Shown piece by piece: positions 1 through 64,000 of a stretch of 64,000 bases of DNA. Within the stretch, counting starts at the first letter, position 1. Every line of letters starts with the position of its first letter. The position numbers and the translations under genes were made by a program. The notes under the pieces were generated by a model, which did no database searches, was not told the DNA's origin, and saw nothing but the letters and a program-made list of their open reading frames with translations. Source of the DNA: Candidatus Hydrogenedens sp. GTDB lineage: Bacteria; Hydrogenedentota; Hydrogenedentia; Hydrogenedentales; Hydrogenedentaceae. The stretch covers positions 64,001-128,000 of the forward strand of contig JBMFRC010000003.1 of the NCBI GenBank assembly GCA_049968235.1, read 5' to 3'.

Positions 1-204
1 TAATCCGATAATAAAGCCCAGAATATAGTTTGTGGCACGTGTCGGGTCATCCAGTTGATTTATTCCCTTTTCGATTGCGGGCTGGCTATAAAAAAAACCA
101 GCAATGAGTATCATGAGCATCCCATAGCCAATAATCAGTCCTGTTAATGTACGGAACCAGTAGCGTCGGGTGATAATCCATCCACGTATTATCTCTGCTT
201 TCAT
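1..204 (-). CDS. ABC-2 family transporter permease, N-terminal part (gene runs off window start)
   Basis: ATG at 204 on minus strand; translation MKAEIIRGWIITRRYWFRTLTGLIIGYGMLMILIAGFFYSQP... is hydrophobic; immediately downstream of ABC ATPase in same orientation; weak SD. Confidence 0.4.
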   Translation of the reverse strand, partial: MKAEIIRGWIITRRYWFRTLTGLIIGYGMLMILIAGFFYSQPAIEKGINQLDDPTRATNYILGFIIGL

Positions 205-229
205 AATGAGTAGAAAACCAAGCATGATA

Positions 230-1309
230 TTATTCCTGTTCTTGTGAATTTATCGCATCAAATACGGGTTTTTCACCTGTAAGTTGTAAAAAGACATATT
301 CCAGATTTACCTGTTTTTGTTGTATGGAGCGTAATTGATATTTTTTCCTACGAAGTGTTTCAAATAGAAGATATAATGCTTCTGACCGTTCTTCATACGG
401 TTCCGGTACCTGCACCGTAATTGTAGGACCATCCGCCGTCAGGTCTGATTGGAGAAAAATAATCTGCGGACCAAGAGCATCGAGGTCCCCATCTGCCAGG
501 TTACGGTCTAATCGCAGGGAAAAGATTTGTTTTGAAAATAGTTCCAGCAGTTCAGAAGTAGGTTTGCAGGTAATAAGTTTTCCCTTGTTAATAATTCCAA
601 TACGATCACAGAGTTCTTGAGCCACATGCATATCATGAGTAGTAACCAGCACAGAACGACCATATTTTCGGGTCAGTTCCAGAATTTTGTCTTTAATGGA
701 GCGACTGCTTTGCACATCCAGACCCGTAGTAGGTTCATCTAACAGAATAATTTTGGGGTCAGCAATCAGAGCGATGCATATCGCTAATTTTTGCTTCTGT
801 CCTCGTGATAGTTTGCGAACTTCTATGTCTTTTTTGTCATTCAACCCGATAAAATCAAGTAGTTGATGGGCTCTTTCTTTGAGGATTTTTCCGCGAATAT
901 TTCGCAAATTTCCATAATAATAAAGATTTTCAAGAGGTGTCAGGGGCCAGATACTGGTTCGTGTTCCTTCAAGCACAACGCCGATTTGTGAAAGGACCTG
1001 TTTCCGTTTCTTTTCTACATTCATCCCATCCACATAAACTGTTCCACTATCCGGTTTTACTAGTCCTGAAATCATTTTTACCGTGGTTGTTTTTCCAGCA
1101 CCATTGGGACCCAATAATCCCATAATTTCACCGGGCATAATACCAAAAGTAATTTTATCTGCTGCACATGCTTCTTTCTTTTTTATTAAACTCCTCTTAC
1201 CTGTTTCCTCGTCTTTATAAAGAAAGTGAGATGTGTGAAAGGTCTTTGATACCGCATCAAGATAAACCGTATATTTTTTTATATTTGTATTCAATTCATT
1301 TTTATACAT
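230..1309 (-). CDS. ABC transporter ATP-binding protein with C-terminal extension
   Basis: Walker A GPNGAGKTT, ABC signature LSRGQKQKL, Walker B ILLDEPTTGLD; start overlaps stop of upstream CPBP gene (TAATG). Confidence 0.9.
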   Translation of the reverse strand: MYKNELNTNIKKYTVYLDAVSKTFHTSHFLYKDEETGKRSLIKKKEACAADKITFGIMPGEIMGLLGPNGAGKTTTVKMISGLVKPDSGTVYVDGMNVEKKRKQVLSQIGVVLEGTRTSIWPLTPLENLYYYGNLRNIRGKILKERAHQLLDFIGLNDKKDIEVRKLSRGQKQKLAICIALIADPKIILLDEPTTGLDVQSSRSIKDKILELTRKYGRSVLVTTHDMHVAQELCDRIGIINKGKLITCKPTSELLELFSKQIFSLRLDRNLADGDLDALGPQIIFLQSDLTADGPTITVQVPEPYEERSEALYLLFETLRRKKYQLRSIQQKQVNLEYVFLQLTGEKPVFDAINSQEQE

Positions 1310-2007
1310 TATGAAACTCCACCTCCTTCAAATAATGTCCTTTCTAATTCGTCCATACATTTATCGGGGTCATTTATCTCCTGCAACTTGTCTAAATACT
1401 CAAGGTAATTGCTTTCCATATTACGAATGAAATGTAGAATTGTTACAAAACCCAGGTCATTTGTAACATGGTAAAGAATGCTTATGATAATAGAGAATAT
1501 CAAAAATTCGATGTTCTGGCGTAGTTGATTTTGAAAAATATGTTCATGCACCAATGTAAAAGTGAGGGATACGATAAGAATCGCAATAGCGGGACTTCCC
1601 ATTATCCCTATCAGAATAGGTTGGATTGTAGCCCGATAAATAATCTCCTCTGTAAGTGCAACTGTAAAAGTCTTTCCTAATAACACCGGCGAAAGAAATG
1701 AGAAACGGAACACCTGTAAAAAGGATAGAAATTGATTTTTTACAATAGAATTAAAGCCTACTGTAATAAGAAATCCGATGGTATATAAAATATGTCCCAA
1801 TACTAATCCCACTATCCAATTAGGCACGAAAAATAAATTTCTGGGGAGTATTTGCTGGATAAATAGATAAAAAATCGCACAAATAAGTAAAAGGGATTGA
1901 ATAATTTTTACAATTGTAGTTAATTTCTGAATCTGGAAAAAATTGCGACATAATTCCAGCAGGAAATTCAAGGAGAAGAGGACTACAAGAATTATTTTGA
2001 TATTCAC
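1309..2007 (-). CDS. CPBP (CAAX/Abi) family intramembrane metalloprotease
   Basis: Multi-TM protein with EExxxR motif (TEEIIYR) and His motifs (LVHEHIF) typical of CPBP; 4-nt ATGA overlap with upstream GNAT. Confidence 0.7.
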   Translation of the reverse strand: MNIKIILVVLFSLNFLLELCRNFFQIQKLTTIVKIIQSLLLICAIFYLFIQQILPRNLFFVPNWIVGLVLGHILYTIGFLITVGFNSIVKNQFLSFLQVFRFSFLSPVLLGKTFTVALTEEIIYRATIQPILIGIMGSPAIAILIVSLTFTLVHEHIFQNQLRQNIEFLIFSIIISILYHVTNDLGFVTILHFIRNMESNYLEYLDKLQEINDPDKCMDELERTLFEGGGVS

Positions 2008-2624
2008 GAAGACTTCTCCAGATAATTCTTTATGCTTTCAGCCATTTTTTGTAGTGTAATTTCCCTTGTATGTTCGGTATTTTTTTCACGCCAGATTTGA
2101 AACTCCTGTTTTAATAATCCGTAAACATAAACATCATGCCAGACCCCGTTTCGTGTAATGTGTTCCTTTAGTGTGAGTTCTCGTTGGGCACCGAGAAATT
2201 CCAATAATTTCCATGATGGTTTATTGAAAGCATAAATAATAGCGGTAATGCGGTGTAAATTGAGTTCATCAAACGCATATTCCAATGCACGAAAAACATT
2301 AATTCCTGTCGTCAAATGATTCCGATGTTCCGGTGCTATATATACATCCAGATTGCAGGAACGATTCCGCCAGCTGATATTTTGTAGTGAAATCATTCCT
2401 AAAGGACCCTCCGGTGAATCAACGATGAAATATACACCAGCAGGGATAGGACTACCTGTATTTTTACTTAAAAACCCGATAATCTGTTCGCGAATAGTTC
2501 TTGGAGAACGGGCAGGGTCACCATACAGGAAGTATTGAAAATCTTCATCTTCCATCCAGCGGATAAGTGTGTCGAGGTCATCGCGGTCTGCTCTGCGGAT
2601 AAAAGATTTTGTAATAATACTCAC
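2004..2624 (-). CDS. GNAT family N-acetyltransferase (RimJ/RimL-like)
   Basis: RimL-like pattern ...ITAIIYAFNKPSWKLLEFLGAQRELTLKEHITRNGVWHDVYVYGLL; co-oriented in operon. Confidence 0.7.
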   Translation of the reverse strand: MSIITKSFIRRADRDDLDTLIRWMEDEDFQYFLYGDPARSPRTIREQIIGFLSKNTGSPIPAGVYFIVDSPEGPLGMISLQNISWRNRSCNLDVYIAPEHRNHLTTGINVFRALEYAFDELNLHRITAIIYAFNKPSWKLLEFLGAQRELTLKEHITRNGVWHDVYVYGLLKQEFQIWREKNTEHTREITLQKMAESIKNYLEKSS

Positions 2625-2637
2625 GAAAAACCCCTTC

Positions 2638-3183
2638 TTATTTCAATTCGACCGACAAAGTATTACTATTTTGAAATTTTGCCCATGTCTCAAGATTATG
2701 CCATTTCCCACAGGTGAATAGCACCTCTCGCATACATCCTTCACATTGATATGAATGATTTAATAGAAAGTTTCGCAGTCTTTCTTCCACATCCAGACAG
2801 GTTGTCATTAATTTTCTTAAATGGAGTTGTTGAAATGCCCGCACCTCAATAAATTCTAATGCTTCACCAATCAGAGCGGATTCATTATCGTAGGTCTCAT
2901 TTTCAAACAGGAGCATCATCTCCCCAAAAAGTGCCTCCGCATTTATCCCTTTTAGGATAACAAAGCCGGAAATATCTCCAATTTTATTTTCAACAGCATA
3001 AAAGGACTGAGCAGTATCTTTATGTTGAAGAAGTTCCTCCAACTCACTTAGATTGGGCATGAGCGGTTCTCGTTTCGTATCCAGCAGGGTGGCAAAGATG
3101 GGTTTGTGCAGGTAAAAACGGAGCAGTTCTTTTGCATCAAAACGGTCCGCATTGCGAATAGTCGCATAAGTCTTTTTTATCAT
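2638..3183 (-). CDS. GNAT-like N-acetyltransferase (divergent second copy)
   Basis: C-terminal half ...LRKLMTTCLDVEERLRNFLLNHSYQCEGCMREVLFTCGKWHNLETWA resembles RimL-type GNAT C-terminus; 13 nt from next GNAT. Confidence 0.5.
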   Translation of the reverse strand: MIKKTYATIRNADRFDAKELLRFYLHKPIFATLLDTKREPLMPNLSELEELLQHKDTAQSFYAVENKIGDISGFVILKGINAEALFGEMMLLFENETYDNESALIGEALEFIEVRAFQQLHLRKLMTTCLDVEERLRNFLLNHSYQCEGCMREVLFTCGKWHNLETWAKFQNSNTLSVELK

Positions 3184-3280
3184 ATAGAAAGGTTATATCC
3201 CGCAGTTAAAATTACACGCTTCCATGCCCTAAAATGGCATGAAGACAACTGAAAAAATCCCTGCTTATAATAACGAAAAG

Positions 3281-3400
3281 TTAAAAGCCAATTTCGTTTT
3301 TCTTTTCGTAGCGGAAATCCTGCCAGGCTCGCCACACCGCATTAAAAAAGTTTGTAAAGGCATCAGCTTTCCGTAATGTCAACTTTTGAATGTGCTTCAT
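3281..3400 (-). CDS. small peptide P1 (39 aa) MKHIQKLTLRKADAFTNFFNAVWRAWQDFRYEKKNEIGF; member of tandem paralogous peptide family
   Basis: Not in ORF track (<60 aa). Found by manual translation of minus strand; N-terminus MKHIQKLT matches the conserved motif of the three neighbouring small ORFs. Confidence 0.4.
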   Translation of the reverse strand: MKHIQKLTLRKADAFTNFFNAVWRAWQDFRYEKKNEIGF

Positions 3401-3451
3401 GTTCTTATTTCCCATATTACAAGTTTTAGGTGTTAATATATAAAAATTTAT

Positions 3452-3652
3452 TTAACTGCTTGAAGAGGTTGTTGTAGTAGTTGTTGTCCCGGTGCTCGGC
3501 AATGGAGACTCCGGGTCCTTATTCTTGAAAACAGGAATAAAAATTTTTATTATATCTTCAATAAATTTTATTATATTAACTGTGGTATAGGGGAAATCAC
3601 TCGCGGATAGGGGTTGAGTTATCTTCTGAATATGTATCTTATTACGCACCAT
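3452..3652 (-). CDS. small peptide P2 (66 aa from ATG 3652; track ORF uses GTG at 3661) ending ...STGTTTTTTTSSSS
   Basis: Contains KIHIQKIT near the N-terminus, which aligns with MKHIQKLT/MKHIRRLT/MKRIQCIT; hydrophobic middle; 11-residue Thr/Ser C-tail. Confidence 0.45.
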   Translation of the reverse strand: MVRNKIHIQKITQPLSASDFPYTTVNIIKFIEDIIKIFIPVFKNKDPESPLPSTGTTTTTTTSSSS

Positions 3653-3884
3653 ACTTCCCACTTCCGTCCAATGTTGAGGTATCTTCTGTATTTCTCGTTT
3701 CGAGTAAAGTTCGAACTGCTGTCAATATCTGAAGAAAAATTGTCAAAATAACATCAATCGTAACCGCTTGAACAGGTCTACTGTATGTCTGTCTTTTAAT
3801 ATGTTTCATAAAAATACCTTTAAACTATAAATCTATTATACTAAATATAAAGTATTTTACAAACTACAAAGATTCTGTATCTTA

Positions 3885-4070
3885 CTAACTGGTCGTAGTA
3901 TTTGTTGTTTCCTGAGGTTTTTTTACTTCCGCTAAAGGCAAGAAGAAATTTGTAAGCACAGAAAGCAAAAAACAAAGAAATGCCTGATAATCACTTGTGA
4001 TATTTGTGCAAAAGTTAGAACTTTGCTGTGCCCTTGATGGTTTAACAGTGATACATTGGATTCTCTTCAT
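3885..4070 (-). CDS. small peptide P3 (61 aa) MKRIQCITVKPSRAQ...FLCFLLSVLTNFFLPLAEVKKPQETTNTTTS
   Basis: SD GGAG 9 nt upstream; N-terminus is homologous to P4 (MKRIQCITVKPSRAQ vs MKHIRRLTATLHKAQ); Thr-rich C-tail. Confidence 0.45.
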   Translation of the reverse strand: MKRIQCITVKPSRAQQSSNFCTNITSDYQAFLCFLLSVLTNFFLPLAEVKKPQETTNTTTS

Positions 4071-4094
4071 TATTTCTATCTCCTTTTATTTAGA

Positions 4095-4250
4095 CTACGA
4101 AGAAGAGGAGGTGCCTCCTTCTTTAGCGACAAAAGCCTGAGCGACGACAGATAAAATATTCGCAATCAGGGTTAATATCTGTCCAATACTCAAAGTTGTC
4201 TCTATTTGTGCTTTGTGTAATGTGGCGGTTAATCTTCTTATATGTTTCAT
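4095..4250 (-). CDS. small peptide P4 (51 aa) MKHIRRLTATLHKAQIETTLSIGQILTLIANILSVVAQAFVAKEGGTSSSS
   Basis: Manual translation; lies out of frame inside track ORF 4123..4338; SD GGAG upstream; amphipathic/hydrophobic middle; SSSS tail; paralogous N-terminus. Confidence 0.45.
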   Translation of the reverse strand: MKHIRRLTATLHKAQIETTLSIGQILTLIANILSVVAQAFVAKEGGTSSSS

Positions 4251-4475
4251 TTTCCAACTCCCGTATATTGGTTATAATATTATCTAATATAGAATATTGT
4301 TTACATTCTATTTCATTACAGATTTCTTTTAATATCATATATTAATTTAATACCAAATTACATAAAAAAGTTTTCCCTTTCCACCTCATAATAACACGGA
4401 ATTATAAGATATATTTTACAAAATAAGAAGCAATATAGGAAATATTTAACAGAATTTAAGTATATCAATAACTTT

Positions 4476-7001
4476 TTATTTCTTTAATCGAGCACTGCTC
4501 ATCATAAATAACAATATACCGATAAATATAAAATCAAACAGATATTTCAATAAGGAATTGTTGTTTAAGGATTTGTTTATACAGCCACAAACATTTGTTG
4601 CTCCAGTTTCTTCCTTACTGATATTTCCATCACCATTCGTATCTATTTGATTAAATATTTCATGGGTTAACCATGGATACACAATACTTAACTCATCCCA
4701 ACTTAACATATTATCGCCGTTCGCATCAAACAATGAAAACCGTTTCTTGAGTATATTCTTTAATTCCTTTAATGTCATTGGACATGTACCCGCAGAAACC
4801 GTAATATTAACTACTGATTCCGGCTCTACCTGAGTTCCTGCGGGTGGATATTGAGTTATGACATTGCCTGTAGCTATGTCATTACTACACTCCTGGGTAA
4901 CATCCCCAACCTTCAGGTTTGCAGATTTTATAACATTTTTTGCAGAATCCTGGTTCATACCAACTACATCCGGAACCACATTTAATCCGACATACTGAGA
5001 CACTAATTGTGGATAAGATTTATTTTCTTTTATATACCATACTTTTTCAAAATCCCAACCATTAAAAGTGGCTTGCTGTTTCATTTTTGCCGTTGTTTTA
5101 CCCGTGCCACCTGCAGAATTTTTTTGTCCGGAAGTCTCTGTGTCCCAATATGAATTACTTACCGTACCGGAATGGTTATATCCCAAAAGCCCCCCAATAT
5201 ACGAAGCCCCGGAAGAATTGGACACAGAACCTGCTGAATAACAATAATTTATTGTGCCTCTATAATTTCCACCTACCAGTCCACCACTGTATAGAACTCC
5301 TGAAACAGACCCTATGGCATAACAGTTGCTAATTTCATTATTATTCTCACCTACCAGACCACCAACATTTATATGTCCCTGAGTTGTAACCTCCGCACAA
5401 CAACTACTTGCCTTACCCGAATTTGAACCTATTGCCCCACCAATAGAACTATATCCTGTTACAGACCCCTCTGCATGACAACCACTTACTGTACCATAAT
5501 TCTGACCTGCTAATATGCCTATAGAAGAAATATTCGTATCCCCGGAAACAGAACCTTTTGCATGGCAATTACTCACAGTACCATAATTTCGTCCTATTAA
5601 TATACCGACGGAAGTGGAAGTAACAGAAAGAGTATTTGTATGTCCTGATACGGAACCTTCTACATAACAATTACTTACTGTGCCATAATTTTGTCCTGCC
5701 AATATACCCACGAAAGAAGAACCCGCGACAATAGCATTTTCTATACTTAAATTTTTAACCACACCTTTCATATCAATATAGCCAAAGAAACCAACATAGT
5801 TTTCAGAAGGACGATTTATCGTTAGACCAACTATTTTATGCCCTTTACCATCAAAATTGCCTTTGAATGGATGCTCTTTATCTGCCCCTATAGGAGGCAA
5901 ATCTATTCCTGCAACATTAATATCATTAATTAATTCATAATCGCCATTCAAAGGATAAATGTCCCCTATCTTTTGCAATTCCCCGACATTATCTACAAGG
6001 ATAGTCCCCGGATTAATATTTCGCAGGAAAGGATATTGATATGGATAGGAATACACATCACTGCTGACATAGATTCTCCAAACTGTTTCAAAATCCCAGC
6101 CCACATAAGTGTTCTTTAATTTCATTTCTTCCGCTGTTTTCCCTGTTCCCCCATCAGAAGCACTCTGTCCGGATGCTATTATGTCCCAGTAACAATTACT
6201 AACATAGCCACTTTCTTTCTTTGCAATAAGCCCGCCTGTTATATGTTCTTCCGTTGAAGTCGCTGTTGACCGAACAGTTCCTCGACAATAACAATTAGTT
6301 ACACCATTTTCATTGCTGTTATTGTAGCCAATAAGTCCCGCAACATAATTCTTCCCTGTAATAGAACTTGAACTGTAACTATTATCAACAGAGCCTATAT
6401 TTTCACCTATCAATCCGCCAACACGATTTATTCCTGTTATAGATGCAAGATTATAACACTGACTTACTGTTCCCAAATTTTGACCCGTAATACCGCCAAC
6501 ATAATCCGTTCCTTTTACCGTTCCGCTGTTAACACAACTCTGTAATACTACACCGAAATTCCGACCGACAATCCCACCAACATTTGAATTACCTTTAATT
6601 GATATATTTTCTAAACGGAGATTATGGACTTTCCCACCAGCATCAACATATCCAAATAATCCAATATCATCCTCATCTCCCCGCGATATAACAAGACCTT
6701 TTATCTTATATCCTTTGCCATTAAAATCACCTGTAAAAGGACTATTAAATGTTCCTATGGGTTTAAACCCCGCTTTATCATTCCAGGTCGATGTGCTACT
6801 TGCGTCAATATCTTCTGTCAATTCATATTCCGCACTTAACGGGTAATTTGCATCATTACCTATTTTCTGTAATTCCTCAATACTGTTTATCTGGATTACA
6901 GTTGCACCATAACTGTTTCCGAAATAGAAACTCATGCAAAAAATAAAAAATAAACAAAAGGGGAAATATATGGTCTTTTTTGAAAAACTTCGATTATTCA
7001 T
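4476..7001 (-). CDS. large secreted surface protein: duplicated N-terminal module + GLUG-type (VGG[IL]xGxNxGx[IV]xNCY) repeats + PASTA domain + two dockerin/EF-hand-like Ca-binding loops + C-terminal TM anchor
   Basis: Signal peptide MNNRSFSKKTIYFPFCLFFIFCMSFYFGNSYG with strong SD (AAGGAG) before ATG at 7001; repeats GGIVGRNFGVV..C, VGGLIGENIGSV; PASTA-like VVPDVVGMNQDSAKNVIKSANLKVGDVTQE; DANGDNMLSWDEL and DTNGDGNISKEE; C-terminal FDFIFIGILLFMMSSARLKK. Confidence 0.7.
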   Translation of the reverse strand: MNNRSFSKKTIYFPFCLFFIFCMSFYFGNSYGATVIQINSIEELQKIGNDANYPLSAEYELTEDIDASSTSTWNDKAGFKPIGTFNSPFTGDFNGKGYKIKGLVISRGDEDDIGLFGYVDAGGKVHNLRLENISIKGNSNVGGIVGRNFGVVLQSCVNSGTVKGTDYVGGITGQNLGTVSQCYNLASITGINRVGGLIGENIGSVDNSYSSSSITGKNYVAGLIGYNNSNENGVTNCYCRGTVRSTATSTEEHITGGLIAKKESGYVSNCYWDIIASGQSASDGGTGKTAEEMKLKNTYVGWDFETVWRIYVSSDVYSYPYQYPFLRNINPGTILVDNVGELQKIGDIYPLNGDYELINDINVAGIDLPPIGADKEHPFKGNFDGKGHKIVGLTINRPSENYVGFFGYIDMKGVVKNLSIENAIVAGSSFVGILAGQNYGTVSNCYVEGSVSGHTNTLSVTSTSVGILIGRNYGTVSNCHAKGSVSGDTNISSIGILAGQNYGTVSGCHAEGSVTGYSSIGGAIGSNSGKASSCCAEVTTQGHINVGGLVGENNNEISNCYAIGSVSGVLYSGGLVGGNYRGTINYCYSAGSVSNSSGASYIGGLLGYNHSGTVSNSYWDTETSGQKNSAGGTGKTTAKMKQQATFNGWDFEKVWYIKENKSYPQLVSQYVGLNVVPDVVGMNQDSAKNVIKSANLKVGDVTQECSNDIATGNVITQYPPAGTQVEPESVVNITVSAGTCPMTLKELKNILKKRFSLFDANGDNMLSWDELSIVYPWLTHEIFNQIDTNGDGNISKEETGATNVCGCINKSLNNNSLLKYLFDFIFIGILLFMMSSARLKK

Positions 7002-7534
7002 CAAACAGCTCCTTGTTATTAATAAAATTACATGCAATAAACGCAATCAAATACATAGCTCTATTTCGCAATATATCTCTTTTAATTTATAAAATATCTT
7101 GTTGCCTCGGACTATCTTTGTATTTTAATAAGAAAGAGGCAATCCGCTTAAAATTTAAAGAAATACTATCATAGTATTATTGAATAATATAATTCTATTT
7201 TCAACATTTTAGAGTGATAATGAAATGTTAAAACAAACAAAATATTAACGGCATCTTTTGTGTCTCCGCTGACTGAATATAAAAAGATGAGCAAATAAGA
7301 AAAAGTTGTATTGTTTATAAGATAAAATCATTACGCATGTTATAAACGGTATTGTTATTTTATAATATAATTCCCGCTGTTCGTTGATAATACTATGATT
7401 ATTTCATACATGCTATTACCATACGGTCATTGGGAAAGATAGTTCAGGTTGCAATTTGATAATCACATAGAATTGAAATTACACTTATTACAGATTTTTT
7501 GTGTTCTGGAAAGTTAAATATAAGGAATGGGAAA

Positions 7535-8578
7535 ATGAAAAATGTATTGTTGCACATCTTCTTTATCTTGATTTTATCCTGTATTGCGACAGCACAAAAT
7601 ACGGATGTAGGAAATGCATCAGGCACAACACCTCCAGGGTCAGAAACGGAATTAAAAATAGGGTTAATAGGACTGGATACTTCCCATGTCATTGCTTTTA
7701 CGCGATTATTTAATGACCCTAATAATCCGAAACATATTCCCGGTGCCAGAGTAACATTGGGGTATCGTGGAGGCAGTCCGGATTTAGAAGCGAGTTATAC
7801 ACGTGTGGATGGCTTTACGGAACGATTAAAAAAAGAATATGGCGTAGAAATTGTAAATACTATTGAAGAACTCTGTTCTCGTGTGGATGCTGTTATGTTG
7901 ACCAGTGTTGACGGTAGGGTGCATTTAGAACAAGTAAAACCTGTGTTTCAAGCCAAAAAACGGGTATTCATTGATAAACCATTGGCAGGTTCTTTGATAG
8001 ATGTCATAAAAATTGCACGGTTAGCGAAAGAAAATGATATTCCATGGTTTTCCAGTTCCTCCTATCGCTATTATTCCAGTTTAACAAAGTTACGCCAGCA
8101 GGACGTGGGTCCCATTCATACAGTTATTTCGTATGGACCCTGCCATTTAGAACCTCATCACCCTGATTTGTTCTGGTATGGTATACACCCTGCTGAAGCA
8201 TTGTACACCGTCATGGGAAGAGGTTGTGAAACCGTATCCCGTGTTAGCACAGCCGATACCGATGTGGTTACAGGTGTGTGGAAAGATGGGCGTGTTGGTA
8301 TTCTCGTTGGACTGAGAAAAGGACCTTTACCTCATCAGGTTATTGCTTTCGGTGAGAATGGAACTGCCTATCAGGAAGAAGGGGGCGATTATGCGGAATT
8401 GGCACAGGAAGTAATTAAATTTTTTAAATCAGGGGTGCCTCCTATCACACCGAAAGAAACCATCGAAATTTTTGCTTTCCTGGAATCTGCAGATGAAAGT
8501 AAACGACAAGAAGGCAAACCAGTACGATTGGAAGAAGTTATTGCAAATGCGGAAAAACAAATCGCCGAAGGCAAATAA
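7535..8578 (+). CDS. Gfo/Idh/MocA family oxidoreductase, secreted
   Basis: Signal peptide MKNVLLHIFFILILSCIATAQ after SD AGGAA; Rossmann KIGLIGLDTSHVIAF; RVFIDKPLA motif. Confidence 0.8.
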   Translation: MKNVLLHIFFILILSCIATAQNTDVGNASGTTPPGSETELKIGLIGLDTSHVIAFTRLFNDPNNPKHIPGARVTLGYRGGSPDLEASYTRVDGFTERLKKEYGVEIVNTIEELCSRVDAVMLTSVDGRVHLEQVKPVFQAKKRVFIDKPLAGSLIDVIKIARLAKENDIPWFSSSSYRYYSSLTKLRQQDVGPIHTVISYGPCHLEPHHPDLFWYGIHPAEALYTVMGRGCETVSRVSTADTDVVTGVWKDGRVGILVGLRKGPLPHQVIAFGENGTAYQEEGGDYAELAQEVIKFFKSGVPPITPKETIEIFAFLESADESKRQEGKPVRLEEVIANAEKQIAEGK

Positions 8579-8620
8579 TACAAAAGAATACTTCTTTAGA
8601 TTTTAATAAATATTGTTAAA

Positions 8621-10987
8621 ATGTTTTTCCACCGTCATTGGGTAATTATCTGTGTAGGGTTTGTATGTGGTGCTTTCTTTGCCAAAATACAATGGATAAC
8701 ATGGGCGTTATTACCTGTTATTATCAGTATCATTGTCATTTTTCTTTTAATAAATTATCAGAAGAGAATACGATATGCAGAAAATATCGGGATTTTTCTG
8801 TTTTCCTTCATTATTGGTTCGTTATCTTATTTATTACACCCCTATCCTCAGGAAGGGGATGATTTTTTCGTATGGTTGAGACAGCAACAACCTAATATAT
8901 ATGTTGAAGTTGAAGGATATGTAACAGAAAATACGCTTTTTGACCCTATCAATAAACAAATTCGCTTTGTGATTAATATCTCAAAGGTAAAAGAAAAAAA
9001 TACATGGAAAAATATAAAGGGGAAAGCCCTTGTTTTATACAAAGATGCTCAATCTCCCATCTATACACATACCCGGCTTCGGTTATCCGGGAAAACTTCT
9101 CTATATTTAAGTCCAGTAAATGAAATATTAAGTGATTATGAAACCTATCTTCGTTCCCATAGAATTTATTCATTAATTTTTGTATATGCACCGCAAATAC
9201 AAACAATACATACTTACACATTTTCTCCATTTTATCACATATCCCGATTGCAACAATATTTTTATGAACGAATAATTCAATATACACCTACTTCCATCAG
9301 GGATATGACAAGAGCTATTTGGTTGGGAGACCGAAGTGGTCTGGATTATAAGGAAGAACAGAACTTTATGCTCACAGGAACCATACATATCATTGCTATT
9401 TCAGGACTGCATATCGGTCTGGTATTCTGGTTTACTCAGGTTGCGATACGGGCAATTTTCAAAACAAGGAGGCGATTGGCAGATATACCTGCCCTATTGT
9501 TATGTGTTTTTTATGCACTGATAAGTGGTGCTCATGGCTCTTCTTTGAGAGCAATCCTTATGCTGTTAATTTATGAGTTGTATGTGTTTAGTAGAAGAAA
9601 TGCGGATATTCTAACAACTCTTTCTATAACAGCAACACTACTTTTTCTCTGGAGCACAGATCTCATCTGGGATATAGGGACAGAAATGTCCATATTAGCA
9701 GTTGTTTCCATCATATTATTCAACGAACCCATCTCAAAACTATTACGCATCTTCCCATGGACAATCCGTTCCTATTTTTCGGCGATTATATCTGCACAGA
9801 TACTTTTACTGCCTTTACTTATTACAATAAACTCACAAATAAATGCTTTAAACCCTGTATATAATCTTTTTGTTGTTCCGTCAATTACACTTTATTTAAT
9901 GACCAGCATTTGTGGATTGGCTTTTATTTTTATTCCATTTTTACCGACTTTATTTTTCTACGCAAGTGGAGTATTTTTAATCTTCATTCAATCGTTATGT
10001 AAATGGGGTAGTTCTTTTTCCTATACTTTGTTTGCCATTCCCCATCTATCCTATTTCGGAATCTTCCTTTACTTTATCCTTTGCATGTTCCTTTATCGCT
10101 GGCTTATTAAACAAAAACGAAAAGAGTTTTTGATATTCATTGCAGGATGTGTCGTGTTATTCTTTTTCTGGAGGGGTATCCCGTTTTATAGAGAAACGAC
10201 TGTGCATATACTCGATGTAGGACATGGTGATGCTATACTTATCTCAACCGCAGAGAAAGAGAATATCCTTGTGGACGGGGGAACCCCATTTATGGGAGAA
10301 CGAGTTGTGCTTCCTTTTCTGTTTGCAAAAGGAATACGGACATTGGATTATGTCATCGCAACACATGCAGACGAAGACCATATAGGGGGGCTATTTAACG
10401 TTATAGACAAACTGCGTGTTCGACATTTTATTTATGGTGAAGGGTTTTTAAACACCGAACCCGGTAGTAAGATTATAAAAAAAGCCATGTCCCGCGGTAT
10501 TAACCTTATAAAAACTGAAAAAGGACAACAAATAAAATTGAGAAAGAGTTTTTTAAATGTTCTTTATGCGGGTAGAACTTACTACAATGAGACCAACGAA
10601 AATTCACTTGTCTTGAAATTTGTAAATTATCGTTTTTCCATATTGCTAACAGGGGATTTTCCTGCCCACTTGACAAATAAGGAACTTGCCTCTGCCGATT
10701 GTTCTACAACAATCATAAAAATAGCCCATCATGGTTTGAAGAATTCACTAAATCAGGATTTATTGGAGAAATCACACCCCGAGATTGCCGTTGTCTCTGT
10801 TAATGAATTCCAACGCAATTGGGGTGTGCGGAAGGAAATTAAAGACCTGCTACAACAATACCAAATTCCACTCTGGCGAACAGATTACTATGGAGGAATT
10901 ATTATACGAACGGATGGGAACAAAATAAATCTCTATGGGGCAAGACAGAAAAAAGGATACCTTCTCAGAAAAGAAACTTGTTTTTAA
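8621..10987 (+). CDS. comEC: DNA internalization competence protein ComEC/Rec2
   Basis: Multi-TM N-terminus; competence domain LTGTIHIIAISGLHIGLV; C-terminal metallo-beta-lactamase HILDVGHGDAILI...THADEDHIGG. Confidence 0.85.
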   Translation: MFFHRHWVIICVGFVCGAFFAKIQWITWALLPVIISIIVIFLLINYQKRIRYAENIGIFLFSFIIGSLSYLLHPYPQEGDDFFVWLRQQQPNIYVEVEGYVTENTLFDPINKQIRFVINISKVKEKNTWKNIKGKALVLYKDAQSPIYTHTRLRLSGKTSLYLSPVNEILSDYETYLRSHRIYSLIFVYAPQIQTIHTYTFSPFYHISRLQQYFYERIIQYTPTSIRDMTRAIWLGDRSGLDYKEEQNFMLTGTIHIIAISGLHIGLVFWFTQVAIRAIFKTRRRLADIPALLLCVFYALISGAHGSSLRAILMLLIYELYVFSRRNADILTTLSITATLLFLWSTDLIWDIGTEMSILAVVSIILFNEPISKLLRIFPWTIRSYFSAIISAQILLLPLLITINSQINALNPVYNLFVVPSITLYLMTSICGLAFIFIPFLPTLFFYASGVFLIFIQSLCKWGSSFSYTLFAIPHLSYFGIFLYFILCMFLYRWLIKQKRKEFLIFIAGCVVLFFFWRGIPFYRETTVHILDVGHGDAILISTAEKENILVDGGTPFMGERVVLPFLFAKGIRTLDYVIATHADEDHIGGLFNVIDKLRVRHFIYGEGFLNTEPGSKIIKKAMSRGINLIKTEKGQQIKLRKSFLNVLYAGRTYYNETNENSLVLKFVNYRFSILLTGDFPAHLTNKELASADCSTTIIKIAHHGLKNSLNQDLLEKSHPEIAVVSVNEFQRNWGVRKEIKDLLQQYQIPLWRTDYYGGIIIRTDGNKINLYGARQKKGYLLRKETCF

Positions 10988-11072
10988 TACACTTCGTATT
11001 CAAAAACTTATTATTCAAACATAACTCTTCTTTTTTCCCTACCTATTTCTTTATTACAAACTGTCCCATAGT

Positions 11073-11423
11073 CTAATCATTCTTTGCATCATATTTCTTT
11101 TCCAAAAATTTGTTTTTAAAATAAATCAAAGACAAAATGGGATGATACAAGAACATTCTGGGTCCGGAAAACCGCATTACTGTTTTAATACGCTCTTTAT
11201 GTTTCTTATCATAACAGTGGATATGGCAATTCTTGCAGGTAGGTTTATCTGGCATGAGAGGACATTTCTCAATACGTTTATAAGCATACTCTAAAAGTTC
11301 ATGGCACTCTCCACACACAGGATTTATATGATGAAACTTGCAATAAATTTCTATCATGCTTTTGATAGTTTTTTTCTCAAACTTTTCTCTACGAAGGTTC
11401 TTTCTATTTTCTTTTTTTCTCAT
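11073..11423 (-). CDS. nitrous oxide-stimulated promoter family protein (YgbA-like Cys-rich protein)
   Basis: Cys-rich pattern IEIYCKFHH..CGECHELLEYAYKRIEKCPLMPDKPTCKNCHIHCYDKKHKERIKTVMRFSGPRM matches this family's consensus as recalled. Confidence 0.55.
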   Translation of the reverse strand: MRKKENRKNLRREKFEKKTIKSMIEIYCKFHHINPVCGECHELLEYAYKRIEKCPLMPDKPTCKNCHIHCYDKKHKERIKTVMRFSGPRMFLYHPILSLIYFKNKFLEKKYDAKND

Positions 11424-11471
11424 TAGGGGTTAGTCCTTCCTTTTTATCGAGCCTGTCAGACCTGTCGGAGG

Positions 11472-12848
11472 CTACACCGTATAAACTGCTTTACAACGGG
11501 GACATATTACCTTCCTATTGTAACCCGGTGGGACTTTCAACGTTACTCCGCATTTACAGTTAAGGAAGGTATATTTCTGTGCCTTCATTATAGCATCACC
11601 ACTTAGACGTGCATTTTGAAGAGGTGTGGTAGAAACCTGCGACATGGTTGTCGTTGCGCTAGAAAGCGGATTTGCAGGAGGAGTAATAGCCCCTTTTGTC
11701 CATTTCTTCCCTTCGACTTCCTGCCATGCTTGTTCATAAGTAAGAAAAGGGCTTCTGGCAATATTTCGTAATATTTGTATCCGTCTTTGTAATGGTGGAT
11801 GTGTGCTAAAAATAGATGATGCATCGAGGTTCCGCGTCTCTAATGGATTTACGATATAAAGAGGGGCAATTATCTGGTTTACATCTGTAGCAGGTTGTTT
11901 TTGATAACGTTTTGCAATTGTTTCGAGAGCCGAAGCCAGTCCTTCCGGATTGCGTGTAAATACAACCGCTCCTGCATCGGCTAAGTATTCCCGCTGACGA
12001 GAACAGGCAAAATAAATAATTTGAGCAAGGAATGGTGCTATTAGTGATAGTAGTAGAGCAAAGATATAGACCAATATCAAAAATAGGATAATCCCACTTG
12101 TCTCCTTTCGATTGCGTCCACTATACCGTGCGGAACCATGAATCCCTGCTCCAACAATTTCACGCAGTCCCACAACCAGCAAAATAATAGTGCCGAGTGA
12201 TACCGCAAGCATGGTCATGTACAATGTGTCGCGGTGTGTAATATGACTAATTTCATGAGCAATAACACCCTGTATCTGGTCCCGGTTCATCGTGTTTAGC
12301 AATCCGCGGGTTACCGCAACAGCAGAATGTTCCGGCGACCGACCTGTTGCAAAGGCATTTATAGATGGGTCATCAATTACATATATCTCCGGCATCGCAG
12401 GAAGTCGCGAAGCAATTTTCATCTCCTCAACGATATTATATAACTGAGGATGGTCTACCTTTTCAATTTTAACAGCATTGCTGATGGATAAAAGCATATT
12501 TCCGCCGGAGTAGTAAGCAAACAACATTTGTATAAACCAGATTACAAATGCAACCAGAGCCCCGAGAGGTCCCCAATACAACCAGATAAAATACTGGACC
12601 TGCTCGTAAGTCAAATGATTTTCTTCAGACAGACGAGGAGAGTAATGATTGGGTGAGGAGTAAGGAGCGTATTGTTGGGTAGGATTATTTATTATCCTGT
12701 CATTGGCAAAGGCATAGGGTTCCGAGAAGTAATAGAAAACAAAAGCGAGAAACGAGCCAATAACATAGCCTATTAACAGCATGAAAATAAGCATAAGAAT
12801 GGCAAGTAAAATAGAACGGCGTTTGTTTTGACGGATAAGTTCAAACAT
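11472..12848 (-). CDS. M48 family metallopeptidase (HtpX-like) with C-terminal zinc-ribbon
   Basis: HExxH = AHEISHITHRD; third-ligand region SRQREYLADAGA; TM segments; C-terminal CKCGVTLKVPPGYNRKVICPRCKAVYTV. Confidence 0.8.
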   Translation of the reverse strand: MFELIRQNKRRSILLAILMLIFMLLIGYVIGSFLAFVFYYFSEPYAFANDRIINNPTQQYAPYSSPNHYSPRLSEENHLTYEQVQYFIWLYWGPLGALVAFVIWFIQMLFAYYSGGNMLLSISNAVKIEKVDHPQLYNIVEEMKIASRLPAMPEIYVIDDPSINAFATGRSPEHSAVAVTRGLLNTMNRDQIQGVIAHEISHITHRDTLYMTMLAVSLGTIILLVVGLREIVGAGIHGSARYSGRNRKETSGIILFLILVYIFALLLSLIAPFLAQIIYFACSRQREYLADAGAVVFTRNPEGLASALETIAKRYQKQPATDVNQIIAPLYIVNPLETRNLDASSIFSTHPPLQRRIQILRNIARSPFLTYEQAWQEVEGKKWTKGAITPPANPLSSATTTMSQVSTTPLQNARLSGDAIMKAQKYTFLNCKCGVTLKVPPGYNRKVICPRCKAVYTV

Positions 12849-12878
12849 CGTTGAATTTTATATCCTTGAGTGGTGTTA

Positions 12879-13439
12879 TTAAAACGATACTTTTGGCACA
12901 GCCCGTTCTGCAATATTCTCCAGTTCAAAGAAACTTTGTTCTTTAAATCCGAACATAGTACCCACAATATTTGTCGGGAACATCTGCATCACATTATTAA
13001 AATTCATTACCGTATCATTATATGCCTGACGGGCAAAAGAGATTCGGTTCTCTGTAGAAGTAAGTTCTTCCTGCAAGGCAAGGAAATTCTGGTTCGCTTT
13101 CAGGTCAGGATAATTTTCTACTACAACAAAGAAATTATGTAACGCCTGTGTTAGTTGTTGTTCCGCTTGAGCCCGCTCATTAACAGAACCCGGCTTCATT
13201 GCAAGATTGCGTGCCTGAGTTATGTTTTCCAGTGTTGCCCGTTCATGTTGCATATAACCTTTAACCGTTTCTACCAGATTGGGAATAAGGTCATGTCTGC
13301 GTTTTAACTGCACATCAATTTGTGACCATGCATTTTTCACCTCATTTAGCAATCGAACCAGTCGATTATATGTGCTGATGAAAAATAACACTAACAGTAC
13401 GATAAATACCAGAACAGCGATTAGTATTCCTATTGTCAT
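12879..13439 (-). CDS. lemA: LemA family protein
   Basis: N-terminal TM then LemA pattern STYNRLVRLLNEVKNAWSQIDVQLKRRHDLIPNLVETVKGY; typical pairing with HtpX-like peptidase. Confidence 0.85.
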   Translation of the reverse strand: MTIGILIAVLVFIVLLVLFFISTYNRLVRLLNEVKNAWSQIDVQLKRRHDLIPNLVETVKGYMQHERATLENITQARNLAMKPGSVNERAQAEQQLTQALHNFFVVVENYPDLKANQNFLALQEELTSTENRISFARQAYNDTVMNFNNVMQMFPTNIVGTMFGFKEQSFFELENIAERAVPKVSF

Positions 13440-13729
13440 AGTTCGTTTCTCCTATTTATGGTCTAAAATCTATAACAGACCGTTTTGTTAATAGTAACAT
13501 AGTTAACAACATAAGCAAAAAAATAGAGGTGTTCTGTCGGATTTGTCGGATTCGTCTGAGTTATTTAAATTTAAAAGAATAAAATAACTCTTACTCTTGT
13601 TCCTCTTTATGTATAAAAGAAATTTTCACCAATTCCTTCCGTGAGGGTTGGATAATTGATAGAAACGAAACAATATAAATATTATAATGGTAAAATAAGT
13701 AATGCAATAATATACAGGAGTATTTATCT

Positions 13730-15067
13730 ATGTTTAGTGATGCACTCATGTTAGCACGAATTCAATTTGCTTTAACCGCCATGTTTCATTACCTTTATCC
13801 GCCTTTAACAATAGGATTGGGCTGGATTATGGTTTATATGTCCTATCAACGTTTCAAAACCGAGGAAAAGATTTATGATAAAATGGCACGCTTTTGGACC
13901 AATATCTTCGCTATAACCTTTGCTATGGGTGTTACTACGGGCATAGTTATGGAATTTGAATTTGGGACAAACTGGTCCGAATATTCTCGATTTGTAGGTG
14001 ATGTTTTTGGTTCCCCATTAGCTGCAGAAGCATTAATCTCTTTCTTCCTTGAATCTACATTTTTAGGTATCCTCGTTTTTGGATGGAATCGCGTATCCAA
14101 AAAGGCTCACTTTTTTGCTACATTTTTGGTAGCTTTAGGAGCGACTCTATCCGCGTTGTGGATTATAGTAGCAAATTCATGGCAACATACCCCCGCAGGT
14201 TTTCATATTGTAGAAACGCATCTGGGACCGCGAGCAGAAATCATTAGTTTCTGGCAGATGTTTTTTAATCCTTCCACAGTGGGCAGATATTTCCATGTCA
14301 TTTTCAGTGCCATGTTAAATGCTTCCTTTTTTGTCATGAGCATTTCTGCACTTTATATCTTAAAGGGCAGGTATGAAGAATTTGCTCGTCGTTCCTTAAA
14401 AATTGCTCTGATATTTGGTGTTATCGGAGCTTATTTCACATTGCTTTTTGGACATCATCAGGCAATAGTGGTTGCACGACATCAACCTGCAAAATTAGCC
14501 GCCTTTGAAGGACATTTCAAGACAACAGAAGGGGGCACTCCTTACTATCTTTTCGGAATACCAAACGAGGAGAAGAAAAAAGTTGATTATGGTATTACTG
14601 TCCCCGGCTTTTTGAGTTTCCTGGTCTATTTTGACTTTAATAAGCCCGTAAAAGCCTTAGACCAGTTCCCACCTGAAGACCCGCCACCCGTAAAATTACC
14701 CTTTTTCACCTTCCATTTGATGGTAAGTTTAGGAATGTTCTTCATCGCTTTAACCACACTATCTTTATTTCTCTGGTGGAAAAATAAGTTGTTTGACTAT
14801 CGCTGGCTTTTATGGATATTTGTTTTTTCACTTCCGTTACCTTATATCGCCAACATGGCAGGCTGGATTGCTGCGGAAGTGGGTAGACAACCCTGGATTG
14901 TTCAAGATTTATTGCGAACCAAAGATGGTGTTTCTCCGGGTGTCTCAGCCAGTCAGGTTTTCTCTTCTACTGTAATGTTCACCATGATTTACTCCCTTTT
15001 ATTCATTCTATATGTGTTTATTCTTGTTAAGAAAGTAAAAAAAGGTCCTGAACTCATAAACCATTAA
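13730..15067 (+). CDS. cydA: cytochrome bd ubiquinol oxidase subunit I (short Q-loop type)
   Basis: N-terminus MFSDALMLARIQFALTAMFHYLYPPLTIGLG characteristic of CydA; 445 aa. Confidence 0.9.
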   Translation: MFSDALMLARIQFALTAMFHYLYPPLTIGLGWIMVYMSYQRFKTEEKIYDKMARFWTNIFAITFAMGVTTGIVMEFEFGTNWSEYSRFVGDVFGSPLAAEALISFFLESTFLGILVFGWNRVSKKAHFFATFLVALGATLSALWIIVANSWQHTPAGFHIVETHLGPRAEIISFWQMFFNPSTVGRYFHVIFSAMLNASFFVMSISALYILKGRYEEFARRSLKIALIFGVIGAYFTLLFGHHQAIVVARHQPAKLAAFEGHFKTTEGGTPYYLFGIPNEEKKKVDYGITVPGFLSFLVYFDFNKPVKALDQFPPEDPPPVKLPFFTFHLMVSLGMFFIALTTLSLFLWWKNKLFDYRWLLWIFVFSLPLPYIANMAGWIAAEVGRQPWIVQDLLRTKDGVSPGVSASQVFSSTVMFTMIYSLLFILYVFILVKKVKKGPELINH

Positions 15068-15092
15068 ACTTCAATAAGCAGAGGAGTTTTTT

Positions 15093-16097
15093 ATGTTACT
15101 TAATGTAATCTGGTTTGTTTTAATGACAGTCTTGCTCATGGTTTATGCCATTCTGGAAGGTTTTGATTTAGGTGTCGGAATTTTACATCTATTCACACGA
15201 AAAAATGAGCATCGGCGTATCTTGATGAATTCCATCGGTCCTGTTTGGGATGGAAATGAGGTCTGGTTGATTACCTTCGGAGGTGCCTTATTTGCCGCAT
15301 TCCCAACAGCATACGCTACCGTTTTTTCTGCTTTTTATACACCCTTTATGATATTGCTTACTACTTTAATATTCCGTGCCGCATCAATGGAATTTCGGAA
15401 CAAAGTGGAGTCGCCCGTGTGGCAGGATATCTGGGATGTCCTATTTTCTATCTCCAGTCTTATAGCAACACTTTTATTAGGTGTGGCAGGAGGAAACGCC
15501 CTACAAGGGATAACTATCAATGAAAAAGGAATTTTCCAGGGCAATTTCTTCTCTTTCCTCAATCCTTTGGGAGTAATCGCAGGTTTATTTGTTATATTCC
15601 TTTTCGCTTTACACGGTTCCTTATACCTTCAAATGAAAACAGAGGAAGAACTAAACTACCAGATAAAACAAACATCAAAGGTATTAAGTTTTTTTGTCCT
15701 CATCCTTTTTGCAGTGTTAACCTCTGTTAGTTTTTCCTCTGTCGCATGGGCAAAGCCTCGGCTTATCACATCTATTTTAGGCTTGATTGCGGTTGCTATG
15801 TTAGGACTAACTCTCTGGTTATCCTGGAAAGAGAAGGGTGGTATTGCCTTTTTAAGCAATACAGGCTTTATTGCTTCCATCATCCTGCTATTTTCATCTA
15901 ATATGTTTCCCTATCTTGTCCGCTCTTCCCTAAATCCTTCTTTCAGTCTTGATATATACAATTCCGCTTCCAGTCCTAAAACGCTGGCTATTATGTTAGG
16001 CATTGTTCTAGCCGTGTTACCCATAGTCCTTGTCTATACAGGGTATGTCTATTGGGTATTTCGCGGTCCTGTCAAATTAGATGAAAATTCCTACTGA
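15093..16097 (+). CDS. cydB: cytochrome bd ubiquinol oxidase subunit II
   Basis: Adjacent to cydA; polytopic membrane protein with a CydB-like N-terminus. Confidence 0.85.
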   Translation: MLLNVIWFVLMTVLLMVYAILEGFDLGVGILHLFTRKNEHRRILMNSIGPVWDGNEVWLITFGGALFAAFPTAYATVFSAFYTPFMILLTTLIFRAASMEFRNKVESPVWQDIWDVLFSISSLIATLLLGVAGGNALQGITINEKGIFQGNFFSFLNPLGVIAGLFVIFLFALHGSLYLQMKTEEELNYQIKQTSKVLSFFVLILFAVLTSVSFSSVAWAKPRLITSILGLIAVAMLGLTLWLSWKEKGGIAFLSNTGFIASIILLFSSNMFPYLVRSSLNPSFSLDIYNSASSPKTLAIMLGIVLAVLPIVLVYTGYVYWVFRGPVKLDENSY

Positions 16098-16190
16098 TGG
16101 CAATATTTCAGGTTTAAATTCATGATTTGAAAGAGGTAAGATAAGTAGAAACAACGAATTAATGACCTGAATAATAGGAGCGACAGGATT

Positions 16191-17882
16191 ATGAAGGATA
16201 CCTATGCCCTTGGACTGGATTATGGAACCAATTCGGTTCGTGCGTTGATTGTCAATGTTCATACGGGTGAAGAAATTGGGACCGCAGTTGTAAATTATAC
16301 CCACGGTGAACAGGGAATTATTCTAGCCTCGAAAGACCCTCATCTTGCCCGCCAGCATCCCAAAGATTACATTCAAGGGCTGGAACAGGTGGTAAAAGAT
16401 GCAATAGAAGATGCTAAAGCCAACAATCCCTATTTCAATGCAGAAAGTATAATCGGTATTGGTGTTGATACTACGGGTAGCACACCTTTACCTGTGGACC
16501 GCGAAGGCACACCGCTTGCTTTCCATGAAGAATTTGCCAACGACCCCAATGCAATGGCATGGCTCTGGAAAGACCATACCTCATATGCAGAAGCGGATGA
16601 AATCACACAGCAGGCAAAACAACAGAGACCCCATTTCCTTGCCAAATGTGGTGGGACATATTCCTCCGAATGGTTCTGGTCAAAATTACTTCACTGTCGG
16701 CGTATTGCCCCCAAAGTGTTCACATCCGCTTATACCTGGGTCGAATGTGCTGATTGGATACCTGCAGTGCTCACAGGAACGACCCATCCGGATAAAATTA
16801 AGCGATGTATTTGTGCCGGTGGGCATAAAGCTATGGCAAATCCCTCCTGGCATGGCTATCCCGATGAAACTTTTTTGGGCTTTCTTGACCCCGAATTAGC
16901 ACGAATTCGTCAGACCTTACCGGATATTTTATTCTGTGTAAAAGATAAAGCGGGAGATTTAACGCAGGAATGGGCAGAAAAATTATCTTTGCGTGCAGGT
17001 ATTCCTGTGGCAGTAGGTGCCTTTGATGCTCACTTAGGGGCAGTCGGTTGTGGAATAGCTCCCGGGGTGCTTACGAAAATTGTAGGCACATCCACCTGCG
17101 ATATGATGGTGGCACCTATGGACCAACCCCTGCCTGACATTCCCGGACTTTGCGGAATTGTTCCTGAATCTATTTTACCCGGCATGTTCGGATTGGAAGC
17201 GGGACAATCTGCCTTTGGGGATATTTATAACTGGTTTGTACAGTATATTCAACCCGGTGGTCCTGTCGAAGGGTCCCATGAAAAACTTACCGAAGAAGCA
17301 GAAAAATTAAAGCCCGGTGAAAGCGGATTGTTGGCATTGGACTGGCATAATGGGAACCGAACTATTCTTGTGGACCCGCAATTAACAGGAGCGGTCATCG
17401 GTTTAACACTTCTTACCAAACCTGCAGAAATATATCGTGCATGGATTGAAGCCACAGCCTTCGGGGCTCGTGTTATTATGGAACGTTTTGAAGAGTATGG
17501 CGTTAAAGCGGAACGCGTTATCAATTGTGGTGGTATCGCTATGAAGAATCCATTGGTAATGCAAATCCTTGCAGATGTTATGGGTAAAACAATGGAACTT
17601 TCTCGAAGTCAACAGACCTGTGCACTTGGCTCTGCTATATGTGGGTCTGTTGTTGCAGGTTCCGCAAACGGGGGACATACCGATTTTGCCTCCGCTATTA
17701 AAGCAATGACAGGTGTTCAATCCACAAAATATATACCCAATCCGAAAAATCAACAAATATATAACCAACTATACAAACTATACCGTCAGTTACATGATGC
17801 TTTTGGGACTAAAGAATATCAGGGCAACCTTGCCAATGTCATGAAAGAACTTCTGACCATTCGACGCAATATCAGCCAGTAA
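16191..17882 (+). CDS. araB: L-ribulokinase (FGGY family)
   Basis: Near-collinear similarity to E. coli AraB as recalled: LGLDYGTNSVRAL, GIGVDTTGSTPLP, ANDPNAMAWLWKDHT, YSSEWFWSKLLH, GLEAGQSAFGDIYNWF. Confidence 0.85.
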   Translation: MKDTYALGLDYGTNSVRALIVNVHTGEEIGTAVVNYTHGEQGIILASKDPHLARQHPKDYIQGLEQVVKDAIEDAKANNPYFNAESIIGIGVDTTGSTPLPVDREGTPLAFHEEFANDPNAMAWLWKDHTSYAEADEITQQAKQQRPHFLAKCGGTYSSEWFWSKLLHCRRIAPKVFTSAYTWVECADWIPAVLTGTTHPDKIKRCICAGGHKAMANPSWHGYPDETFLGFLDPELARIRQTLPDILFCVKDKAGDLTQEWAEKLSLRAGIPVAVGAFDAHLGAVGCGIAPGVLTKIVGTSTCDMMVAPMDQPLPDIPGLCGIVPESILPGMFGLEAGQSAFGDIYNWFVQYIQPGGPVEGSHEKLTEEAEKLKPGESGLLALDWHNGNRTILVDPQLTGAVIGLTLLTKPAEIYRAWIEATAFGARVIMERFEEYGVKAERVINCGGIAMKNPLVMQILADVMGKTMELSRSQQTCALGSAICGSVVAGSANGGHTDFASAIKAMTGVQSTKYIPNPKNQQIYNQLYKLYRQLHDAFGTKEYQGNLANVMKELLTIRRNISQ

Positions 17883-17940
17883 GGTTATAAAAATATGATA
17901 ATATAATATATATAAGCAAGAATCTTTTTAAGGGTAGAGT

Positions 17941-19821
17941 ATGAGTCAAAATATCGAGGGCAATTTAAGTTCGCCAATGGGACAGGCTCTGGTAGACGAA
18001 GGTGTTATCACCGAGGAACAGTTAAGACGGGCTCTACGTATCCAGAGTTTACTGGAACAACCCAGACATCTTAGTGATGTTTTAATTGAATTAGGCTATG
18101 CTACCCGTCAGACAATTAATCAGGCGATTACAAAGCATGGGGGGAATCTTCGTTTAGGGGATTTGTTAATAGAACAAGGAATTATTACACCAGAGGTATT
18201 AAATTCCGCACTGGCTCTTCAAAAGGAACGCGGTATTCGACTTGGGGAGGCTCTTATTGAATTAGGGGCTATTAACGAACGCACATTACTTCGAAATTTG
18301 GCACATCAGATGAGTGTGCCTTTCATTGAACCGGAATTCCCTATGATTGACCCCCGTCTTTTGCAGGGCGTATCTCCGGCATATTTGCGAAAGTATAATT
18401 TTATCCCTTTCTCGAAGGAGGAAGATGGGAGTATTACCGTTGTAGTAAGCGATATTAACAATGACCAGGTTCGGCAGGCTATTCAAGATGTTTTTCAGGG
18501 ACAATTTAATGTGGCGTTAGGACCACAAGATGCTATTCAGGAGTCCATCCAGGCGTTTGAAGAATACCGACGACAGATAACACAGGCCCCTGGTACAGCA
18601 CATGCAGGAGAAGATAATATTATTCAATTGGTAGACCATCTTCTTATAACTGCCATTGAACGCCGTGCTAGTGATATTCATATTGAACCTATGGCGGACA
18701 AAATTAGAATACGCTATCGAATTGACGGCGTATTGGTATATCATACCGACCTACCCCTGACAATGCTACCGCGTCTTATATCCCGTATCAAAATTATGGC
18801 AGGCTGTAATATCACAGAACATCAACGACATCAAGGGGAACGTATTCTTTTTCCATATAAGGGGAAAGATATTGATTTGCGATTATCCATTTATGTTACG
18901 GTATATGGCGAATCCGCAGTTATGCGTGTTTTGAACAGAGATTTGGCTTTGGTAACTCTGGATGAATTGGGGATGAACCGTAGCATGTTGGAGCGTTATC
19001 GCTATGATGTTCTGGACTTGCCCACAGGGGTAGTGCTGATTACCGGACCTACCGGTTCAGGAAAAACGACAACATTATATGCCAGTATTGCCTATTCAAA
19101 TGATGTATCACGAAAAATTATCACTGCGGAAGACCCTGTTGAATTCACTATTGATGGAGTTGTGCAATGTTCCGTTAACGACAAGGTCAATCGCACTTTC
19201 GACTCTACCCTGCGTGAAATTGTGCGTCAGGACCCGGATATAATTGTTATCGGAGAAATCCGGGACCGTGAAACAGCCCAGGTAGCCATTCAGGCTGCAT
19301 TAACCGGGCATAAAGTATATTCGACATTCCATACAGAAGACACCATCGGTGGACTTCTACGTTTGATTGATATGGATATAGAAACTTTCCTCATTTCCTC
19401 AACTGTTATCTCGGTACTGGCTCAACGATTACTCCGTCGCATCTGTCCCAAATGCATTGTCCCTTATATCCCTACTGCAAGAGAGGCACAATCATTGGGA
19501 TTAGACTATGCCGAGGTGCGAGAATATGAATATAAGCGAGGAAAGGGCTGTCAGTATTGTTCATACACGGGTTACCGGGGAAGAGTAGGGGCTTATGAAT
19601 TGCTGGTCCTTAATGAAGATGTGAAGGAAGCAATTCTTCAGAAAAAGACCGCTCACGAAATACGACGAATTAGCGTAGATTCCACAGGACTTATTAGTAT
19701 GCGAGAAGATGCCATTTCAAAAGTCATTCGTGGCACTACTACATACGAAGAAGTCGTTAAACATACACCGCGAACCTTTAATCTGCGTTCCATACGGCAA
19801 ATTATGACTTTATGTTCATAA
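17941..19821 (+). CDS. GspE/PilB family secretion/pilus assembly ATPase with N-terminal tandem MshEN-type (c-di-GMP-binding-like) motifs
   Basis: Walker A GPTGSGKTT; tetra-Cys CPKC...CQYC; N-terminal repeats RLGDLLIEQGIITPEVLNSALALQ and RLGEALIELGAINERTLLRNLAHQ. Confidence 0.85.
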   Translation: MSQNIEGNLSSPMGQALVDEGVITEEQLRRALRIQSLLEQPRHLSDVLIELGYATRQTINQAITKHGGNLRLGDLLIEQGIITPEVLNSALALQKERGIRLGEALIELGAINERTLLRNLAHQMSVPFIEPEFPMIDPRLLQGVSPAYLRKYNFIPFSKEEDGSITVVVSDINNDQVRQAIQDVFQGQFNVALGPQDAIQESIQAFEEYRRQITQAPGTAHAGEDNIIQLVDHLLITAIERRASDIHIEPMADKIRIRYRIDGVLVYHTDLPLTMLPRLISRIKIMAGCNITEHQRHQGERILFPYKGKDIDLRLSIYVTVYGESAVMRVLNRDLALVTLDELGMNRSMLERYRYDVLDLPTGVVLITGPTGSGKTTTLYASIAYSNDVSRKIITAEDPVEFTIDGVVQCSVNDKVNRTFDSTLREIVRQDPDIIVIGEIRDRETAQVAIQAALTGHKVYSTFHTEDTIGGLLRLIDMDIETFLISSTVISVLAQRLLRRICPKCIVPYIPTAREAQSLGLDYAEVREYEYKRGKGCQYCSYTGYRGRVGAYELLVLNEDVKEAILQKKTAHEIRRISVDSTGLISMREDAISKVIRGTTTYEEVVKHTPRTFNLRSIRQIMTLCS

Positions 19822-19843
19822 TCAGTAAAAAAGGGCTTAATTT

Positions 19844-20872
19844 ATGAATCTTACATGTCCATTTTGTCAGGCAGTTATATCTCCTCCCCAAAAAATGCGA
19901 AAGTGGTTTTTGTGGATTTGCAAAGAATGTAATAATCCTTTATGGATACAGGCACAAGGAACGAAAAACCTTGTTCAACCGTTTAGCAATTACACCGATG
20001 TTCGGTCGGTGCTACAACCCAACTCCATTGGAGCAAAAATTTTTGAACATCTGCCCGGGTATATCGAAAAGATACCTGTCATTCCTCGTATCGGACAGCG
20101 ATTGCTAAATACTATTCAAAAACCGGATGTCTCTTTTTCAGAATTGGTTTCCATTGTCCAGGAAGACCCTTCTTTATCCATGTCCATATTAAAAATGGCA
20201 AATAGTGCTTATTATGCAGGTTTGCAGGAAGTTAAAGATTTATTAACTGCCTGCTCACGCCTGGGCTTACAAACTTTAACGAACTTGGCACAGGTTTATG
20301 CAAGCCAGAAAGTATTTCAATCTTCAGACCCAAAATTAAATGCAGAGTTTCAGAAATTATGGAAACATTCCATTGCAACCGCTCATGCTTCGTATGAACT
20401 GGCGATTATTGTTGCAGAACCCCATCCGGAAGTTATGTTTCTCGCAGGTTTGCTTCATGATGTAGGGCATATTGTTCTACTTCAAATATTAAATGAGGTA
20501 AAATCATCTGCTTTTTCACAACTTATCGCCAGTCCTCAATTAACACAAGAGGTATTGATGCAATTTCATCCATTGGTGAGCCTTTTCGTCTTACAAAAAT
20601 GGGATATACCCGATGAATTTGCCGTTTTATCTTTTTCCCATCACGACCCATCACTTACACCTATGGAAGATTTACGAACACAAACACACATTCTCTGTCT
20701 ATCCAATTTAATTGTTTCAAGAGAAGGTTATAATTTCTTCCCCTTGACCGAAAATATTGTTTTCCTACAACATCCTTCCACACAATATTTAAATCTGAAT
20801 GATTTGAAAATTGCGACATTACGTGTGGACCTTGCAGACAAACTGGATGCTTATTTCTCCTCTATCGGGTAG
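19844..20872 (+). CDS. HDOD domain signalling protein with N-terminal zinc ribbon
   Basis: N-terminal CPFC...CKEC; HDOD signature GLLHDVGHIVLL; 22 nt after the GspE gene. Confidence 0.7.
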   Translation: MNLTCPFCQAVISPPQKMRKWFLWICKECNNPLWIQAQGTKNLVQPFSNYTDVRSVLQPNSIGAKIFEHLPGYIEKIPVIPRIGQRLLNTIQKPDVSFSELVSIVQEDPSLSMSILKMANSAYYAGLQEVKDLLTACSRLGLQTLTNLAQVYASQKVFQSSDPKLNAEFQKLWKHSIATAHASYELAIIVAEPHPEVMFLAGLLHDVGHIVLLQILNEVKSSAFSQLIASPQLTQEVLMQFHPLVSLFVLQKWDIPDEFAVLSFSHHDPSLTPMEDLRTQTHILCLSNLIVSREGYNFFPLTENIVFLQHPSTQYLNLNDLKIATLRVDLADKLDAYFSSIG

Positions 20873-20923
20873 CTGAACCTAAATACCGTCAAACGGGTCA
20901 GACTTATCGGATTTGTCGGACCT

Positions 20924-22345
20924 TCAAAACACATGGATCCTTGGCTTTACCCGAATATGTGGAATTACCCTTTCATGTGTATCCATATACCACGCTAACA
21001 GTGCACATCGGTCTGCATCAATAATATGGTCATTCCCTTTCGAATACACATATTGCCCTTGAGCATTTAATACATAGGTGTGATTTGCATATTGTTGCTC
21101 CCGCTCTGCGCTTTTCGGAAATATAATTGTATGCTCCGCTAAACGCCGTTGTAGCAATTCCGTCATCCATTCTTTGGTTCGCCGTTTCTGAAGCACCCCA
21201 TTTGATAACTGCCCCGTTTCTATCATTCCTCCAAATTCGAACGCACAAACTCGATGTTCCCAATCCTTACCTGATGCCATTAATTGATGTGCCACCGCTC
21301 TACCACTATTCCCACAGTCAATCCCTATCTTACAAAAATGATAATGATTATCCAACTCTTGTATCGTCATCTGTTGCTGAACATAGTTTACATTCTCCAG
21401 ATGCATACGCAGTACACAAATCAAATACGGTGGTTCATTTTTAAAAACGATGAATTCAGAAGGGTCTCGCGAAAAGCCTAAATCACAGCCTAAATAATAC
21501 ATCCCCTTTTTTACAGGTTCCGGCAATTCCCATTTTATCTCTGACCCTTTAAGTCGAATCTCATTTGCCGGCAAACTATCATCAACGCAAAGGAGATAAT
21601 CGTCCAGATTAAACACCGCATTCATCGGTTCTCCATGCAATCCCAATACCCGATGTACATATCCTGGACTATCTCTCCCTCCGTACAACAAAGCCAGTTC
21701 AGCATCTTTCTCAGGGATAAAATCCGGATTAAGATAACTGGGCCAGTGATATTGTTCCGCCTCCGGTAAAAAAGTCATACGGTAAAATGTATTCCGAAGC
21801 CCATTCGGTACACCATAAACCCATCGTTTACCCCCACCTTTCAGGGATTGATACAATTCCCCCCAACTTGTTTCTGTCATTTCCTGTGCCTCATCTACAA
21901 TCTGCCAGTCCACATGCATCCCCTGAAAATTTATTCCACGCGGTCCTGCAATCCGACCCCATAGAGTAAATCCATTCACAAATCGTATGAAGTAGGAAGG
22001 GGAACGACGCAATTCTGCAATACCTCCTGCGAATTCCGTCGTTGTTTCAAAACGACGCACCAGTCGATTCATTACCGGGAACAAATGATTTTCACATTGT
22101 GTAGCAATTAACATGGATTTTCCCGGACAATTAACCATAGCCCAGCAGGCTATAATTTCTATTTCCGTCGTTTTCCCTACATCTCTTCCATCACAATGCA
22201 CCTTGCGTAATGCCTGTGATTCCAGAGAATTGCGTTGATAATTGCGAACTCGCCAATGCGTACCATCAACATTATGAAAGAAACGATATGCAAACAATTC
22301 CCGCCGTTGAAGTAACTGAATTAAAGTCTGTTTCAGAACGGACAC
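20924..22345 (-). CDS. phage terminase large subunit-like protein (ATPase + RNaseH-like nuclease)
   Basis: Walker A-like GRDVGKT, Walker B VDWQIVDEAQ, C-terminal acidic nuclease motifs GIDCGNSG and HIIDADRCAL. Confidence 0.6.
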   Translation of the reverse strand: MSVLKQTLIQLLQRRELFAYRFFHNVDGTHWRVRNYQRNSLESQALRKVHCDGRDVGKTTEIEIIACWAMVNCPGKSMLIATQCENHLFPVMNRLVRRFETTTEFAGGIAELRRSPSYFIRFVNGFTLWGRIAGPRGINFQGMHVDWQIVDEAQEMTETSWGELYQSLKGGGKRWVYGVPNGLRNTFYRMTFLPEAEQYHWPSYLNPDFIPEKDAELALLYGGRDSPGYVHRVLGLHGEPMNAVFNLDDYLLCVDDSLPANEIRLKGSEIKWELPEPVKKGMYYLGCDLGFSRDPSEFIVFKNEPPYLICVLRMHLENVNYVQQQMTIQELDNHYHFCKIGIDCGNSGRAVAHQLMASGKDWEHRVCAFEFGGMIETGQLSNGVLQKRRTKEWMTELLQRRLAEHTIIFPKSAEREQQYANHTYVLNAQGQYVYSKGNDHIIDADRCALLAWYMDTHERVIPHIRVKPRIHVF

Positions 22346-22392
22346 ACTACACTCCCCTGAATAAATAAAAATCAGAAATTAAAAAGACGCGA

Positions 22393-22896
22393 TTATTTTC
22401 CCGGTGGATACCACACCTTCACCTTTTTAGTTTGTCTTCCCCAACGCATTGCTTCTTTGTGTTTCTTAAAAAACAGGTCTATACTATTCCCTTTTACAGA
22501 ACCACCACGGTCTTCCACTCTGCCATAACCATAGCCCGGAATATACATAACCGTCCCAAAAGGGAAGCGACTTATATCGGCTGAAATGGTTCCCTTCTTT
22601 GCTTTAACACCACTGGCAGTCACACCTACTTTCTTGGGTTTCCCTTTATTAGGACCATGGGCAACTACCGGACGGAAATACCAATTCCTTTTCCAATTAC
22701 AGCATTTACCACATGGACAATACCCACGCGTTTCTAAAGTTAATATCTCGGAACGAGAACCCGCCTGAGGCTTAAATCGAGATGAAGTTGTAGCACAGCC
22801 CGCAGAAAAAAACAAGAATACTGTTAGCGTTAGTATCAAATATCGTCGAAGCATCTTTTCAATGTTCCTTATCCATTGTTTATTTACTTTAATCAT
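22393..22896 (-). CDS. 3D domain-containing lipoprotein (MltA-like cell-wall binding/hydrolase domain)
   Basis: Lipobox LFFSAGC; 3D-domain pattern ADISRFPFGTVMYIPGYGYGRVEDRGGSVKGNSIDLFF. Confidence 0.65.
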   Translation of the reverse strand: MIKVNKQWIRNIEKMLRRYLILTLTVFLFFSAGCATTSSRFKPQAGSRSEILTLETRGYCPCGKCCNWKRNWYFRPVVAHGPNKGKPKKVGVTASGVKAKKGTISADISRFPFGTVMYIPGYGYGRVEDRGGSVKGNSIDLFFKKHKEAMRWGRQTKKVKVWYPPGK

Positions 22897-22929
22897 ATCC
22901 TTTACTATTCTATCAAATTTGTTGAATGA

Positions 22930-23433
22930 TTAATTATCTTGATTCACAAGAATTTCTTCTTTACTTCCCACGACTAAATTCTTTTGCATCGTTCCATTGC
23001 CTTTCTCCAATTCGTGCATACAACACACCAAATCCTGAACAAGTTCCGCAATACTCATAGAAGATGTTTTTGCTTCCACTGGCTTGATATTTTCAAATTC
23101 CTGCACCAACTTGCGTTGCCGTTCCATATATTTACATAAAATCTCATAATATTGTAAAGAATGGTTTGTCTTTTCTGTTTTTTTGGAAGATTCTATACAC
23201 ACATCTTCCTTTTTAGACATCAGTGGAGATAATAGGAATTCCTGTTCCAGCCTCTGGATAAAAAAAGTGAGTATAAGCAATTCTCGCAAACGCACTTGTA
23301 GCCAAGGTGATATTTCAATTCCATTATTCTGAAACCACACTTGCAGTGCTCTATATTTTTCTCGCCATTGCCGTTTTTCATATGGCGTTAGCCATGCTTC
23401 ACCTTTTTCAATAGAATAAAATATCGAGTCCAT
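22930..23433 (-). CDS. hypothetical protein (position upstream of terminase large subunit; small-terminase-like by position only)
   Basis: Co-oriented with the 3D-domain and terminase genes; no recognisable motif. Confidence 0.35.
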   Translation of the reverse strand: MDSIFYSIEKGEAWLTPYEKRQWREKYRALQVWFQNNGIEISPWLQVRLRELLILTFFIQRLEQEFLLSPLMSKKEDVCIESSKKTEKTNHSLQYYEILCKYMERQRKLVQEFENIKPVEAKTSSMSIAELVQDLVCCMHELEKGNGTMQKNLVVGSKEEILVNQDN

Positions 23434-23792
23434 AAAAATCTCCTATTATCTTTTATTGATATCTCTAAAAATATAGGAAAAAATTTTGCCCTGAAAAGCA
23501 GATAAACCTTTGACATATTTGAAGGAACACTTCCTTGCGATAAGTTATATATGATTTGCAGAAAAAGAATATAAGTCCAACACAATGATATTGAAATTCT
23601 ATTTATTTAGCATGCCAGCGGGATTATGAAACACGATATTTTAACATATATTAATATTATAATGTAATGTAATTGTATGCATACAAATATCACTCATTTA
23701 TAAAAAATAAATATCATATAATAAAGATAGAATAATTTGAATAACTTTACTTTTAATATGTATTTATTATTTAAATAATTATTAAAATTTAC

Positions 23793-23821
23793 TTGACAAA
23801 TAAAAATATATTTATTATAAT
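23793..23821 (+). promoter_or_regulatory. consensus sigma70 promoter TTGACA-17 bp-TATAAT with AT-rich UP-like region upstream
   Basis: TTGACA at 23793-23798, 17-nt spacer, TATAAT at 23816-23821; about 100-nt leader before the pilin-like gene (SD AGGAG). Confidence 0.6.
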
Positions 23822-23929
23822 TATCCCGTAACTACAATTTAATATTTTCGTTATATTCATGTGCCCTGCATGAATAAGGATTAAATCAATCAAAGGGTTT
23901 TCAGGGCAAACCCAAGAAGGAGTTCTAAT

Positions 23930-24940
23930 ATGAGTAAAAAAGGATTCACACTCATCGAATTGCTGGTAGTCATAGCGATTATTGGCATTCTTGCGGCAAT
24001 TCTGTTGCCGGCACTTGCTCGTGCGAGGGAAGCAGCGCGTAGAAGTAGTTGTCAGAACAACCTTAAACAATGGGGACTGGTCTTCAAGATGTATTCCAAT
24101 GAATCGAAAGGAGAACGGTTCCCGCCGATATGTCTTACAGCAGACCAACGAATGAATTGTAATGTCTATCCGTTTACACTGGAAGGTTCCTATGGAATTA
24201 TTGCAGCTGGACCCAATCCGAAAGTCCTTTATCCGGAATATTTAACCGATTTAAATATTATATTCTGTCCTTCGGATTCGGCAGAGAAACCCGGACTTCA
24301 ATTTAATCCTGCAGCACAAGCGGCAGGTGTTGAACTGACAGATGTAAATATCCCGTGTAATGATGCAGTTCGTGGTATGTCTATAATAGATTCCAGTTAT
24401 AACTATGTGGGTTATGTTCTTGACCTCTGTAATGCGGATGGCACAGACCCGTTGACAGATATATCAGGATTGGCAACACTGGTAGGTGCTACAGGAGTTA
24501 CAGGAATGGGACCTGCGCAGTTGGTTGCAGCAATGCTGGTTGTATTACAGGCATACATTAACAACCCTGTAACTGGCGCCCAAAGGGCAGACGAGGACCT
24601 GGATGTAAGTTCATATGCAAATTTAGGAACACCTCCCGGACCTGTAGGTAATGGCAGACAAAATACGATATATCGGCTTCGTGAAGGTATTGAACGTTTC
24701 TTAATTACTGATATTAACAATCCTGCTGCTTCTGCCAAAGCCCAGAGTGAGACATGGATTATGGCGGATACAATCGCAACAGAAGTTGGACATTACAACC
24801 ATATTCCGGGTGGTTCAAATGTCCTCTACATGGATGGTCATGTTGAATTTATGCGTTATCAGGAAACAGGGGAACAGCCGGTTAATGGCGCGGTTGCTCG
24901 TGTCGTAGGACTGATACTAAATTCAGAGAATTTAATATAG
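23930..24940 (+). CDS. DUF1559 / H-X9-DG family prepilin-type N-terminal cleavage/methylation domain protein (type II pseudopilin-like)
   Basis: N-terminus [47 protein letters not shown]; C-terminal [17 protein letters not shown]. Confidence 0.85.
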
Positions 24941-24980
24941 TACTCCCTTCCTTTCGCTTCTGTTCAAAACCCTCGCAAAT

Positions 24981-25015
24981 CCCCGATTACTACGGTAATC
25001 GGGGATATTTATTTA
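24981..25015. terminator. bidirectional rho-independent terminator between convergent genes
   Basis: Hairpin CCCCGATTAC-TACG-GTAATCGGGG followed by ATATTTATTTAT; T/A-rich on both sides. Confidence 0.6.
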
Positions 25016-25063
25016 TAGAACAAATAAATTAAAGGGGACTTTTTATTCAGAATATTCTCTGAC

Positions 25064-26959
25064 TTAACTTGCGAGTTGTTTTATTTTTTCGAGGATATGT
25101 TCAGGGTCCAATCCTTGATAGGTAATATGTTCGGACAGTCCGCCTTTTCCGGGCTTGCTAACGCCCATGTAATCGAATTTAGGCATAAACCTTCTTTGAA
25201 GTAGCCAGGTACCAAAACGAATGCCTAAACCTGTTTTAATATTTTGTGCCTCAACCACCAAAACGAATGGGGATTGTCCTAAAGTATTCATTATTTCTTC
25301 ATCTACGACATTAAGTGTCGGTTTATTGATAAGGCCTACATCTAATCCCTGTTCTCGTGCTTGTTCCACAGCATCCAGTGCACGGTGTAGCATTTCTCCG
25401 TAAGACACTACATATCCCGCAGAGCCTTTTCGGATAATTTCATCTTTTCCAGGAACGAACTGATAATTACCCTCATAGAACTTTGTCCCATCTTCTTTGC
25501 ATATGTATGGAACTTTACTGCGGGTAGTAAAAATAAACCGAATACCTTCATCTTTCCAGATACGATGAACCACTGCTTTAAGTTGTAATGCATCTGCTGG
25601 GAAATAAAGCCTTGTATTATCACCTTCCGGAAGTCCATTATCCGCAAAGAAAATGTTAATTCCATAGTGGCATGTATTGTCTGCAATATCATCAACACCT
25701 GCATGGGAAAAATGACAGATTGCATTGGCTTTATTTAACCGTGCCATCGTTAATTCAGAAAGAATCATCTCTAAAAATGCAGAAAAGGTGCTGAAGATTC
25801 CCTGTCTACCTTTTTCAAAACCGAAGCCTGCTGAAGCGGAGAAATTACCGCGTTCCTGAACACCTCCATTTATAAATACATCCGGATGTGCCACACGAAT
25901 GGCTTTTAACCCTGTAGAACCTTCAAGGTCAGAATCAATAACTAATATTTTTCGTTCACTCTTTTCTTCCGGATGTGCCGTTAAATAATCCTTAACAATA
26001 TTTCCAAATTCCGTGCGATTACTACCTTGTTCTTTCGAACAACCCCGATATGTTCTGCTCCCGGATATTTTTTCCACTTTATTTAATGCTTCAATAACTT
26101 CAGGCATCCCTCGTTTTTCAAAGTAAGCAATGGCATTATCTTTTCCAATAACATCATGTCCCGAATGATTCCCTTCTATTCCGGGGACACCCGGTGCCAT
26201 TACCCGCTTATTAATCAGAGCAACAGGACCTTCTGTACGAACTGCATTAATCATGCGTTTTGTTAGACTTTCTAAATTCTCGCCTTTGCCCACATCCACA
26301 TTCAATCCGTGTCCGGAAAGTGTTTTGCCAATATCATATCCGGGTAGATATTGGGACGGATGACCTGAAATCGTTACATTGTTGTCATCAATACATAATT
26401 TAACATTTATCTTCTGAGCGACCGCAAGTCGTGCTGACTCTGCGTCATCTCCCTCCTGCTGAGAACCATCAGAGCCCAACATAAATACAACCTTATCCGG
26501 ATTCGCTAATGCCACGCCATTAACAAATGACCATAAATGTCCTAACCGACCGGAAGCAAACTTTATTCCCAATTCATGTTCAATTTCAGGATGTCCATAT
26601 AATCCATAATTTGCCTCGCGATAATGTAATAAATAATCAAAGGGAATAATTCCATTGAAAGCAGACATGGCATACTGAATAGCTACACGATGACCCGCTT
26701 CATCAAAATATACGGGATATACTTTTTCCGAACCCTTTATAAAACTGTCCAGAACCAATACTTCAGGAACGATACTATACGCTCCACCCGTATGTCCACC
26801 TAACCCACGTATTCCTGCAACAGCGGTATAAAAAATGATAGTATCACGAACAATTTGAATATTTGTTTTTAACTGTTCTAATTGTTCCTTAGTAAACTCC
26901 TGAGTGAATGGGTCAATAGCAACAGGTCTATACTTCTCTACATTAATTGGGAAACTCAT
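25064..26959 (-). CDS. transketolase family protein (divergent)
   Basis: TPP-binding GDG...EG...DDN..ISG (GSDGSQQEGDDAESARLAVAQKINVKLCIDDNNVTISG); Pyr-domain DSDLEGSTGL; HAGVDDIADNTCHYG; 631 aa. Confidence 0.6.
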   Translation of the reverse strand: MSFPINVEKYRPVAIDPFTQEFTKEQLEQLKTNIQIVRDTIIFYTAVAGIRGLGGHTGGAYSIVPEVLVLDSFIKGSEKVYPVYFDEAGHRVAIQYAMSAFNGIIPFDYLLHYREANYGLYGHPEIEHELGIKFASGRLGHLWSFVNGVALANPDKVVFMLGSDGSQQEGDDAESARLAVAQKINVKLCIDDNNVTISGHPSQYLPGYDIGKTLSGHGLNVDVGKGENLESLTKRMINAVRTEGPVALINKRVMAPGVPGIEGNHSGHDVIGKDNAIAYFEKRGMPEVIEALNKVEKISGSRTYRGCSKEQGSNRTEFGNIVKDYLTAHPEEKSERKILVIDSDLEGSTGLKAIRVAHPDVFINGGVQERGNFSASAGFGFEKGRQGIFSTFSAFLEMILSELTMARLNKANAICHFSHAGVDDIADNTCHYGINIFFADNGLPEGDNTRLYFPADALQLKAVVHRIWKDEGIRFIFTTRSKVPYICKEDGTKFYEGNYQFVPGKDEIIRKGSAGYVVSYGEMLHRALDAVEQAREQGLDVGLINKPTLNVVDEEIMNTLGQSPFVLVVEAQNIKTGLGIRFGTWLLQRRFMPKFDYMGVSKPGKGGLSEHITYQGLDPEHILEKIKQLAS

Positions 26960-27092
26960 GTATATATCTCCTTTGTTATTAAATTCAATTTTTAGAAATG
27001 TAATATATCAAAAATCGGAGAGAATTATCTATCTGGTGAACTTTCCCCATTGTACTTGTGCCGGATATTTGTTGTTATATGCATCATCAAGT

Positions 27093-27121
27093 TTGAATTA
27101 GTATTCGTTTTTTGGTAAAAT
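27093..27121 (+). promoter_or_regulatory. putative tRNA operon promoter TTGAAT-17-TGgTAAAAT (extended -10)
   Basis: -35 TTGAAT at 27093-27098, -10 TAAAAT at 27116-27121 preceded by TGG; 16 nt before tRNA-Gly. Confidence 0.5.
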
Positions 27122-27137
27122 CATTAGTGCAAAAAGT

Positions 27138-27213
<76 letters not shown>

Positions 27214-27223
27214 ATTTTTTTAT

Positions 27224-27299
27224 AGGGCCGTTAGCTTAGCTGGTAGAGCAGGGGACTCTTAATCCCAAGGTCGCAGGTTCGATTCCTGCACGGCCCACC
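27224..27299 (+). tRNA. tRNA-Lys (anticodon CTT)
   Basis: Near-identical backbone to E. coli tRNA-Lys as recalled (GGGTCGTTAGCTCAGTTGGTAGAGCAG...GGTCGCAGGTTCGAATCCTGC...CCACCA); anticodon loop CTCTTAA. Confidence 0.85.
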
Positions 27300-27636
27300 A
27301 GTTTGTGAAATCTACACGGTGAATATACCGTTCCCACCTTTTAGCATGTGTAGTAATACCTCCCTTATTTTTCAGTGTAATTATCTTAACAAAAGCAGAA
27401 AATTTTTGGGGAAATAGAAATATATAACATAGACAGGTATGTAGATATTACATTTTTGTTCGCTTTATTTGTAGATGAAAAATAAATAAATGTAAAATAA
27501 ACAGGGGTACAAATACCCCTCTGTAAATACAATGCAAACGAAACTGTTGCAACTTATCTCTTTACAAAAGGATAATATTAATATAGTTTAATGAACTACC
27601 TATTTTCACAAATAGCATAAAAAAGGAAATTGTTGC

Positions 27637-28371
27637 ATGTTCAAAGGGAAAATCTTTTTTTTGTTAGTTGCTGGCATTTTTTGTATCACTCTGTTTTCAT
27701 ATGCACAAAGTAGTCCTGATATGACGAATGTTCTACCTGTTCAGCAAAATCTTACATTATGGGACATGATAAAAGCAGGTGGGGTAATACTCTGGATAAT
27801 TGGAGGTTTGGGCTTTATTGGATTGGTATGGGCATTTTATCTTCTGTTGACATTAACTCCGCGGAGGGAACTTCCTTCAACCCTTATCCGTAGATTGTTC
27901 CATTTATTACAAGCCAATGATTACAAAGGGGTGTTGGAACTTTGTGAAGGGCGAGATGAACTTATTGCCAAGATGATATTTGCTGGAGTAAAACTGGTAG
28001 GTCATGACCGCTATGTTATTCAGGACGCTATGGAAAGTGAAGGGGAACGAGGAGCGAGTATTTTATGGCAACGCATATCTTATTTGAATAATATTGCGGT
28101 CTTAGCTCCATTATTAGGTCTTTTAGGAACTGTATGGGGTATGATGCAGGCTTTTGGGGCTATCGCATTTAATGATGCTCAGGTGAAAGGGCTTACAATG
28201 GCATACAGTGTTGCCACAGCAATGGTAACTACTGCAGGTGGATTGGTCGTTGCAATTCCTGCTATGGCAATTTATTTTTATCTGCGGGGTAGAGTAAACC
28301 GAATTATTGCAGAGGTAGAAGCCATTGCCAGTGAAATGGTAGAGCTTATTTTGAGAGGAACACGTCCATGA
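27637..28371 (+). CDS. MotA/TolQ/ExbB proton channel family protein
   Basis: Three TM helices; C-terminal TolQ/ExbB signature region VATAMVTTAGGLVVAIPAMAIYFYL; 4-nt overlap with the downstream ExbD gene. Confidence 0.8.
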   Translation: MFKGKIFFLLVAGIFCITLFSYAQSSPDMTNVLPVQQNLTLWDMIKAGGVILWIIGGLGFIGLVWAFYLLLTLTPRRELPSTLIRRLFHLLQANDYKGVLELCEGRDELIAKMIFAGVKLVGHDRYVIQDAMESEGERGASILWQRISYLNNIAVLAPLLGLLGTVWGMMQAFGAIAFNDAQVKGLTMAYSVATAMVTTAGGLVVAIPAMAIYFYLRGRVNRIIAEVEAIASEMVELILRGTRP

Positions 28372-28862
28372 GAATCCGTCGTAATTATGAAAATGAGCCC
28401 GAACCCATTCAAATGGCTCCATTAATTGATATTGTATTTTTGACCCTTGTTTTTTTTATGGCAACAACTGTATATGGCGTTCTGGAGTCGGAAATTGACA
28501 TTACTTTACCGACCGCAGAAACTTCGGTTCCAACAACGCGTAGTCAGGGAGAAATTTATATTAATCTAAAAGCAGATGGGTCCATTGTTGTTAATAATCG
28601 TTCTGTGTCCCTATCGGAATTGCAGGAGGTATTGAACAAGGTGTCCCAATTTTTCCCCGGCAGTTCAGTTATTATCCGGGGCGACCAGAGTGCCATGTTG
28701 GGCAATGCCATACGGGTTCTGGATTGTTGCAGGAAAGCCAATATACAAAATGTAGCGTTCTCCGCAATTAATGAAAAACAAACAACCGATTCAGAACATT
28801 CCGTAAACGCAAATACTTCTCCAGATGCAGTTTCTCCAGCCACAGAGCCCACAAAACAATAA
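28368..28862 (+). CDS. ExbD/TolR biopolymer transport protein
   Basis: PLIDIVFLTLVFFMATT TM segment followed by a periplasmic domain; typical ExbD size. Confidence 0.8.
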   Translation: MRIRRNYENEPEPIQMAPLIDIVFLTLVFFMATTVYGVLESEIDITLPTAETSVPTTRSQGEIYINLKADGSIVVNNRSVSLSELQEVLNKVSQFFPGSSVIIRGDQSAMLGNAIRVLDCCRKANIQNVAFSAINEKQTTDSEHSVNANTSPDAVSPATEPTKQ

Positions 28863-28875
28863 ACAGGATTCACAT

Positions 28876-31263
28876 ATGATATTTACGAAGCATTTATATA
28901 AATTATCCATGATTTATTTCTTAATGGTATGTAGTTTCGCCTGGACACAATCCTCTGAATCTCTTTCGGGAGAAAACACACAACTTGATTTTGCTAATGG
29001 TCTCTACAGCAGACAGTTCTTTAAAGAAGCCATTGATGAGTATAAAAAGTTTATTGCTCAATATCCGGATTCTCCTAAAATTGCTGAGGTTTATCTTCGT
29101 TTGGGAAAATCTGCTCTTGTTGAAAAACAATATGAAACCGCTATGGGTGCCTTTGACCAGGTGATTAACAAAGCAACAGATGCCAATCAACGAACAGAAG
29201 CCATTCTTCGTAAAGGTGAATGCTTTTATTATCTAAAACGTTGGGCAGAATGTAGTGAGACATTAAAACCCTTAATTGAGGAGACCACACCAAAGGATTA
29301 TCGTCCCCGTGCTATGTATTTTTATGCCCGTGCACTTGTACAAACGCAGAATTTTGAAACTGCAATACCTGTATTACAAAACATGGTAAAAACTTTTCCG
29401 GAATATCCCCTGGTACCTTTTGCAAAGTATGTTTTAGGGAACATTTACACTCGTCTTAATCAATTAGAAAATGCTGTATCCATTTTATCTGACGTGGCAT
29501 CTAACGAAAAGATAGACCCACAATTACGAATGGAGTGCAATTTCCGTGTCGCAGAGATATACTCCCAGTTAGGTTGGTATGAAGGGGCGATGAATGCATA
29601 TCAAACACTCAAAACACAGTTCAAAGAAGGTCCCTATAAAGAAAAATCGGATTTTGGATATTTATGGACATTATATCAGGCAAAGAAATTTCCAGAAGCA
29701 GTAAATGAAGGGAAAAACTTTATTCAGAATTATCCGCAATCTGAGAAGAAGCCTTTTGCCATGTATATCCTTGCCAATTCATTGCTGGAACAAAATATGC
29801 TGGATGAAGCCCTGTCTTTTTATAACTCCTTACGCCAACAATATGCCGATACTTCTTACGCTACCGAATCGCTATATAAAATTGCATGGGCACACTATTT
29901 AAAGAACGACCTGAACATTGCAAAAACGAATGTAACCGAGTTTCTGGACAAAGCCGGGGAGTCTCCATTTCGAGCGGATGCTTACTTTTTGCTGGGTTCA
30001 TTATATACTGCCGAAGGAAATTATGAGGATGCTATGGAAGAGTTTCAGATGGTATATGAAAAATACCCAACCTCCAAATTTGCACCTGAGGCATTATACA
30101 AATCGGCGGAATGTGCAGAATTATTAGGCATCATCAAACCTGCTATGCAATTATACAATCGTTTTATCCAGACCTATCCCCAGCATACATTAATTGTTTC
30201 TGCCTATCTCCACTATGGGGATTTACAGGGTAAAGATGGGAATTGGGAAGAAGCACTGAAAACTTATCTCAAAGCAAAAGAAATCTCAGAGAATAATCCT
30301 CTACAAGAACAAGTATTCCTACGATTAGCACATTGTTATGAACAGTTACATAAAGGAGAAGACGCCTTTCAAATTTATCAGGATTTCATCAGTAGGTTCC
30401 CACAATCTCAATATGTTCAAGATATGAAGTTAAAATTGGGAACCTATTATCTAAAAGAAAAGAAGGACTCTATAAAATCAATCGATTCCTTGCAAAATTT
30501 ATTAGCCCAGAATCCTGCTCCGACCATTGCAGGTCAAGCCTGGCTGGCAATCAGCATCGCCTATTATGAAGTAAAAGATTATGAAAAATCTGCGGAAGCG
30601 TTATTGAAAACCATTGTGGACTACCCCCAGGTTACAGTAGGAGAAGAACAGTTCGCATGGTTAGCCCAATACTATCTTGATGCGCAAAAATGGGAGCAGG
30701 CACGTCAGGTGTTAAAACGAATGCAGGAGGTATTAAAAGATTACCCTGCTCCTCAAAGATTGCAATTCCGATATGCAGAATGTATTCATAATTTAGGGAA
30801 ACTGGATGAAGCCATAAAAGAATACCAGAAAGTTGTGGATATGTCCCCTTCTTCCACATCCGCTACAGAATCTTTGTATCGCATAGCTCAAATATATGAA
30901 CAAAAAAATCAGGTATCTCAAGCCTTAGAATTTTATGAACGCTGTGCAAATAATGGTGGAAGTGAAACAAGTGCCCGTGCTCAATTTCGAATTTCAGAAA
31001 TTTATGAGAACCAGAACGAATTTGAAAAAGCAGGAAAAAATTATCTAAAAGTGGCTATTCTTTATCTCCATCCGGAACTTTCTCCTGAAGCATTATGGCG
31101 TTCCGGAAATTGCTATTTAAAAATCAATGAAAAGGGAAACGCACAGAGAGCATTTAAAGAATTATTAGATGATTTTCCTTCGCATCCTCTGGCAGAAAAA
31201 GTAAAAGGCATTCTGTCCAGTGAAAAAGAAAATACACCTGCATTATCAATAGAACTGAGGTAG
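28876..31263 (+). CDS. secreted tetratricopeptide-repeat protein (about 795 aa, many TPRs)
   Basis: Signal peptide MIFTKHLYKLSMIYFLMVCSFAWTQS from ATG 28876 (the track's 28825 start overlaps exbD); repeated A..Y..G......A...Y TPR periodicity throughout. Confidence 0.8.
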   Translation: MIFTKHLYKLSMIYFLMVCSFAWTQSSESLSGENTQLDFANGLYSRQFFKEAIDEYKKFIAQYPDSPKIAEVYLRLGKSALVEKQYETAMGAFDQVINKATDANQRTEAILRKGECFYYLKRWAECSETLKPLIEETTPKDYRPRAMYFYARALVQTQNFETAIPVLQNMVKTFPEYPLVPFAKYVLGNIYTRLNQLENAVSILSDVASNEKIDPQLRMECNFRVAEIYSQLGWYEGAMNAYQTLKTQFKEGPYKEKSDFGYLWTLYQAKKFPEAVNEGKNFIQNYPQSEKKPFAMYILANSLLEQNMLDEALSFYNSLRQQYADTSYATESLYKIAWAHYLKNDLNIAKTNVTEFLDKAGESPFRADAYFLLGSLYTAEGNYEDAMEEFQMVYEKYPTSKFAPEALYKSAECAELLGIIKPAMQLYNRFIQTYPQHTLIVSAYLHYGDLQGKDGNWEEALKTYLKAKEISENNPLQEQVFLRLAHCYEQLHKGEDAFQIYQDFISRFPQSQYVQDMKLKLGTYYLKEKKDSIKSIDSLQNLLAQNPAPTIAGQAWLAISIAYYEVKDYEKSAEALLKTIVDYPQVTVGEEQFAWLAQYYLDAQKWEQARQVLKRMQEVLKDYPAPQRLQFRYAECIHNLGKLDEAIKEYQKVVDMSPSSTSATESLYRIAQIYEQKNQVSQALEFYERCANNGGSETSARAQFRISEIYENQNEFEKAGKNYLKVAILYLHPELSPEALWRSGNCYLKINEKGNAQRAFKELLDDFPSHPLAEKVKGILSSEKENTPALSIELR

Positions 31264-31267
31264 ATGT

Positions 31268-33082
31268 ATGTCCCGGGCGAACACATTAAATAATCGTTCT
31301 ATCTCCTCAGGAACACTCGAATTCCTGTGGAGTAAACGAATTCGCTTTGGGATTAGTGTTATCCTGAGTATCCTTTTATATTTCTCGTTAATTTACACTT
31401 CGCAATACATACCTCTTTTCACAACCGGACCGAATAGAATTCCTTTAAACATTCGTGTTAAGTTGCTTGATGAAAAAATAACTGTTTCCCAGCAAATAGA
31501 AGAACCTGTCAGCACATCTTTATCTACTCGTCCCATTTCTTTCCAGAATTTTATTGAAGAACTACTTCCCGCTACAGAAATACCTGAAACTCCTCATAGT
31601 CCATCCTTACAAAAGGAAGCATTAGCAAAACAGGCAGTAACAGAACCCATTGACCGACCCACAGAACCGCTTACGCCGGACGAAATGATACAGCAAATAG
31701 AAGAACAAATCCTCATGATTGAAAAGGAATCCGAAAAAGACACCGTAGATGTTGCCCGACGATTATTGCCTCCCCCCGAAGAAAACATATTGAAACCCGG
31801 TGAAACACCTGCTTTTTCATTGGATAATACAACTCTTCCCTCACAGGGAACGCAAATTTCTTCTTCTGCCATACCGCGTATCGTTGGCACATCACCTTCT
31901 ACAGAACAAACGGGTTCTGATACCGGAGAAACAAATCCAGTCCCTGTAGTATTAGAACCCATAGAACCTCCTATTCCGTTAGAGCAAGTTTTAGAACAGG
32001 AAATTATTGAACAACCTATTATTGAGGAAGCACAAAAAGAAAAGGAAAACCGTCCTTATGAATTCTGGGATGACCTGTTCGAGTTACAGTTAAAAACTTA
32101 CTTTGAACAGGATAAAACGCAGGGATTCTTTCAATTAGTTATCTCTCCTAAAAAAGATGCCAAAATTATCCCATTACCCAAACAGGTTGCCTTCATTATT
32201 GACAGTTCCGCAAGTATCGGACAACGAAAATTGGACCGAACGGTGCAGGGAGTTTGCGAGGCTTTACAACAACTTCGTGATGATGACCTCTTTAATATTA
32301 TTTTGTTCCGTGAACGGGCTACCTTCTTTGCAGAGGGATATATAAAAGCAACACCTGAAAATAAAAATTCTGCTCGGAAATATTTGAAACAGATACCTTC
32401 CATCGGACAAACGGATGTCTTTAATTCCGTTCGCCAAATTATACAACTTCCCACAACCCCAGGATTGCCTAATATCCTTTGGTTATACTCCGATGGGAAA
32501 CCGACCATCGGGCTTCGTGATACCCGTGCTATTATTGCCAATCTCACGTTAGAAAATCAGGGAAGATACGAAATATTTACAACAGGCGGAGGAAACACTG
32601 TTGACCGATACTTGCTTGAATTACTGGCTTATTTGAATCGGGGATTTTGTGTAATTCGAAATAACATAGAGCAGATTTCAACAATGATACCGCAGGCATT
32701 TCAGAAGATACAAAACCCCATACTTATTGATGTATCTATGGACTTTGGTGCTATACCTCGCGAGGAGATATATCCCTTTATTTTCCCCAATTTCTATCAG
32801 GGCGTTCCTGTGTCTATTTTTGGAAAGTTTAATCCCCAGACTCAGAAAAATTTTGTTTTCCGTCTCCAGGGTAATTCTGCTGGGAAACGAAAAGAAATTA
32901 TTTTCCGTACAGATTTATCTCATTCCGATTCGGGTGATTTTGAGATTGCACAAAGGTGGGCTTTTCATAAAGCTTTTTATATAATAGGTAGAATTGTTCG
33001 TGAGGGCGAAAAACCAGAACTATTACAAATATTAAAAGAACTAAAAGAAAAATATAATGTAAAAACAACTTATACACCATGA
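31268..33082 (+). CDS. TonB-like architecture protein: N-terminal TM anchor + Pro/Glu-rich linker + C-terminal vWA domain (MIDAS DSSAS)
   Basis: TM FGISVILSILLYFSLIYTS; P/E/T-rich region about 100-250; vWA VAFIIDSSASIGQRKLDRTV...LFNIILFRERAT; 4-nt ATGA overlap with downstream kinase. Confidence 0.75.
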   Translation: MSRANTLNNRSISSGTLEFLWSKRIRFGISVILSILLYFSLIYTSQYIPLFTTGPNRIPLNIRVKLLDEKITVSQQIEEPVSTSLSTRPISFQNFIEELLPATEIPETPHSPSLQKEALAKQAVTEPIDRPTEPLTPDEMIQQIEEQILMIEKESEKDTVDVARRLLPPPEENILKPGETPAFSLDNTTLPSQGTQISSSAIPRIVGTSPSTEQTGSDTGETNPVPVVLEPIEPPIPLEQVLEQEIIEQPIIEEAQKEKENRPYEFWDDLFELQLKTYFEQDKTQGFFQLVISPKKDAKIIPLPKQVAFIIDSSASIGQRKLDRTVQGVCEALQQLRDDDLFNIILFRERATFFAEGYIKATPENKNSARKYLKQIPSIGQTDVFNSVRQIIQLPTTPGLPNILWLYSDGKPTIGLRDTRAIIANLTLENQGRYEIFTTGGGNTVDRYLLELLAYLNRGFCVIRNNIEQISTMIPQAFQKIQNPILIDVSMDFGAIPREEIYPFIFPNFYQGVPVSIFGKFNPQTQKNFVFRLQGNSAGKRKEIIFRTDLSHSDSGDFEIAQRWAFHKAFYIIGRIVREGEKPELLQILKELKEKYNVKTTYTP

Positions 33083-34740
33083 TGATACTTGCAAGTAAAT
33101 GGATTGAATTTCTTCTCTGTCATTCTGCGGAACAAAAAAGGTTTCTTAATGAGACCTATGGTAATGCAGGGCAAGAGCGAATGAAATTAATCATTCAAAC
33201 CTTACAGAAATTTGTTGATACATTTGGAGATAAACATGTCTTCATTACAAGATGCCCCGGTAGAATAAACCTTCGTGGAATGCACATAGATACACACGGT
33301 GGTTTTTTAAATCTAATGACCATCGAACAAGAAGTTATTCTGGTAGGACATCCCCGTGATGATGATACTTTTTGTATATACAATTTAGAATCCAAACATA
33401 AACCCTTTCTCTCTTCTTTCCAGACTTTGCAGAACGAGTACTCCTTAGAATCTTCCTGGAAAAATATTTGTCATCACGCTCAAAATCGCACAGATACTTC
33501 CCGTCATTGGCACCAATATATTACGGGCATACTTCTTCGTTTTGCTCAACAAACAAAAAGACCTCTTACCACAGGTATGGAAATTGTTATAGGCGGGGAT
33601 ATTCCCGAAGGTTCTGCATTGAGTTCCTCACACGCTTTGTGTATTGTCCTGCTTCAATCTCTTATGTATAACAACCATTATGATTTTGACATAACCACTC
33701 AGTTGAAAATGGTTCAGGATGCGGAATGGTTCACGGGTGCAAGAAGTGGACTTAGCGACCAGACAGCAGAGTTGTTAGGGAAAAAAAACACTTTATTAGG
33801 TATTCGTCTCAATCCTGAAACGGCAGAAATACTGGAAAAGGACTATTATCCTTTCCCGAAAGATGTTTCTGTGATTATTACCAATTCCAGAACACAACGT
33901 GATATAAGTTCAACTCATGCCGTTTCATATATCAAAAATCGTTTTGCCTACTCTGTAGCATTAACCATATTAAAGGAAATTATGAAAAATCAAGGAGTAG
34001 AAAAAGAGATATTAGAAAGTTTCCAAACCCTATCTGATTTTTCACCGGAGCGACTGGGAGGTATCCGAAACCTTTATACTCTATTTCGTGCCATTCCTCA
34101 TGCCTTACCGGTTCAAACATTGTTCGAAGATTTTGATATTCCCGGGATTCATGAGATATTTGAGCGATATTATGGACATCTCCAACGAGAAGAACATCCG
34201 CAAGTAGTCCCTATACGGGGACCTTTAGTTTTTGGAATTTGCGAATCCATTCGTGCCCGCCACTTCTTTGAAGCCATCCAGCAGGGGGATGTATTGATGG
34301 CAGGTTATTTAATGACGTTAGGACATAATGGTGACCGTATCCTTGATAGTGCAGGAAATCCATTCCGTCGTGAAGTAACTGATGACATGTTATTTGTATA
34401 CGAGGACCTTCAAATCGCTCCCTATTCGCTTACAGGCGATTTTGGTGCAAGCACTCCTGTCCTAGATAAATTGGTGGACATAGCAAACCAAAACGGTGCT
34501 TTGGGTTCTTCCCTTACAGGGGCTGGATTAGGTGGGGTCGTGATAAGTCTCTGTAGAGAGCATGATGTCCATGCAATTAAAAAGGCATTACAAAACTGGC
34601 TTTGTTCTCATGAATATGCACAACTGTTAAATCGCACATCTCCGTTATCACCTGAGGAAGCAGAAAAGTCTGTGTTTATCCATAACTCTACGCAAGGGGC
34701 AAATATAATGCCTGCTCCGAACCTATCTTTTGTTCATTAA
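33079..34740 (+). CDS. GHMP family sugar kinase (galactokinase-like, extended)
   Basis: RCPGRINLRGMHIDTHGG (galactokinase signature-like), GHMP motif GGDIPEGSALSSSHALC, GARSGLSDQTAELLGK, C-terminal GAGLGGVVISL. Confidence 0.75.
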   Translation: MMILASKWIEFLLCHSAEQKRFLNETYGNAGQERMKLIIQTLQKFVDTFGDKHVFITRCPGRINLRGMHIDTHGGFLNLMTIEQEVILVGHPRDDDTFCIYNLESKHKPFLSSFQTLQNEYSLESSWKNICHHAQNRTDTSRHWHQYITGILLRFAQQTKRPLTTGMEIVIGGDIPEGSALSSSHALCIVLLQSLMYNNHYDFDITTQLKMVQDAEWFTGARSGLSDQTAELLGKKNTLLGIRLNPETAEILEKDYYPFPKDVSVIITNSRTQRDISSTHAVSYIKNRFAYSVALTILKEIMKNQGVEKEILESFQTLSDFSPERLGGIRNLYTLFRAIPHALPVQTLFEDFDIPGIHEIFERYYGHLQREEHPQVVPIRGPLVFGICESIRARHFFEAIQQGDVLMAGYLMTLGHNGDRILDSAGNPFRREVTDDMLFVYEDLQIAPYSLTGDFGASTPVLDKLVDIANQNGALGSSLTGAGLGGVVISLCREHDVHAIKKALQNWLCSHEYAQLLNRTSPLSPEEAEKSVFIHNSTQGANIMPAPNLSFVH

Positions 34741-35835
34741 AAACGATTTAATCCCTTCCACAACATACTCTACCTCCTCAGAGGTCATTTCGGGATAGAT
34801 AGGTAATGCCAATACTTCCTGCGATGCTTTTTCTGCCTCTGGATATTTCTCCTTTGAGGAAACAAACTTACGAAAACAGGGTTGTTGATGAATAGGAATA
34901 GGATAGAACACTGCGGTAGAAATACCGCGTTCCTGAAGAAACTGCCGTGCTTTATCGCGGTCAGGTATCCGAATAACATATTGATGATATATAGCATAAC
35001 TACCTTGCCGTTCCACAGGAAGTTGTAATTCCGATAATTCTTTCAAATGTTCTGTGTAATATCGAGCTATTTCCCGTCGTTTCTCATTCCATTTTTTCAA
35101 ATAACGAAGTTTTACACTTAATATACCTGCTTGCAAAGTATGTAGATGGCTGTTATACCCAATGCATTCATGTTCGTAAGTCTTTTTTGAGCCATGATTA
35201 CGCAATGTTAAAATTTTTTCTGCTATTTGTTCATTATTTGTCGTGATTAATCCCCCTTCTCCCATGGCTCCTAAATTTTTTGTTGGGTAAAAACTAAAGG
35301 CACCCACATCACCCCAACTACCCGCATTTTTTCCATATAAACGAGCTCCAATGGCTTGAGCAGAATCCTCAAGAATATAGAGAGAATAGCGTTCTGCCAG
35401 GGAAACAAACGCTTGCATATCCACACATTGACCGTATAAATGTACCGGTAGTAGAACCTTTGTTCGTTCAGAAATTTTCTGCTCCACTTTCACCGGATTT
35501 AAATGATAGGTATCAGACTCAATATCTGCAAACACAGGTATACCCCCTGCCAGCACAATGCTACTGGCAGTAGCAATAAAAGAAAATGGGGTTGTGATTA
35601 CTTCATCACCCGATTGCAAACCTAAAGCCCTTAATGCAATTACCAGTGCATCTGTTCCTGAACCAACACCTATAGCATAAGAACATCGAATAAATGCTTT
35701 TATTTCTTCCTCAAACCGTATGAGCACATCCCCTCCCCGGAATTGCTGGGTTTCCAGAACTTCTTCTATTGCCTTTAATATCTCTTCTTTGATTTGTTTA
35801 TATTGAGCTTTTAAATTTAGCATGGGGATTTTCAT
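34723..35835 (-). CDS. DegT/DnrJ/EryC1/StrS family PLP-dependent sugar aminotransferase
   Basis: GSGTDALVIALRALGL..GDEVITTPFSFIATA...; family-typical length 370 aa. Confidence 0.85.
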   Translation of the reverse strand: MKIPMLNLKAQYKQIKEEILKAIEEVLETQQFRGGDVLIRFEEEIKAFIRCSYAIGVGSGTDALVIALRALGLQSGDEVITTPFSFIATASSIVLAGGIPVFADIESDTYHLNPVKVEQKISERTKVLLPVHLYGQCVDMQAFVSLAERYSLYILEDSAQAIGARLYGKNAGSWGDVGAFSFYPTKNLGAMGEGGLITTNNEQIAEKILTLRNHGSKKTYEHECIGYNSHLHTLQAGILSVKLRYLKKWNEKRREIARYYTEHLKELSELQLPVERQGSYAIYHQYVIRIPDRDKARQFLQERGISTAVFYPIPIHQQPCFRKFVSSKEKYPEAEKASQEVLALPIYPEMTSEEVEYVVEGIKSFLMNKR

Positions 35836-35998
35836 AAAACAGAGTTCATCCTTATTTATTCAATAATATAATTCATAGGCGAGGTATTTCTAAAACAAAT
35901 TACATAGAGCAAACTAATATTAATCCGCTCCCTCTTTCTTGCTAAAGGGACACTTTGAGTAAGAATAACTTTTAATAAATAAGAGGGAATAGGAATGA

Positions 35999-37480
35999 TT
36001 ACATTTTTTGCATGCTATTAAGGAAATCGGCGTTACTCTTTGTTTTCTTCAACTTTTCAATAAGTAGTTCTGTCGCTTCTACGGTGTCCAAAGGACTTAA
36101 AACACGCAATAATAACCAGATTTTTTCAAGGTCTTCTTTGGCGATAAGTAGTTCTTCTTTCCGGGTCCGCGAAAGCATTACATTAATGGCAGGGAATATC
36201 CGTTTTTCCATCAGACGACGGTCTAAATGAATTTCCATATTTCCTGTGCCTTTGAATTCTTCAAAGATAACATCGTCCATACGACTGCCGGTATCAATTA
36301 ACGCTGTGGAAAGGATTGTCAAACTTCCTCCTTCTTCTACCTTCCGTGCTGCGCCAAAAAATCGTTTCGGTTTCTGTAACGCATTGGCTTCGATACCGCC
36401 GGAAAGGACCTTACCACTGGATGGCACAAGAACATTATAAGCACGGGCAAGTCGGGTCATTGAGTCCAATAAAATGACCACATCTTTTTTATGTTCTACG
36501 AGACGTTTTGCCTTGTTGAGAACCATCTCTGCCACTTGAACATGCCTATCCGGAGGTTCATCGAAAGTAGACGCAATAACTTCTGCGGCGACAGAACGCC
36601 TCATATCCGTTACTTCTTCAGGTCTTTCGTCAATCAGCAATACAATAATAGTAACCTCAGGATGATTTTTGGTAATACTGTTGGCGATTTTCTGTAACAA
36701 AACGGTTTTTCCTGTGAAGGGTGCTGCAACAATAAGCCCGCGTTGTCCTTTACCAATAGGAGAAATAAGGTCCATAATCCGCATGGCAATTTCATCCGAA
36801 GTTGTTTCAAGGTAGAAGCGTTCATTGGGGTGAAGAGGAGTTAAACTATCAAAAAGGAGTCGCTGATGTGCAATTTCAGGTGAGTCTCCATTTACGGATT
36901 CTACTTTCAACAGGGCAAAGTATCGTTCCCCTTCTTTCGGTGGACGAACATGCCCGCGGATAGTATCTCCTGTACGCAATCCGAATTTCCGTATTTGAGA
37001 TGGGGACACATATATATCATCCGGTCCCGGAAGATAGGAAGCATCCGGTGAACGCAAAAATCCATAATTATCAGGCAGTATTTCCAATGTTCCTTCTCCA
37101 ACAACAGAACCCGAGTGTTCAAAACTTTTTTGCAAAATTTTGAAGATAAGGTCCTGTTTTTTAAGTGAACCGGGGTCATCAATAGAAAGGTTTCCCGCTA
37201 TTTCACTTAACTGGGGGACGGACATCTTTTTCAAATCCGCAATTGAGATTTCAGGTCCATCTGTCCGAATTTCATCAAATTCCTCTTCTGCCACATCCAG
37301 CACAGGAGGTTTTTTAGATAGATTTTGGTGGTTGTTCCGATTATTCCGACTGTTTCGGACGTTTCGGTTGGAATTTTGATGAGAGTTTGAACGATGTGAG
37401 TAAGTCTTTTTGTTTCCCATAGTTCTAAACTTCCGTTGTTCCTGGTGTTTGTTGTTTACTGTTGTTCGGTAATCATTCAT
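35999..37480 (-). CDS. rho: transcription termination factor Rho (with Asn/Arg-rich N-terminal insertion)
   Basis: Walker [19 protein letters not shown]-binding and Q/R loops; low-complexity [22 protein letters not shown]; likely start MNDYRTT at 37480. Confidence 0.9.
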
Positions 37481-37544
37481 AAAAATTTCCTTATTTTGTA
37501 ATAGCGAAAGGAGCATCCGCTATTATTTGCAAATCTTACATATA

Positions 37545-40256
37545 CTAATGAGCCTCCGCCCAATTATTACCCAAACCGATATCCACTTTCAGAGGGACCC
37601 GCAGAGAAACAACTTTCTCCATAATGGATTTTACCTGTTGAGCAATCTCTTCTGCTGATTTTTTGGGGACTTCTATAAGCAATTCGTCGTGGACTTGAAG
37701 TAAAAGCCATGCACCTACCTCTTTCAAATATGAGTCCACTTCTATCATTGCTTTCTTGATTATATCTGCTGCACTCCCCTGCACTGGCGTGTTTACTGCC
37801 ATCCGTTCCGCTGATTTTCGGATAATTTGGTTGGAACTATCCAGACCGGACAAATATCTCCGCCGATTAAACAAAGTCGTTGTATATCCCCTATTTTTTG
37901 CTTCTTCTATTATCTTATCTAACCATTCCTTAACTCGTGCAAAACGGTTAAAATAGGAGTCAATAAATTTACTTGCTTCGGATGTGCTAAAACCAACCGC
38001 TTTTGATAAACCGTATGGAGTCATTCCATATATAACACCGAAATTAATCGCTTTGGCTTGTCTTCGCTGTTCTTCCGTAACTTTTTCAAAAGGAATGCCA
38101 AATACTTTCGATGCTGTTTCCCGGTGAATATCCAGGTCATTATAAAATGCCTCACAAAGGATAGGGTCCTCCGAGAGATGTGCCAATATACGTAGTTCAA
38201 TTTGAGAATAGTCCGCCGATAGTAATGTCCAGTTTGTATCCGTAGCAACAAAACCTTCGCGTATCCGTTTACCGTATTCCGTGCGGATAGGGATATTCTG
38301 TAAATTGGGGTCGCTACTGGAAAGTCTACCCGTTGCTACAACCGTTTGATTAAAATTGGTATGGATACGACCTGTTTCCGGATTTACCAGTTTGGGTAAT
38401 GCCTCTATATATGTATTGAGTAACTTCTGAAGAGTGCGATATTCGATAATGATGGCAGGTAGAGGATGGAGCATCGCTAATTCTTCTAACACTTCCGTAT
38501 CTGTAGAGGAGCCTGTTTTCGTCTTACGAATCGGCTTTAATCCTAACTTATCGAATAGGACCACCTGTAATTGCTTCGGGGAATTAATATTAAATTCCAT
38601 TCCCGCCTGCTTATAGATTTCCTGCTCTAAATATGCAATTCGTGATCGTAGTTCTTTTTCCAATTCTTTAAATACTTCAAGATTGATAGCAATACCACGT
38701 TCTTCCATTCGGGCTAAGACAGAAATAAGGGGGTGTTCTATTTCTTGATATAAGGTCTCTAATGAATGCTTTTTTAATTTCTCTCGAAATATAGGATATA
38801 AAAGTTGTATCATTTCTGCTCTTCGACAAACTTTTCCAATATCAATTTCAGACATTCCTTCTCCCACAGAAGCATCGGATTTTTCAAGGGACAAAACATA
38901 ATCGCTTAAAAATCGTTCCGCAATCTTTTCAAGCGAATGATGGGTAAAATCTGTATCTGTGAGGTAAGAGGCAACCTTTATATCCATTTCTGCCCCTTGT
39001 AAGTTAATATTATTCTTATGAAGTATTTGGATGGATTTTTTCAAATCAAACCCCAGTTTTTTTAAATTGTTATTTTCAAATATTCCTTTGACTGCCCTCT
39101 GCAGTTCATTAAAATCAAATTCATTAAATTCTTTTATTAAATTTTTGAAGGGAATAAAATAATTTTCTTTTTCTTTGAGGGAAATTACAATACCTACTAA
39201 CTGCTCTTTTAGTATACCATTATTTAGAGTAGCGAGGTCAAATGAAAAATAACCTGCTTTTTCAATTTTTTCGAATATGTTATTTAATAACTCTGTTTCC
39301 TTAACAATAGTATAACATAATTTTATTTCTTTTGCCGTTTTTTCCTCTACTTTATTTAAATTTAATTCCCGCACTAAAGATAGAAAAGAAAGGTTTAATA
39401 GTTCGTCTCTGAGTATTTCGTTATCTATAGGTTTTCGTTGTAACACATCCAGGCTTATATTCAACGGTACATCTTTCCGTAAAGTTAGTAAATCTCTACA
39501 GGCGAAGACTTGCTCTTTTTTTTCAATTAATGAATTTTTTATTTTACCGGAAAGCGTCTGTATATTTTCATACAGTTTTTCAAGGGAACCAAATTGTTCC
39601 ATCAATTTTTTTGCCGTTTTATCGCCGATACCTGGAACACCAGGAATATTATCTGCGGTATCACCGATAAGAGCAAGTGCATCGGGGACATGAATTGGGT
39701 CTGTTCCAAACCGTGCCTGAACTTCTGTCTCGGAATACCATTTGCCTTTTTCTCCATGCGTGGGGTCAAACATCTTCGTATGCGGACCTATTAATTGCAT
39801 AAGGTCTTTATCAGAAGAAACAATAACCACTTCCAAATCTTCCGATTGTGTATTTTTTGCTATCGTTGCAATAATGTCATCTGCTTCAAATCCCTCTACA
39901 AAGATTAGAGGAATATTCAAACACTCCGCTAAATGGATTGCCATCGGTATCTGGTATAAAAATTCCTGCGGGGGTTCCGGTCTATTGGCTTTATACTGAG
40001 GAAATTTCTCCTCTCGAAAGGTTTTTCCCGGTGCGTCGAAAGCAATAACTACATAATCCGGTTCATGTTCCCTCAAAACTTTTAATAGTGCACGTGTAAA
40101 ACCGTAAACAGCATTGGTAAACTTTCCGTCCTTACTCCTCAAAGGTACCTTAATAGCAAAAAAAGAACGGAACAGAAAAGCCATTCCATCAAAAAGATAT
40201 AGTTTTTTCTGTTTAGGGATTTGTTGCTGATATGAAAATAAATCTACTTCGGTCAT
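37545..40256 (-). CDS. polA: DNA polymerase I
   Basis: 5'-3' exonuclease N-terminus, 3'-5' exonuclease-like middle, polymerase motifs DYSQIELRILAH and QVHDELLIE. Confidence 0.9.
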   Translation of the reverse strand: MTEVDLFSYQQQIPKQKKLYLFDGMAFLFRSFFAIKVPLRSKDGKFTNAVYGFTRALLKVLREHEPDYVVIAFDAPGKTFREEKFPQYKANRPEPPQEFLYQIPMAIHLAECLNIPLIFVEGFEADDIIATIAKNTQSEDLEVVIVSSDKDLMQLIGPHTKMFDPTHGEKGKWYSETEVQARFGTDPIHVPDALALIGDTADNIPGVPGIGDKTAKKLMEQFGSLEKLYENIQTLSGKIKNSLIEKKEQVFACRDLLTLRKDVPLNISLDVLQRKPIDNEILRDELLNLSFLSLVRELNLNKVEEKTAKEIKLCYTIVKETELLNNIFEKIEKAGYFSFDLATLNNGILKEQLVGIVISLKEKENYFIPFKNLIKEFNEFDFNELQRAVKGIFENNNLKKLGFDLKKSIQILHKNNINLQGAEMDIKVASYLTDTDFTHHSLEKIAERFLSDYVLSLEKSDASVGEGMSEIDIGKVCRRAEMIQLLYPIFREKLKKHSLETLYQEIEHPLISVLARMEERGIAINLEVFKELEKELRSRIAYLEQEIYKQAGMEFNINSPKQLQVVLFDKLGLKPIRKTKTGSSTDTEVLEELAMLHPLPAIIIEYRTLQKLLNTYIEALPKLVNPETGRIHTNFNQTVVATGRLSSSDPNLQNIPIRTEYGKRIREGFVATDTNWTLLSADYSQIELRILAHLSEDPILCEAFYNDLDIHRETASKVFGIPFEKVTEEQRRQAKAINFGVIYGMTPYGLSKAVGFSTSEASKFIDSYFNRFARVKEWLDKIIEEAKNRGYTTTLFNRRRYLSGLDSSNQIIRKSAERMAVNTPVQGSAADIIKKAMIEVDSYLKEVGAWLLLQVHDELLIEVPKKSAEEIAQQVKSIMEKVVSLRVPLKVDIGLGNNWAEAH

Positions 40257-40341
40257 TAGAACGCCTTCTTCTCATTTGGCAATTTGGGTATTACTTCTTC
40301 ATTCATAAATTACTGAACAAAGTTTTTCCTTCAATTCACAA

Positions 40342-41460
40342 TTATTTTGAGGGACTTATGCCCAGAGTTCTTAAAATTTCAAAGGCTGTCTGTTTCCCTG
40401 CTCCGGGGGAACCTAATTTCTCCCTTAACTGTTTAAAATCATATATCATACTTCCCCTCAAAGTCGAATTTTGAACAAGTGAAACTAATCGGTTGTATAT
40501 ATGTAATGGAGTGGCATCGTTTTGTATAAGTTCCGGAACAACTTCTCGTCCCATTAATATATTAACAATACCAATATGTGAAATGTTTACCAGCAATCGT
40601 GCAATGTAATATGTTAATGGATGGGTGCGGTAAATAAGAACAAAAGGCATTCCAGAAAGTGCGGATTCCAATGTTGCCGTTCCCGAAGATACGATACCCG
40701 CATGAGATATTTGCAATACCTGCTCTATTCCTCCTTCATAAATTTCAATAGCAAAATCGCCAGATATGTCTCTAATAAGTTCTACACAACTCCTGTTGAA
40801 CGCAGGCACGACAAATTTTGTTTGGGGATATACAGATAGAAACTGTTTTGCTGTCTCAAGCATAACAGGAAAATTTCTTTTTATTTCTTGAGGTCTACTA
40901 CCCGGCAATAAACCGATTGTATAAGGGGGGGTATAATCCAGTTCTTTTCGCATCGTAGGTATTTTGTCTAATAGAGGATGCCCTACATAAACACATTCAA
41001 CACCTTCTTGTTCATATATCGGCACTTCAAATGGGAAAATAACCAGCACTTTTCGAACCCATCGGGCAATTTTTTTCACCCGATTTTTTTTCCATGCCCA
41101 TACCTGTGGGCTTATGTAATAAATAATAGGGATATTTAACTCTTTTATCATTGGGGCGATATGCAAATTAAAGCCAGGATAGTCCACCAGAACGACCCCG
41201 GTCGGATTATGCTCTTTAATCCAATTCAGTGTATTTTTCATTAATTGTCTTATATCCCCTAAATGTTTTACAACCTCCACAAAGCCCATAATCGCATTGG
41301 TACATAAATCATACAACAACACGAAACCTTCCTTCTCCATATTTTGTCCCCCTAAACCCACATGTTTGACCTCCGGTGCCAATTGCCGCAATTCGCGTAT
41401 GACATTGGCACAATGCAAATCGGCTGACGGGTCACCTACCACCCAGAAAATTGTGCTCAC
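40342..41460 (-). CDS. lpxB: lipid-A-disaccharide synthase
   Basis: N-terminus IFWVVGDPSADLHCANVIRELRQ typical of LpxB; 4-nt overlap with upstream gene. Confidence 0.85.
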   Translation of the reverse strand: MSTIFWVVGDPSADLHCANVIRELRQLAPEVKHVGLGGQNMEKEGFVLLYDLCTNAIMGFVEVVKHLGDIRQLMKNTLNWIKEHNPTGVVLVDYPGFNLHIAPMIKELNIPIIYYISPQVWAWKKNRVKKIARWVRKVLVIFPFEVPIYEQEGVECVYVGHPLLDKIPTMRKELDYTPPYTIGLLPGSRPQEIKRNFPVMLETAKQFLSVYPQTKFVVPAFNRSCVELIRDISGDFAIEIYEGGIEQVLQISHAGIVSSGTATLESALSGMPFVLIYRTHPLTYYIARLLVNISHIGIVNILMGREVVPELIQNDATPLHIYNRLVSLVQNSTLRGSMIYDFKQLREKLGSPGAGKQTAFEILRTLGISPSK

Positions 41461-42422
41461 TTGTAACTCCGTATTTGTTCAACAATTTGACAAGAAAGTT
41501 CCAATGCTCTTAAACCCTCTTCCCCGGATACTTCGGGAGGTGTTCCATCGCGAACCGCAGAGACAAATGCCTTTATCTCTGCCTGTAAAGGCTCTTCATT
41601 GGATACTTGAATTGGTGTTATCTCTATAAACTTCATCGGATTACTATTCGGTGGAATGTCTCCTCCCTTTTTACGATACACAAGTAAACTTTGCGAACTG
41701 TAATCGGTTGAAACATATTCACTATCCGAGAATATGCGTATTTTACGCATCCGGTCCATCGAGACACGACTTGCTGTTAAATTGGCAACACAACCCGACT
41801 GAAAACGAAGACGCACATTTGCAATGTCTTCAGAATCAGAAAAAACCGATACGCCCACAGCATCCATAGATATTACAGAACTACGGGTAAGAGTTAGAAT
41901 AATATCAATATCATGTATCATTAAATCGTGAACCACACTCACATCGGTACCCCTACCCGGGAAAGGGCTTAAACGATGGCACTCAATAAAACGCGAATTG
42001 TTTATTAAATTGAACAAAGCACGAACTGCACCATTAAATCTTTCCACATGCCCTACCTGCAAGATACGATTATTCTTTTGGGCAACAGATACCATCTTTT
42101 TCCCCTCTTCTACCGTTGCCGAAATGGGCTTTTCTACTAATACATGAACCCCTGCTTCCAGTAATGGTATCGCCACATTCGCATGAGTAGATGTCGGAGT
42201 TACTACTGAAACAAGGTCTAACGGTTCCTTCAAGATTTCATCTATGGATGAAAAAACCGAAACCTGAAAGTCCGTCTTTGCTTTCAACCTCCGCTCTTCA
42301 GAAATATCTACAACCCCAACCAATTCTACATCCGGAAGAGTCGAATAAATACGGACATGGTGAAATCCTAAATATCCAAATCCAATAACTCCCACTCGCA
42401 ATTTACGGTTCTTTTTACTCAT
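41457..42422 (-). CDS. Gfo/Idh/MocA family oxidoreductase located between lpxA and lpxB (GnnA-like position)
   Basis: Rossmann LRVGVIGFGYLGFHH; VLVEKPI motif; gene context within the lipid A cluster. Confidence 0.7.
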   Translation of the reverse strand: MSKKNRKLRVGVIGFGYLGFHHVRIYSTLPDVELVGVVDISEERRLKAKTDFQVSVFSSIDEILKEPLDLVSVVTPTSTHANVAIPLLEAGVHVLVEKPISATVEEGKKMVSVAQKNNRILQVGHVERFNGAVRALFNLINNSRFIECHRLSPFPGRGTDVSVVHDLMIHDIDIILTLTRSSVISMDAVGVSVFSDSEDIANVRLRFQSGCVANLTASRVSMDRMRKIRIFSDSEYVSTDYSSQSLLVYRKKGGDIPPNSNPMKFIEITPIQVSNEEPLQAEIKAFVSAVRDGTPPEVSGEEGLRALELSCQIVEQIRSYK

Positions 42423-42494
42423 TAATTTCTTTCCAGATTAAACTTAAAACTTTATCCTTTAACCCCAAGATATTCTATCACACCAAAACAGAAA

Positions 42495-43337
42495 TTACAC
42501 CAACTCATCACTGATAGGGTTAACCTGTGCTTCCTGAGGAGATAAAGGACCTTTAGATAAGCCTCGCTTTGAATTTTTAATAAAATCAAGGATAACCCTC
42601 CGTTCCGGGCTATCTTCGACTTGTTCCAGAATGGTTTTAACTGCCTGTTGTGTGTTTAGATTGGAACGGTAAAGAAGACGATACATCTGTCGTATCCGAC
42701 CGATAGATTCCGTACTAAAACCCGCTCGTTGTAAACCGATTACATTGGGTCCAAAACATTGGGCAGGGTAGCCTTCTGTAATCATATACGGTAAAACATC
42801 TTTTCCTACACGGGACATTGCTCCTACAAAAGAGTATTGTCCCACCGTACAGAACTGATGCACACCACTTAATCCACCAATGGACGCATAGTTCTCTACT
42901 GTAACATGCCCCGCAAGAGCAGAATTATTTGCCATAATTACACGATTCCCCACATGGCAATCATGGGCAACATGGGTGCAAGCCATAAAAAGACAATCAT
43001 TACCTATAACTGTTGCTTTTTCGTCTGTATCATCTGCATAGACCGTGCTGGAACTAATGGTTACAAATTCACGAAAAATGTTGTTATCTCCAATCAGTGT
43101 TTTCCCATACCGTCCCTTCACATGTTTTAGGTCTTGCGGGAGAATCCCTATTTGTGCACCTGCAAAGCAATGATTGTTTTTCCCCATTACTGTGCCAGAA
43201 CCAATGACACAATGGGGACCGATTACCGAGTTATCACCAATAACAACATGGGCTTCAATAATTGCATAAGGATGGATTTGAATATCCTTACCCAATTCAA
43301 CAGACGGATGTACAATTGCAGTCGGATGAATACTCAC
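42495..43337 (-). CDS. lpxA: acyl-ACP--UDP-N-acetylglucosamine O-acyltransferase
   Basis: N-terminus MSIHPTAIVHPSVELGKDIQIHPYAIIEAHVVIGDNSVIGPHCVIG hexapeptide repeats characteristic of LpxA. Confidence 0.85.
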   Translation of the reverse strand: MSIHPTAIVHPSVELGKDIQIHPYAIIEAHVVIGDNSVIGPHCVIGSGTVMGKNNHCFAGAQIGILPQDLKHVKGRYGKTLIGDNNIFREFVTISSSTVYADDTDEKATVIGNDCLFMACTHVAHDCHVGNRVIMANNSALAGHVTVENYASIGGLSGVHQFCTVGQYSFVGAMSRVGKDVLPYMITEGYPAQCFGPNVIGLQRAGFSTESIGRIRQMYRLLYRSNLNTQQAVKTILEQVEDSPERRVILDFIKNSKRGLSKGPLSPQEAQVNPISDELV

Positions 43338-43375
43338 GCTTTTCCCTTTCCGTTTTGATTGTATCTCATAATTAT

Positions 43376-44534
43376 CTATCGCACAGGGATACCTGTTTCA
43401 AATATACGATGGAATTCGTCAATATAAAAACGGGCAATTTCATGATTGTCAATAATTATAACATTTTCATCATTCCGTTTTTCCGCTGAATCTGTAAAAT
43501 TATAACTCCCTGTTAAAACTTTTTGTTCATCAAAAATCATAACTTTGTGATGCATGTTCTTGGGTTTGCTATCCCAGCGAACATTTATACCCGCATGTTT
43601 CAAATATTCGTCCTTAGAAGCAATATTCCCCGCATTCCTTTTTTCAAATACCCCCTGAATATCCACCCCTCTATCTTTTGCTCGAACGAAACTATTAGCA
43701 ATAGATTCTGAAGTAAACGAAAAAGCCATAAATCGAATCGACTTATTCGTATTTTGAACCTCTTCAATAATTCTTCTTTCTACTCCATCTTCCGGTGCGA
43801 ACATGTTTAGCAAAGTGGTGTCCTTATCAATATATATTCTTTGATACTTCGTATTTCGGGGAGATTTCATGCCGTAATGATGTTCAAAAAACATTTCATA
43901 GAATTCGTTAATATAATTTTCCGCAAGTTGCGGGGATTGAATTAAGACACTATTATTGTTATTTAAAAAAAGACCATTATAAGTCATGTTTGTCGAACCT
44001 GTCCATACATAAAAGTTGTCCACTATAAAAAACTTATTATGCATAAGTGCTGCGTTATTATCCTCAACCACAGAAATACCTACCGATTTGCATCTCAAAA
44101 TACCTTCCTGTTGGCTATTATCTCGCTCTATAACCAATCTCACATCAACCCCTTGCTGAAATTTTTGAATAATCAATTCCACAATGGGTTCATAATCAAG
44201 TTCATATATCGCACCATAAATACTTTTTTTTCGCCGAATTTAAAAATGAGATGAGTCCCGATACAATCTCTACCTCCTCCCCTTTTACTCCCGGTGATGT
44301 GAAGTAAACAGAAATAGAACGACCTTGCCACGCTAAATATGACTTTTGCCTCTCTTTTGTTTCAATAGAATTAGAAACAGGGAAAAAGACATGGTTTTGT
44401 TGTTCTAAAGCACAGAGAAATAAAATCGAGATAAAGGCACAAAATAAAAAACTGAAAAATAGAAATATAGAAAATCTTCTTTTCTCAGAAAAACTTTTCT
44501 TCAATCCGAATTTACTGTAATAAAAAAAAGACAT
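43376..44534 (-). pseudogene. phospholipase D / HKD nuclease family gene split into two ORFs by a frameshift in an A8 (T8 on + strand, 44224-44231) homopolymer
   Basis: Upstream ORF has signal/TM + SVYFTSPG; removing one A fuses ...SAKKSIYGAIYELDYEPIVELIIQKFQQGVDVRLVIERD (PLD consensus); two HKD motifs HNKFFIVD...GSTN and HHKVMIFD...GSYNFT. Confidence 0.6.
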
Positions 44535-45192
44535 TACAACTATTCTGTTTATGCTTTAATAATTAGATGAAAATTTAATATTGATGCTTAAATAATTTAT
44601 CCTATCTATCCTGCCTATTTCATTTTTCCAATCTACCCCCTATCACGAAATAATCCTTACCTGCCTACCACATTTCATTTCTATTCTTTTCGCCAGCGAA
44701 ACACTGATCATACTCCCCAAAACACAAGATAATTGCCAATAATAACCTCCATAACAACAAATCATTCACCCATTCAGATATTTTTATTTATTCCATCACG
44801 ACATTTTCTATACATGCAAAATAATGTATAGGCGAAATATTTTCTCCCCATTCTTGTAATTGTGATTTATTCATTGGCTTTGTGAGGGCATGTGTGTTTG
44901 GGGGATTACAATGATTGGATTCATTATTTGTATGTTCCGATTTTATACCGGACAGATACATACAGGCACATGTAAAACTGAGGATTTATTAGAGCAAATA
45001 ATTATAAGTCCCTCCCAAAAGACACATTTGCCATGCAGGCGGGGTTGGGATGCGACTATAAAAACCGCCCGTCTGGCAAGACTTTCAGTGGAGGTGATGT
45101 AAGGAGGTTGAAGTTTTTTGTTATCAGGTGTTTAAGTTAGGTGGAGGGCAAAGATTGTGCTTTATTTATAGAGGATATTTTTGTAAGAGGGT

Positions 45193-46464
45193 ATGGATAT
45201 GATACGAGGTATTTTTTCGGATTATCGTTGGCGGAACTGGTTTCGGATATTTTTTTCTTCGCGTGAGAATTCGAAGATGAGGTCGAGGTCGGTTTTGCGT
45301 CGTTCTCTTGTTTTCAACGCGCCGAATGGTTATTTACAGGGTTTTGTTCCGCTTCCGGATAATGTTCCCTTTCAGATGTTAGAGGTGTATCGTTATCTTC
45401 GGGATAATATTCCGGATTTGTCTGATGCGGTGTGGACATGGAAACGGTTATGCAATACGGGTTTTAGGCTTTCATGGTCGGAGAGAGTATCGGAATCGTT
45501 AAAACGGGATGGACAGGTAATTATTGAACAGTTGAATCGTCGCATGAATCATGGTGAAGGTGGTTTGACGCATCTGTTGGATATTTTGTATACATCCTTG
45601 TTTACATATGGTGCTTCTGCTATAGAAATTGTATTTTCGCCGCGAGGGAGTCAGATTTATGATGTGGTTCCGGTGGATGTATGGACGGTTCGTTTTCGTT
45701 GGGAGGATGGGGATTGGCAGGCGTATCAGGTGTATGCGGAAGAGGTGATACGGCTCCCTCGCGAACGGTTTGTGTATATTGCTCTGGACCGTGATGGAAC
45801 CAATCCGTATGGTCGTTCTTTATTTCGTTCTCTACCTTTTGTGGTACGGATACAACAGCGGTTAATGGAGGATATGTCTCGTGCTATGCATAATGCGGGT
45901 TGGGCTCGTATGCATGTGCAGTATAAGCCTGAACCGCGTGGGACGGATGAAACGGAGGAGGAGTATCAGAGTCGTTTGGATGCAAATTTAGAGCAGGTGC
46001 GGAATCAGATGAGTAATTTGGGGGTAGACCAGAATGTTGTTACTTTTGATAATATTGGCATATCGGTTGTTCAGGGGGCACAGCGTTTTTCGGCGTATTA
46101 TGAAACACAGCGTGCTATTGAGGAACAAATCATTACGGGTGCGCATATGATGCCTATTTTGTTGGGTCGGAATTATGGGACGACGGAGACTTACGGCACG
46201 GTGCAATATGAAATCATGAATCGACAGGTGGATACCATTAATCAATATTTAGCTCGTGTTCTGGAACGGATATATCGTCTGGAATTGTCGATGCATGGGA
46301 TAGAGGCGGAATTTACTGTGCAACCCCAATCGAATAGCACTGCGGATACGGTTAAAAAATCTTTAATAGAAACGAGACGAATTAATACGCTTCTTCAATT
46401 AGTACAATCGGGAATCATTTCTAAGGAAGATGTGCGTAAGGAAGTAGAAGAGATTTTACATTAG
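45193..46464 (+). CDS. putative phage portal-like protein (first gene of phage-head-like module)
   Basis: 423 aa, Arg-rich N-terminus; position at head of a tightly packed SD-rich operon with a capsid-like gene, M15 peptidase and holin-like gene; no definitive motif. Confidence 0.35.
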   Translation: MDMIRGIFSDYRWRNWFRIFFSSRENSKMRSRSVLRRSLVFNAPNGYLQGFVPLPDNVPFQMLEVYRYLRDNIPDLSDAVWTWKRLCNTGFRLSWSERVSESLKRDGQVIIEQLNRRMNHGEGGLTHLLDILYTSLFTYGASAIEIVFSPRGSQIYDVVPVDVWTVRFRWEDGDWQAYQVYAEEVIRLPRERFVYIALDRDGTNPYGRSLFRSLPFVVRIQQRLMEDMSRAMHNAGWARMHVQYKPEPRGTDETEEEYQSRLDANLEQVRNQMSNLGVDQNVVTFDNIGISVVQGAQRFSAYYETQRAIEEQIITGAHMMPILLGRNYGTTETYGTVQYEIMNRQVDTINQYLARVLERIYRLELSMHGIEAEFTVQPQSNSTADTVKKSLIETRRINTLLQLVQSGIISKEDVRKEVEEILH

Positions 46465-46508
46465 GATAAGGTTTTAAGTTTGATTTAACGAACAGAGGAG
46501 GCTTTTTT

Positions 46509-47225
46509 ATGGGTATGCTTGAAAGGCTGTGTTTTTGTGAGCGTTTGGGTGAAGTGGTAAACAACCATTCCGGATTTGCTTCTGAGGGATGGGATAGAGA
46601 AGCGGAGTTATCTGAGATTAATCGTTATACTTTGCGGTCGTTAACAGAGGATGAATATGTTGTTTTTACACTGGACCTTTGCCATAATCAGATTGACCGT
46701 CATTTCAGTTGTTTTCCGGAGAATGAACTGGAAGTGATAGATAAGAAGGTGCCGGGCAGACCTTTAATGGAACGGCACGATTTAAGGGGATCTCTACCGC
46801 GAGGGACTTTTTTCTATTCCCGTCTTCATCGGCAGGGAGATGTTCTATCGGTTCGACCTAAGGTTTATGTATTGAGATTGGAGGAGAATCGGAATTTCAT
46901 TGCCAATATTGAGGGAGGTATTTACAGGGAAACTTCCATTGGTTTTTCTTTTTTATTTCCGGAATGTTCCATTTGTGGTCGTGATATACGGCGCTGTGTG
47001 CATGTTCCTGGTGAGAAATATGAGGGTTCTCTGTGTTTTTATCGTATGCGGGGTGTTCAGGATGTATTGGAGGGGTCTGTGGTAGCGTGTGGTTCACAGG
47101 GCACTTCGTTTGTATCAGATGTGCGAGCACACATATTAGAGCAATTTGGTGAAAAGGGAGGGATTCTGCTTCAACGGAGTTATTTTGGTGGGATGGATAA
47201 AAATAAGGCATGGTGTAAGGAATAG
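46509..47225 (+). CDS. hypothetical Cys-rich protein (position of head maturation protease/scaffold)
   Basis: SD GAGGAGG; CFCERLGE and CSICGRDIRRCVH clusters; no clear catalytic motif. Confidence 0.3.
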   Translation: MGMLERLCFCERLGEVVNNHSGFASEGWDREAELSEINRYTLRSLTEDEYVVFTLDLCHNQIDRHFSCFPENELEVIDKKVPGRPLMERHDLRGSLPRGTFFYSRLHRQGDVLSVRPKVYVLRLEENRNFIANIEGGIYRETSIGFSFLFPECSICGRDIRRCVHVPGEKYEGSLCFYRMRGVQDVLEGSVVACGSQGTSFVSDVRAHILEQFGEKGGILLQRSYFGGMDKNKAWCKE

Positions 47226-47273
47226 GTTTTCAATGAATACAAAAGGCGATAGAACAAGAGAGGAGGTGATTTT

Positions 47274-47471
47274 ATGCTCAGACCATCCACGGTAGCCAGG
47301 CGGAGAAGTAAGTATGATGCGATAAATAATTTATGTGAAGATGTAAGCGAATTGCGGGAGCGTATTTTGCGGTTGGAGCAGTCGTTATTTCGTGGGCTAT
47401 GGCTTTTGATAGCCAATCTGCTTGGGGTTGTGTTTTCTTTAATACAACAGGGGATATTTTTAAACCATTGA
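47274..47471 (+). CDS. small protein with coiled-coil N-terminus and hydrophobic C-terminus
   Basis: SD GAGGAGG 6 nt upstream; ELRERILRLEQSLF then LWLLIANLLGVVFSLI. Confidence 0.3.
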   Translation: MLRPSTVARRRSKYDAINNLCEDVSELRERILRLEQSLFRGLWLLIANLLGVVFSLIQQGIFLNH

Positions 47472-47488
47472 AGAAAGGAGGTGGTTTT

Positions 47489-48214
47489 ATGTTTTGCAGG
47501 ATGATAGAGCATCAAGGAGAAATCCCTGTGGATGTTCCGCTTCATTCCGAAGGTCGTTTTGTGGTTCATGCGCATAAGGACCGGCAGGGTCATCATCTTG
47601 ACTTGCGGATAGAACAGAGGGGCTATCTTCTTGGCTGGCGAATTGATGATACCGAATTACGAAGTGAACTTTGGGGAACGGAGAAACTTCCTCATGACTT
47701 TTCGTGGCTGGATGAGGAAAGACCGGAGGGAACAGGAGTTACGGGTGATTATCGCTGGTTCAGTCAGGGTGATGGAAATGGTTATCTGAATTTGCGGATG
47801 AGTAATAATGAGCAACGCACATATCGTGTGGAGCGATGGGGCGGTTTTTCCATTCGTTTTCAGCGGGCATTGTGGCAAAGTATGCGGAAGTGGCAATTAT
47901 CGCCTTTACAGGTTCTTTCTGTTGTAGAAGATGGGATTAATGCCCGTGAATACGCAATTCGGCGGATATGTGGTTTAGGCAGGTTTCTTGAAGGGGAAAA
48001 TTTTGATGCATCCCAATGGGAAAAGGTTTTATTGCGGTGTTCGTTAAATGAAATCTATGCCCATTTAAGGAAATGGGAAAACCGTCTGGAAAGTCAAAAC
48101 CCACCCCAAAGAATTTCACAGCCGGAAAAGGTTGATGAAGTTTGTGTAGAAAAAGGGAATTTACGAACAAAGCCTGACCTGTTAAATTTAGTGCGTGGTC
48201 AGGGGAAAGTATAA
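47489..48214 (+). CDS. LigD 3'-phosphoesterase (PE) domain-like protein with C-terminal extension
   Basis: SD GGAGGTGG; RFVVHAHKDRQGHHLDLRIEQRGYLLGWRI and KLPHDFSWLDEE match the LigD-PE motifs HxH..H.D.R.E / DHP.DY as recalled. Confidence 0.4.
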   Translation: MFCRMIEHQGEIPVDVPLHSEGRFVVHAHKDRQGHHLDLRIEQRGYLLGWRIDDTELRSELWGTEKLPHDFSWLDEERPEGTGVTGDYRWFSQGDGNGYLNLRMSNNEQRTYRVERWGGFSIRFQRALWQSMRKWQLSPLQVLSVVEDGINAREYAIRRICGLGRFLEGENFDASQWEKVLLRCSLNEIYAHLRKWENRLESQNPPQRISQPEKVDEVCVEKGNLRTKPDLLNLVRGQGKV

Positions 48215-48242
48215 ATAACAGGAAGAAGAAAGGAGGCAAATT

Positions 48243-48623
48243 ATGGCATTTGGAGATATTGGTGGGACATATACCGAGTTGATTATTACATGTAGCACAC
48301 CAGAAACGGGACCTGTAAGTATCCGTCGTGGTGATGCACTGAAACTTATCGGAGGGTATGTGGTAACGAATACTTTTACCGGAGAGGATGTCATTTTCGG
48401 GCAGGCAATGAATGATTGTAATGTGAATGATACCGCTATCCCTGTAAAGGTGCGAGGTATATGCATTTTTGAGTATGAGGGAGTTCCGCCCACAGTAAAT
48501 GGAGTGCAAGGGATTGCGGGTTCGACTACTCCGGGTAAAGTGAAAGCACCTGCGTCCGGGAATGGTTCTGGCAGGGTAGTGAAAACAGAATCTTCTATAA
48601 ATCGGGTCCATGTATTGCTTTAA
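48243..48623 (+). CDS. small Gly/Val-rich protein (DUF2190 / head-decoration-like by size and composition)
   Basis: SD AAAGGAGG; 126 aa; GGYVVTNTF..GQA...VKVRGICIFEYEG..NGVQGIAG. Confidence 0.3.
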   Translation: MAFGDIGGTYTELIITCSTPETGPVSIRRGDALKLIGGYVVTNTFTGEDVIFGQAMNDCNVNDTAIPVKVRGICIFEYEGVPPTVNGVQGIAGSTTPGKVKAPASGNGSGRVVKTESSINRVHVLL

Positions 48624-48640
48624 CAGGAAAGGAGGTTATT

Positions 48641-49690
48641 ATGATGTTATCCATGCAGACAAAATTGACAGAACAGATGCAGTTTCTGTCACAGCCCAAA
48701 GAGAAATTATTATCCATACGCGGGAAGGAATTGTATGAGACATTAAATTCTTTAGGTCTAACCCATACTCAATTTTTCCGTGCTATTGGGACAGATATTG
48801 AGGAATATTGTGCTCGTGAGTTTGGTGTTGATTTATACCAGATTACGGTGGAGCGTTTTTTCCAGACAGACCCTAATGCGAAATGGCTTTTTCCGGACCT
48901 GGTTCGAGAGTCGGTTATTTCAGGGATGACGGGGAAGCCTGTATATTCACAATTGATAATTCGGGATGAGCGTATAGAGAGTGCGGTCTATGATGTGCCA
49001 TATGTTAAGGAGTCGGAGGAAGAGGAAGAACTACGGAATGTCGGCGAAGGAGCGGTTATTCCGGAATCGGAAATAAGGTACGGGAATCGAATTATCCAGT
49101 TACAAAAATTGGGGCGTGGCATTTTAGCGTCGTATGAGGTTATCCGCCGTATGTCTGTGGATATGTTGCGGGTTCATCTTCGTCGGATGGGTGAATGTCT
49201 TGGCAGAAATCTGGATAAACGGCTTGCGTATGTGCTGGCTTATGGGGATATGTCTGGGGAAACAAGTCCGGATGTGCTGAATACGGAGACTGCTAATATA
49301 TGGAAATATACAGACCTCGTCCGTGCTTTCTTGCATTTAACTACGAAGAATTTTTTTCATCCGACGCATCTGCTTGCGAACTCCGATACGATGGAAAAGA
49401 TAATGTCGTTGCCGGAGATTACCGATTCTGCATTGTTTGATTTTGCGAAATCGGGCAATTTGCCGACACCTTTGGGAGTAAAATTGGTGCCCATGTCTGA
49501 CCATCCGGAAAATTGTTTTACTTTACTGGATTCTCGCTATGCAGTCCAGAAGTTAACGGAACAAGATGTGCTTGTAGAAAGTGACCGCCTGATACATCAA
49601 CAATGGGACCGTAGTTATCTTACGGTGGTAACAGATTTCGCCATTATTTATCGAAAGGCGCGTGTGGTTATGCGTTGTGACTGGAGTTAA
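48641..49690 (+). CDS. putative major capsid-like protein
   Basis: SD AAGGAGG; 349 aa; follows the decoration-like gene in canonical head-gene order; no confirmable motif. Confidence 0.3.
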   Translation: MMLSMQTKLTEQMQFLSQPKEKLLSIRGKELYETLNSLGLTHTQFFRAIGTDIEEYCAREFGVDLYQITVERFFQTDPNAKWLFPDLVRESVISGMTGKPVYSQLIIRDERIESAVYDVPYVKESEEEEELRNVGEGAVIPESEIRYGNRIIQLQKLGRGILASYEVIRRMSVDMLRVHLRRMGECLGRNLDKRLAYVLAYGDMSGETSPDVLNTETANIWKYTDLVRAFLHLTTKNFFHPTHLLANSDTMEKIMSLPEITDSALFDFAKSGNLPTPLGVKLVPMSDHPENCFTLLDSRYAVQKLTEQDVLVESDRLIHQQWDRSYLTVVTDFAIIYRKARVVMRCDWS

Positions 49691-49766
49691 TCATACATTG
49701 GAAAAATAATCGGGAGAGGCTTGTAAGTTGTTTTTAACTTATAAGCCTCATCAGGAAAGGATAATT

Positions 49767-50237
49767 ATGAGGGATAGAAATAATGTGCATCTTGCTATTG
49801 AATTCGATGGAAGATGGCTAATAACCCACTTTAATTTGAAAGAGTTTGAGAATAAAAAGGGCTGGGTGATGATACACCGTTCGGTGATTATTTCTCTGAC
49901 AAAAATTCGCGAAGAACTGGGTCGATACTTTGGTGAAGAAGTGGAAATTGTAATAACTGATTCAACACGCACACCTGAGCAATTGCAAGTTTTAGGTGAA
50001 AAATTGGGCTGGATTGATGAAGGTGGTGTAGTTGCACGAAATTCAAAGCATCTGGAAGAATTTGGAGGGATTGCGGTGGATTTCTATGTGCGGTTTAAGC
50101 AAAGCAAGAAACGGATAGATTCATCGACTATTGAAACGATATGTAAAAAGTATTTTGATTATGTTAAATCGGATTATGCGGATGGGCATATTCATGCGGA
50201 TAATCGAGAACATATAACCAACACATGCAAGAAATAA
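49767..50237 (+). CDS. peptidase M15A-like (hedgehog/DD-peptidase fold; endolysin-like)
   Basis: SD AGGA then ATG (MRDRNN); motif ITDSTRTPEQLQVLGEKLG...NSKHLEEFGGIAVDF fits SxHxxGxAxD; later GHIHADNREH. Confidence 0.5.
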   Translation: MRDRNNVHLAIEFDGRWLITHFNLKEFENKKGWVMIHRSVIISLTKIREELGRYFGEEVEIVITDSTRTPEQLQVLGEKLGWIDEGGVVARNSKHLEEFGGIAVDFYVRFKQSKKRIDSSTIETICKKYFDYVKSDYADGHIHADNREHITNTCKK

Positions 50238-50252
50238 GGAGGCGGAAATAGG

Positions 50253-50630
50253 ATGATTCTCAGTATACCTATGTTAGACCAATTTCTTTTTTATTTGATA
50301 ACTGGTGTGTTCGGATGCATCTGGGCAGTTATGCGTGTTTATGAGATTTACCAGCAAATTAAAAATTCACGGTATCGCCTGGCACTAACAATAATTGAAA
50401 GTGCGGTGCAGAAGACTTATGATACCTATACACGGGAGATAAAGAAGGCACGCGAAGACGGAAAATTAACACCGGAAGAACGAAAAAAGGCGTTTGAATT
50501 GGCAATGCAAACCGCTTTAGAGATGGCACGAGGGGAAAATATAGAATTGTATAAGATTCTACGGAAGGAACTTCTACCTTACTTTATTCATAATGCATTG
50601 CAGAAATTGAAGTTGCGAAGAGCCAGGTAA
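50253..50630 (+). CDS. small membrane protein, holin-like
   Basis: SD AAGGAGG; single N-terminal TM FLFYLITGVFGCIWAVM then charged cytoplasmic tail; follows the peptidase gene. Confidence 0.35.
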   Translation: MILSIPMLDQFLFYLITGVFGCIWAVMRVYEIYQQIKNSRYRLALTIIESAVQKTYDTYTREIKKAREDGKLTPEERKKAFELAMQTALEMARGENIELYKILRKELLPYFIHNALQKLKLRRAR

Positions 50631-50667
50631 GGGTCAGAGTAATCAGACAGGTTAGATAGGGACACAA

Positions 50668-50699
50668 AGACAGGTTGCATAAGCAACCTGTCTTTTTAT
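50668..50699 (+). terminator. rho-independent terminator closing the phage-like operon
   Basis: AGACAGGTTGC-ATAA-GCAACCTGTCT followed by TTTTT. Confidence 0.75.
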
Positions 50700-50763
50700 G
50701 ATAATATATTTTCGGATTCTTTTATGGAATAAAGTGAACATGAAAAATAAGAAAGGAAAATTT

Positions 50764-52542
50764 ATGAAACTATGCCTTTTCATAATTATCGTAACTGTAT
50801 TGCTTTTCGCTGTATCTATAGAAGCAGAAGAAATACCCCGGCCTGAACACCCCCGACCGGATATGCAGAGGAATACCTGGCTGAACCTGAATGGTTATTG
50901 GGAATTTGTGGAAACGGATGATGATAATGCGACTTTTTTAGATACCGGTGCAAAGTTTCCGGACCGTATTCTGGTTCCGTTCTGTCGGGAAAGTGAATTG
51001 TCGGGACTGAACCGCAAACATTTCGTCCGCAATGTATGGTACCGTCGTTCCTTCTTTGTTCCCGCGGAATGGAAAGAAAACCGCATACTGCTCCATATTG
51101 GTGCTTGCGATTGGAAGACGCAGGTATGGGTAAATGGAAATTTATGTGGTGAACATTTTGGCGGAAGTGCCCCAATTACCTGCGATATAACTACCTCTAT
51201 AAAGGATGGTGAAAATACGATAGTTGTCCATTCGTATGATGATGTTCGCACGGGTATTCAAGCGGGTGGCAAACAGTCAACGAAACCAGAAAGTTATGGC
51301 TGTGTTTATACCCGAACAACAGGCATCTGGCAGACGGTCTGGTTAGAAAGTGTTGGGAAAACATACATTGAGCGATTCCGTTTATATCCGGATGTGGATA
51401 ACCGACAGGTCAAATTACACGCAGTATGTCGTGGCGATTTGCCTGCGGGATTAATGCTACAGGCGGATGCGCTTTTTAATGGTGCCATAGTTGGTTCTGC
51501 GTCTGTAGCCATAAAGGGAGATAGTGCAGACTTAACCATCCCGTTAAGTGTGCTTCAACTCTGGGAACCCGGACAGCCTAACTTATATGACCTTAAATTA
51601 TCGCTAAAGCAGGGAGATGTGGTAGTAGATAGTTTCATGTCGTATTTTGGTATGCGTAAAATAACATTAGAAGGGAGGAAATTCCTCATTAATGATAAAC
51701 CTATTTTCCATCGCGCAGTGTTAGACCAGGGATTTTACCCTACGGGTATCTGGACTGCTCCGAGCGATGATGAGTTGCGTGCAGATATTGAACGTTCTAT
51801 GAAAGCAGGATTTAATGGTGCGAGAATACATCAGAAAGTTTTTGAACCGCGTTTCTTATACTGGGCAGATAAGTTAGGCTATATTGTCTGGGGTGAATTT
51901 CCGGATTGGGGCTTTGACCATAAAAATCCAGCAGGACAGTTATATTATATTAATGAATGGCGGGAAATTGTAGAACGTGATTTCAATCACCCTGCAATTA
52001 TTGGCTGGTGTCCCTTTAATGAGACACCGAAGGAAGCAGTCCCTCTACAACGGGTTGTATTTGAACTAACGCGTGCCATCGACACAACCCGTCCTATTCT
52101 GGAAGCCAGTGGGTGGACACATGGCTATGCTTACCCTATGGTGATAGATGCACATGATTATGAGCAGGACCCAGTCAAGTTTCGGGCAAAATGGGATAAG
52201 GTCGGTGAAAACTCACCGAAGCCGGATGTTCCCTATGCGGATAGTCGTCCCGTTCCATTTTTCATTAGCGAATACGGAGGAATTGGCTGGAATGTGGAAA
52301 GCGGAGGTTGGGGCTATGGCAATAATCCAAAGACACTGGATGAATTTTATGAACGGTTAGAAGGATTAACCAAAGCCATCTTGGATAACCCCTATATTTT
52401 CGGCTTTTGTTATACACAATTGACGAACATCGAACAGGAGCAGAATGGTATTTATACCTATGACCGTAAACCGAAGTTTGACCTTGATCGAATCAAATCT
52501 ATTTTCTCTGCGGAATCTGCATACGAAAAGGCTGGGAAATAA
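50764..52542 (+). CDS. glycoside hydrolase family 2-like protein, secreted
   Basis: Signal peptide MKLCLFIIIVTVLLFAVSIEA; GH2 sugar-binding domain pattern NRKHFVRNVWYRRSFFVPAEWKENRILLHIGACDWKTQVWVNGNLCGEHFGGSAPITCDIT. Confidence 0.7.
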   Translation: MKLCLFIIIVTVLLFAVSIEAEEIPRPEHPRPDMQRNTWLNLNGYWEFVETDDDNATFLDTGAKFPDRILVPFCRESELSGLNRKHFVRNVWYRRSFFVPAEWKENRILLHIGACDWKTQVWVNGNLCGEHFGGSAPITCDITTSIKDGENTIVVHSYDDVRTGIQAGGKQSTKPESYGCVYTRTTGIWQTVWLESVGKTYIERFRLYPDVDNRQVKLHAVCRGDLPAGLMLQADALFNGAIVGSASVAIKGDSADLTIPLSVLQLWEPGQPNLYDLKLSLKQGDVVVDSFMSYFGMRKITLEGRKFLINDKPIFHRAVLDQGFYPTGIWTAPSDDELRADIERSMKAGFNGARIHQKVFEPRFLYWADKLGYIVWGEFPDWGFDHKNPAGQLYYINEWREIVERDFNHPAIIGWCPFNETPKEAVPLQRVVFELTRAIDTTRPILEASGWTHGYAYPMVIDAHDYEQDPVKFRAKWDKVGENSPKPDVPYADSRPVPFFISEYGGIGWNVESGGWGYGNNPKTLDEFYERLEGLTKAILDNPYIFGFCYTQLTNIEQEQNGIYTYDRKPKFDLDRIKSIFSAESAYEKAGK

Positions 52543-52581
52543 AATCCCCTTTTTAAGGTTGAAAACATATAGAGAGGTGAT

Positions 52582-53082
52582 ATGAGCGAAATAGCTATAA
52601 TTAAATATGAATTTGCACCATCGCCTGATGTAGAACAGGGTACAATCCTGCGGATGCCTTCATTCGTTAGTTTGGAATTGGAACAGCAAATCCGCAAGAA
52701 TGCCTTGCATGGGGCTTGTCTTCGTGGTGTAAATTTGACAGGTGTCTGGCTCGAAGGAATTGATTTTTCATCTGCAGACCTTACCGATGCATGTCTTGAA
52801 TTCGCAGTGTTGAGTTCGTGTAATTTTCAAAATTGTAATTTAGAAAAGGCTAATTTAAAGCGGGTAAATTTAATCGGTGCAAATCTAGACGGCGCAAATC
52901 TAAAAAATGCGGACTTGTATTATGCACGGCTTACCTGTGCAAGTTTAAAAAAGGCAGATTTAAGTGGTGCGAACTTAGAACGAACTATCCTCCGTTGTGC
53001 CGATTTGAGTGGTGCAAAATTAACCAATGCACGCGGAAATCCTGTGCTTGACCGAACAAGGATGGAGGGGATTATTTCATGA
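52582..53082 (+). CDS. pentapeptide repeat protein
   Basis: Tandem A(D/N)LxxA(N/D)L pentapeptides (ANLKRVNLIGANLDGANLKNADLYYARL...). Confidence 0.8.
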   Translation: MSEIAIIKYEFAPSPDVEQGTILRMPSFVSLELEQQIRKNALHGACLRGVNLTGVWLEGIDFSSADLTDACLEFAVLSSCNFQNCNLEKANLKRVNLIGANLDGANLKNADLYYARLTCASLKKADLSGANLERTILRCADLSGAKLTNARGNPVLDRTRMEGIIS

Positions 53083-53648
53083 TAATTTATCACTTCTGCA
53101 CACGGGTCAATGAAGCCAATGCATATTTGTTGATAGATACAGACACCAAGGAATGTTTACTCATAGATGTGCCTGCATGGACAGAACGAATGCAGAAAAT
53201 CCTTGATGAACATAAGGCACGACTTATTGGAGTATTCATAACCCATGAACATTATGACCACACTTCCGGTTTGAGTGAGTTATACAAGACATACCCTGAT
53301 ATAAAACGATACCCACAACAAGAGTTTTTTAATGATACTGATAATGAGCATTATAATAAAATTAGTGTAGGAAAATGGGAAGGAAAGATATTATACCTGC
53401 CGGGGCATACCCCGGAAAGTGTCGGGTTATATATAGGTAATGTAGTCTTCACCGGGGATGCTCTTTTTGCAGGTTCTGTCGGAGGCACTGTAAGTTTGCG
53501 GGAAGCAAAACAACAGGTGGAAGCCATAAAAAAGAGAATATTGGCTTTGCGGGAACATACCCTTGTATTGACAGGACATGGACCAGCTTCGTCTGTTGGA
53601 ATAGAAAAGAGGTTCAATCCCTTTCTGCAAGATAACAATTCCGTATAA
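53079..53648 (+). CDS. MBL-fold metallo-hydrolase
   Basis: HxHxDH motif ITHEHYDHTSG; 4-nt overlap with the pentapeptide repeat gene. Confidence 0.75.
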   Translation: MIIYHFCTRVNEANAYLLIDTDTKECLLIDVPAWTERMQKILDEHKARLIGVFITHEHYDHTSGLSELYKTYPDIKRYPQQEFFNDTDNEHYNKISVGKWEGKILYLPGHTPESVGLYIGNVVFTGDALFAGSVGGTVSLREAKQQVEAIKKRILALREHTLVLTGHGPASSVGIEKRFNPFLQDNNSV

Positions 53649-53832
53649 ACTGAAAAAATAGCATAATATTACAGGTACCCCGCATATAGATAAAAGGATA
53701 TTATACGCACATCACAGTAAAATTTTTATTGATGAAAATAGAAAGAAAAAAAACTGAGCACTCGGAACTATTTCTTTACATCCTATCCTTAGTCGTTTTT
53801 TCAAAATAAAATAATTTGTTTTACTGCATGTT

Positions 53833-54795
53833 TTATATTGTGTTTGTAGTCAGTTCGATATCAAATTTTAGTACCTGTGTTCGGAAAAACAATGTGCGAA
53901 TTGTCAGGGTTATTTTTGTAATATTGGGGAGATTTTGTTTAATACATTGAGTATCTATCCCGAACGTTTTTTCTGAACCGGGTGAGATTTCGATGCATGT
54001 TGAGGTTACCGGAGAAACAATTCCATCTTCGGTATAAAGGCAGGTCAGTGGAATTTGTATATTGTTTTTTTGTTTTGATGAGGTTGTTTCTGTGGAACAT
54101 TCAACGAAATAGATATACGGTGCTAATTCCCATTGGTGTTGGTTGTTTAAATAGATTTTTGCATTTAACATTCCTTTATTAAGGATACGTATAATGTGCT
54201 TGTTATCGTTAGGTATGGGGGTATGTTCAAATTGGGGTTGTTGGTTTCGGGTATTCCATGTCCATGTAAGATATACCGCAGTAATAAGGATAATAAAGCA
54301 AATTGTTATTTGTCCGATGTTGCTCAGGAATAGAATGCGTAAAAAGGATAGGAATAGTTCGTAAAAATATCGTTCTATCGGAATAACATTTTGAAAAGGG
54401 ACTTTATCTTCGAGAACTTCTCCAAATATCTTATTTTCGTCATCTGAACTGGAAATGAGATTATCTTCATCTGTTGGGTATTGAAGGAGTTTTCTATAAA
54501 ATTGTATTTGCCTATTTAATTCTTCACTATGTATATGAATTTGTTGATTAATATGGTTCGCTTCTTCGGGTGAGTATTCGCCGTTTTTAACTTTTTGTAT
54601 TAAAACCTCTTGCTGTTGTTGTAAAAGGCTTTTTTGTTTTACGAGGCTTTCAATTCGTTGATAGCATTTTCTCTGGAATTCTTTTTTCTGGTCTTCCCAG
54701 AATTGTAATTTTTTGGGGTCTCCTTCCTGCCATGCTTGTTCTGCGTTTTTACAAATCCATGCAATTGTTTCGTGTGTCGGTTCAATATCGTTCAT
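53833..54795 (-). CDS. hypothetical protein (N-terminal coiled coil, central TM, C-terminal beta-rich domain)
   Basis: 4-nt overlap with pyrG stop; TM ILFLSNIGQITICFIILITAVYLTWTW. Confidence 0.5.
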   Translation of the reverse strand: MNDIEPTHETIAWICKNAEQAWQEGDPKKLQFWEDQKKEFQRKCYQRIESLVKQKSLLQQQQEVLIQKVKNGEYSPEEANHINQQIHIHSEELNRQIQFYRKLLQYPTDEDNLISSSDDENKIFGEVLEDKVPFQNVIPIERYFYELFLSFLRILFLSNIGQITICFIILITAVYLTWTWNTRNQQPQFEHTPIPNDNKHIIRILNKGMLNAKIYLNNQHQWELAPYIYFVECSTETTSSKQKNNIQIPLTCLYTEDGIVSPVTSTCIEISPGSEKTFGIDTQCIKQNLPNITKITLTIRTLFFRTQVLKFDIELTTNTI

Positions 54796-56456
54796 TTTGT
54801 TCTTTTGTATTGCAGGGCGGACTTTATGAAGGCACAGAATAGTGGTTGTGGTTTTAGGGGTGTACTTTTAAATTCGGGATGGAACTGGCAGGCACAAAAC
54901 CACGGATGAATATCCGTTTTAAGTTCTATCATTTCTGTTAATTCTTCTTCCATATCCATAAATTTTCGGCGATGAATACCACTCACAAGCATACCCGCCT
55001 TCTCCTCAAAATCTTTACGATAGGCGTTATTAAACTCATAGCGATGTCGATGTCGTTCATAAATCAAAGTTTGCCCATAGGCTTTATACGCCAATGTATC
55101 CTGTTGCAATTCGCACGGATAAGCCCCTAGACGCATTGTTCCTCCTTTTGAGGACACACCTTTCTGTTCTGTAAGCAGAGAAATTACCGGGTGTGGTGTT
55201 TGAGGATTTACCTCTGTGGTATGGGCATCTTTCAAGCCTAAACAATTTCTGGCTATCTCGATGACGGCTACCTGCATTCCCAGACATATACCGAAATAAG
55301 GGATACGATTCTCGCGTGCAAATCGTGCTACATTAATTTTCCCTTCTATTCCGCGTGTTCCAAACCCGGGACCGATTAAAATTCCATGATACCCATGAAG
55401 GACATCTTCTGGCTTTTCCTTTCCGGGGTCGAATCGTTCTGAGTCAATCCATTCGTATTTTACTTTGCAATTGTTCGCAATACCTGCGTGGACAAAGGCT
55501 TCGTTAATACTCTTATAGGCGTCACCGTGTCCTGTATATTTCCCTACCGCGGCAATACGCACTTCTTCTTTAGCAGAGACAAGACGGTTCACAATGTTTA
55601 TCCATTCGCTTAAATCTCCTTCATGGATATCCAATCCCAACATTTTCAAAACGGTTATGTCTAAATTTTGCTCTTTGAAATTTAGTGGGATAGCGTAAAT
55701 AGGAGAAATATCCTGTGCGTTAATAATAGCATTTTCGGGCACATCGCAAAACAACGCTACTTTCTGTCGCTGTTCTTTTTCGAGTTTACTTATTCCTGTT
55801 CGACAGATAATAATATTTGGTTGGATACCAATATCGCGTAAAGCACGAACGCTATGTTGTGTTGGTTTCGTTTTCAATTCGTTTGCCGCTTCAATATACG
55901 GGACCAATGTAACATGGATAAAGCAACAATTTTCAGGTCCTACTTCCAGACGGAATTGTCGCAGTGCTTCAAGGAATGGCAAACTTTCAATATCGCCGAC
56001 AGTCCCTCCAATTTCTATAATAGCAATATCTACATCATCCTCATCAACTGTCAAAGCCCGAATACGGTTCTTTATCTCATCTGTTATATGGGGTATCACC
56101 TGGACTGTTTTTCCCAGGTAGGCACCATCGCGTTCTTTCTGAATTACCGTATTGTAAATAGCACCTGTAGTCGTATTACTTCTTCGGGATAATTTGGCAT
56201 GAGTAAAACGTTGATAGTGACCCAGGTCAAGGTCCGTTTCCGCACCATCATCCGTTACAAAAACTTCCCCATGCTCGAACGGATTCATTGTTCCCGGGTC
56301 AACATTAATGTAAGGGTCTATCTTCATAATTGCTATTTTATAACCGCGAGATTCTAAAAGTAACCCAAGACTTGCACAGGCAATCCCTTTACCTATTGAG
56401 GAAACTACTCCTCCTGTGGTAAAGACATATTTTAACGGTGGCTTTTTATCTGACAT
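54792..56456 (-). CDS. pyrG: CTP synthase
   Basis: N-terminus KYVFTTGGVVSSIGKGIACASLG; glutamine amidotransferase domain GICLGMQ. Confidence 0.95.
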   Translation of the reverse strand: MSDKKPPLKYVFTTGGVVSSIGKGIACASLGLLLESRGYKIAIMKIDPYINVDPGTMNPFEHGEVFVTDDGAETDLDLGHYQRFTHAKLSRRSNTTTGAIYNTVIQKERDGAYLGKTVQVIPHITDEIKNRIRALTVDEDDVDIAIIEIGGTVGDIESLPFLEALRQFRLEVGPENCCFIHVTLVPYIEAANELKTKPTQHSVRALRDIGIQPNIIICRTGISKLEKEQRQKVALFCDVPENAIINAQDISPIYAIPLNFKEQNLDITVLKMLGLDIHEGDLSEWINIVNRLVSAKEEVRIAAVGKYTGHGDAYKSINEAFVHAGIANNCKVKYEWIDSERFDPGKEKPEDVLHGYHGILIGPGFGTRGIEGKINVARFARENRIPYFGICLGMQVAVIEIARNCLGLKDAHTTEVNPQTPHPVISLLTEQKGVSSKGGTMRLGAYPCELQQDTLAYKAYGQTLIYERHRHRYEFNNAYRKDFEEKAGMLVSGIHRRKFMDMEEELTEMIELKTDIHPWFCACQFHPEFKSTPLKPQPLFCAFIKSALQYKRTK

Positions 56457-57245
56457 TTATACTTCCTTTTCTCTTGCTTTGAGAATTTTTTCTACATGTT
56501 CCAAATCTTCTGGTGTATCCACTCCCAATGCTTCATAATTCGTCGGAACAACCGCAATATCATAGCCGTTTTCAAGCACCCGTAATTGTTCCAACTTTTC
56601 TAACTTTTCCAGAGGTGTCTGAGGTAGTTTTGATATATGAAGCAAGAACTCCCGACGATAAACATACAAACCGATATGTTGCCAATATACGCCGACACTA
56701 TTTTTTCGTTGCTCTTCATCACGAATATAGGGAATCGGAGAACGGGAAAAATAGATAGCATGTCCTTTTATGTTTGTAATCACTTTCACTACATTCGGAT
56801 TTTGAATCCATGATGGGTCGGTAATATTCCGACATGCCGTTGACATTTGTAATTGAGCATCTTTCAACAATGGCTCTATTGTTACATCAATACATTCGGG
56901 TGGAAGTAAGGGTTCATCTCCCTGAACATTAACAATAATCTCTTCCGTTCTCTTTTCGGCTACTTCTGCGATACGGTCTGTTCCGCTGGCATGGTCTGCT
57001 CGTGTCATTACAACAGGGACACCCATTGGCTCCAATGCGGATTGGATGCGTTCATCATCCGTTGCTACCAGTACATCCCCTACATATTTCGCTTTTTTTG
57101 CCTGACGATACACATGATACACCAATGGGTAGCCACATAGATTTACAAGCATCTTTCCCGGGAAGCGAGTAGAAGCATAACGGGCAGGAATTACAACCAG
57201 AACGGATTTCTTTATTGCTTCTGAAATATTACCTCCTTGTATCAT
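56457..57245 (-). CDS. kdsB: 3-deoxy-manno-octulosonate cytidylyltransferase
   Basis: VVIPARYASTRFPGKML; QGDEPL motif. Confidence 0.9.
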   Translation of the reverse strand: MIQGGNISEAIKKSVLVVIPARYASTRFPGKMLVNLCGYPLVYHVYRQAKKAKYVGDVLVATDDERIQSALEPMGVPVVMTRADHASGTDRIAEVAEKRTEEIIVNVQGDEPLLPPECIDVTIEPLLKDAQLQMSTACRNITDPSWIQNPNVVKVITNIKGHAIYFSRSPIPYIRDEEQRKNSVGVYWQHIGLYVYRREFLLHISKLPQTPLEKLEKLEQLRVLENGYDIAVVPTNYEALGVDTPEDLEHVEKILKAREKEV

Positions 57246-57523
57246 CGTTTAGCCCTGAATATCGTTGGTTAGATTAAAAAAGTATCCCATACTTCCAAAC
57301 TCTATTCTGAGAAAATATTAGTTGCTATATAAAATTTTCCTTTGTTTAACTTATCATACTTTACCATATATGTTCAATACTGTACTCAATAACTTTCCGG
57401 ATAAACTTGTTGAAATGAAAAATTTTAAATATAGCAACAATAAATATAGCGGAATAAGAAACACCGCTCCTTTCCGAACACTATTTTTTGTTGGAAACAG
57501 AACTGTTTTATTCTTGGGACGAA

Positions 57524-57997
57524 TTATTGTTGTTCAGGATTGGGCTTAAATCCTGCTTGTCGTAACTGAGCCTCGTGATATTGCTGATTACGCACGAGAT
57601 AGATTTCTTGCAACTGGGCAATTGAATTATTAAGAATCCCTTCTTCCTGTGGAGAAAGATTTCCCTTGGTCTTTTCACGTAAAACCATCAGCAAATCAAT
57701 AAAGAACTGTGCCTGTTCTAAATCTATCGTAACCTGCTGAGTTCCTTGAGGGGCAATAACCCCCAATGCCACCATGGCATCGGTTGTCAGAATGCCTACA
57801 ATGGTTTCAAAAGAGGGAGTGATTGCTTCTTCCGGGGAGACTTCGCCTTCTTCAGGTTTTTTGGATTTTTCCTCTTCTAACTTTTTTTGAAGTTCCTCTT
57901 TCTCTTTCTGAACTTTCGATTTCCAATCTTCGTCAATGATGATTTTCTTTTCTTCGTCGCTCACATCCATTCTCCCTTGTAAATGTTTAATAACCAT
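57524..57997 (-). CDS. DUF1844-like acidic protein
   Basis: Glu/Lys-rich N-terminus then ILTTDAMVALGVIAPQ...QVTIDLEQAQFFIDLLMVLREKTKGNLSPQEE resembling DUF1844. Confidence 0.45.
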   Translation of the reverse strand: MVIKHLQGRMDVSDEEKKIIIDEDWKSKVQKEKEELQKKLEEEKSKKPEEGEVSPEEAITPSFETIVGILTTDAMVALGVIAPQGTQQVTIDLEQAQFFIDLLMVLREKTKGNLSPQEEGILNNSIAQLQEIYLVRNQQYHEAQLRQAGFKPNPEQQ

Positions 57998-58057
57998 TAA
58001 AACTACTACACCGGGAAAGGAATTATCCTTTCCCGGAGAGCGTTCTGGTTATTCAAA

Positions 58058-58150
58058 TTACTTCTTGTTCTTATGACGATTCAAGCGTCTTTTCTTCTTA
58101 CGCTTGTGCTTATTAATCTTGCGTTTACGAACTTTTCTTCCACCTGCCAC
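58058..58150 (-). CDS. 30-aa highly basic peptide, bS22-like small ribosomal protein candidate (GTG start)
   Basis: Not in track; SD AAGGAG 8 nt before GTG; translation MAGGRKVRKRKINKHKRKKKRRLNRHKNKK. Confidence 0.35.
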   Translation of the reverse strand: MAGGRKVRKRKINKHKRKKKRRLNRHKNKK

Positions 58151-58200
58151 GAATAATACTCCTTTTGTTAGATTTTGGATTTATTAAAAGTTACATCCCT

Positions 58201-58659
58201 TTACTTATTTGTTAGCCATTTTTCGTCTTCCGCCTTATATTCTAATATATCCTGAGGCGTAAAATAAAGTGATATTTCTCGCTCCGCAGATTCCGGACTA
58301 TCCGAAGCGTGGATAATGTTCATCTGCGTTATTAAGGCAAAATCTCCACGAATCGTTCCTGGTGCCGATTTCAGCGGGTTGGTATTTCCTACCATATTAC
58401 GAACCTGATTAATTGTATCTTCGCCTTCCCACACCATTTGAACTGTAGGACCGGAACAAATAAAACCTACAAGACTTTCAAAAAAGTCTTTTCCCTTATG
58501 TTCCTGATAATGTTCCTCCGCTTTTTCACGGGTCAATATCTGCATCTTTATGGCTATCAATTTCAGACCACGCTTTTCAAAACGGCTGATACATTCGCCT
58601 ATAAGACGGCGTGCAACACCATCCGGTTTAATCATAACGAAAGTACGCTCTATTGGCAT
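58201..58659 (-). CDS. ndk: nucleoside diphosphate kinase
   Basis: [12 protein letters not shown]; NIIHASD active-site His region. Confidence 0.95.
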
Positions 58660-58889
58660 TATGGGGGAACTCCTTGAAAAAAATAATGCAGATAATTATA
58701 TTACAAAAACGCAACTTCTTTCAAACCTGCTCATATCGTTATATCTGCCCACTCTTGTCTCTTCATATTTCCTCTTTCAGTTTTAGATACAACACCTCTG
58801 ATTTTTATTATTTAAAACTCTTCTGGCATAATGTTAGTCAAATCAAAAAGTTATCCATAAATAATATAATTGTGATAGGGATTTTTAGT

Positions 58890-59378
58890 ATGTCAAAACG
58901 AATTGCTTTGTATGCGGGTAGTTTTGACCCACCTACCTTAGGACATATCGATTTGGTGTATCGAGCCCGCCGTATTTTTGACCGCGTTATTGTTGCTGTT
59001 GCTGTCAATGAAGCAAAGACCTCTTTATTTACCGTTGAGGAACGAATACAGATGTTAGAGGAGGAATTAAACTGCACCCCGGATATTGAAGTTACAAGTT
59101 TTATTGGTTTATCTGTAGAGTTTGCTAAAAAATGCGGGGCACAAGCACTGATTCGTGGGTTGCGGGTTGTTTCCGATTTCGAATTTGAGTTAAGTCTGGC
59201 AATAAATAACCAAAAGTTGGACCCAAGTATTGATACCGTTTGCCTGATGCCCAGTGAACCGTATTTGTTTTTAAGTTCGCGTCAGGTTAAAGAAATTGTC
59301 CGTTTTGGTGGAAGTGTTTCGCATTATGTATCACCAAAAATAGAAAAGAAACTGCGAGAACGCCTGCTTAACCCGTGA
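58890..59378 (+). CDS. coaD: phosphopantetheine adenylyltransferase
   Basis: MSKRIALYAGSFDPPTLGHIDLV (T/HxGH motif); 162 aa; the track ORF's N-terminal extension is rejected. Confidence 0.9.
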   Translation: MSKRIALYAGSFDPPTLGHIDLVYRARRIFDRVIVAVAVNEAKTSLFTVEERIQMLEEELNCTPDIEVTSFIGLSVEFAKKCGAQALIRGLRVVSDFEFELSLAINNQKLDPSIDTVCLMPSEPYLFLSSRQVKEIVRFGGSVSHYVSPKIEKKLRERLLNP

Positions 59379-59392
59379 ATCAGTATTTTTTC

Positions 59393-62300
59393 TTACTTTA
59401 CTTTTAAATTCCTGTCAAGCCATGTAAAAACTTCTTCCTGCATTTCCTGATTAAATTCATGAGGGACATCCCAGATTTTTGTATGCAGGTTTTCGGACTT
59501 TCCTTGAGCCTGCCAAACTTTTCTCATAATTTTGTAGGCTTCTTCTACACCATCCAATGGGAATAAAGTATCTTTCATACCATTGAAAAATAACATGGGT
59601 CGCGGACATGCTAAACTGGCAATATCCGGAATATCCAGATACAAATACAGGTTCGGTGCTAACATTGAATAAGCGGATTGTCCGCGTGTCTGATTATTAT
59701 CAGGAACCATTAAAGACGGTGTTGTAGCCATCCAGCAGATAGCACAGCCTGCTCTAATATCATCCGATAAGGCACTGAGCATCCATGTACGATGTGCACC
59801 CATAGAAAGACCTACAGCACCAATATGCTCACCATCTACCTCCGGCAGACTTTTTAAATATTCCACAGAACGAATATCATCCCAGGTGATAATACCCAGC
59901 CATGATGTCCCCAAATGAAAAATATTCGACCCTAATTGCTGTTGATGGTCATATTGACTACCTTCACATTCCTGTCGGGCACCCCAGAACAAGGCATCAA
60001 TCGCCAGAACGACATATCCACGCTTTGCAAGTTCATCGCCAATAAACCTGCCCCCGTAATACTTATTTACCCAGTTCACGGCATCATCAACAACCGCATT
60101 ATTTTCCGCAATAGGTCGAACAACTTTCTCTTTCCCGATGCTGAAATGAGCCCCATGGTCATGCAAACACACAACCGCAGGGAAGGGAGGTGTCCCTTTA
60201 GGAATTAGTAGATACGCCGGGATTCGCTCCCATTCGGATATATTCAAAACCACTTTCCGTGCCACATAAGTATCCCTATCCTCCTCGATAATCCATTCCG
60301 GTCTAAAAAAAGTAAATGGCGGTGGAACCCCCAAACATTCAAAGATCTTTTTTCGACTTTCCTTCTTCCACTCTTCGAAGTTAGCAAACTTTTCCTGGTC
60401 ATAACGAAACGCAGGGACATAACTCTTTAGCCAGTCTGGGGTAAATTTAGGAAGTGTCTTCTCGATGGAACAGTTTTTACCTGTTTCAATATTCATTTCT
60501 GTTTCCGGTATTGCCAGTCGCATCAATACTGTCCGTAATTCAGGATGGGAAATAGTTAAAATGTGTTCTGCAGTTCTGTGTTTCAGATAGTAATCCAGAA
60601 CCGTTGCAAAGAAAACTACTCCTTCCGGAGGCAGGACATCTGAGCAGGAAATATTTCCTTCTGTGTAATCCCTTGAATAATCCCGCTCCTCAAAAGTTTT
60701 GTATATTTCTTCCAGACTCTTTCCGTATTCTACCTTACCTGTTGCATATTCCCAGGGATTTATACTATTTAACGCACATGGGTTATGTATTAAACTTGCA
60801 ACCCGTGCTTGTAAAACCGTTTCAATTCTATCCAAACATAAGTCAAAGTAGGGCGATTTCCCTTTCAATACTACACAAGCATTTGCCAGTTGCTGTGCAT
60901 GCTCAATTCCTTGTCCAATAAATGTGAGTGGTGACCGCGGATGAGGATAACGCCAACCCCCAACAGGGTCTCCACTTTCTGCAATAAACTTTGCAACTGA
61001 CTCTATTGTTTCGTATAAGCGGGGTTCGTCTGGAAATTCCTTATACAGTTCTGGCAACCCCTGTAAAGCATAGCCCAAAATATACGGTTTCGGGAAGGGG
61101 TATTTGTATCCTGTTTGGTCATTTTGAATAAATGGCACTTCATTTATTAATGGTTCGCCTCCCTGAGAGAATAAATGATTATCACATAACTTTTCCCGTA
61201 ATTCACGGAACAATCGTAAGGCATGTTGTGCATATTCCTGTTTTCCTAAAGCATGGTATAGAACCATAAAATCTTTTACTACTCCTACATTTCGACATTC
61301 CCCTGTATTGGCATGAACATTCTGTTTTGCATATTCAATTTGCCATTTCAAACCACACGCGTAAAAAGGGTCGCCTGTCTCTTCGTATGCAAAAAGTAAA
61401 TTATTAAAACCTTTTGTACAGAAAGTAACAGAGTCATTGGAACGCCACATAAAGGTATTATCATCCTCATGTATTTTGGGGTCTCTTCCTCGAATATTGT
61501 TATAACGCGTTCCTCCGAAATTCGATTTTTCTAACTCACCCCACCATATTGATAACTGCGTATAATTCTGACACCAAAGTAGGAATGTTTTTCGTATTTC
61601 CGGGTCTGCTGTTCGTAGGGCTTCGTAGAATATCTCCGTATTATGATTCAATCGGTTCATTCCAAAAACAGAGTTTACAGGCATGGTAGATAGATTTCCG
61701 AAATCATCTCCATAGAGCCTGGGTATTGCCATAGCGTTCCTGTGCCAGCGAACAATTTCTCTCAACACTTCATTCTCAGGTTCCGGACATTCTTCACAAT
61801 GATATGTAGATTTCCACAGCGAAAATGGGACATGGCATATTACAGGCGGTTCCAATAACTCGTTCCATACGGGCAAATCCGAAGGACCCATATACAAACA
61901 TGCAGTACGCCATGCCATCGGTTGGTGTGGAACTTTATCCGTTTCACGACTTCGTAAGTAAGTAATTTTCCAGCCATTGGAAGTAGGTTCGCCGTGAACA
62001 GCACCTTTTCGCCAGTTTATAGCATCTGGAAAGCATAATTTTTTACCTGTTTGCATCTGAAATGAAATGCTTTTCCCTTCCTTTAATTCATGTTCAAAGG
62101 AATTCTCCAGTTGTGTAATGCTATCCCCGATTATCTTTGATATATTCCCCGCACCTTCGATATCCAGGCCAAATTCCGGAGCATAGCCATCTTCCTTTGC
62201 ACATCGTTGTAAAAATAGGCGCACGGCAAATTGCCCCTCTGCATTTGCTCGCAATTCAACAATTTTAGGATACATCGCATCCCACTGTAGCCAGCGGACC

Positions 62301-62908
62301 CATAAATATTGATTTCCTTGCTCTATTATTTCCTGTTTCACTTCCCCATTATTTGTTATCGGCCAAATTAACATTATTTTTAATGACTTATCTTTATCAT
62401 TAGAAACGATGATTTGCTTTCCATCATATTGAAAGGAATTACCACCTATTTGTAGGGAATGAGTATTATCCTCTTCCTGTAAAACGGGTTTATCACAAAC
62501 AACAATGTATCGATTCTCTTTCCCTTCAAAATTATCTACAAATGTAAGCAATGCCCTGCGAACATAACCTTCTCCACCTCCATAGGTAGTGAGGACACGA
62601 CAATCCGCAAAAATATTTGTTCCTTGCGATTGTAATACTACCCTTTTACGCTCCTTCATCTTACCATACGGAAAAGGAACTGATACACGAACAAATTGAC
62701 GAGATGGATTATTTACCTTTATGGTAAATTTCACATCATCATTGCTCTTTTCACCTTGGGGGACTATTTCTCCTGAGGGCAAAGGCTCAAATAGAAATTT
62801 TTGGAACCACAATTCCTTTGTTTGTCCCATTTCATCTGCCATAGATAAAGAGGTATAGCCGATAAAAAATAGAAATACAACGCAAATAAACTGTTTTGCT
62901 GGAATCAT
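59393..62908 (-). CDS. large secreted multidomain protein with C-terminal alpha/beta-hydrolase (esterase/dienelactone hydrolase-like) domain
   Basis: Signal peptide MIPAKQFICVVFLFFIGYTSLSMA; GxSxG = GLSMGA with downstream Asp/His (DTLFP...HEFN). Confidence 0.7.
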   Translation of the reverse strand: MIPAKQFICVVFLFFIGYTSLSMADEMGQTKELWFQKFLFEPLPSGEIVPQGEKSNDDVKFTIKVNNPSRQFVRVSVPFPYGKMKERKRVVLQSQGTNIFADCRVLTTYGGGEGYVRRALLTFVDNFEGKENRYIVVCDKPVLQEEDNTHSLQIGGNSFQYDGKQIIVSNDKDKSLKIMLIWPITNNGEVKQEIIEQGNQYLWVRWLQWDAMYPKIVELRANAEGQFAVRLFLQRCAKEDGYAPEFGLDIEGAGNISKIIGDSITQLENSFEHELKEGKSISFQMQTGKKLCFPDAINWRKGAVHGEPTSNGWKITYLRSRETDKVPHQPMAWRTACLYMGPSDLPVWNELLEPPVICHVPFSLWKSTYHCEECPEPENEVLREIVRWHRNAMAIPRLYGDDFGNLSTMPVNSVFGMNRLNHNTEIFYEALRTADPEIRKTFLLWCQNYTQLSIWWGELEKSNFGGTRYNNIRGRDPKIHEDDNTFMWRSNDSVTFCTKGFNNLLFAYEETGDPFYACGLKWQIEYAKQNVHANTGECRNVGVVKDFMVLYHALGKQEYAQHALRLFRELREKLCDNHLFSQGGEPLINEVPFIQNDQTGYKYPFPKPYILGYALQGLPELYKEFPDEPRLYETIESVAKFIAESGDPVGGWRYPHPRSPLTFIGQGIEHAQQLANACVVLKGKSPYFDLCLDRIETVLQARVASLIHNPCALNSINPWEYATGKVEYGKSLEEIYKTFEERDYSRDYTEGNISCSDVLPPEGVVFFATVLDYYLKHRTAEHILTISHPELRTVLMRLAIPETEMNIETGKNCSIEKTLPKFTPDWLKSYVPAFRYDQEKFANFEEWKKESRKKIFECLGVPPPFTFFRPEWIIEEDRDTYVARKVVLNISEWERIPAYLLIPKGTPPFPAVVCLHDHGAHFSIGKEKVVRPIAENNAVVDDAVNWVNKYYGGRFIGDELAKRGYVVLAIDALFWGARQECEGSQYDHQQQLGSNIFHLGTSWLGIITWDDIRSVEYLKSLPEVDGEHIGAVGLSMGAHRTWMLSALSDDIRAGCAICWMATTPSLMVPDNNQTRGQSAYSMLAPNLYLYLDIPDIASLACPRPMLFFNGMKDTLFPLDGVEEAYKIMRKVWQAQGKSENLHTKIWDVPHEFNQEMQEEVFTWLDRNLKVK

Positions 62909-63059
62909 CGTATTAATTCCTTTCCTTGTCTTTTCTTTTTATACTATCACACTACCATCGGAGAAAAAGCAACCCTATAGGTCCTGTTTAACCTGTTGTC
63001 GTACTTGACAGATACTAAAACTTGTGCTATAATTACTTATTGTATTACTTTGTAATACT

Positions 63060-63395
63060 ATGTGGATACCCTATATGAACCTCGAAAAAATACGAAGATA
63101 CATACACCGAACTCTCAATTGTGCCTTTATTTTAATACTGTGTATCTCTGTTTTTGCACCGTTTCTTCTGCATCATCACCATATCTATTTCTGTTGCAAT
63201 GAACCTGAGTTAGGTTATTCGGAAGAATTCTGTCCTATTTGTTGGTTTGTTCTGCAACTCAATACCTTTGCATTTTGGGTTATAATTTTCACCTTTGTTT
63301 TATCAATTACAATTGTTGTTCGGATTGAAAAAAATCCCCTATTTTTCTCCTGTCTATCTTTATACCTTTCCCGGGCTCCCCCTTTAACTATCTAA
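63060..63395 (+). CDS. small hydrophobic membrane protein, hypothetical
   Basis: Two predicted TM segments; His-rich [11 protein letters not shown]; no homology recognised. Confidence 0.3.
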
Positions 63396-63505
63396 TTTTT
63401 TAATAGACACCTTTTTTATTTTTTCTTTTTATTCTCATTACTTTTTACGAATTACTAAGTTTTCATTGATTAATAAACTTGTCTTAATAAAAGGAGAATC
63501 TACCA

Positions 63506-64000
63506 TGAAAAAATCAGGTTTTACACTTATAGAATTGCTTGTAGTTATAGCCATTATTGGTATTCTTGCGGCAATATTATTGCCAGCATTAGCACGGGCA
63601 CGGGAATCAGCACGACGCTCATCTTGTGCGAATAACTTAAAACAGTTAGGTCTAGCTTTGAAAATGTATGCAAATGAAGCAAAAGGAGAACGCTTTCCAC
63701 CTATTAAATCCACGAATTGTGATGGAAGTCCAACCATAGGTCTCGCCACAATAGTGGATATGGAGACGATGTATCCGGAGTACTTGAATGATTTTCAAGT
63801 TCTGGTTTGTCCAAGTTCGCCATTTGCAGGTCCGGCTTTGCAGTTATGGGATGAAGGAAAAAATCCTGCAACTACTTATGAAGAAGCATTGGCGGAAGGG
63901 CACATGCGACTTAATGGTGTTTCTATCCATGGCAATGGGATTATTGAACCCTGTGAAGTGTATGAACATCCGTATGCATATTTTGGCTGGGCTATCAACC
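63506..64000 (+). CDS. second DUF1559/prepilin-type N-terminal domain protein (3' end beyond window)
   Basis: SD AAAGGAG; [47 protein letters not shown] is almost identical in protein to the N-terminus of the 23930 gene, but divergent at synonymous sites. Confidence 0.8.

What the first reader, a model, noticed from the sequence alone, without database searches (positions are those of the whole stretch)
20924..23433. Orphan terminase large-subunit homolog with a 3D-domain lipoprotein, 23 kb from the head module
A TerL-like ATPase/nuclease lies with a lipoprotein carrying an MltA-type 3D domain and a small upstream hypothetical. Its motifs are GRDVGKT, VDWQIVDEAQ, and the acidic GIDCGNSG / HIIDADRCAL. 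No other phage genes are adjacent. Housekeeping genes (tkt, tRNAs, polA, rho, lpxAB) separate it from the portal/capsid module. Dispersed packaging and head genes are reminiscent of gene-transfer-agent organisation. Alternatively both are independent prophage relics.
Basis: inference. Interest (0 to 1): 0.5.

Follow-up and report, generated by a model that had tools for sequence, protein, structure and literature searches.

The report
Domesticated phage DNA-packaging operon in Hydrogenedentota
The "orphan" terminase is real and intact, and it is the packaging half of a phage-derived capsid system that Hydrogenedentota bacteria have inherited vertically and kept under housekeeping-level selection, so it looks like a previously undescribed gene-transfer-agent-like element and not prophage debris.

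Summary
Window 20924-23433 (- strand) holds a tight three-gene operon: a small helical protein, a 3D-domain lipoprotein and an intact large terminase (TerL). Housekeeping genes separate it by 22.8 kb from a portal-to-capsid module. The window matches a Candidatus Hydrogenedens sp. MAG.

TerL is 58-90% identical in 45 species-level, mostly Hydrogenedentota-labelled genomes, and every ATPase and nuclease motif is invariant. Its dN/dS is 0.04-0.06, the same as the flanking host genes. The capsid protein shows the same distribution.

In a few genomes, and in the only related viral contig, TerL sits beside the same portal and head genes, so both modules derive from one phage lineage. In most genomes they are split.

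The small protein always precedes TerL, even in a 51%-identical outgroup. It is a candidate small terminase, but sequence and structure searches could not confirm this.

A shared promoter-like motif occurs exactly twice in the window, once upstream of each module.

Elsewhere in the phylum the head module also carries an adaptor-like gene, a Dit tail protein and two further genes. These are missing from that position in the window's lineage.

Best reading: a phylum-wide domesticated, GTA-like particle system. Particle formation and DNA transfer are untested.

The parts
23463..23490 (-). Promoter-like motif GGCAAA-N15-TTTAGAG, 30-57 nt upstream of the small-protein ATG
   Evidence: One of only two matches to GGCAAAN{10,16}TWTAGAG in the 64 kb window (0.08 expected by chance). 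It is conserved at the orthologous site in L054, L001 and L002, with a degenerate downstream half in L047.
22930..23433 (-). Small all-helical protein (167 aa), a candidate small terminase or TerL partner
   Evidence: It lies upstream of TerL in 26 of 45 loci, directly abutting TerL in about 9. A homologue sits immediately before the 51%-identical outgroup TerL in L098 (hhalign probability 97%, E=1e-10). dN/dS is 0.14-0.18. The AlphaFold2 model has five helices, pLDDT 69. No Pfam, PDB or Foldseek match supports or excludes a TerS assignment.
22393..22896 (-). 3D-domain (MltA-type) lipoprotein, a predicted periplasmic peptidoglycan-cleaving enzyme
   Evidence: PF06725, E=8e-14. phrog_22529, E=4e-22. 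The lipobox and the Asp-containing 3D motifs are conserved in 29 loci. dN/dS is 0.05-0.07. It stays between the small protein and TerL while the flanking genes change.
20924..22345 (-). Large terminase TerL (473 aa): N-terminal ATPase and C-terminal nuclease
   Evidence: phrog_2, E=3e-21. PDB 4zni TerL ATPase, E=1e-3. Walker A G53-K58, Walker B D151-E152, and acidic D288, D343, D439, D443 and D445 are invariant in 35 sequences. dN/dS is 0.04-0.06.
45147..45173 (+). Second copy of the promoter-like motif (GGCAAA-N14-TATAGAG), 20-46 nt upstream of the portal ATG
   Evidence: The orthologous site in L053 reads GGCAAAATATCCCCCTTATTTATAGAG. A high-GC variant, GTGCAAC-N12-14-TA..., lies upstream of the portal gene in L020, L034, L059, L068, L069 and L071.
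45193..46464 (+). Portal protein
   Evidence: phrog_3753, E=6e-51; PF06074 Portal_Mu, E=2e-10.
46509..47225 (+). Head-module protein of unknown role (phrog_16951 family)
   Evidence: phrog_16951, E=6e-32. It follows the portal gene in every locus examined and in viral contig L046.
47274..47471 (+). Small 65-aa protein with a hydrophobic, probably membrane-spanning C-terminal segment (judged by eye)
   Evidence: It is conserved at this position in L053, L101 and most high-GC loci. The L052 orthologue gives a weak holin hit, E=0.027.
47489..48214 (+). Protein of about 241 aa at the scaffold/maturation position. The ORF as listed starts at 47399; the likely true start is 47489.
   Evidence: Position-based only. 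It has no family hit but is conserved in all head modules.
48243..48623 (+). 126-aa virion or decoration-like protein
   Evidence: phrog_4588: E=1e-3 in the window and E=6e-10 for the L052 orthologue.
48641..49690 (+). Major capsid protein (HK97 fold family)
   Evidence: phrog_3922, E=4e-45; PF25209. More than 120 clusters at 62-91% identity; those with a source name are nearly all named Hydrogenedentes/-ota, and length is near-constant at about 349 aa.
49767..50237 (+). 156-aa conserved terminal gene ('c167'), a possible cell-wall peptidase
   Evidence: Conserved at the end of the module in many loci across both the low-GC and high-GC lineages. It has invariant His and Asp residues. The peptidase idea rests on motif resemblance only and is not confirmed.
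50253..50630 (+). 125-aa conserved terminal gene ('d122') with a hydrophobic, probably membrane-spanning N-terminal segment (judged by eye); holin-like
   Evidence: phrog_13712 holin, E=4e-5. It is conserved at the module end.

Best explanation
Window 20924-23433 is the DNA-packaging operon of a phage-derived particle system that is fixed in the chromosome of Hydrogenedentota and inherited vertically. It is a gene-transfer-agent-like element whose head module lies at 45.1-50.6 kb in the same window.

Shown:
- TerL is intact and catalytically complete, and it evolves like the neighbouring housekeeping genes.
- TerL and the portal/capsid module descend from one phage lineage. They are contiguous in a minority of genomes and split in most.
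- The small protein, 3D lipoprotein and TerL stay together while the surrounding genes change.
- Both modules are preceded by the same promoter-like motif.

Inferred mechanism:
- A dedicated regulator or sigma factor fires both promoters.
- Portal, scaffold-position protein, decoration protein and capsid protein build procapsids.
- The small helical protein acts as the TerL partner (a small-terminase analogue). TerL cuts DNA and pumps it through the portal.
- The 3D lipoprotein opens the cell wall. The last two module genes, a possible peptidase and a holin-like membrane protein, may assist. This would allow particle release, or possibly passage of DNA.

In most of the phylum the module also encodes an adaptor-like protein, a Dit distal-tail protein, a 579-aa protein and a 173-aa protein, which together would form a short tail tip. 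In the window's lineage these four genes are absent from that position. Whether its particles have any tail is unknown.
For: Distribution:
- More than 120 clusters at 63-90% identity, 454 hits in all; the hits that carry a source name are almost all named Hydrogenedentes/-ota MAGs.
- 45 distinct species-level genome loci.
- The capsid protein shows the same pattern.

Constraint:
- Mean column identity is 72% and all catalytic residues are invariant.
- Window versus the syntenic L054: TerL dN/dS 0.04-0.06 and dS about 1.0. Flanking tkt, HDOD, PilB, FGGY and cydAB genes: dN/dS 0.03-0.06 and dS 0.6-1.0.
- Head genes accumulate non-synonymous change at the rate of their host flanks.

Common origin:
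- L046 carries TerL, portal and phrog_16951 protein contiguously.
- L015, L034, L020 and L051 have TerL beside the head module.
- TerL, portal and capsid identities co-vary between genomes.

Not a prophage:
- The flanks are housekeeping genes and differ between close relatives. Examples: rplJ and rplL lie between the modules in L047; an AlwI restriction-modification system and PTS EIIA flank the operon in L049; lptE and holA flank the head module in L052.
- No integrase or replication genes were seen in the window flanks or in the seven relatives' loci with gene/Pfam tables.
- Only one distant relative exists in 2.9 million IMG/VR contigs.
- The best match in 50,697 deposited phage genomes is 26% identical.

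Split organisation is the norm:
- None of the 43 head-module loci has TerL within the DNA held (up to 10 kb each side; many contigs are shorter).
- Only 2 of 13 TerL loci with full flanks have a portal gene nearby.

Co-regulation:
- The motif occurs twice in the window, both times in the right place and orientation.
- It is enriched upstream of the small-protein gene (13 of 29) and the portal gene (6 of 25), against a background of 0.6% per 150 nt. It is found upstream of none of TerL, the small membrane-protein gene, the scaffold-position gene, the capsid gene, the four tail-tip genes or the two terminal genes, and at most once or a few times upstream of the 3D (3 of 30), phrog_16951, decoration and 173-aa genes.
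- L020 has a 38-nt inverted duplicate, 92% identical, between its divergent portal and small-protein genes.

Consistency with known GTAs: the multi-locus layout, the resemblance to remnant phages and the vertical inheritance match the published GTA hallmarks (PMC11841831).
Against: - No experiment or expression data exists. Particle formation, the identity of the packaged DNA and transfer are all unobserved.
- The small protein could not be shown to be a small terminase.
- The lysis roles of the 3D protein, c167 and d122 are inferences.
- No tail tube, tape measure or sheath gene was seen in any locus.
- In the window's lineage even the adaptor-like, Dit, 579-aa and 173-aa genes are missing from the module, and none was found in the window. 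A delivery apparatus is therefore not evident.
- The promoter motif was defined post hoc on related, non-independent sequences.
- The genome scan finds only close relatives through exact peptide words. The fraction of Hydrogenedentota genomes that carry the element is unknown.
Confidence: 0.7

Rival explanations
1. A domesticated particle system with a purpose other than gene transfer. Options include a PBSX-like killer particle that packages host DNA but does not deliver it productively, a device for DNA release or biofilm formation, or, in the window's lineage, a tail-less DNA-filled capsid with some other cellular role.
For: The evidence for domestication is the same as for the main explanation. 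In addition, no full tail is encoded in any locus. The tail-tip genes are absent from the module in the low-GC clade: L101 keeps only the adaptor-like gene, and the window, L053 and L047 keep none. The capsid and packaging genes nevertheless remain under strong constraint.
Against: Nothing distinguishes this from a GTA in silico. In most of the phylum the Dit, 579-aa and 173-aa genes imply some adsorption or delivery structure. The tail genes may simply lie elsewhere in the window's genome.
Confidence: 0.2
2. An active mobile element, either a temperate phage or a capsid-forming satellite (cf-PICI-like), that is widespread in Hydrogenedentota and whose modules happen to be interrupted by host genes.
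For: All the genes are phage-type. A genuine viral relative exists (L046). TerL and the head genes are contiguous in some genomes.
Against: No integrase, replication, regulatory or att-like features lie next to either module. Ribosomal-protein, polA, rho and lpx genes sit between the modules. dS of TerL equals that of the flanking host genes in syntenic genomes. Each of the 45 loci comes from a different genome record, so one locus was found per genome. The family is almost absent from IMG/VR and from deposited phages.
Confidence: 0.06
3. Two independent, decaying prophage relics that lie in the same window by chance.
For: The modules are 22.8 kb apart and separated by housekeeping genes.
Against: All ORFs are intact. 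dN/dS is 0.04-0.18 and the active-site residues are invariant. The same TerL and head pair co-occurs in other genomes and in one viral contig. A shared promoter-like motif precedes both modules.
Confidence: 0.03

Closest known systems
Gene transfer agents: RcGTA-type of Alphaproteobacteria, BaGTA of Bartonella, VSH-1 of Brachyspira, Dd1 of Desulfovibrio, VTA of Methanococcus
   Same: Phage-derived head and packaging genes with no replication or integration functions. They are fixed in the chromosome, vertically inherited, under purifying selection and encoded at more than one locus. They resemble a remnant prophage. These hallmarks are listed in PMC11841831.
   Different: There is no specific sequence relationship to RcGTA genes. 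Here the portal is Mu-like (PF06074) and the capsid protein is PF25209. TerL is on its own operon, whereas my recollection is that in RcGTA TerL sits in the main cluster (not checked here). The packaging operon carries a 3D lipoprotein. No tail tube or tape measure was seen. The host is an uncultivated phylum. The function is untested.
Tailed-phage terminase module (TerS-TerL-portal), for example IMG/VR contig IMGVR_UViG_3300023246_000327 (L046), and distantly Microcystis phage MACPNOA1 and Thermus phage P74-26 TerL
   Same: TerL has the ATPase and nuclease motif set. The order TerL, portal, phrog_16951 protein is found in L046 and in L015 and L034. The structure-based hit is to the P74-26 TerL ATPase.
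   Different: Identity to L046 is only 38-41%, and 26% or less to any deposited phage. The gene upstream of TerL in L046 (254 aa) is unrelated to the Hydrogenedentota small protein. The bacterial copies lack the rest of a phage genome.
3D-domain / MltA-like cell-wall enzymes (Pfam PF06725; the SpsC, YuiC and EntA-D types)
   Same: A C-terminal 3D domain with conserved Asp motifs.
   Different: It is short (167 aa) and lipoprotein-anchored, with a CxC...CC cysteine cluster. It is embedded between a terminase partner gene and TerL. The closest profile is a phage family of unknown function, phrog_22529.
Capsid-forming PICIs and other phage satellites
   Same: They encode head and packaging genes but not a complete tail.
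   Different: No integrase, alpA or replication genes were seen next to either module. Consistent with this, dS equals that of the host flanks and the genes recur across many Hydrogenedentota genomes.

Membership tests
Large terminase (TerL) | Sequence or profile similarity to TerL families across both domains | tested here: met
   phrog_2, E=3e-21, residues 34-465. A profile hit to the P74-26 TerL ATPase 4zni, E=1e-3. Pfam and NCBIfam give no hit.
Large terminase (TerL) | ASCE ATPase motifs: Walker A GxxxxGK[ST], Walker B hhhhDE | tested here: met
   G53-R-D-V-G-K58-T and V-D151-E152 are invariant in 35 sequences.
Large terminase (TerL) | C-terminal RNase H-like nuclease with catalytic acidic residues | tested here: inconclusive
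   D288, D343, D439, D443 and D445 are invariant and the phrog_2 match covers the region. The fold itself was not modelled or compared.
Large terminase (TerL) | Genomic association with a portal gene | tested here: met
   TerL is adjacent to or near a portal gene in L046, L015, L034 and L020. It is 22.8 kb away in the window.
Small terminase (TerS), for the 167-aa protein | Recognisable TerS fold or family: DNA-binding domain, oligomerisation core and TerL-binding tail | tested here: inconclusive
   No Pfam or PDB profile hit. Foldseek against PDB and BFVD gives nothing better than E of about 0.6; the HK97 TerS appears only at E=3-5. The model is moderate, pLDDT 69.
Small terminase (TerS), for the 167-aa protein | Gene immediately upstream of, and co-oriented with, TerL | tested here: met
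   Present in 26 of 45 loci, directly abutting TerL in about 9, and also in the outgroup L098.
Gene transfer agent (functional class) | Phage-like structural and packaging genes lacking replication and integration functions, often at several loci | tested here: met
Gene transfer agent (functional class) | Vertical inheritance and purifying selection across a host clade | tested here: met
   A full congruence test against a species tree was not possible.
Gene transfer agent (functional class) | Particles package essentially random host DNA, in pieces too short to encode the element | not testable with these tools
   This needs particle purification or VLP-fraction sequencing.
Gene transfer agent (functional class) | Delivery of packaged DNA to recipient cells | not testable with these tools
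   No cultured host exists. The delivery apparatus is incomplete or absent in the window lineage.
RcGTA-type (alphaproteobacterial) GTA | Homology and synteny with the RcGTA head-tail cluster (TerS, TerL, portal, protease, capsid, tube, tape measure, hub, megatron) | tested here: not met
   The Pfam and PHROG families differ: Portal_Mu, Phage_capsid_4, phrog_3753 and phrog_3922. PF04860 is below its cut-off. No tube or tape-measure genes occur in any locus. The RcGTA gene content is from my own knowledge; no direct comparison with RcGTA proteins was run.
3D-domain peptidoglycan enzyme | PF06725 domain with conserved Asp residues | tested here: met
   E=8e-14, above the gathering threshold. The conserved AAD, VED and xD motifs are seen.
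Bacterial lipoprotein | Signal peptide ending in a lipobox Cys | tested here: met
   The sequence ...FFSAGC-ATT is in the window, and G-C-A is conserved in at least 90% of 29 orthologues. No dedicated predictor was run.
Decaying prophage remnant | Pseudogenes, relaxed selection, patchy strain-level presence | tested here: not met
   ORFs are intact, dN/dS is 0.04-0.18, and the genes are conserved across 45 species-level genomes.
Known anti-phage defence systems | A match to PADLOC models | tested here: not met
   No hits for TerL, the 3D protein, the small protein, portal, capsid protein, c167 or d122.

The most novel reading that the evidence does not exclude
Hydrogenedentota carry an ancient, phylum-wide, independently domesticated phage capsid system with its own regulon, marked by the shared promoter-like motif. 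In the Hydrogenedens lineage of this window it has shed its entire tail tip. It nevertheless keeps portal, capsid, terminase and a terminase-linked cell-wall lipoprotein under housekeeping-level selection. That would be a tail-less, DNA-packaging capsid serving a cellular function that is not classical tail-mediated gene transfer.
Probability: 0.2. Interest if true: 0.85.

Novelty: new member of a known kind. Interest (0 to 1): 0.66.

Why it matters
Only a handful of independent GTA lineages are known. All were found by experiment, and the 2024 review read here stresses that GTAs cannot yet be recognised by sequence and that their true prevalence is open (PMC11841831).

Here comparative genomics alone picks out a candidate in an uncultivated phylum. 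Its genes are annotated almost entirely as "hypothetical protein", and TerL is invisible to Pfam and NCBIfam.

If it is confirmed, three things follow:
- It adds a deep, phylum-level domestication event.
- It gives a clean case for asking which phage genes are kept when a virus is tamed: terminase, portal, capsid, a cell-wall enzyme, and a tail tip that appears optional.
- It supplies a concrete promoter motif with which to look for the controlling regulator.

It also matters for virome work. These loci would be miscalled as prophages, and Hydrogenedentota DNA in virus-like-particle fractions of digesters and sediments could be misread as contamination.

Tried and rejected
- Pfam and NCBIfam give nothing for TerL, the small protein or most head proteins. 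PADLOC gives nothing.
- TerS test for the small protein. A PDB profile search returned only designed helical bundles. Pfam scans of 22 members gave nothing consistent. hhalign against the 254-aa protein upstream of TerL in viral contig L046 gave no similarity. An AlphaFold2 model with 14 sequences (pLDDT 69) searched by Foldseek against PDB and BFVD gave no hit better than E of about 0.6. The assignment stays positional.
- Peptidase test for c167 (window 49767-50237). I recalled a resemblance to M15-type zinc peptidases (S-x-H...G-x-A-x-D and H-x-H-x-D). The PDB profile search, the Pfam scan of 12 members, and a single-sequence AlphaFold2 model (pLDDT 59) with Foldseek all gave nothing. A weak LytTR hit is present in one member only and is discounted.
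- A single-protein scan of IMG/VR found nothing. The alignment-based scan found one contig.
- A search of the window for adaptor-like, Dit, 579-aa and 173-aa homologues found none. The metagenome scan with the 579-aa family returned only high-GC loci. Whether the window's genome has these genes elsewhere is unresolved.
- dN/dS for head genes against L053: synonymous sites are saturated, so only dN is usable.
- The generic sigma-70 and terminator scan of 20.5-24.2 kb found no more sites than shuffled sequence.
- Literature: no paper in the library links Hydrogenedentes/-ota with terminase, capsid or GTA in the sense of this element.
Full report
**1. The observation**

Window 20924-23433 contains three co-oriented ORFs on the - strand, separated by 33 and 47 nt:
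- a 167-aa protein at 22930-23433;
- a 167-aa protein at 22393-22896;
- a 473-aa protein at 20924-22345.

The 473-aa protein matches the PHROG large-terminase family phrog_2 (E=3e-21, residues 34-465). A profile of its family hits the solved ATPase domain of Thermus phage P74-26 TerL (E=1e-3). Pfam and NCBIfam do not detect it, and most public copies that carry a source name are called 'hypothetical protein'.

The middle protein has a 3D domain (PF06725, E=8e-14) and a lipoprotein signal...FFSAGC. The first protein has no family.

The flanks are not phage genes. On one side are an HDOD protein and a PilB-like ATPase. On the other are a DUF1559 pseudopilin and a transketolase-like gene.

Between TerL and the head module lie tRNA-Gly, tRNA-Lys, ExbB/ExbD, a TPR protein, a VWA protein, a GHMP kinase, DegT, Rho, PolA, LpxB, a GFO-family oxidoreductase, LpxA and a PLD enzyme.

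The head module is real. It holds portal (45193-46464; phrog_3753, E=6e-51), a phrog_16951 protein, a 65-aa protein with a hydrophobic C-terminal segment, a protein at the scaffold position, a phrog_4588 virion protein and the major capsid protein (48641-49690; phrog_3922, E=4e-45).

**2. Whose genome**

The small protein is 100% identical to a protein of a Candidatus Hydrogenedens sp. MAG. Nearly all named TerL and capsid homologues come from Hydrogenedentes/Hydrogenedentota MAGs.

**3. Conservation**

TerL has 454 homologous 90%-identity clusters. The best 120 are all 63-90% identical. A scan of one genome per GTDB species found it in 45 distinct genomes at 58-83% identity, one locus each.

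In an alignment of 35 sequences chosen to span the family's 60-90% identity range, mean column identity is 72%. The Walker A (G53-K58), Walker B (D151-E152) and acidic nuclease-region residues (D288, D343, D439, D443, D445) are invariant.

The capsid protein shows the same picture: 62-91% identity and a nearly fixed length of 349 aa.

I compared the window with a syntenic relative, L054, which has the order tkt, pilin, small protein, 3D protein, TerL, HDOD, PilB, FGGY, cydBA. The results are:

| Gene | dN/dS | dS |
|---|---|---|
| TerL | 0.04-0.06 | about 1.0 |
| 3D protein | 0.05-0.07 | 0.5-0.7 |
| Small protein | 0.14-0.18 | 0.7-0.9 |
| Flanking host genes | 0.03-0.06 | 0.6-1.0 |

The operon has therefore diverged in step with its neighbours and under housekeeping-level constraint. 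This rules out a pseudogene or a decaying relic.

**4. TerL and the head module belong together**

- In L015, L034 (a complete chromosome) and L020, TerL lies one unrelated gene away from the same portal and head module. In L051 it lies just after that module.
- The only relative in 2.9 million IMG/VR contigs, L046, carries TerL (38% identity), portal (31%) and the phrog_16951 protein (34%) contiguously.
- Pairwise identities of TerL, portal and capsid protein co-vary between genomes.

So the two modules descend from one phage lineage.

Separation is nevertheless the rule:
- None of the 43 metagenomic head-module loci has TerL within the DNA held (up to 10 kb each side; many contigs are shorter).
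- Only 2 of 13 TerL loci with full flanks have a portal gene nearby.
- In a close relative, L047, the ribosomal genes rplJ and rplL lie between the capsid gene and the terminase operon.
- In L049 the operon sits between a restriction-modification system and a PTS component.

The three-gene operon moves as a unit while its surroundings change.

**5. The small protein**

It precedes TerL in 26 of 45 loci. In about nine of these it abuts TerL directly, with no 3D gene between.

An orphan TerL only 51% identical, in a different chromosomal context (ECF sigma factor, type II secretion genes, glycosyltransferases, ksgA), is also immediately preceded by a homologue (hhalign probability 97%, E=1e-10). 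This is the position and linkage expected of a small terminase.

The family is all-helical, with conserved RERLRKAxKELE and GTPxDxGLAD motifs. However, PDB and Pfam searches and an AlphaFold2 model (pLDDT 69) searched with Foldseek gave nothing significant. I therefore call it a candidate TerL partner on positional evidence only.

**6. The 3D lipoprotein**

It lies between the small protein and TerL in 29 of 45 loci. In many high-GC genomes an esterase gene on the opposite strand is also inserted there.

The lipobox Cys and the Asp motifs of the 3D domain are conserved. Its closest profile is a phage family, phrog_22529 (E=4e-22).

Its retention inside the packaging operon through repeated rearrangement argues that it works with the element. 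Release of particles through the wall is the simplest role, and this is an inference.

**7. The rest of the element**

In most of the phylum the module has this order:
1. portal;
2. phrog_16951 protein;
3. often an extra gene of about 550 aa;
4. small protein with a hydrophobic C-terminal segment;
5. scaffold-position protein;
6. decoration-like protein;
7. capsid protein;
8. 138-aa adaptor-like protein;
9. Dit distal-tail protein (phrog_33, E=6e-12);
10. 579-aa protein;
11. 173-aa protein;
12. c167;
13. d122.

It is flanked by host genes such as lptE and holA on one side and thioredoxin and asd on the other.

No tube, tape-measure or sheath gene was seen in any locus.

In the low-GC clade the tail-tip genes are missing from this position. 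L101 keeps only the adaptor-like gene. The window, L053 and L047 go straight from the capsid gene to c167 and d122. No homologue of the missing genes occurs in the window. They may have been lost or moved; I could not tell which.

The last two genes are conserved at the module end in many loci of both the low-GC and high-GC lineages (c167 was not detected in about a third of the high-GC loci). d122 has a hydrophobic N-terminal segment and a weak holin hit. c167 has invariant His and Asp residues that reminded me of M15 peptidases, but no tool confirmed this.

**8. A shared promoter-like motif**

In the window, GGCAAA-N(14-15)-T(A/T)TAGAG occurs exactly twice in 64 kb. The chance expectation is 0.08, and 1 of 100 shuffles reaches two matches.
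- One copy is 30-57 nt upstream of the small-protein start codon.
- The other is 20-46 nt upstream of the portal start codon.
- Both are in the correct orientation.

The sites are conserved in orthologous positions in relatives.

In high-GC lineages the equivalent motif is (A/G)GTGCAAC(A/G)-N12-14-TA.A.(G/A)G. It is present upstream of the small-protein gene and upstream of the portal gene in many loci.

A loose regular expression for the motif gives these counts:

| Region searched | Loci with the motif |
|---|---|
| Upstream of the small-protein gene | 13 of 29 |
| Upstream of the portal gene | 6 of 25 |
| Background per 150 nt | 0.6% |
| Upstream of the 3D gene | 3 of 30 |
| Upstream of the phrog_16951, decoration-like or 173-aa genes | 1 each |
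| Upstream of TerL, the small membrane-protein gene, the scaffold-position gene, the capsid gene, the adaptor-like gene, Dit, the 579-aa gene, c167 or d122 | 0 |

In L020 the portal and small-protein genes are divergent, and two 38-nt copies of the motif, 92% identical, face each other.

The motif was defined after seeing the data, and the loci are related, so the p-values are indicative only. Still, its recurrence at both modules across lineages with very different base composition supports common regulation.

**9. Interpretation**

The best-supported reading is a vertically inherited, domesticated, phage-derived DNA-packaging particle system. It is GTA-like in every genomic hallmark listed in the recent review: it resembles a remnant phage, it is multi-locus, and it is vertically inherited (PMC11841831). 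The finding's region is its terminase operon.

It is not a member of the RcGTA family. The portal and capsid families differ and the tail genes are absent. It matches no defence system. It has no close relative among deposited phages; the best is 26% identical.

Rivals:
- The same domesticated particle with a non-transfer role. This cannot be separated in silico and gains some weight from the missing tail.
- An active phage or satellite. This is contradicted by the absence of integrase and replication genes, by host-like dS values, and by the one locus found per genome.
- Independent relics. This is contradicted outright.

**10. Novelty**

No paper in the searchable library connects Hydrogenedentes/-ota with terminase, capsid or GTA in this sense. 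I rate it a new member of a known kind: an independently domesticated GTA-like element in a new phylum. It has three unusual traits that deserve experimental follow-up:
- a separate terminase operon carrying a cell-wall lipoprotein;
- a shared promoter-like motif;
- lineage-specific absence of the tail tip.

Function remains unproven, and the score reflects that.

Noticed in passing
window 23463-23490 (-) and 45147-45173 (+); L020:4708-4828; L053:6515-6541: The same promoter-like motif lies upstream of the terminase operon and of the portal gene. It reads GGCAAA-N14-15-TWTAGAG in low-GC genomes and GTGCAAC-N12-14-TA.A.RG in high-GC genomes. L020 has a 38-nt inverted duplicate. The factor that recognises it is unknown.
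   Followed up: yes
L070:4619-6280 (similar gaps in L058, L061, L068, L075-L081 and others): Many high-GC head modules carry an extra 1.2-2.5 kb between the phrog_16951 gene and the small membrane protein gene. In L070 this encodes a 553-aa Gly/Ala/Ser-rich protein with an N-terminal hydrophobic segment. It could be a fibre or spike. It is absent from the window and from L052.
   Followed up: partly
L101:5906-7201; window 49690-49767; L053; L047: The tail-tip genes appear to drop out in steps in the low-GC clade. L101 keeps the adaptor-like gene after the capsid gene but lacks Dit, the 579-aa and the 173-aa genes. The window's genus lacks all four. Loss and relocation could not be distinguished.
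   Followed up: partly
window 49767-50237: The c167 family has invariant S-x-H...G-G-x-A-x-D and G-H-x-H-x-D motifs that resemble zinc D,D- or L,D-peptidases of the M15 type. No sequence or structure tool confirmed this.
   Followed up: yes
window 47489-48214: The scaffold-position protein contains 'RFVVHAHKDRQGHHLDLRIE..GYLLGWRI'. From memory this resembles the LigD phosphoesterase-domain signature. Pfam gave no hit, so the resemblance is unverified.
   Followed up: no
L098:9343-11503 and L100:2240-4667: More distant orphan TerL genes (51% and 46% identity) also sit among host genes. The L098 copy keeps the small-protein partner. The domesticated system may therefore extend beyond the core clade. 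The taxonomy of these contigs was not determined.
   Followed up: partly
window 17941-19821 and 23930-24940; L098:2091-7891: The terminase operon lies next to type II secretion / type IV pilus-like genes (a PilB-like ATPase and DUF1559 pseudopilins) both in the window and in the distant outgroup L098. These families can be multi-copy (from memory; a second DUF1559 pilin is seen in L054), so this may be coincidence.
   Followed up: no
L034:7966-9276 (-), L051:15287-16201 (-), and many high-GC loci: A BD-FAE / alpha-beta-hydrolase esterase gene on the opposite strand is repeatedly found wedged between the 3D gene and TerL, or next to TerL. The reason for this recurrent association is unknown.
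   Followed up: no
window about 44.5-45.2 kb: The cumulative GC skew reaches its minimum here. The sign change coincides with the switch from - strand genes (polA through PLD) to the + strand head module, across a 650-nt AT-rich intergenic region.
   Followed up: no
L004, L006, L013, L019, L020, L027, L031: Several MAGs that carry this TerL are labelled Nitrospirales, Nitrospiraceae, Latescibacterota or Armatimonadota. Their TerL identity is 60-67%, and some have the same neighbouring genes as the Hydrogenedentota loci. These contigs are probably mis-binned or mis-labelled Hydrogenedentota.
   Followed up: no

What the first reader, a model, noticed from the sequence alone, without database searches (positions are those of the whole stretch)
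27637..34740. ExbB–ExbD–TPR operon in which the TonB-position protein carries a vWA domain, followed by an overlapping GHMP sugar kinase
A MotA/TolQ/ExbB gene, an ExbD gene, a roughly 795-aa TPR protein and a 604-aa protein form a co-oriented cluster. The ExbB and ExbD genes, and the vWA and kinase genes, overlap by 4 nt; the others are about 5-15 nt apart. The 604-aa protein has exactly TonB-like topology: an N-terminal TM, then a long Pro/Glu/Thr-rich linker. Its C-terminus, however, is a vWA domain with an intact MIDAS (DSSAS), not a TonB C-terminal domain. A galactokinase-like GHMP kinase follows with an ATGA overlap. This suggests a proton-motive-force-energised vWA effector (adhesion or aerotolerance-like, cf. 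BatA/B) that has not been described with ExbBD coupling.
Basis: partly seen in the sequence, partly recalled or inferred. Interest (0 to 1): 0.55.

Follow-up and report, generated by a model that had tools for sequence, protein, structure and literature searches.

The report
Motor-coupled vWA envelope protein operon
This is a real, strongly conserved four-gene operon in which a proton-driven ExbB/ExbD-type membrane motor sits beside a large repeat protein and a membrane-anchored adhesion-type (vWA) protein built like TonB; a 2025 paper already proposed this kind of machine from computer analysis, and nobody yet knows what it does.

Summary
In this Candidatus Hydrogenedens window, exbB-like (27637-28371), exbD-like (28368-28862), a 795-aa periplasmic TPR gene (28876-31263), a 604-aa gene (31268-33082) and a galactokinase-like GHMP kinase (33079-34740) are co-oriented and tightly packed.

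The 604-aa protein has an N-terminal TM helix, a linker of about 220 aa, and a C-terminal module homologous to inter-alpha-trypsin-inhibitor heavy chains. That module is a vWA domain with an intact MIDAS, a beta-sandwich and helices. It is not a TonB C-terminal domain.

The order Q-R-TPR-vWA is kept in 57 of 57 related loci with enough flank. These span Hydrogenedentota, Phycisphaerae, Omnitrophota and unnamed metagenome lineages. The kinase is a Hydrogenedentota-only neighbour and is not core.

Relatives carry a TonB/TolA-type SxxxH motif in the TM helix and a conserved strand resembling the 'motor box'. This window has SxxxY. Tyr occurs only where ExbB TM1 has Gly-Phe instead of Ser-Val, which suggests a helix-to-motor contact.

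The claim of novelty fails. Williams-Jones et al. 2025 (PMC12204202) already proposed 'vWA force transducers' next to tolQR and TPR genes. This is a variant of that class in phyla they did not list. Its function is untested.

The parts
27547..27576 (+). sigma-70-like promoter candidate about 60 nt upstream of exbB (TTGCAA-18-GATAAT)
   Evidence: This is a consensus match only, and such matches are not enriched over shuffled sequence. It lies downstream of two tRNA genes and a hairpin at 27503-27520.
27637..28371 (+). ExbB/TolQ-like proton-channel subunit, 244 aa, with an N-terminal signal-like segment
   Evidence: Pfam MotA_ExbB 1e-28. It is about equally distant from TolQ and ExbB of the PDB, E 2e-11 to 1e-8. 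The pore threonines T165 and T198/T199 are kept in 59-61 of 61 loci. TM1 reads 'GLGF' at aa 57-60.
28368..28862 (+). ExbD/TolR-like subunit, 164 aa; 4-nt ATGA overlap with exbB
   Evidence: Pfam ExbD 2e-25. TM aspartate D21 is present in 61 of 61 loci. PDB ExbD 2e-10, TolR 3e-4. Overlap read.
28876..31263 (+). 795-aa periplasmic TPR protein with a Sec-type signal peptide and about 8 CpoB/YbgF- or BamD-like TPR units
   Evidence: TIGR02795 285.8 bits in 8 stretches; BamD/YfiO and PorW/SprE models below their cut-offs. Homologues have AxA-type signal peptides and no consistent lipobox. It sits directly upstream of the vWA gene in every locus.
31268..33082 (+). 604-aa TonB/TolA-like anchored vWA protein (putative force transducer)
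31340..31408 (+). TM helix (aa 25-47) with S30-x3-S34-x3-Y38. Y38 occupies the position of the TonB/TolA-type His.
   Evidence: AF2 helix 12-47, pLDDT 73-86. Column 38 is His in 36, Tyr in 24 and Phe in 1 of 61 loci. In 61 of the 69 more distant clusters that could be scored, the TM helix carries [STAG]xxxH.
31451..31471 (+). Motor-box-like segment I-R-V-K-L-L-D (aa 62-68); family consensus [F/I/Y]-[R/N]-V-x-[L/V/I]-x-[D/E]
   Evidence: V64 is V or I in 57 of 61. The same 'F-R-V/L' motif lies about 25 aa after the TM helix in distant clusters. The comparison with the TonB/TolA motor box rests on PMC12204202 and is an inference.
31676..31792 (+). Most conserved part of the linker (aa 137-175): a predicted helix followed by V-A-R-R-L-L-x-P
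   Evidence: AF2 helix 137-166. Column entropies of 0.4-1.9 bits, with R164, R165 and P169 nearly invariant. Its role is unknown; a docking site for ExbD or the TPR protein is an inference.
32069..33079 (+). ITIH-like C-terminal module (aa 268-604): VIT-remnant beta-hairpin, vWA (aa 306-479), beta-sandwich (aa 484-549) and helices (aa 559-596)
   Evidence: pLDDT about 90. Foldseek ITIH1 6fpy, E 7e-22 over 359 columns. hmmsearch ITIH4 1.5e-32 and ITIH1 1.4e-24. TIGR03788 matches only positions 246-562 of its 629.
32201..32215 (+). MIDAS motif D312-S-S314-A-S316, completed by T382 and D409
   Evidence: Invariant in alignments A1 and A2 across phyla.
33079..34740 (+). 553-aa galactokinase-like GHMP sugar kinase; 4-nt ATGA overlap with the vWA gene. 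A lineage-specific neighbour, not core.
   Evidence: Pfam and NCBIfam. PDB galactokinases 4e-19. In Hydrogenedentota it is adjacent in 41 loci, displaced by 0.4-2.6 kb in 7 and absent in 13; it is present in 0 of 4 loci from other phyla.

Best explanation
The core is a four-gene envelope machine, exbB/tolQ-like, exbD/tolR-like, TPR and vWA, of the Ton/Tol type.

Proposed mechanism:
1. An ExbB5-ExbD2-type proton motor in the inner membrane supplies force.
2. The 604-aa protein takes the place of TonB/TolA. Its single TM helix docks on the outside of the motor at ExbB TM1.
3. A short conserved strand just after the membrane (aa 62-68) is gripped by the periplasmic ExbD dimer.
4. The rest of the roughly 220-aa linker reaches across the periplasm.
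5. The ITIH-like vWA head binds a still unknown partner through its metal-ion (MIDAS) site.
6. Proton flow is thereby turned into a pull on that partner.
7. The secreted 795-aa TPR protein, built of CpoB/BamD-like units and always encoded directly upstream, is an obligatory periplasmic partner. It probably binds the conserved linker motifs, as CpoB binds TolA.

The downstream GHMP sugar kinase is co-transcribed in this genus but is a lineage-specific passenger.

Shown here: domain identities, motor residues, MIDAS, synteny, and the TM and strand motifs.
Inferred: physical coupling, the direction of force and the role of the TPR protein.
Unknown: the ligand and the cellular function.
For: 1. 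Synteny. The order Q-R-TPR-vWA on one strand is kept in 57 of 57 loci with full upstream flank. These run from 87% down to about 30% identity in Hydrogenedentota, and include Phycisphaerae, Omnitrophota and an unclassified bacterium, with unrelated flanks. The same order is found in 3 of 5 sampled, more distant metagenome clusters; a fourth keeps only the TPR-vWA pair.

2. The motor looks functional. ExbD D21 is present in 61 of 61 loci; ExbB T165 and T198/T199 in 59-61 of 61.

3. The anchor is TonB/TolA-like. There is one N-in TM helix. [S/T/A]xxxH occurs in 36 of 61 close relatives and in 61 of the 69 distant clusters that could be scored. A conserved F-R-V-x-L-x-D strand lies about 25 residues after the helix.

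4. Covariation. Tyr at the His position occurs only with ExbB TM1 'LGF' (24 of 24) and never with 'LS[VIL]' (0 of 26). All 8 outgroup loci have Ser plus His. About 7 His/Tyr switches are inferred, and every Tyr lies on the Gly-Phe background.

5. The head is a binding module. The MIDAS residues are invariant across phyla and the fold is ITIH-like.

6. Independent literature. AF3 models of a related motor-plus-vWA set place the TM helix at the TonB/TolA site through its His (PMC12204202).
Against: - No experiment exists for any member. PMC12204202 states that no deletion phenotype is known.
- This window has Tyr, not His, at the key TM position. The 'L' and second 'S' of the SHLS motif are not recognisable.
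- The covariation is not corrected for phylogeny, and TPR columns show equal or higher mutual information.
- Two of five distant relatives lack adjacent motor genes.
- No complex could be modelled with these tools.
- A canonical TonB or TolA elsewhere in the genome cannot be excluded. Only a 64-kb window and roughly 8-kb flanks were searched.
Confidence: 0.68

Rival explanations
1. Passive neighbour. The TPR and vWA proteins form a static periplasmic or inner-membrane scaffold. The adjacent ExbBD pair energises an ordinary TonB or TolA encoded elsewhere, and the clustering reflects only shared regulation.
For: The TPR-vWA pair occurs without adjacent motor genes in L090, and the vWA gene stands alone in L088. 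This window lacks the His that TonB needs. Whether a separate tonB exists could not be tested.
Against: Synteny holds in 57 of 57 loci across phyla with unrelated flanks. A TonB-type SxxxH and a motor-box-like strand would have no reason to be conserved in a passive anchor. His/Tyr tracks ExbB TM1 Ser/Gly. No TonB_C-like ORF was found in the window or in about 1 Mb of flanks.
Confidence: 0.15
2. Tol-Pal analogue. The machine does the Tol job, tethering or constricting the outer membrane and coordinating it with cell-wall synthesis. The vWA head replaces TolA domain III and the giant CpoB-like TPR protein replaces CpoB.
For: ExbB and ExbD score best against the TolQ and TolR models. The TPR protein is made of tol_pal_ybgF units. 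No Pal-like or TolA-like ORF is found in any flank. In L081 the operon runs on into an O-antigen-ligase gene and a GT4 glycosyltransferase gene, and here it lies beside lipid A genes.
Against: All Tol model scores are far below their cut-offs. No TolB or Pal partner was identified. The downstream genes are otherwise heterogeneous, including heparinase, a P-type ATPase and GlyRS. Whether Hydrogenedentota have Pal or TolB elsewhere is unknown.
Confidence: 0.2
3. Adhesion or gliding machine, like Myxococcus Agl-Glt. The motor drives a vWA adhesin-type module, with TPR proteins as periplasmic connectors, for surface movement or attachment. Williams-Jones et al. favour this reading.
For: The parts list matches Agl-Glt: a TolQR-like motor, TonB-like proteins, TPR lipoproteins and the vWA adhesin CglB (PMC9946355 and PMC11761067, listed). 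There is a weak GltE hit. Pilin-like N_methyl genes lie near several loci.
Against: The vWA head is tethered to the inner membrane by about 220 residues and has no outer-membrane export signal, so it can hardly reach the cell surface. No other glt-like genes are nearby. Pilin-like DUF1559 genes are very common in these phyla, so their proximity may be chance (this frequency rests on my own knowledge, not on a tool result).
Confidence: 0.12
4. The GHMP kinase is a functional fifth component, for example sugar-1-phosphate supply for an envelope glycan handled by the machine.
For: There is a 4-nt overlap here. The kinase is adjacent or nearby in 48 of 61 Hydrogenedentota loci, and it is retained even when another gene is inserted between it and the vWA gene, as in L011 and L034.
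Against: It is absent in 13 Hydrogenedentota loci with 3-8 kb of downstream flank, and in every locus from other phyla. It is a cytoplasmic enzyme with no obvious link to a periplasmic machine.
Confidence: 0.12
5. Bat-type aerotolerance or MoxR-vWA system.
For: It has a membrane-anchored vWA protein and a TPR protein. One distant locus (L088) has MoxR and DUF58 about 5 kb away.
Against: There is no MoxR or DUF58 in the window or in the syntenic loci. The BatC model scores 51 bits against a cut-off of 175. The vWA domain is ITIH-like.
Confidence: 0.03

Closest known systems
'vWA force transducers' proposed by Williams-Jones et al. 2025 (Mol Biol Evol 42:msaf138; exemplars from Tichowtungia aerotolerans)
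   Same: An inner-membrane TM helix with a TonB/TolA-type motif, a disordered linker with a motor-box strand, and a vWA C-terminal domain in place of TonB_C. The gene is adjacent to tolQ-like, tolR-like and TPR genes. The function is unknown.
   Different: - Here there is one tolR-like gene and one transducer, not two of each, and the order is Q-R-TPR-vWA.
- The head is ITIH-like with a complete MIDAS. The Tichowtungia proteins read VFI(L)DADK and lack DxSxS.
- Sequence similarity is limited to about 50-60 residues of the vWA core (BLASTP 8e-5; hhalign 93%).
- Hydrogenedentota do not appear in the paper's main text. Omnitrophota appear only in its Tol-Pal catalogue (SI 1), not among the phyla listed for this family.
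- This genus has Tyr in place of the His.
TonB / TolA (Ton and Tol-Pal systems)
   Same: N-in single TM helix with SxxxH in most relatives, a post-membrane strand, a long periplasm-spanning linker, and a gene next to exbB/exbD-type genes. A CpoB-like TPR partner is present, as in Tol-Pal.
   Different: - There is no TonB_C or TolA domain III; the head is a roughly 335-aa ITIH-like vWA module.
- No TolB or Pal lies nearby.
- The TPR protein is about three times the size of CpoB.
Inter-alpha-trypsin-inhibitor heavy chains and bacterial VIT-vWA proteins (e.g. TIGR03788 sortase targets)
   Same: The vWA domain with MIDAS, the following beta-sandwich and the C-terminal helices are homologous (E 1e-32 to 1e-24; rmsd 3.9 A over 359 columns).
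   Different: The VIT domain is reduced to a beta-hairpin. The protein is tethered to the inner membrane rather than secreted. It scores far below the TIGR03788 cut-off (104 against 552 bits).
Myxococcus Agl-Glt gliding machinery
   Same: It combines a TolQR-type motor, TonB-like anchors, TPR proteins and a vWA protein (papers listed).
   Different: There the vWA protein (CglB) is a separate outer-membrane lipoprotein and the anchors keep TonB_C domains. About 17 genes are involved there, against 4 here.

Membership tests
TonB family | C-terminal TonB_C domain (PF03544/PF13103) that binds TonB boxes | tested here: not met
   Pfam finds only vWA models. The AF2 model and Foldseek give ITIH1 and no TonB-like fold.
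TonB family | N-terminal TM helix with the S-x3-H (SHLS) motif | tested here: inconclusive
   The window has S34-x3-Y38. His is at this column in 36 of 61 close relatives and in 61 of the 69 distant clusters that could be scored. The L and second S of SHLS are not recognisable.
TonB family | Gene adjacent to exbB-exbD | tested here: met
   The TPR gene is intercalated between exbD and the vWA gene.
vWA force transducers (Williams-Jones 2025) | TM helix, then a disordered linker with a motor-box strand, then a vWA C-terminal domain | tested here: met
   The strand itself is inferred from the conserved [F/I]-R-V-x-L-x-D motif; AF2 does not predict it in the monomer.
vWA force transducers (Williams-Jones 2025) | Conserved His in the TM helix that contacts the motor | tested here: not met
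   It is Tyr38 in this window and in the whole Hydrogenedens genus. His is present in the majority of the family.
vWA force transducers (Williams-Jones 2025) | Synteny with tolQ-like, tolR-like and TPR genes | tested here: met
   57 of 57 loci. There is a single tolR-like gene, whereas the paper's Tichowtungia locus and often its PVC relatives have a pair.
vWA force transducers (Williams-Jones 2025) | Sequence homology to the Tichowtungia exemplars | tested here: inconclusive
   Only a local match of 49-60 residues in the vWA core. The exemplar sequences were retyped from the paper's supplementary PDF and may contain small errors.
Tol-Pal system | tolB and pal (OmpA_C lipoprotein) with tolQRA | tested here: not met
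   Nothing was found in the window between 13.7 and 48 kb. No Pal-like ORF occurs in the window or in any locus flank. The rest of the genome could not be searched.
Tol-Pal system | TolQ and TolR equivalog scores | tested here: not met
   TIGR02796 scores 82 against a cut-off of 221; TIGR02801 scores 55 against 127.
Bat aerotolerance / MoxR-vWA systems | MoxR AAA+ ATPase and DUF58 genes together with BatA-E | tested here: not met
   They are absent from the window flanks and from syntenic loci. BatC scores 51 against a cut-off of 175.
ITIH / VIT-vWA proteins | VIT domain followed by a MIDAS vWA domain and the ITIH C-terminal region | tested here: inconclusive
   The vWA domain and C-terminal region are met. 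The VIT domain (PF08487) is not detected; only a two-strand remnant at aa 271-294 remains.
Anti-phage defence systems with MotAB-like motors (e.g. Zorya) | Match to PADLOC models | tested here: not met
   None of the five proteins gave a hit.

The most novel reading that the evidence does not exclude
The Q-R-TPR-(ITIH-like MIDAS vWA) operon is a third functional class of Ton/Tol-type machine, widespread in Hydrogenedentota, Omnitrophota, Phycisphaerae and other uncultured lineages. In it the motor pulls on a metal-dependent, integrin-like (possibly catch-bond) vWA head instead of a TonB/TolA domain. It may serve as the outer-membrane tethering or division system of phyla that lack a recognisable TolA-TolB-Pal set. 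The His-to-Tyr change in the transducer helix, seen only after a Ser-to-Gly change in ExbB TM1, would then be a natural record of the helix-to-motor contact.
Probability: 0.2. Interest if true: 0.8.

Novelty: new variant of a known kind. Interest (0 to 1): 0.42.

Why it matters
Ton and Tol are the two established ways in which diderm bacteria send inner-membrane energy to the outer membrane through a TonB/TolA-type anchor. A third cargo domain on the same chassis would widen that principle.

This window and its relatives make the 2025 in-silico proposal firmer and easier to test:
- The chassis recurs in at least 150 protein clusters at 50% identity.
- An intact metal-binding site is conserved.
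- An obligatory giant TPR partner is always present.
- A natural His/Tyr against Ser/Gly covariation points to specific residues to mutate.

It adds little conceptual novelty, because the class has already been published.

Tried and rejected
- The search for homologous proteins with the cross-phylum alignment A2 returned the same 16 proteins as the first search. It gave no gain.
This is weak negative evidence: single-sequence searches, flanks only.
- PADLOC gave no hits.
- Rfam at gathering threshold found only two tRNAs.
- No terminator-like site with a strong stem and T tract lies at any gene junction on the + strand inside the operon. Promoter-like matches are not enriched over shuffled sequence.
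- The Tol-Pal catalogue in the paper's supplement lists a 'Candidatus Hydrogredientes' page in its contents, but no such text is held. What the authors found for this phylum is therefore unknown.
- A literature search for Hydrogenedentes plus TonB gave nothing useful.
- Mutual information of His/Tyr against all columns of ExbB, ExbD, TPR and vWA is confounded by phylogeny. Several TPR columns score higher than the ExbB TM1 columns. I therefore rely on the tree-ordered pattern and call it suggestive only.
- Downstream genes in loci that lack the kinase are heterogeneous and give no functional clue.
- A complex model (motor plus transducer plus TPR) could not be built, because the structure tool folds single chains only.


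Full report
**1. Observation**

The window (GC about 39%) comes from a Candidatus Hydrogenedens species. The closest proteins are annotated as such, and a 100%-identical fragment lies in GCA_049971155.1.

Five co-oriented ORFs occupy 27637-34740. Profile searches identify them as follows:
- MotA/TolQ/ExbB.
- ExbD/TolR.
- A TPR protein made of about eight YbgF/CpoB- or BamD-like units.
- A vWA protein.
- A galactokinase-like GHMP kinase.

Reading the junctions confirms two ATGA overlaps, at 28368-28371 and 33079-33082. It also shows a 13-nt gap before the most plausible TPR start (ATG 28876 after AGGA, giving 795 aa) and a 4-nt gap before the vWA gene. Two tRNA genes and a hairpin precede the operon.

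**2. The 604-aa protein**

The AlphaFold2 model, built from 13 sequences, gives three regions:
- A single N-terminal TM helix.
- A mostly disordered region containing helices at 137-166 and 238-260.
- A confident C-terminal module (aa 268-600, pLDDT about 90).

The C-terminal module consists of a beta-hairpin, a vWA domain, a beta-sandwich and two helices. It is homologous to inter-alpha-trypsin-inhibitor heavy chains:
- By sequence: ITIH4 1.5e-32 and ITIH1 1.4e-24.
- By fold: 6fpy, E 7e-22, 359 columns, rmsd 3.9 A.

The MIDAS residues D312, S314, S316, T382 and D409 are invariant within Hydrogenedentota and across phyla.

The linker is not a mere spacer. Conserved islands lie at aa 62-68, 85-95, 126-134 and 144-175, and the last is as conserved as the vWA core.

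**3. Conservation of the gene set**

A scan of one genome per species returned 80 loci. ORFs of these loci were scored against the five window proteins.
- All 57 loci with enough upstream flank keep ExbB-ExbD-TPR-vWA on one strand, despite unrelated flanks.
- Five of the 80 scan loci come from Phycisphaerae, Omnitrophota and an unclassified bacterium; four of them have full upstream flank and count among the 57.
- The GHMP kinase follows directly in 41 Hydrogenedentota loci, is displaced by an inserted gene in 7 and is absent in 13. It is never present in the other phyla.

The core is therefore four genes, and the kinase is an inherited neighbour in one phylum.

An exhaustive profile search of 1.84 billion representatives gave the following:
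- About 60 full-length Hydrogenedentota-type clusters.
- At least 90 further clusters of 535-615-aa proteins that match over the C-terminal module.
- Of the 69 of these that could be scored, 61 have an N-terminal TM helix carrying [STAG]xxxH. Many also show an F-R-V/L motif about 25 residues later.

Five of these clusters were looked up on their contigs. Three show Q-R-(TPR-like protein of about 785-816 aa)-vWA, one shows TPR-vWA without the motor genes, and one shows the vWA gene alone.

**4. Evidence for coupling to the motor**

The motor residues are intact in every locus: ExbD D21, ExbB T165 and T198/T199.

The transducer helix has S30 (54 of 61), S/A/T34 and, at position 38, His (36), Tyr (24) or Phe (1). 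S-x3-H is the hallmark of the TonB and TolA helices; this statement rests on established knowledge and on PMC12204202.

This window and its genus have Tyr. On a tree built from the TPR and vWA head sequences, the pattern is as follows:
- Tyr occurs only where ExbB TM1 reads L-G-F (24 of 24).
- Tyr never occurs where ExbB TM1 reads L-S-[V/I/L] (0 of 26).

All eight outgroup loci combine Ser with His. Parsimony infers about seven His/Tyr switches, and every Tyr lies on the Gly-Phe background.

TM1 of ExbB/TolQ is where TonB and TolA helices dock (from the literature, as summarised). The pattern therefore fits a direct contact. It is not corrected for phylogeny and is only suggestive.

**5. Prior knowledge**

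Full-text searches find one relevant paper: Williams-Jones et al. 2025 (PMC12204202).

- A TonB/TolA-like helix with a conserved His.
- A motor box.
- A short domain II.
- A vWA C-terminal domain.

The paper finds them in Proteobacteria, Planctomycetes, Verrucomicrobia, Bacteroidetes and Rhodothermaeota. [quoted passage not shown] AF3 models place the helix at the TonB/TolA site. No phenotype is known.

The Tichowtungia exemplars, retyped from the supplement, share only a local match of 49-60 residues with the window protein. They lack the DxSxS MIDAS.

Hydrogenedentota do not appear in the paper's main text. Omnitrophota appear only in its Tol-Pal catalogue (SI 1), not in the list of phyla given for this family.

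I therefore file the finding as a variant of a known, still hypothetical class:
- One TolR and one transducer.
- An ITIH-like head with a complete MIDAS.
- A giant CpoB-like TPR partner.
- Phyla not listed for the class.
- A Tyr variant of the key helix residue.

**6. Function**

Nothing in the flanks fixes the function.
- No TonB_C, TolB, Pal, MoxR or DUF58 genes lie nearby.
- There is no match to defence-system models.
- Downstream genes vary.

The motor scores slightly better against Tol than against Ton models, though far below the cut-offs. The TPR protein is built of CpoB-type units. In one lineage the operon continues into O-antigen-ligase and glycosyltransferase genes. These hints favour an envelope-maintenance role of the Tol kind over surface adhesion, but only weakly.

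An inner-membrane tether of about 220 residues would keep the vWA head inside the periplasm or at the inner face of the outer membrane. This is an inference, and it argues against a role as a surface adhesin.

**7. Verdict**

- The class is already proposed in the literature.
- This locus is a well-conserved variant from new phyla with some new supporting evidence.
- No function is known.

Interest is moderate.

Noticed in passing
window 27139-27300 (+): tRNA-Gly(GCC) and tRNA-Lys(CTT) lie in the 677-nt gap upstream of exbB. A GC-rich hairpin follows at 27503-27520.
   Followed up: partly
window 45193-53648 (+): Prophage-like head module: portal protein (phrog_3753, 6e-51), major head protein at 48641-49690 (phrog_3922, 4e-45), and several ORFs with no family. 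The region coincides with a jump in GC skew to between +0.2 and +0.33.
   Followed up: partly
window 34723-35835 (-) and 40342-43337 (-): A DegT-family aminotransferase converges on the kinase gene and overlaps its 3' end by 18 nt. Further on lie LpxB, a GFO/IDH/MocA oxidoreductase and an LpxA-like acyltransferase. The oxidoreductase plus aminotransferase pair resembles GnnA/GnnB, which would give a GlcN3N-type lipid A. That resemblance is my inference and was not tested.
   Followed up: no
window 17941-24940; L089 275-1744; L090 11612-13774: Type IV pilin-like or T2SS genes (N_methyl/DUF1559 pilin, T2SSE ATPase, T2SSF) recur within a few kb of the operon, in this window and in two distant loci. 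This may be chance, since from my own knowledge such genes are very common in these phyla.
   Followed up: no
window 31268-33082, aa 85-95 and 126-134: Two short conserved linker motifs, L-x-T-R-P-G-S-V-x-D-L and E-x-L-x-R-E-H-D-L, have no counterpart that I know of in TonB or TolA. They are conserved within Hydrogenedentota but not clearly outside it.
   Followed up: partly
L011 9800-12223; L034 9816-12368: In some Hydrogenedentota a heparinase II/III-like gene or a P-type cation ATPase gene is inserted between the vWA gene and the kinase. The kinase is still retained immediately after the insert.
   Followed up: partly
L088 13920-15692: One distant vWA homologue has no motor or TPR genes beside it, but a MoxR-DUF58 pair lies about 5 kb away on the opposite strand. 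This may be a link to Bat/MoxR-type systems in that lineage.
   Followed up: no
window 20924-22345 (-), 22930-23433 (-), 46509-48623 (+): Several sizeable ORFs have no Pfam family: 473 aa, 167 aa, 238 aa and 271 aa. The 126-aa ORF at 48243-48623 has no PHROG match and was not scanned against Pfam.
   Followed up: no

What the first reader, a model, noticed from the sequence alone, without database searches (positions are those of the whole stretch)
45193..50699. Compositionally distinct phage-head-like operon (portal-like to holin-like) with its own terminator, lacking tail, integrase and replication genes
Eight co-oriented genes are separated by 15-48 nt. Nearly all have strong AGGAGG-type SDs, and the operon ends in a clean intrinsic terminator (50668-50699). 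The region is visibly more G+C-rich, and codon usage shifts toward CGT/GGT/GCG compared with the flanks. Gene order resembles a caudoviral head module: portal-like 423 aa, Cys-rich 238 aa, small coiled-coil protein, 126-aa Gly/Val-rich decoration-like, 349-aa capsid-like, then an M15 peptidase and a one-TM holin-like protein. No tail, integrase or replication genes accompany it. It sits among core genes (lpxA, GH2) with a 650-bp non-coding region upstream. Candidates are a domesticated phage-derived element (GTA-like), a satellite, or a decayed prophage.
Basis: partly seen in the sequence, partly recalled or inferred. Interest (0 to 1): 0.6.

Follow-up and report, generated by a model that had tools for sequence, protein, structure and literature searches.

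The report
Domesticated phage capsid operon, Hydrogenedentota-wide
This eight-gene operon is an intact phage-derived capsid-and-lysis module that the candidate phylum Hydrogenedentota appears to have inherited vertically, probably a previously undescribed gene-transfer-agent-like system, here in a form that has lost its tail genes.

Summary
Eight co-oriented genes (45193-50630) with strong ribosome-binding sites end in a real terminator.

Assignments:
- portal
- prohead protease (fold match to T4 gp21 and herpes assemblin)
- small coiled-coil/TM protein
- scaffold-like protein with an N-terminal LigD-type 3'-phosphoesterase-like domain
- 126-aa head protein
- HK97-type capsid protein
- LAS/M15 peptidase
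- holin-like protein

It carries the same promoter-like motif as the portal operon.

The module occurs in the same gene order in at least 106 species-level genomes, nearly all labelled Hydrogenedentota. Capsid identity is 58-91%, against about 30% to any known phage. Its GC tracks host GC (r=0.97), dN/dS is 0.04-0.2, and its divergence matches neighbouring host genes. No integrase or replication genes were seen in six lineages.

Most lineages carry four more genes between capsid and lysin, including a Dit-like protein and a 579-aa protein with a staphylococcal-nuclease-like domain. The window's clade and one other lack them, yet stay under purifying selection.

Best reading: a domesticated, GTA-like particle system. 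Decayed prophage and satellite are rejected. Particle production and DNA content are untested.

The parts
45146..45173 (+). Promoter-like bipartite motif GGGCAAA-N10-TATTTATAGAG, 20 nt upstream of the portal start
   Evidence: The motif occurs exactly twice in 64 kb, with 0 expected in 100 shuffles. It is conserved upstream of the portal gene in L006-L010 and L091. A related [GT]GCAAC-N12-15-TATAG lies upstream of the portal gene in high-GC clades: 17 of 62 loci against 1.8% of background windows.
45193..46464 (+). Portal protein (423 aa)
   Evidence: Pfam PF06074 Portal_Mu 2.3e-10, above its cut-off. PHROG 3753 portal 6.3e-51. dN/dS 0.10 against L009.
46509..47225 (+). Prohead maturation protease (238 aa) with an invariant CxxC...CxH cluster
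47274..47471 (+). Small protein (65 aa) with an N-terminal coiled coil and a C-terminal TM helix, weakly XhlA/hemolysin-like
   Evidence: Detected in 50 of 64 portal+capsid loci. dN/dS 0.08. TM segment at aa 39-57. PHROG 1193 at 4e-3. Function is inferred only.
47489..48214 (+). Two-domain protein (241 aa): an N-terminal LigD-type 3'-phosphoesterase-like domain and a C-terminal scaffold or capsid-targeting domain
   Evidence: The family profile hits PE-domain structures 3p43 (1.7e-7), 3p4h (3e-5), 3n9b and 2lj6, with the H..HxDxR..H motif conserved. In one clade the C-terminal half is fused in frame to the protease while the PE domain and g3 are missing. The family is confined to 48 clusters of about 230-246 aa among 1.84 billion representatives.
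48243..48623 (+). 126-aa Gly/Val-rich head protein, a decoration or cement candidate
   Evidence: Present in 64 of 64 portal+capsid loci and nearly always 126 aa. PHROG 4588 virion structural protein at 1.2e-3. Same position as a 129-aa gene in Bacillus phage CUBc25. No PDB hit.
48641..49690 (+). HK97-fold major capsid protein (349 aa)
   Evidence: PF25209 at 1.9e-7, above its cut-off. PHROG 3922 at 3.7e-45. The profile aligns over the full length of HK97 gp5 structures, E 1.5e-3. 359 homologues; the 120 best are 62-91% identical and 341-352 aa long.
49767..50237 (+). LAS/M15-fold zinc peptidase (156 aa), the putative endolysin
50253..50630 (+). Holin-like protein (125 aa) with one N-terminal TM helix and a charged helical tail
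   Evidence: PHROG 13712 holin at 4.3e-5. TM segment at aa 11-29. Conserved directly after the peptidase or tail block in most loci.
50666..50701 (+). Intrinsic terminator of the operon
   Evidence: 13-bp hairpin, -20.6 kcal/mol, z -7.1, followed by a U-run.
23463..23491 (-). Second copy of the promoter-like motif (GGGCAAA-N11-TATTTTTAGAG), about 30 nt upstream of the first gene of the terminase operon
   Evidence: A degenerate version lies at the same place in L006.
22930..23433 (-). 167-aa protein of unknown function, first gene of the terminase operon (position would fit a small terminase; no evidence)
   Evidence: 54% identical homologue in the same position in L006. No family hit. No similarity to the ORF upstream of TerL in L079.
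22393..22896 (-). 3D-domain lipoprotein, MltA/RlpA-like and peptidoglycan-directed
   Evidence: PF06725 at 7.7e-14. Lies between X167 and TerL here and in L006, and next to the portal gene in L019.
20924..22345 (-). Terminase large subunit (473 aa)
   Evidence: PHROG 2 TerL at 3.2e-21. Weak PDB hits to the ATPase and nuclease domains of P74-26 and G20c TerL. 64-66% identical to TerL genes lying beside the module in L001 and L079, with Walker A, Walker B and nuclease motifs intact.

Best explanation
The operon is the head-and-lysis half of a domesticated, vertically inherited, phage-derived particle system of the candidate phylum Hydrogenedentota. It is a GTA-like 'viriform', not a prophage.

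Shown here:
- The eight genes encode a portal, a prohead protease, a scaffold-like protein, a small head protein, an HK97-type capsid protein, a LAS/M15 cell-wall peptidase and a holin-like protein.
- A terminase large subunit is encoded in a separate operon 23 kb away, behind the same promoter-like motif.
- The whole set is conserved in gene order, gene length and sequence across the phylum. It co-diverges with host genes and is under strong purifying selection.

Inferred mechanism:
1. A host-controlled alternative promoter switches on both operons.
2. Procapsids assemble on the portal, using the C-terminal domain of g4 as scaffold. That domain may also carry the N-terminal 3'-phosphoesterase-like domain into the shell.
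3. The protease matures the shell.
4. The terminase fills it with DNA. That DNA must be largely host DNA, because the element has no replication or excision functions and its genes are split between loci.
5. The holin-like protein and the M15 peptidase lyse the producer cell.

In most lineages a four-gene block adds a short tail or delivery structure: a 138-aa protein, a Dit-like protein, a 579-aa protein with a staphylococcal-nuclease-like domain and a 173-aa protein. In the window's clade (Candidatus Hydrogenedens) this block is absent. The particle is then either tail-less or completed by genes not yet identified.
For: Gene identities.

Distribution:
- The capsid protein has 359 homologues. 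The best 120 are 62-91% identical and 341-352 aa long, and the named ones are Hydrogenedentes/-ota MAGs on contigs up to 540 kb.
- 106 GTDB species-representative genomes carry it. Among the 80 loci kept, no genome appears twice.
- Gene order is strictly conserved: portal, g2, g3, g4, g5, MCP, then t138, Dit, t579, t173 where present, then M15 and holin.
- Lengths are tightly conserved, and there are no internal stops in 87 capsid, 87 g5, 61 Dit and 52 t173 copies.

It is not a known phage. The nearest phage capsids are 25-32% identical, and only two 7.7-kb fragments were found in IMG/VR.

Long residence and vertical descent:
- Module GC tracks flank GC over 40-70% GC, r = 0.97 across 49 loci.
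- Capsid identity matches that of the neighbouring host GH2 gene in four relatives: 90.8/90.7, 87.4/85.8, 87.4/85.6 and 79.7/77.2.
- TerL is 64-66% identical against 63-65% for the capsid protein in the same genomes.
- Flanking genes are housekeeping genes and differ between lineages. No integrase or replication Pfam domain lies within 10 kb on either side in six lineages.

Selection: dN/dS is 0.04-0.12 for the window against L009 and L010, and mostly 0.07-0.3 for tail genes (one g5 comparison reached 0.62). In the second tail-less clade it is 0.08-0.25 for L069 against L077/L078.

Split loci under common control: the composite motif occurs only twice in 64 kb, upstream of the portal gene and upstream of the terminase operon, with 0 expected.
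Against: - No particle, packaged DNA or transfer has been observed. Everything rests on MAG sequence.
- No small terminase, head-tail adaptor, tail tube or tape-measure protein was identified.
- The window's clade lacks all four tail-like genes. A pattern scan of JGI metagenomes found the 579-aa gene only inside full modules of 55% GC or more. A delivery device is therefore missing exactly where the finding lies.
- The pattern-based scans can miss divergent copies, and prevalence within the phylum could not be calculated.
- The promoter motif is a sequence pattern only. In the high-GC loci L001 and L079, no clear copy was seen upstream of TerL by inspection.
- The M15 gene was detected in only 20 of 42 tail-bearing loci.
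Confidence: 0.65

Rival explanations
1. Portal-bearing capsid kept for a host function other than tail-mediated gene transfer. Examples would be DNA export or eDNA release, DNA storage, or a proteinaceous compartment delivering the g4 phosphoesterase-like enzyme. On this reading the tail block is an optional accessory.
For: Two separate clades have lost exactly the four tail-like genes, yet keep portal, protease, scaffold, capsid, lysin and holin-like genes intact. dN/dS there is 0.04-0.25. TerL is retained in the tail-less window and in L006. An enzyme-like domain is built into the scaffold protein.
Against: Tail genes could sit elsewhere and be too diverged for the pattern scan. The PE domain is dispensable in one clade. 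Retention of TerL and lysis genes fits a released DNA-filled particle equally well. No precedent was tested.
Confidence: 0.2
2. Decaying or cryptic prophage remnant with no present function.
For: Only a partial phage gene set is present at the locus. No integrase, replication or tail genes lie nearby.
Against: All eight ORFs are intact. dN/dS is 0.04-0.12 at dS of 0.6-3. The same order and gene lengths occur in more than 80 species-level genomes. No internal stop was found in 87 capsid copies.
Confidence: 0.03
3. Mobile capsid-forming satellite (cf-PICI-like) or a widespread temperate phage of Hydrogenedentota that is repeatedly acquired.
For: The gene content superficially resembles capsid-forming satellites: portal, protease and capsid without a tail. 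Two short contigs are listed in IMG/VR. A paper reports an apparently induced provirus in one Hydrogenedentes MAG (PMC9377139), but its identity is unknown.
Against: No integrase, primase/replicase or regulator lies within 10 kb in six lineages. No genome appears twice among the 80 loci kept. Divergence equals that of adjacent host genes. GC is fully host-like from 40 to 70%. TerL lies at a separate chromosomal locus.
Confidence: 0.07
4. Encapsulin-type nanocompartment: an HK97-fold shell enclosing an enzyme cargo, with no nucleic acid involved.
For: HK97-fold shell protein. A candidate cargo enzyme domain is fused to a scaffold or targeting domain.
Against: A portal, a prohead protease, a terminase with intact ATPase and nuclease motifs and a lysis cassette are all conserved. 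No described encapsulin system has these (my knowledge).
Confidence: 0.05

Closest known systems
Alphaproteobacterial type I GTAs (RcGTA of Rhodobacter capsulatus and relatives)
   Same: A caudoviral head-tail structural cluster without replication or integration genes. It is inherited vertically and under purifying selection. Essential genes are dispersed over several loci, release needs an endolysin and a holin, and expression is under host control. Criteria follow Kogay et al. 2022, PMC9662315; the RcGTA details are from my knowledge.
   Different: There is no sequence-family link. The capsid protein falls in PF25209 and the portal protein scores best with Portal_Mu. In my recollection the RcGTA proteins belong to other HK97-type capsid and portal families; no direct comparison with RcGTA proteins was run. 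The cluster is much smaller, 8-12 genes. No tube, tape-measure or head-tail connector genes were recognised. TerL is not in the cluster. The host phylum is different. The scaffold carries a phosphoesterase-like domain and the hub a nuclease-like domain. The tail block has been lost in some clades.
Bartonella BaGTA and Brachyspira VSH-1, two independently exapted GTAs
   Same: They show that phage-to-GTA domestication has happened several times in unrelated bacteria (PMC9662315). This element would be a further independent case.
   Different: Those are functionally proven and confined to a genus or family. This one is purely computational and spans what is labelled a phylum. No homology was tested or expected.
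Capsid-forming PICIs (cf-PICI satellites)
   Same: A tail-less head module of portal, protease and capsid, producing capsids that would need a tail from elsewhere. The resemblance is from my knowledge.
   Different: Satellites carry integrase, regulators, replication genes and usually their own small terminase, and are variably present. None of this is seen here. Divergence mirrors host genes.
Nearest true phages: Bacillus phage vB_BcM_CUBc25, Flavonifractor phage Cormatin and uncultured gut phages
   Same: Homologous capsid (25-32% identity) and protease (25-35%). The head-gene order is the same: portal, then protease or protease-scaffold, then a small protein, then capsid.
   Different: Those are complete 35-47 kb phages with an adjacent terminase, full tails and replication genes. 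They lack the phosphoesterase-like domain protein; g4 has no PHROG hit.
LigD 3'-phosphoesterase (PE) domain of bacterial and archaeal NHEJ ligases
   Same: The N-terminal ~100 aa of g4 align to PE-domain structures, with H..HxDxR and the downstream His conserved.
   Different: g4 is a stand-alone ~240-aa protein in a capsid operon. Its C-terminal half behaves as a scaffold domain. The position I recall as the catalytic Tyr is Trp in this family. Single-sequence search does not reach LigD. Activity is untested.

Membership tests
Gene transfer agent / viriform (functional class, criteria of Kogay et al. 2022) | Structural genes derived from a tailed phage | tested here: met
   Portal, prohead protease fold, HK97-type capsid and TerL are present, with Dit in relatives.
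Gene transfer agent / viriform (functional class, criteria of Kogay et al. 2022) | Transmitted vertically as part of the cellular genome, under purifying selection | tested here: met
   Identity tracks that of the host GH2 gene. GC tracks host GC, r = 0.97. dN/dS is 0.04-0.3 in nearly all comparisons. At least 106 species genomes carry it. A formal host-tree congruence test was not done.
Gene transfer agent / viriform (functional class, criteria of Kogay et al. 2022) | Cannot propagate itself: no replication or integration genes, and genes dispersed so that a particle cannot carry the whole element | tested here: met
   No such Pfam domains lie within 10 kb in six lineages. TerL is 23 kb away in the window. 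Capsid capacity is unknown.
Gene transfer agent / viriform (functional class, criteria of Kogay et al. 2022) | Particles package fragments of host DNA and deliver them to recipient cells | not testable with these tools
   Needs particle purification, sequencing of protected DNA and transfer assays.
Gene transfer agent / viriform (functional class, criteria of Kogay et al. 2022) | A tail or delivery apparatus is encoded | tested here: not met
   For the window's clade there is no homologue of t138, Dit, t579 or t173 in the 64 kb, and no stand-alone low-GC copy in the metagenome scan. The feature is met in most other lineages.
Gene transfer agent / viriform (functional class, criteria of Kogay et al. 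2022) | Induction by host regulators in a subpopulation | not testable with these tools
   Only a hint: a promoter-like motif shared by the two operons.
RcGTA-type (type I alphaproteobacterial) GTA family | Homology to the RcGTA head-tail cluster genes | not tested
   The capsid protein matches PF25209 and the portal protein matches Portal_Mu best. I recall RcGTA proteins falling in other families, and the host is not an alphaproteobacterium. No RcGTA sequence was compared here, so non-membership is inferred.
Capsid-forming PICI / phage satellite | Integrase, replication module, regulator and att sites; variable presence | tested here: not met
   None lie in the flanks of six lineages. The flanks are housekeeping genes. 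Synteny with host genes continues directly from the module.
Encapsulin nanocompartment | HK97-fold shell without a portal or packaging motor, with cargo carrying a targeting peptide | tested here: not met
   Portal, protease and TerL are present and conserved.
LAS / MEROPS M15 zinc peptidases (gene 7) | LAS fold with His/Asp/His zinc ligands | tested here: met
Phage/herpesvirus prohead protease (assemblin fold) (gene 2) | Assemblin fold with a catalytic His/Ser pair | tested here: inconclusive
LigD 3'-phosphoesterase domain (gene 4, N-terminal half) | Sequence or fold similarity plus the metal-binding and catalytic His, His, Asp, Arg, His, Tyr set | tested here: inconclusive
   Profile hits to 3p43 and 3p4h at 1.7e-7 and 3e-5. 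H36, H43, D45, R47 and H76 are conserved. The Tyr position appears to be Trp (mapping from memory). No Pfam hit for the single sequence. No structure was predicted.

The most novel reading that the evidence does not exclude
Hydrogenedentota carry an independently domesticated phage particle system that is not simply another GTA. Its scaffold brings a LigD-type 3'-phosphoesterase into the capsid. Its tail hub carries a staphylococcal-type nuclease, an enzyme that makes 3'-phosphate ends. Together these form a built-in pair for cutting and healing DNA ends. In at least two clades, including this window, the tail was discarded while a portal-bearing, terminase-filled capsid and its lysis cassette were kept under strong selection. 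That would mean a tail-less DNA-filled capsid has a host function of its own.
Probability: 0.25. Interest if true: 0.85.

Novelty: new variant of a known kind. Interest (0 to 1): 0.72.

Why it matters
Kogay et al. 2022 evaluate three independently exapted GTA groups with an established genetic basis, and a few further GTAs have been reported. A further one, conserved across what is labelled an uncultured candidate phylum common in anaerobic digesters and sediments, would widen the known range of virus domestication. It would give a compact 8-12 gene system to reconstitute. It would also offer a natural experiment, with tailed and tail-less lineages, on what such particles are for.

The enzyme-like domains inside structural proteins suggest DNA-end chemistry linked to packaging or delivery. 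I know of no GTA where this has been described, and the paper searches found nothing on this element.

Practically, virus-prediction tools will flag this module in Hydrogenedentota MAGs as a provirus. Two fragments are already in IMG/VR. That can distort virus-host statistics.

Tried and rejected
- Exact-sequence look-ups of the portal and capsid proteins found nothing, because the window's alleles are not on record.
- Pfam gave nothing for genes 2, 3, 5 and 8 or the g2 and g7 families. The LytTR hit of gene 7 is above Pfam's cut-off but occurs in only 1 of 13 family members and contradicts the fold, so I rejected it.
- Profile searches against PDB sequences gave nothing usable for g2, g7, t138, t173 and g5.
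- I read the portal-upstream motif as a possible sigma-54 promoter (GG-N10-GC). I dropped this because the -12 GC is not conserved in L004 and L006.
- X167 as a conserved small terminase: there is no detectable similarity to the ORF upstream of TerL in L079 and no family hit, so it is left open.
- Relocated tail block in the Hydrogenedens clade: none in the window, and none among 68 metagenome loci holding the 579-aa gene, all of which sit in full modules of 55% GC or more. The scan needs exact peptide patterns, so absence is not proven.
- Recent horizontal import, as suggested by 'compositionally distinct': rejected, because the module runs on average 1.9 GC points above its flanks across host lineages and tracks host GC.
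- The consensus terminator scan missed the terminator; folding confirmed it.
- Paper searches for Hydrogenedentes or Hydrogenedentota with GTA, capsid or prophage found no description of this element.

Full report
**What is in the window**

The interval 45193-50630 holds eight co-oriented ORFs on the + strand.
- Six have AGGAGG-type ribosome-binding sites; the portal and peptidase genes have weaker ones. The gaps between genes are 15-76 nt.
- A 13-bp hairpin followed by a U-run at 50666-50701 closes the operon (-20.6 kcal/mol, z = -7.1).
- It lies upstream of the real start of the GH2 gene at 50764, as set by identical database gene calls.
- G+C is 0.429 against 0.389 for the rest of the window.
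- The coding-strand GC skew of 0.29 is the highest in the window. The only gene close to it is a distant one, at 0.25, which turned out to belong to the same system.
- The window matches Candidatus Hydrogenedens sp. MAGs: adjacent genes are 100% identical and the capsid gene 99.7%. The closest species representative is Ca. Hydrogenedens terephthalaticus.

**Gene identities**

| Gene | Coordinates | Assignment | Main evidence |
|---|---|---|---|
| g1 | 45193-46464 | portal | Pfam Portal_Mu 2e-10; PHROG 6e-51 |
| g2 | 46509-47225 | prohead protease | fold match, see below |
| g3 | 47274-47471 | small coiled-coil/TM protein | conserved; TM at aa 39-57 |
| g4 | 47489-48214 | phosphoesterase-like domain plus scaffold-like domain | see below |
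| g5 | 48243-48623 | 126-aa head protein | weak virion-protein hit; nearly invariant length |
| g6 | 48641-49690 | HK97-type capsid | PF25209; PHROG 4e-45; full-length profile alignment to HK97 gp5 |
| g7 | 49767-50237 | LAS/M15 peptidase | fold match, see below |
| g8 | 50253-50630 | holin-like | PHROG 4e-5; one N-terminal TM helix and a charged tail |

- **g3** is weakly XhlA-like.
Its family profile hits LigD 3'-phosphoesterase domain structures (3p43 at 1.7e-7, 3p4h at 3e-5) over the first ~110 residues. The H..HxDxR..H motif is conserved.
  - The C-terminal half behaves as a scaffold or capsid-targeting domain. In one clade (L016, L017, L023, L025, L029) it is fused in frame to the protease, and the phosphoesterase-like domain and g3 are missing. 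This echoes the protease-scaffold fusion of phage CUBc25.
  - The family is tiny and self-contained: 48 clusters among 1.84 billion representatives.

Proteins from a related locus led to a 473-aa gene at 20924-22345 on the minus strand. It is a terminase large subunit:
- PHROG 2 at 3e-21.
- Weak hits to both the ATPase and the nuclease domains of solved terminases.
- Walker and nuclease motifs are intact.

It is the last gene of a three-gene operon with a 3D-domain lipoprotein and an unknown 167-aa protein. The same trio lies 8 kb from the head module in L006. TerL lies beside the module in L001 and L079.

The motif GGGCAAA-N10/11-TATTT[AT]TAGAG occurs exactly twice in the 64 kb, with 0 expected from shuffles. 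One copy is 20 nt upstream of the portal start. The other is about 30 nt upstream of the first gene of the terminase operon.
- It is conserved upstream of the portal gene in the close relatives.
- High-GC lineages often have a related [GT]GCAAC-N12-15-TATAG there.
- I read this as one regulon with an alternative, possibly ECF-like, promoter. That last point is inference.

**Comparative picture**

- The capsid protein has 359 database homologues. The best 120 are 62-91% identical and nearly all 347-352 aa long, and the named ones come from Hydrogenedentes/-ota MAGs.
- A scan of GTDB species representatives found 106 genomes with it. Stray labels (Nitrospirales from one MAG project, one Bathyarchaeia, one Planctomycetota) are probably labelling or binning noise.
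- In 80 genome loci and 68 metagenome loci the order is fixed: portal, g2, g3, g4, g5, capsid, 138-aa protein, Dit-like protein, 579-aa protein, 173-aa protein, M15, holin-like. Gene lengths are tightly conserved.
- There are no internal stops in any capsid, g5, Dit or t173 copy.
- Dit is supported by PF22768 and PHROG 33.
- The 579-aa protein has a central staphylococcal-nuclease-like domain with the catalytic-type motifs. This agrees with faint Pfam SNase hits on record.
- True phages are far away, at 25-32% capsid identity. IMG/VR holds only two short fragments.

**Evidence for domestication**

- Flanking genes are ordinary housekeeping genes and differ from lineage to lineage: LptE/holA, rplJL, GH2, proteases, HSP20 and others. 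No integrase or replication domain lies within 10 kb in six lineages.
- Module GC follows host GC from 40 to 70% (r = 0.97), with a mean offset of +1.9 points. The 'distinct composition' is therefore a property of the genes, not a sign of recent arrival.
- Capsid identity to four relatives equals that of the neighbouring host GH2 gene within 2.5 points. This holds even where GH2 sits on the other side of the module.
- TerL is as diverged as the capsid protein in the same genome pairs.
- Nucleotide synteny with L009 and L010 runs in one block from 45111 through the module into the host genes to 53663.
- dN/dS is 0.04-0.12 for the window's genes at dS of 0.6-3, and mostly 0.07-0.3 for the tail-like genes.

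These results reject a decaying prophage and make a mobile satellite or prophage very unlikely.

**The tail question**

The window and its clade (L004-L014, L091) lack exactly the four genes between capsid and M15. So does a second, unrelated clade (L069, L077, L078, L092). On a capsid tree rooted with a phage, the second clade nests among tail-bearing lineages, so the block has been lost at least once and probably twice. Both tail-less clades remain under purifying selection.

A metagenome scan with the 579-aa family found it only inside full modules of 55% GC or more. It never stood alone and never appeared in low-GC DNA. The scan relies on exact peptide patterns, so relocation of a diverged copy is not excluded.

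**Mechanism**

Shown: the gene identities, the split loci, the shared motif, vertical descent and purifying selection.

Inferred, in order:
1. Both operons are induced together.
2. Procapsids assemble on the portal with the g4 C-terminal domain as scaffold.
3. The protease matures the shell.
4. TerL packages DNA. It is mostly host DNA, since the element has no replication or excision functions and its genes are split between loci.
5. The holin-like protein and the M15 peptidase lyse the cell.
6. A short Dit-based tail attaches where the block is present.

Two enzyme-like domains may be functionally linked, which is speculation. Staphylococcal-type nucleases leave 3'-phosphate ends and the LigD phosphoesterase removes them (my knowledge). 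The phosphoesterase-like domain is dispensable in one clade, and the position I recall as the catalytic Tyr is Trp in this family.

**Comparison with known systems**

The element meets the genomic criteria of a GTA/viriform as set out by Kogay et al. 2022 (PMC9662315). The functional criteria (host DNA in particles, transfer) could not be tested. The delivery apparatus is missing in the window's clade.

It shows no family-level link to RcGTA, although RcGTA sequences were not compared directly. It is not a cf-PICI-type satellite or an encapsulin; see the membership table. No paper in the searchable library describes it.

**Verdict**

Its tail-less state is derived.

I rate it a new variant of a known kind, with interest 0.72. 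Confidence in the domesticated, GTA-like reading is 0.65. Most of the remaining doubt concerns what the particles carry and do, not whether the module is a functional, host-inherited system.

Noticed in passing
window 23463-23491 (-) and 45146-45173 (+): The bipartite motif GGGCAAA-N10/11-TATTT[AT]TAGAG precedes both phage-derived operons and occurs nowhere else in 64 kb. It may define a regulon and lead to its sigma factor or regulator.
   Followed up: partly
L003 12267-14006; L163 12246-13985; L164 12242-13981 (absent from the window): The 579-aa protein of the tail-like block has a central staphylococcal-nuclease-like domain with DGDT...RL..D.PE and R..GR motifs. The PDB profile E-value is about 1e-6, and faint Pfam SNase hits are on record.
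   Followed up: partly
L016 8465-9532 (also L017, L023, L025, L029, L163): In this clade the protease gene is fused in frame to the C-terminal half of g4. The phosphoesterase-like domain and g3 are deleted.
   Followed up: yes
L028 6801-8474 (similar 1.5-2 kb insertions in L031, L037, L054, L055, L065, L067, L068, L070, L074, L075, L088): An extra 557-aa secreted protein, rich in Gly, Thr and Ser and fibre- or beta-helix-like, is inserted between the protease gene and g3 in several lineages.
   Followed up: no
L051 7246-7599 and 11029-12577; L106 7441-8483: L051 has a second g5-like copy right after the portal gene and a 1.5-kb insertion between capsid and t138. In L106 the capsid match is split into two overlapping pieces, which suggests a frameshift or assembly error.
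   Followed up: no
window 20924-22345 and 45193-50630: The terminase gene and the head operon share an unusually high coding-strand GC skew (0.25 and 0.29) and the same G+C (0.428-0.429). All other genes in the window range from -0.11 to 0.21.
   Followed up: partly
window 22393-22896 (-); L006 19765-20232; L019 2903-3268: A 3D-domain (MltA/RlpA-like) lipoprotein is linked to the system in three loci: between X167 and TerL in two, and next to the portal gene in one. It may be a second cell-wall enzyme of the system.
   Followed up: partly
window 23434-23929: A roughly 500-bp, very A+T-rich spacer (1-kb window G+C 0.30) separates the terminase operon from a divergent prepilin-type gene at 23930-24940.
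   Followed up: no
window 50698-50763: The longest GH2 ORF starts at an ATG inside the terminator tail. Identical database gene calls start 22 codons later, at 50764 with a signal-peptide-like N-terminus, so the ORF start overlapping the terminator is probably not used.
   Followed up: yes
L064 (DATKVG010000194.1, labelled Bathyarchaeia archaeon); L013, L022, L023 and other loci labelled uncultured Nitrospirales/Nitrospiraceae: Contigs with a full Hydrogenedentota-type module carry unrelated taxon labels. L064 is 93-95% identical in portal and capsid proteins to a Hydrogenedentota MAG (L067). Mis-binning or placeholder taxonomy is likely.
   Followed up: partly
PMC9377139 (anaerobic digester prophage-induction study): The paper reports a provirus of 'Candidatus Hydrogenedentes sp. 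066' with a virus/host coverage ratio of 94 in a cellulose-fed sample. Whether that 'provirus' is this module or a true phage is unknown.
   Followed up: no
window 27139-27300: Adjacent tRNA-Gly(GCC) and tRNA-Lys(CTT) genes. No phage-like genes or repeats were examined around them.
   Followed up: no
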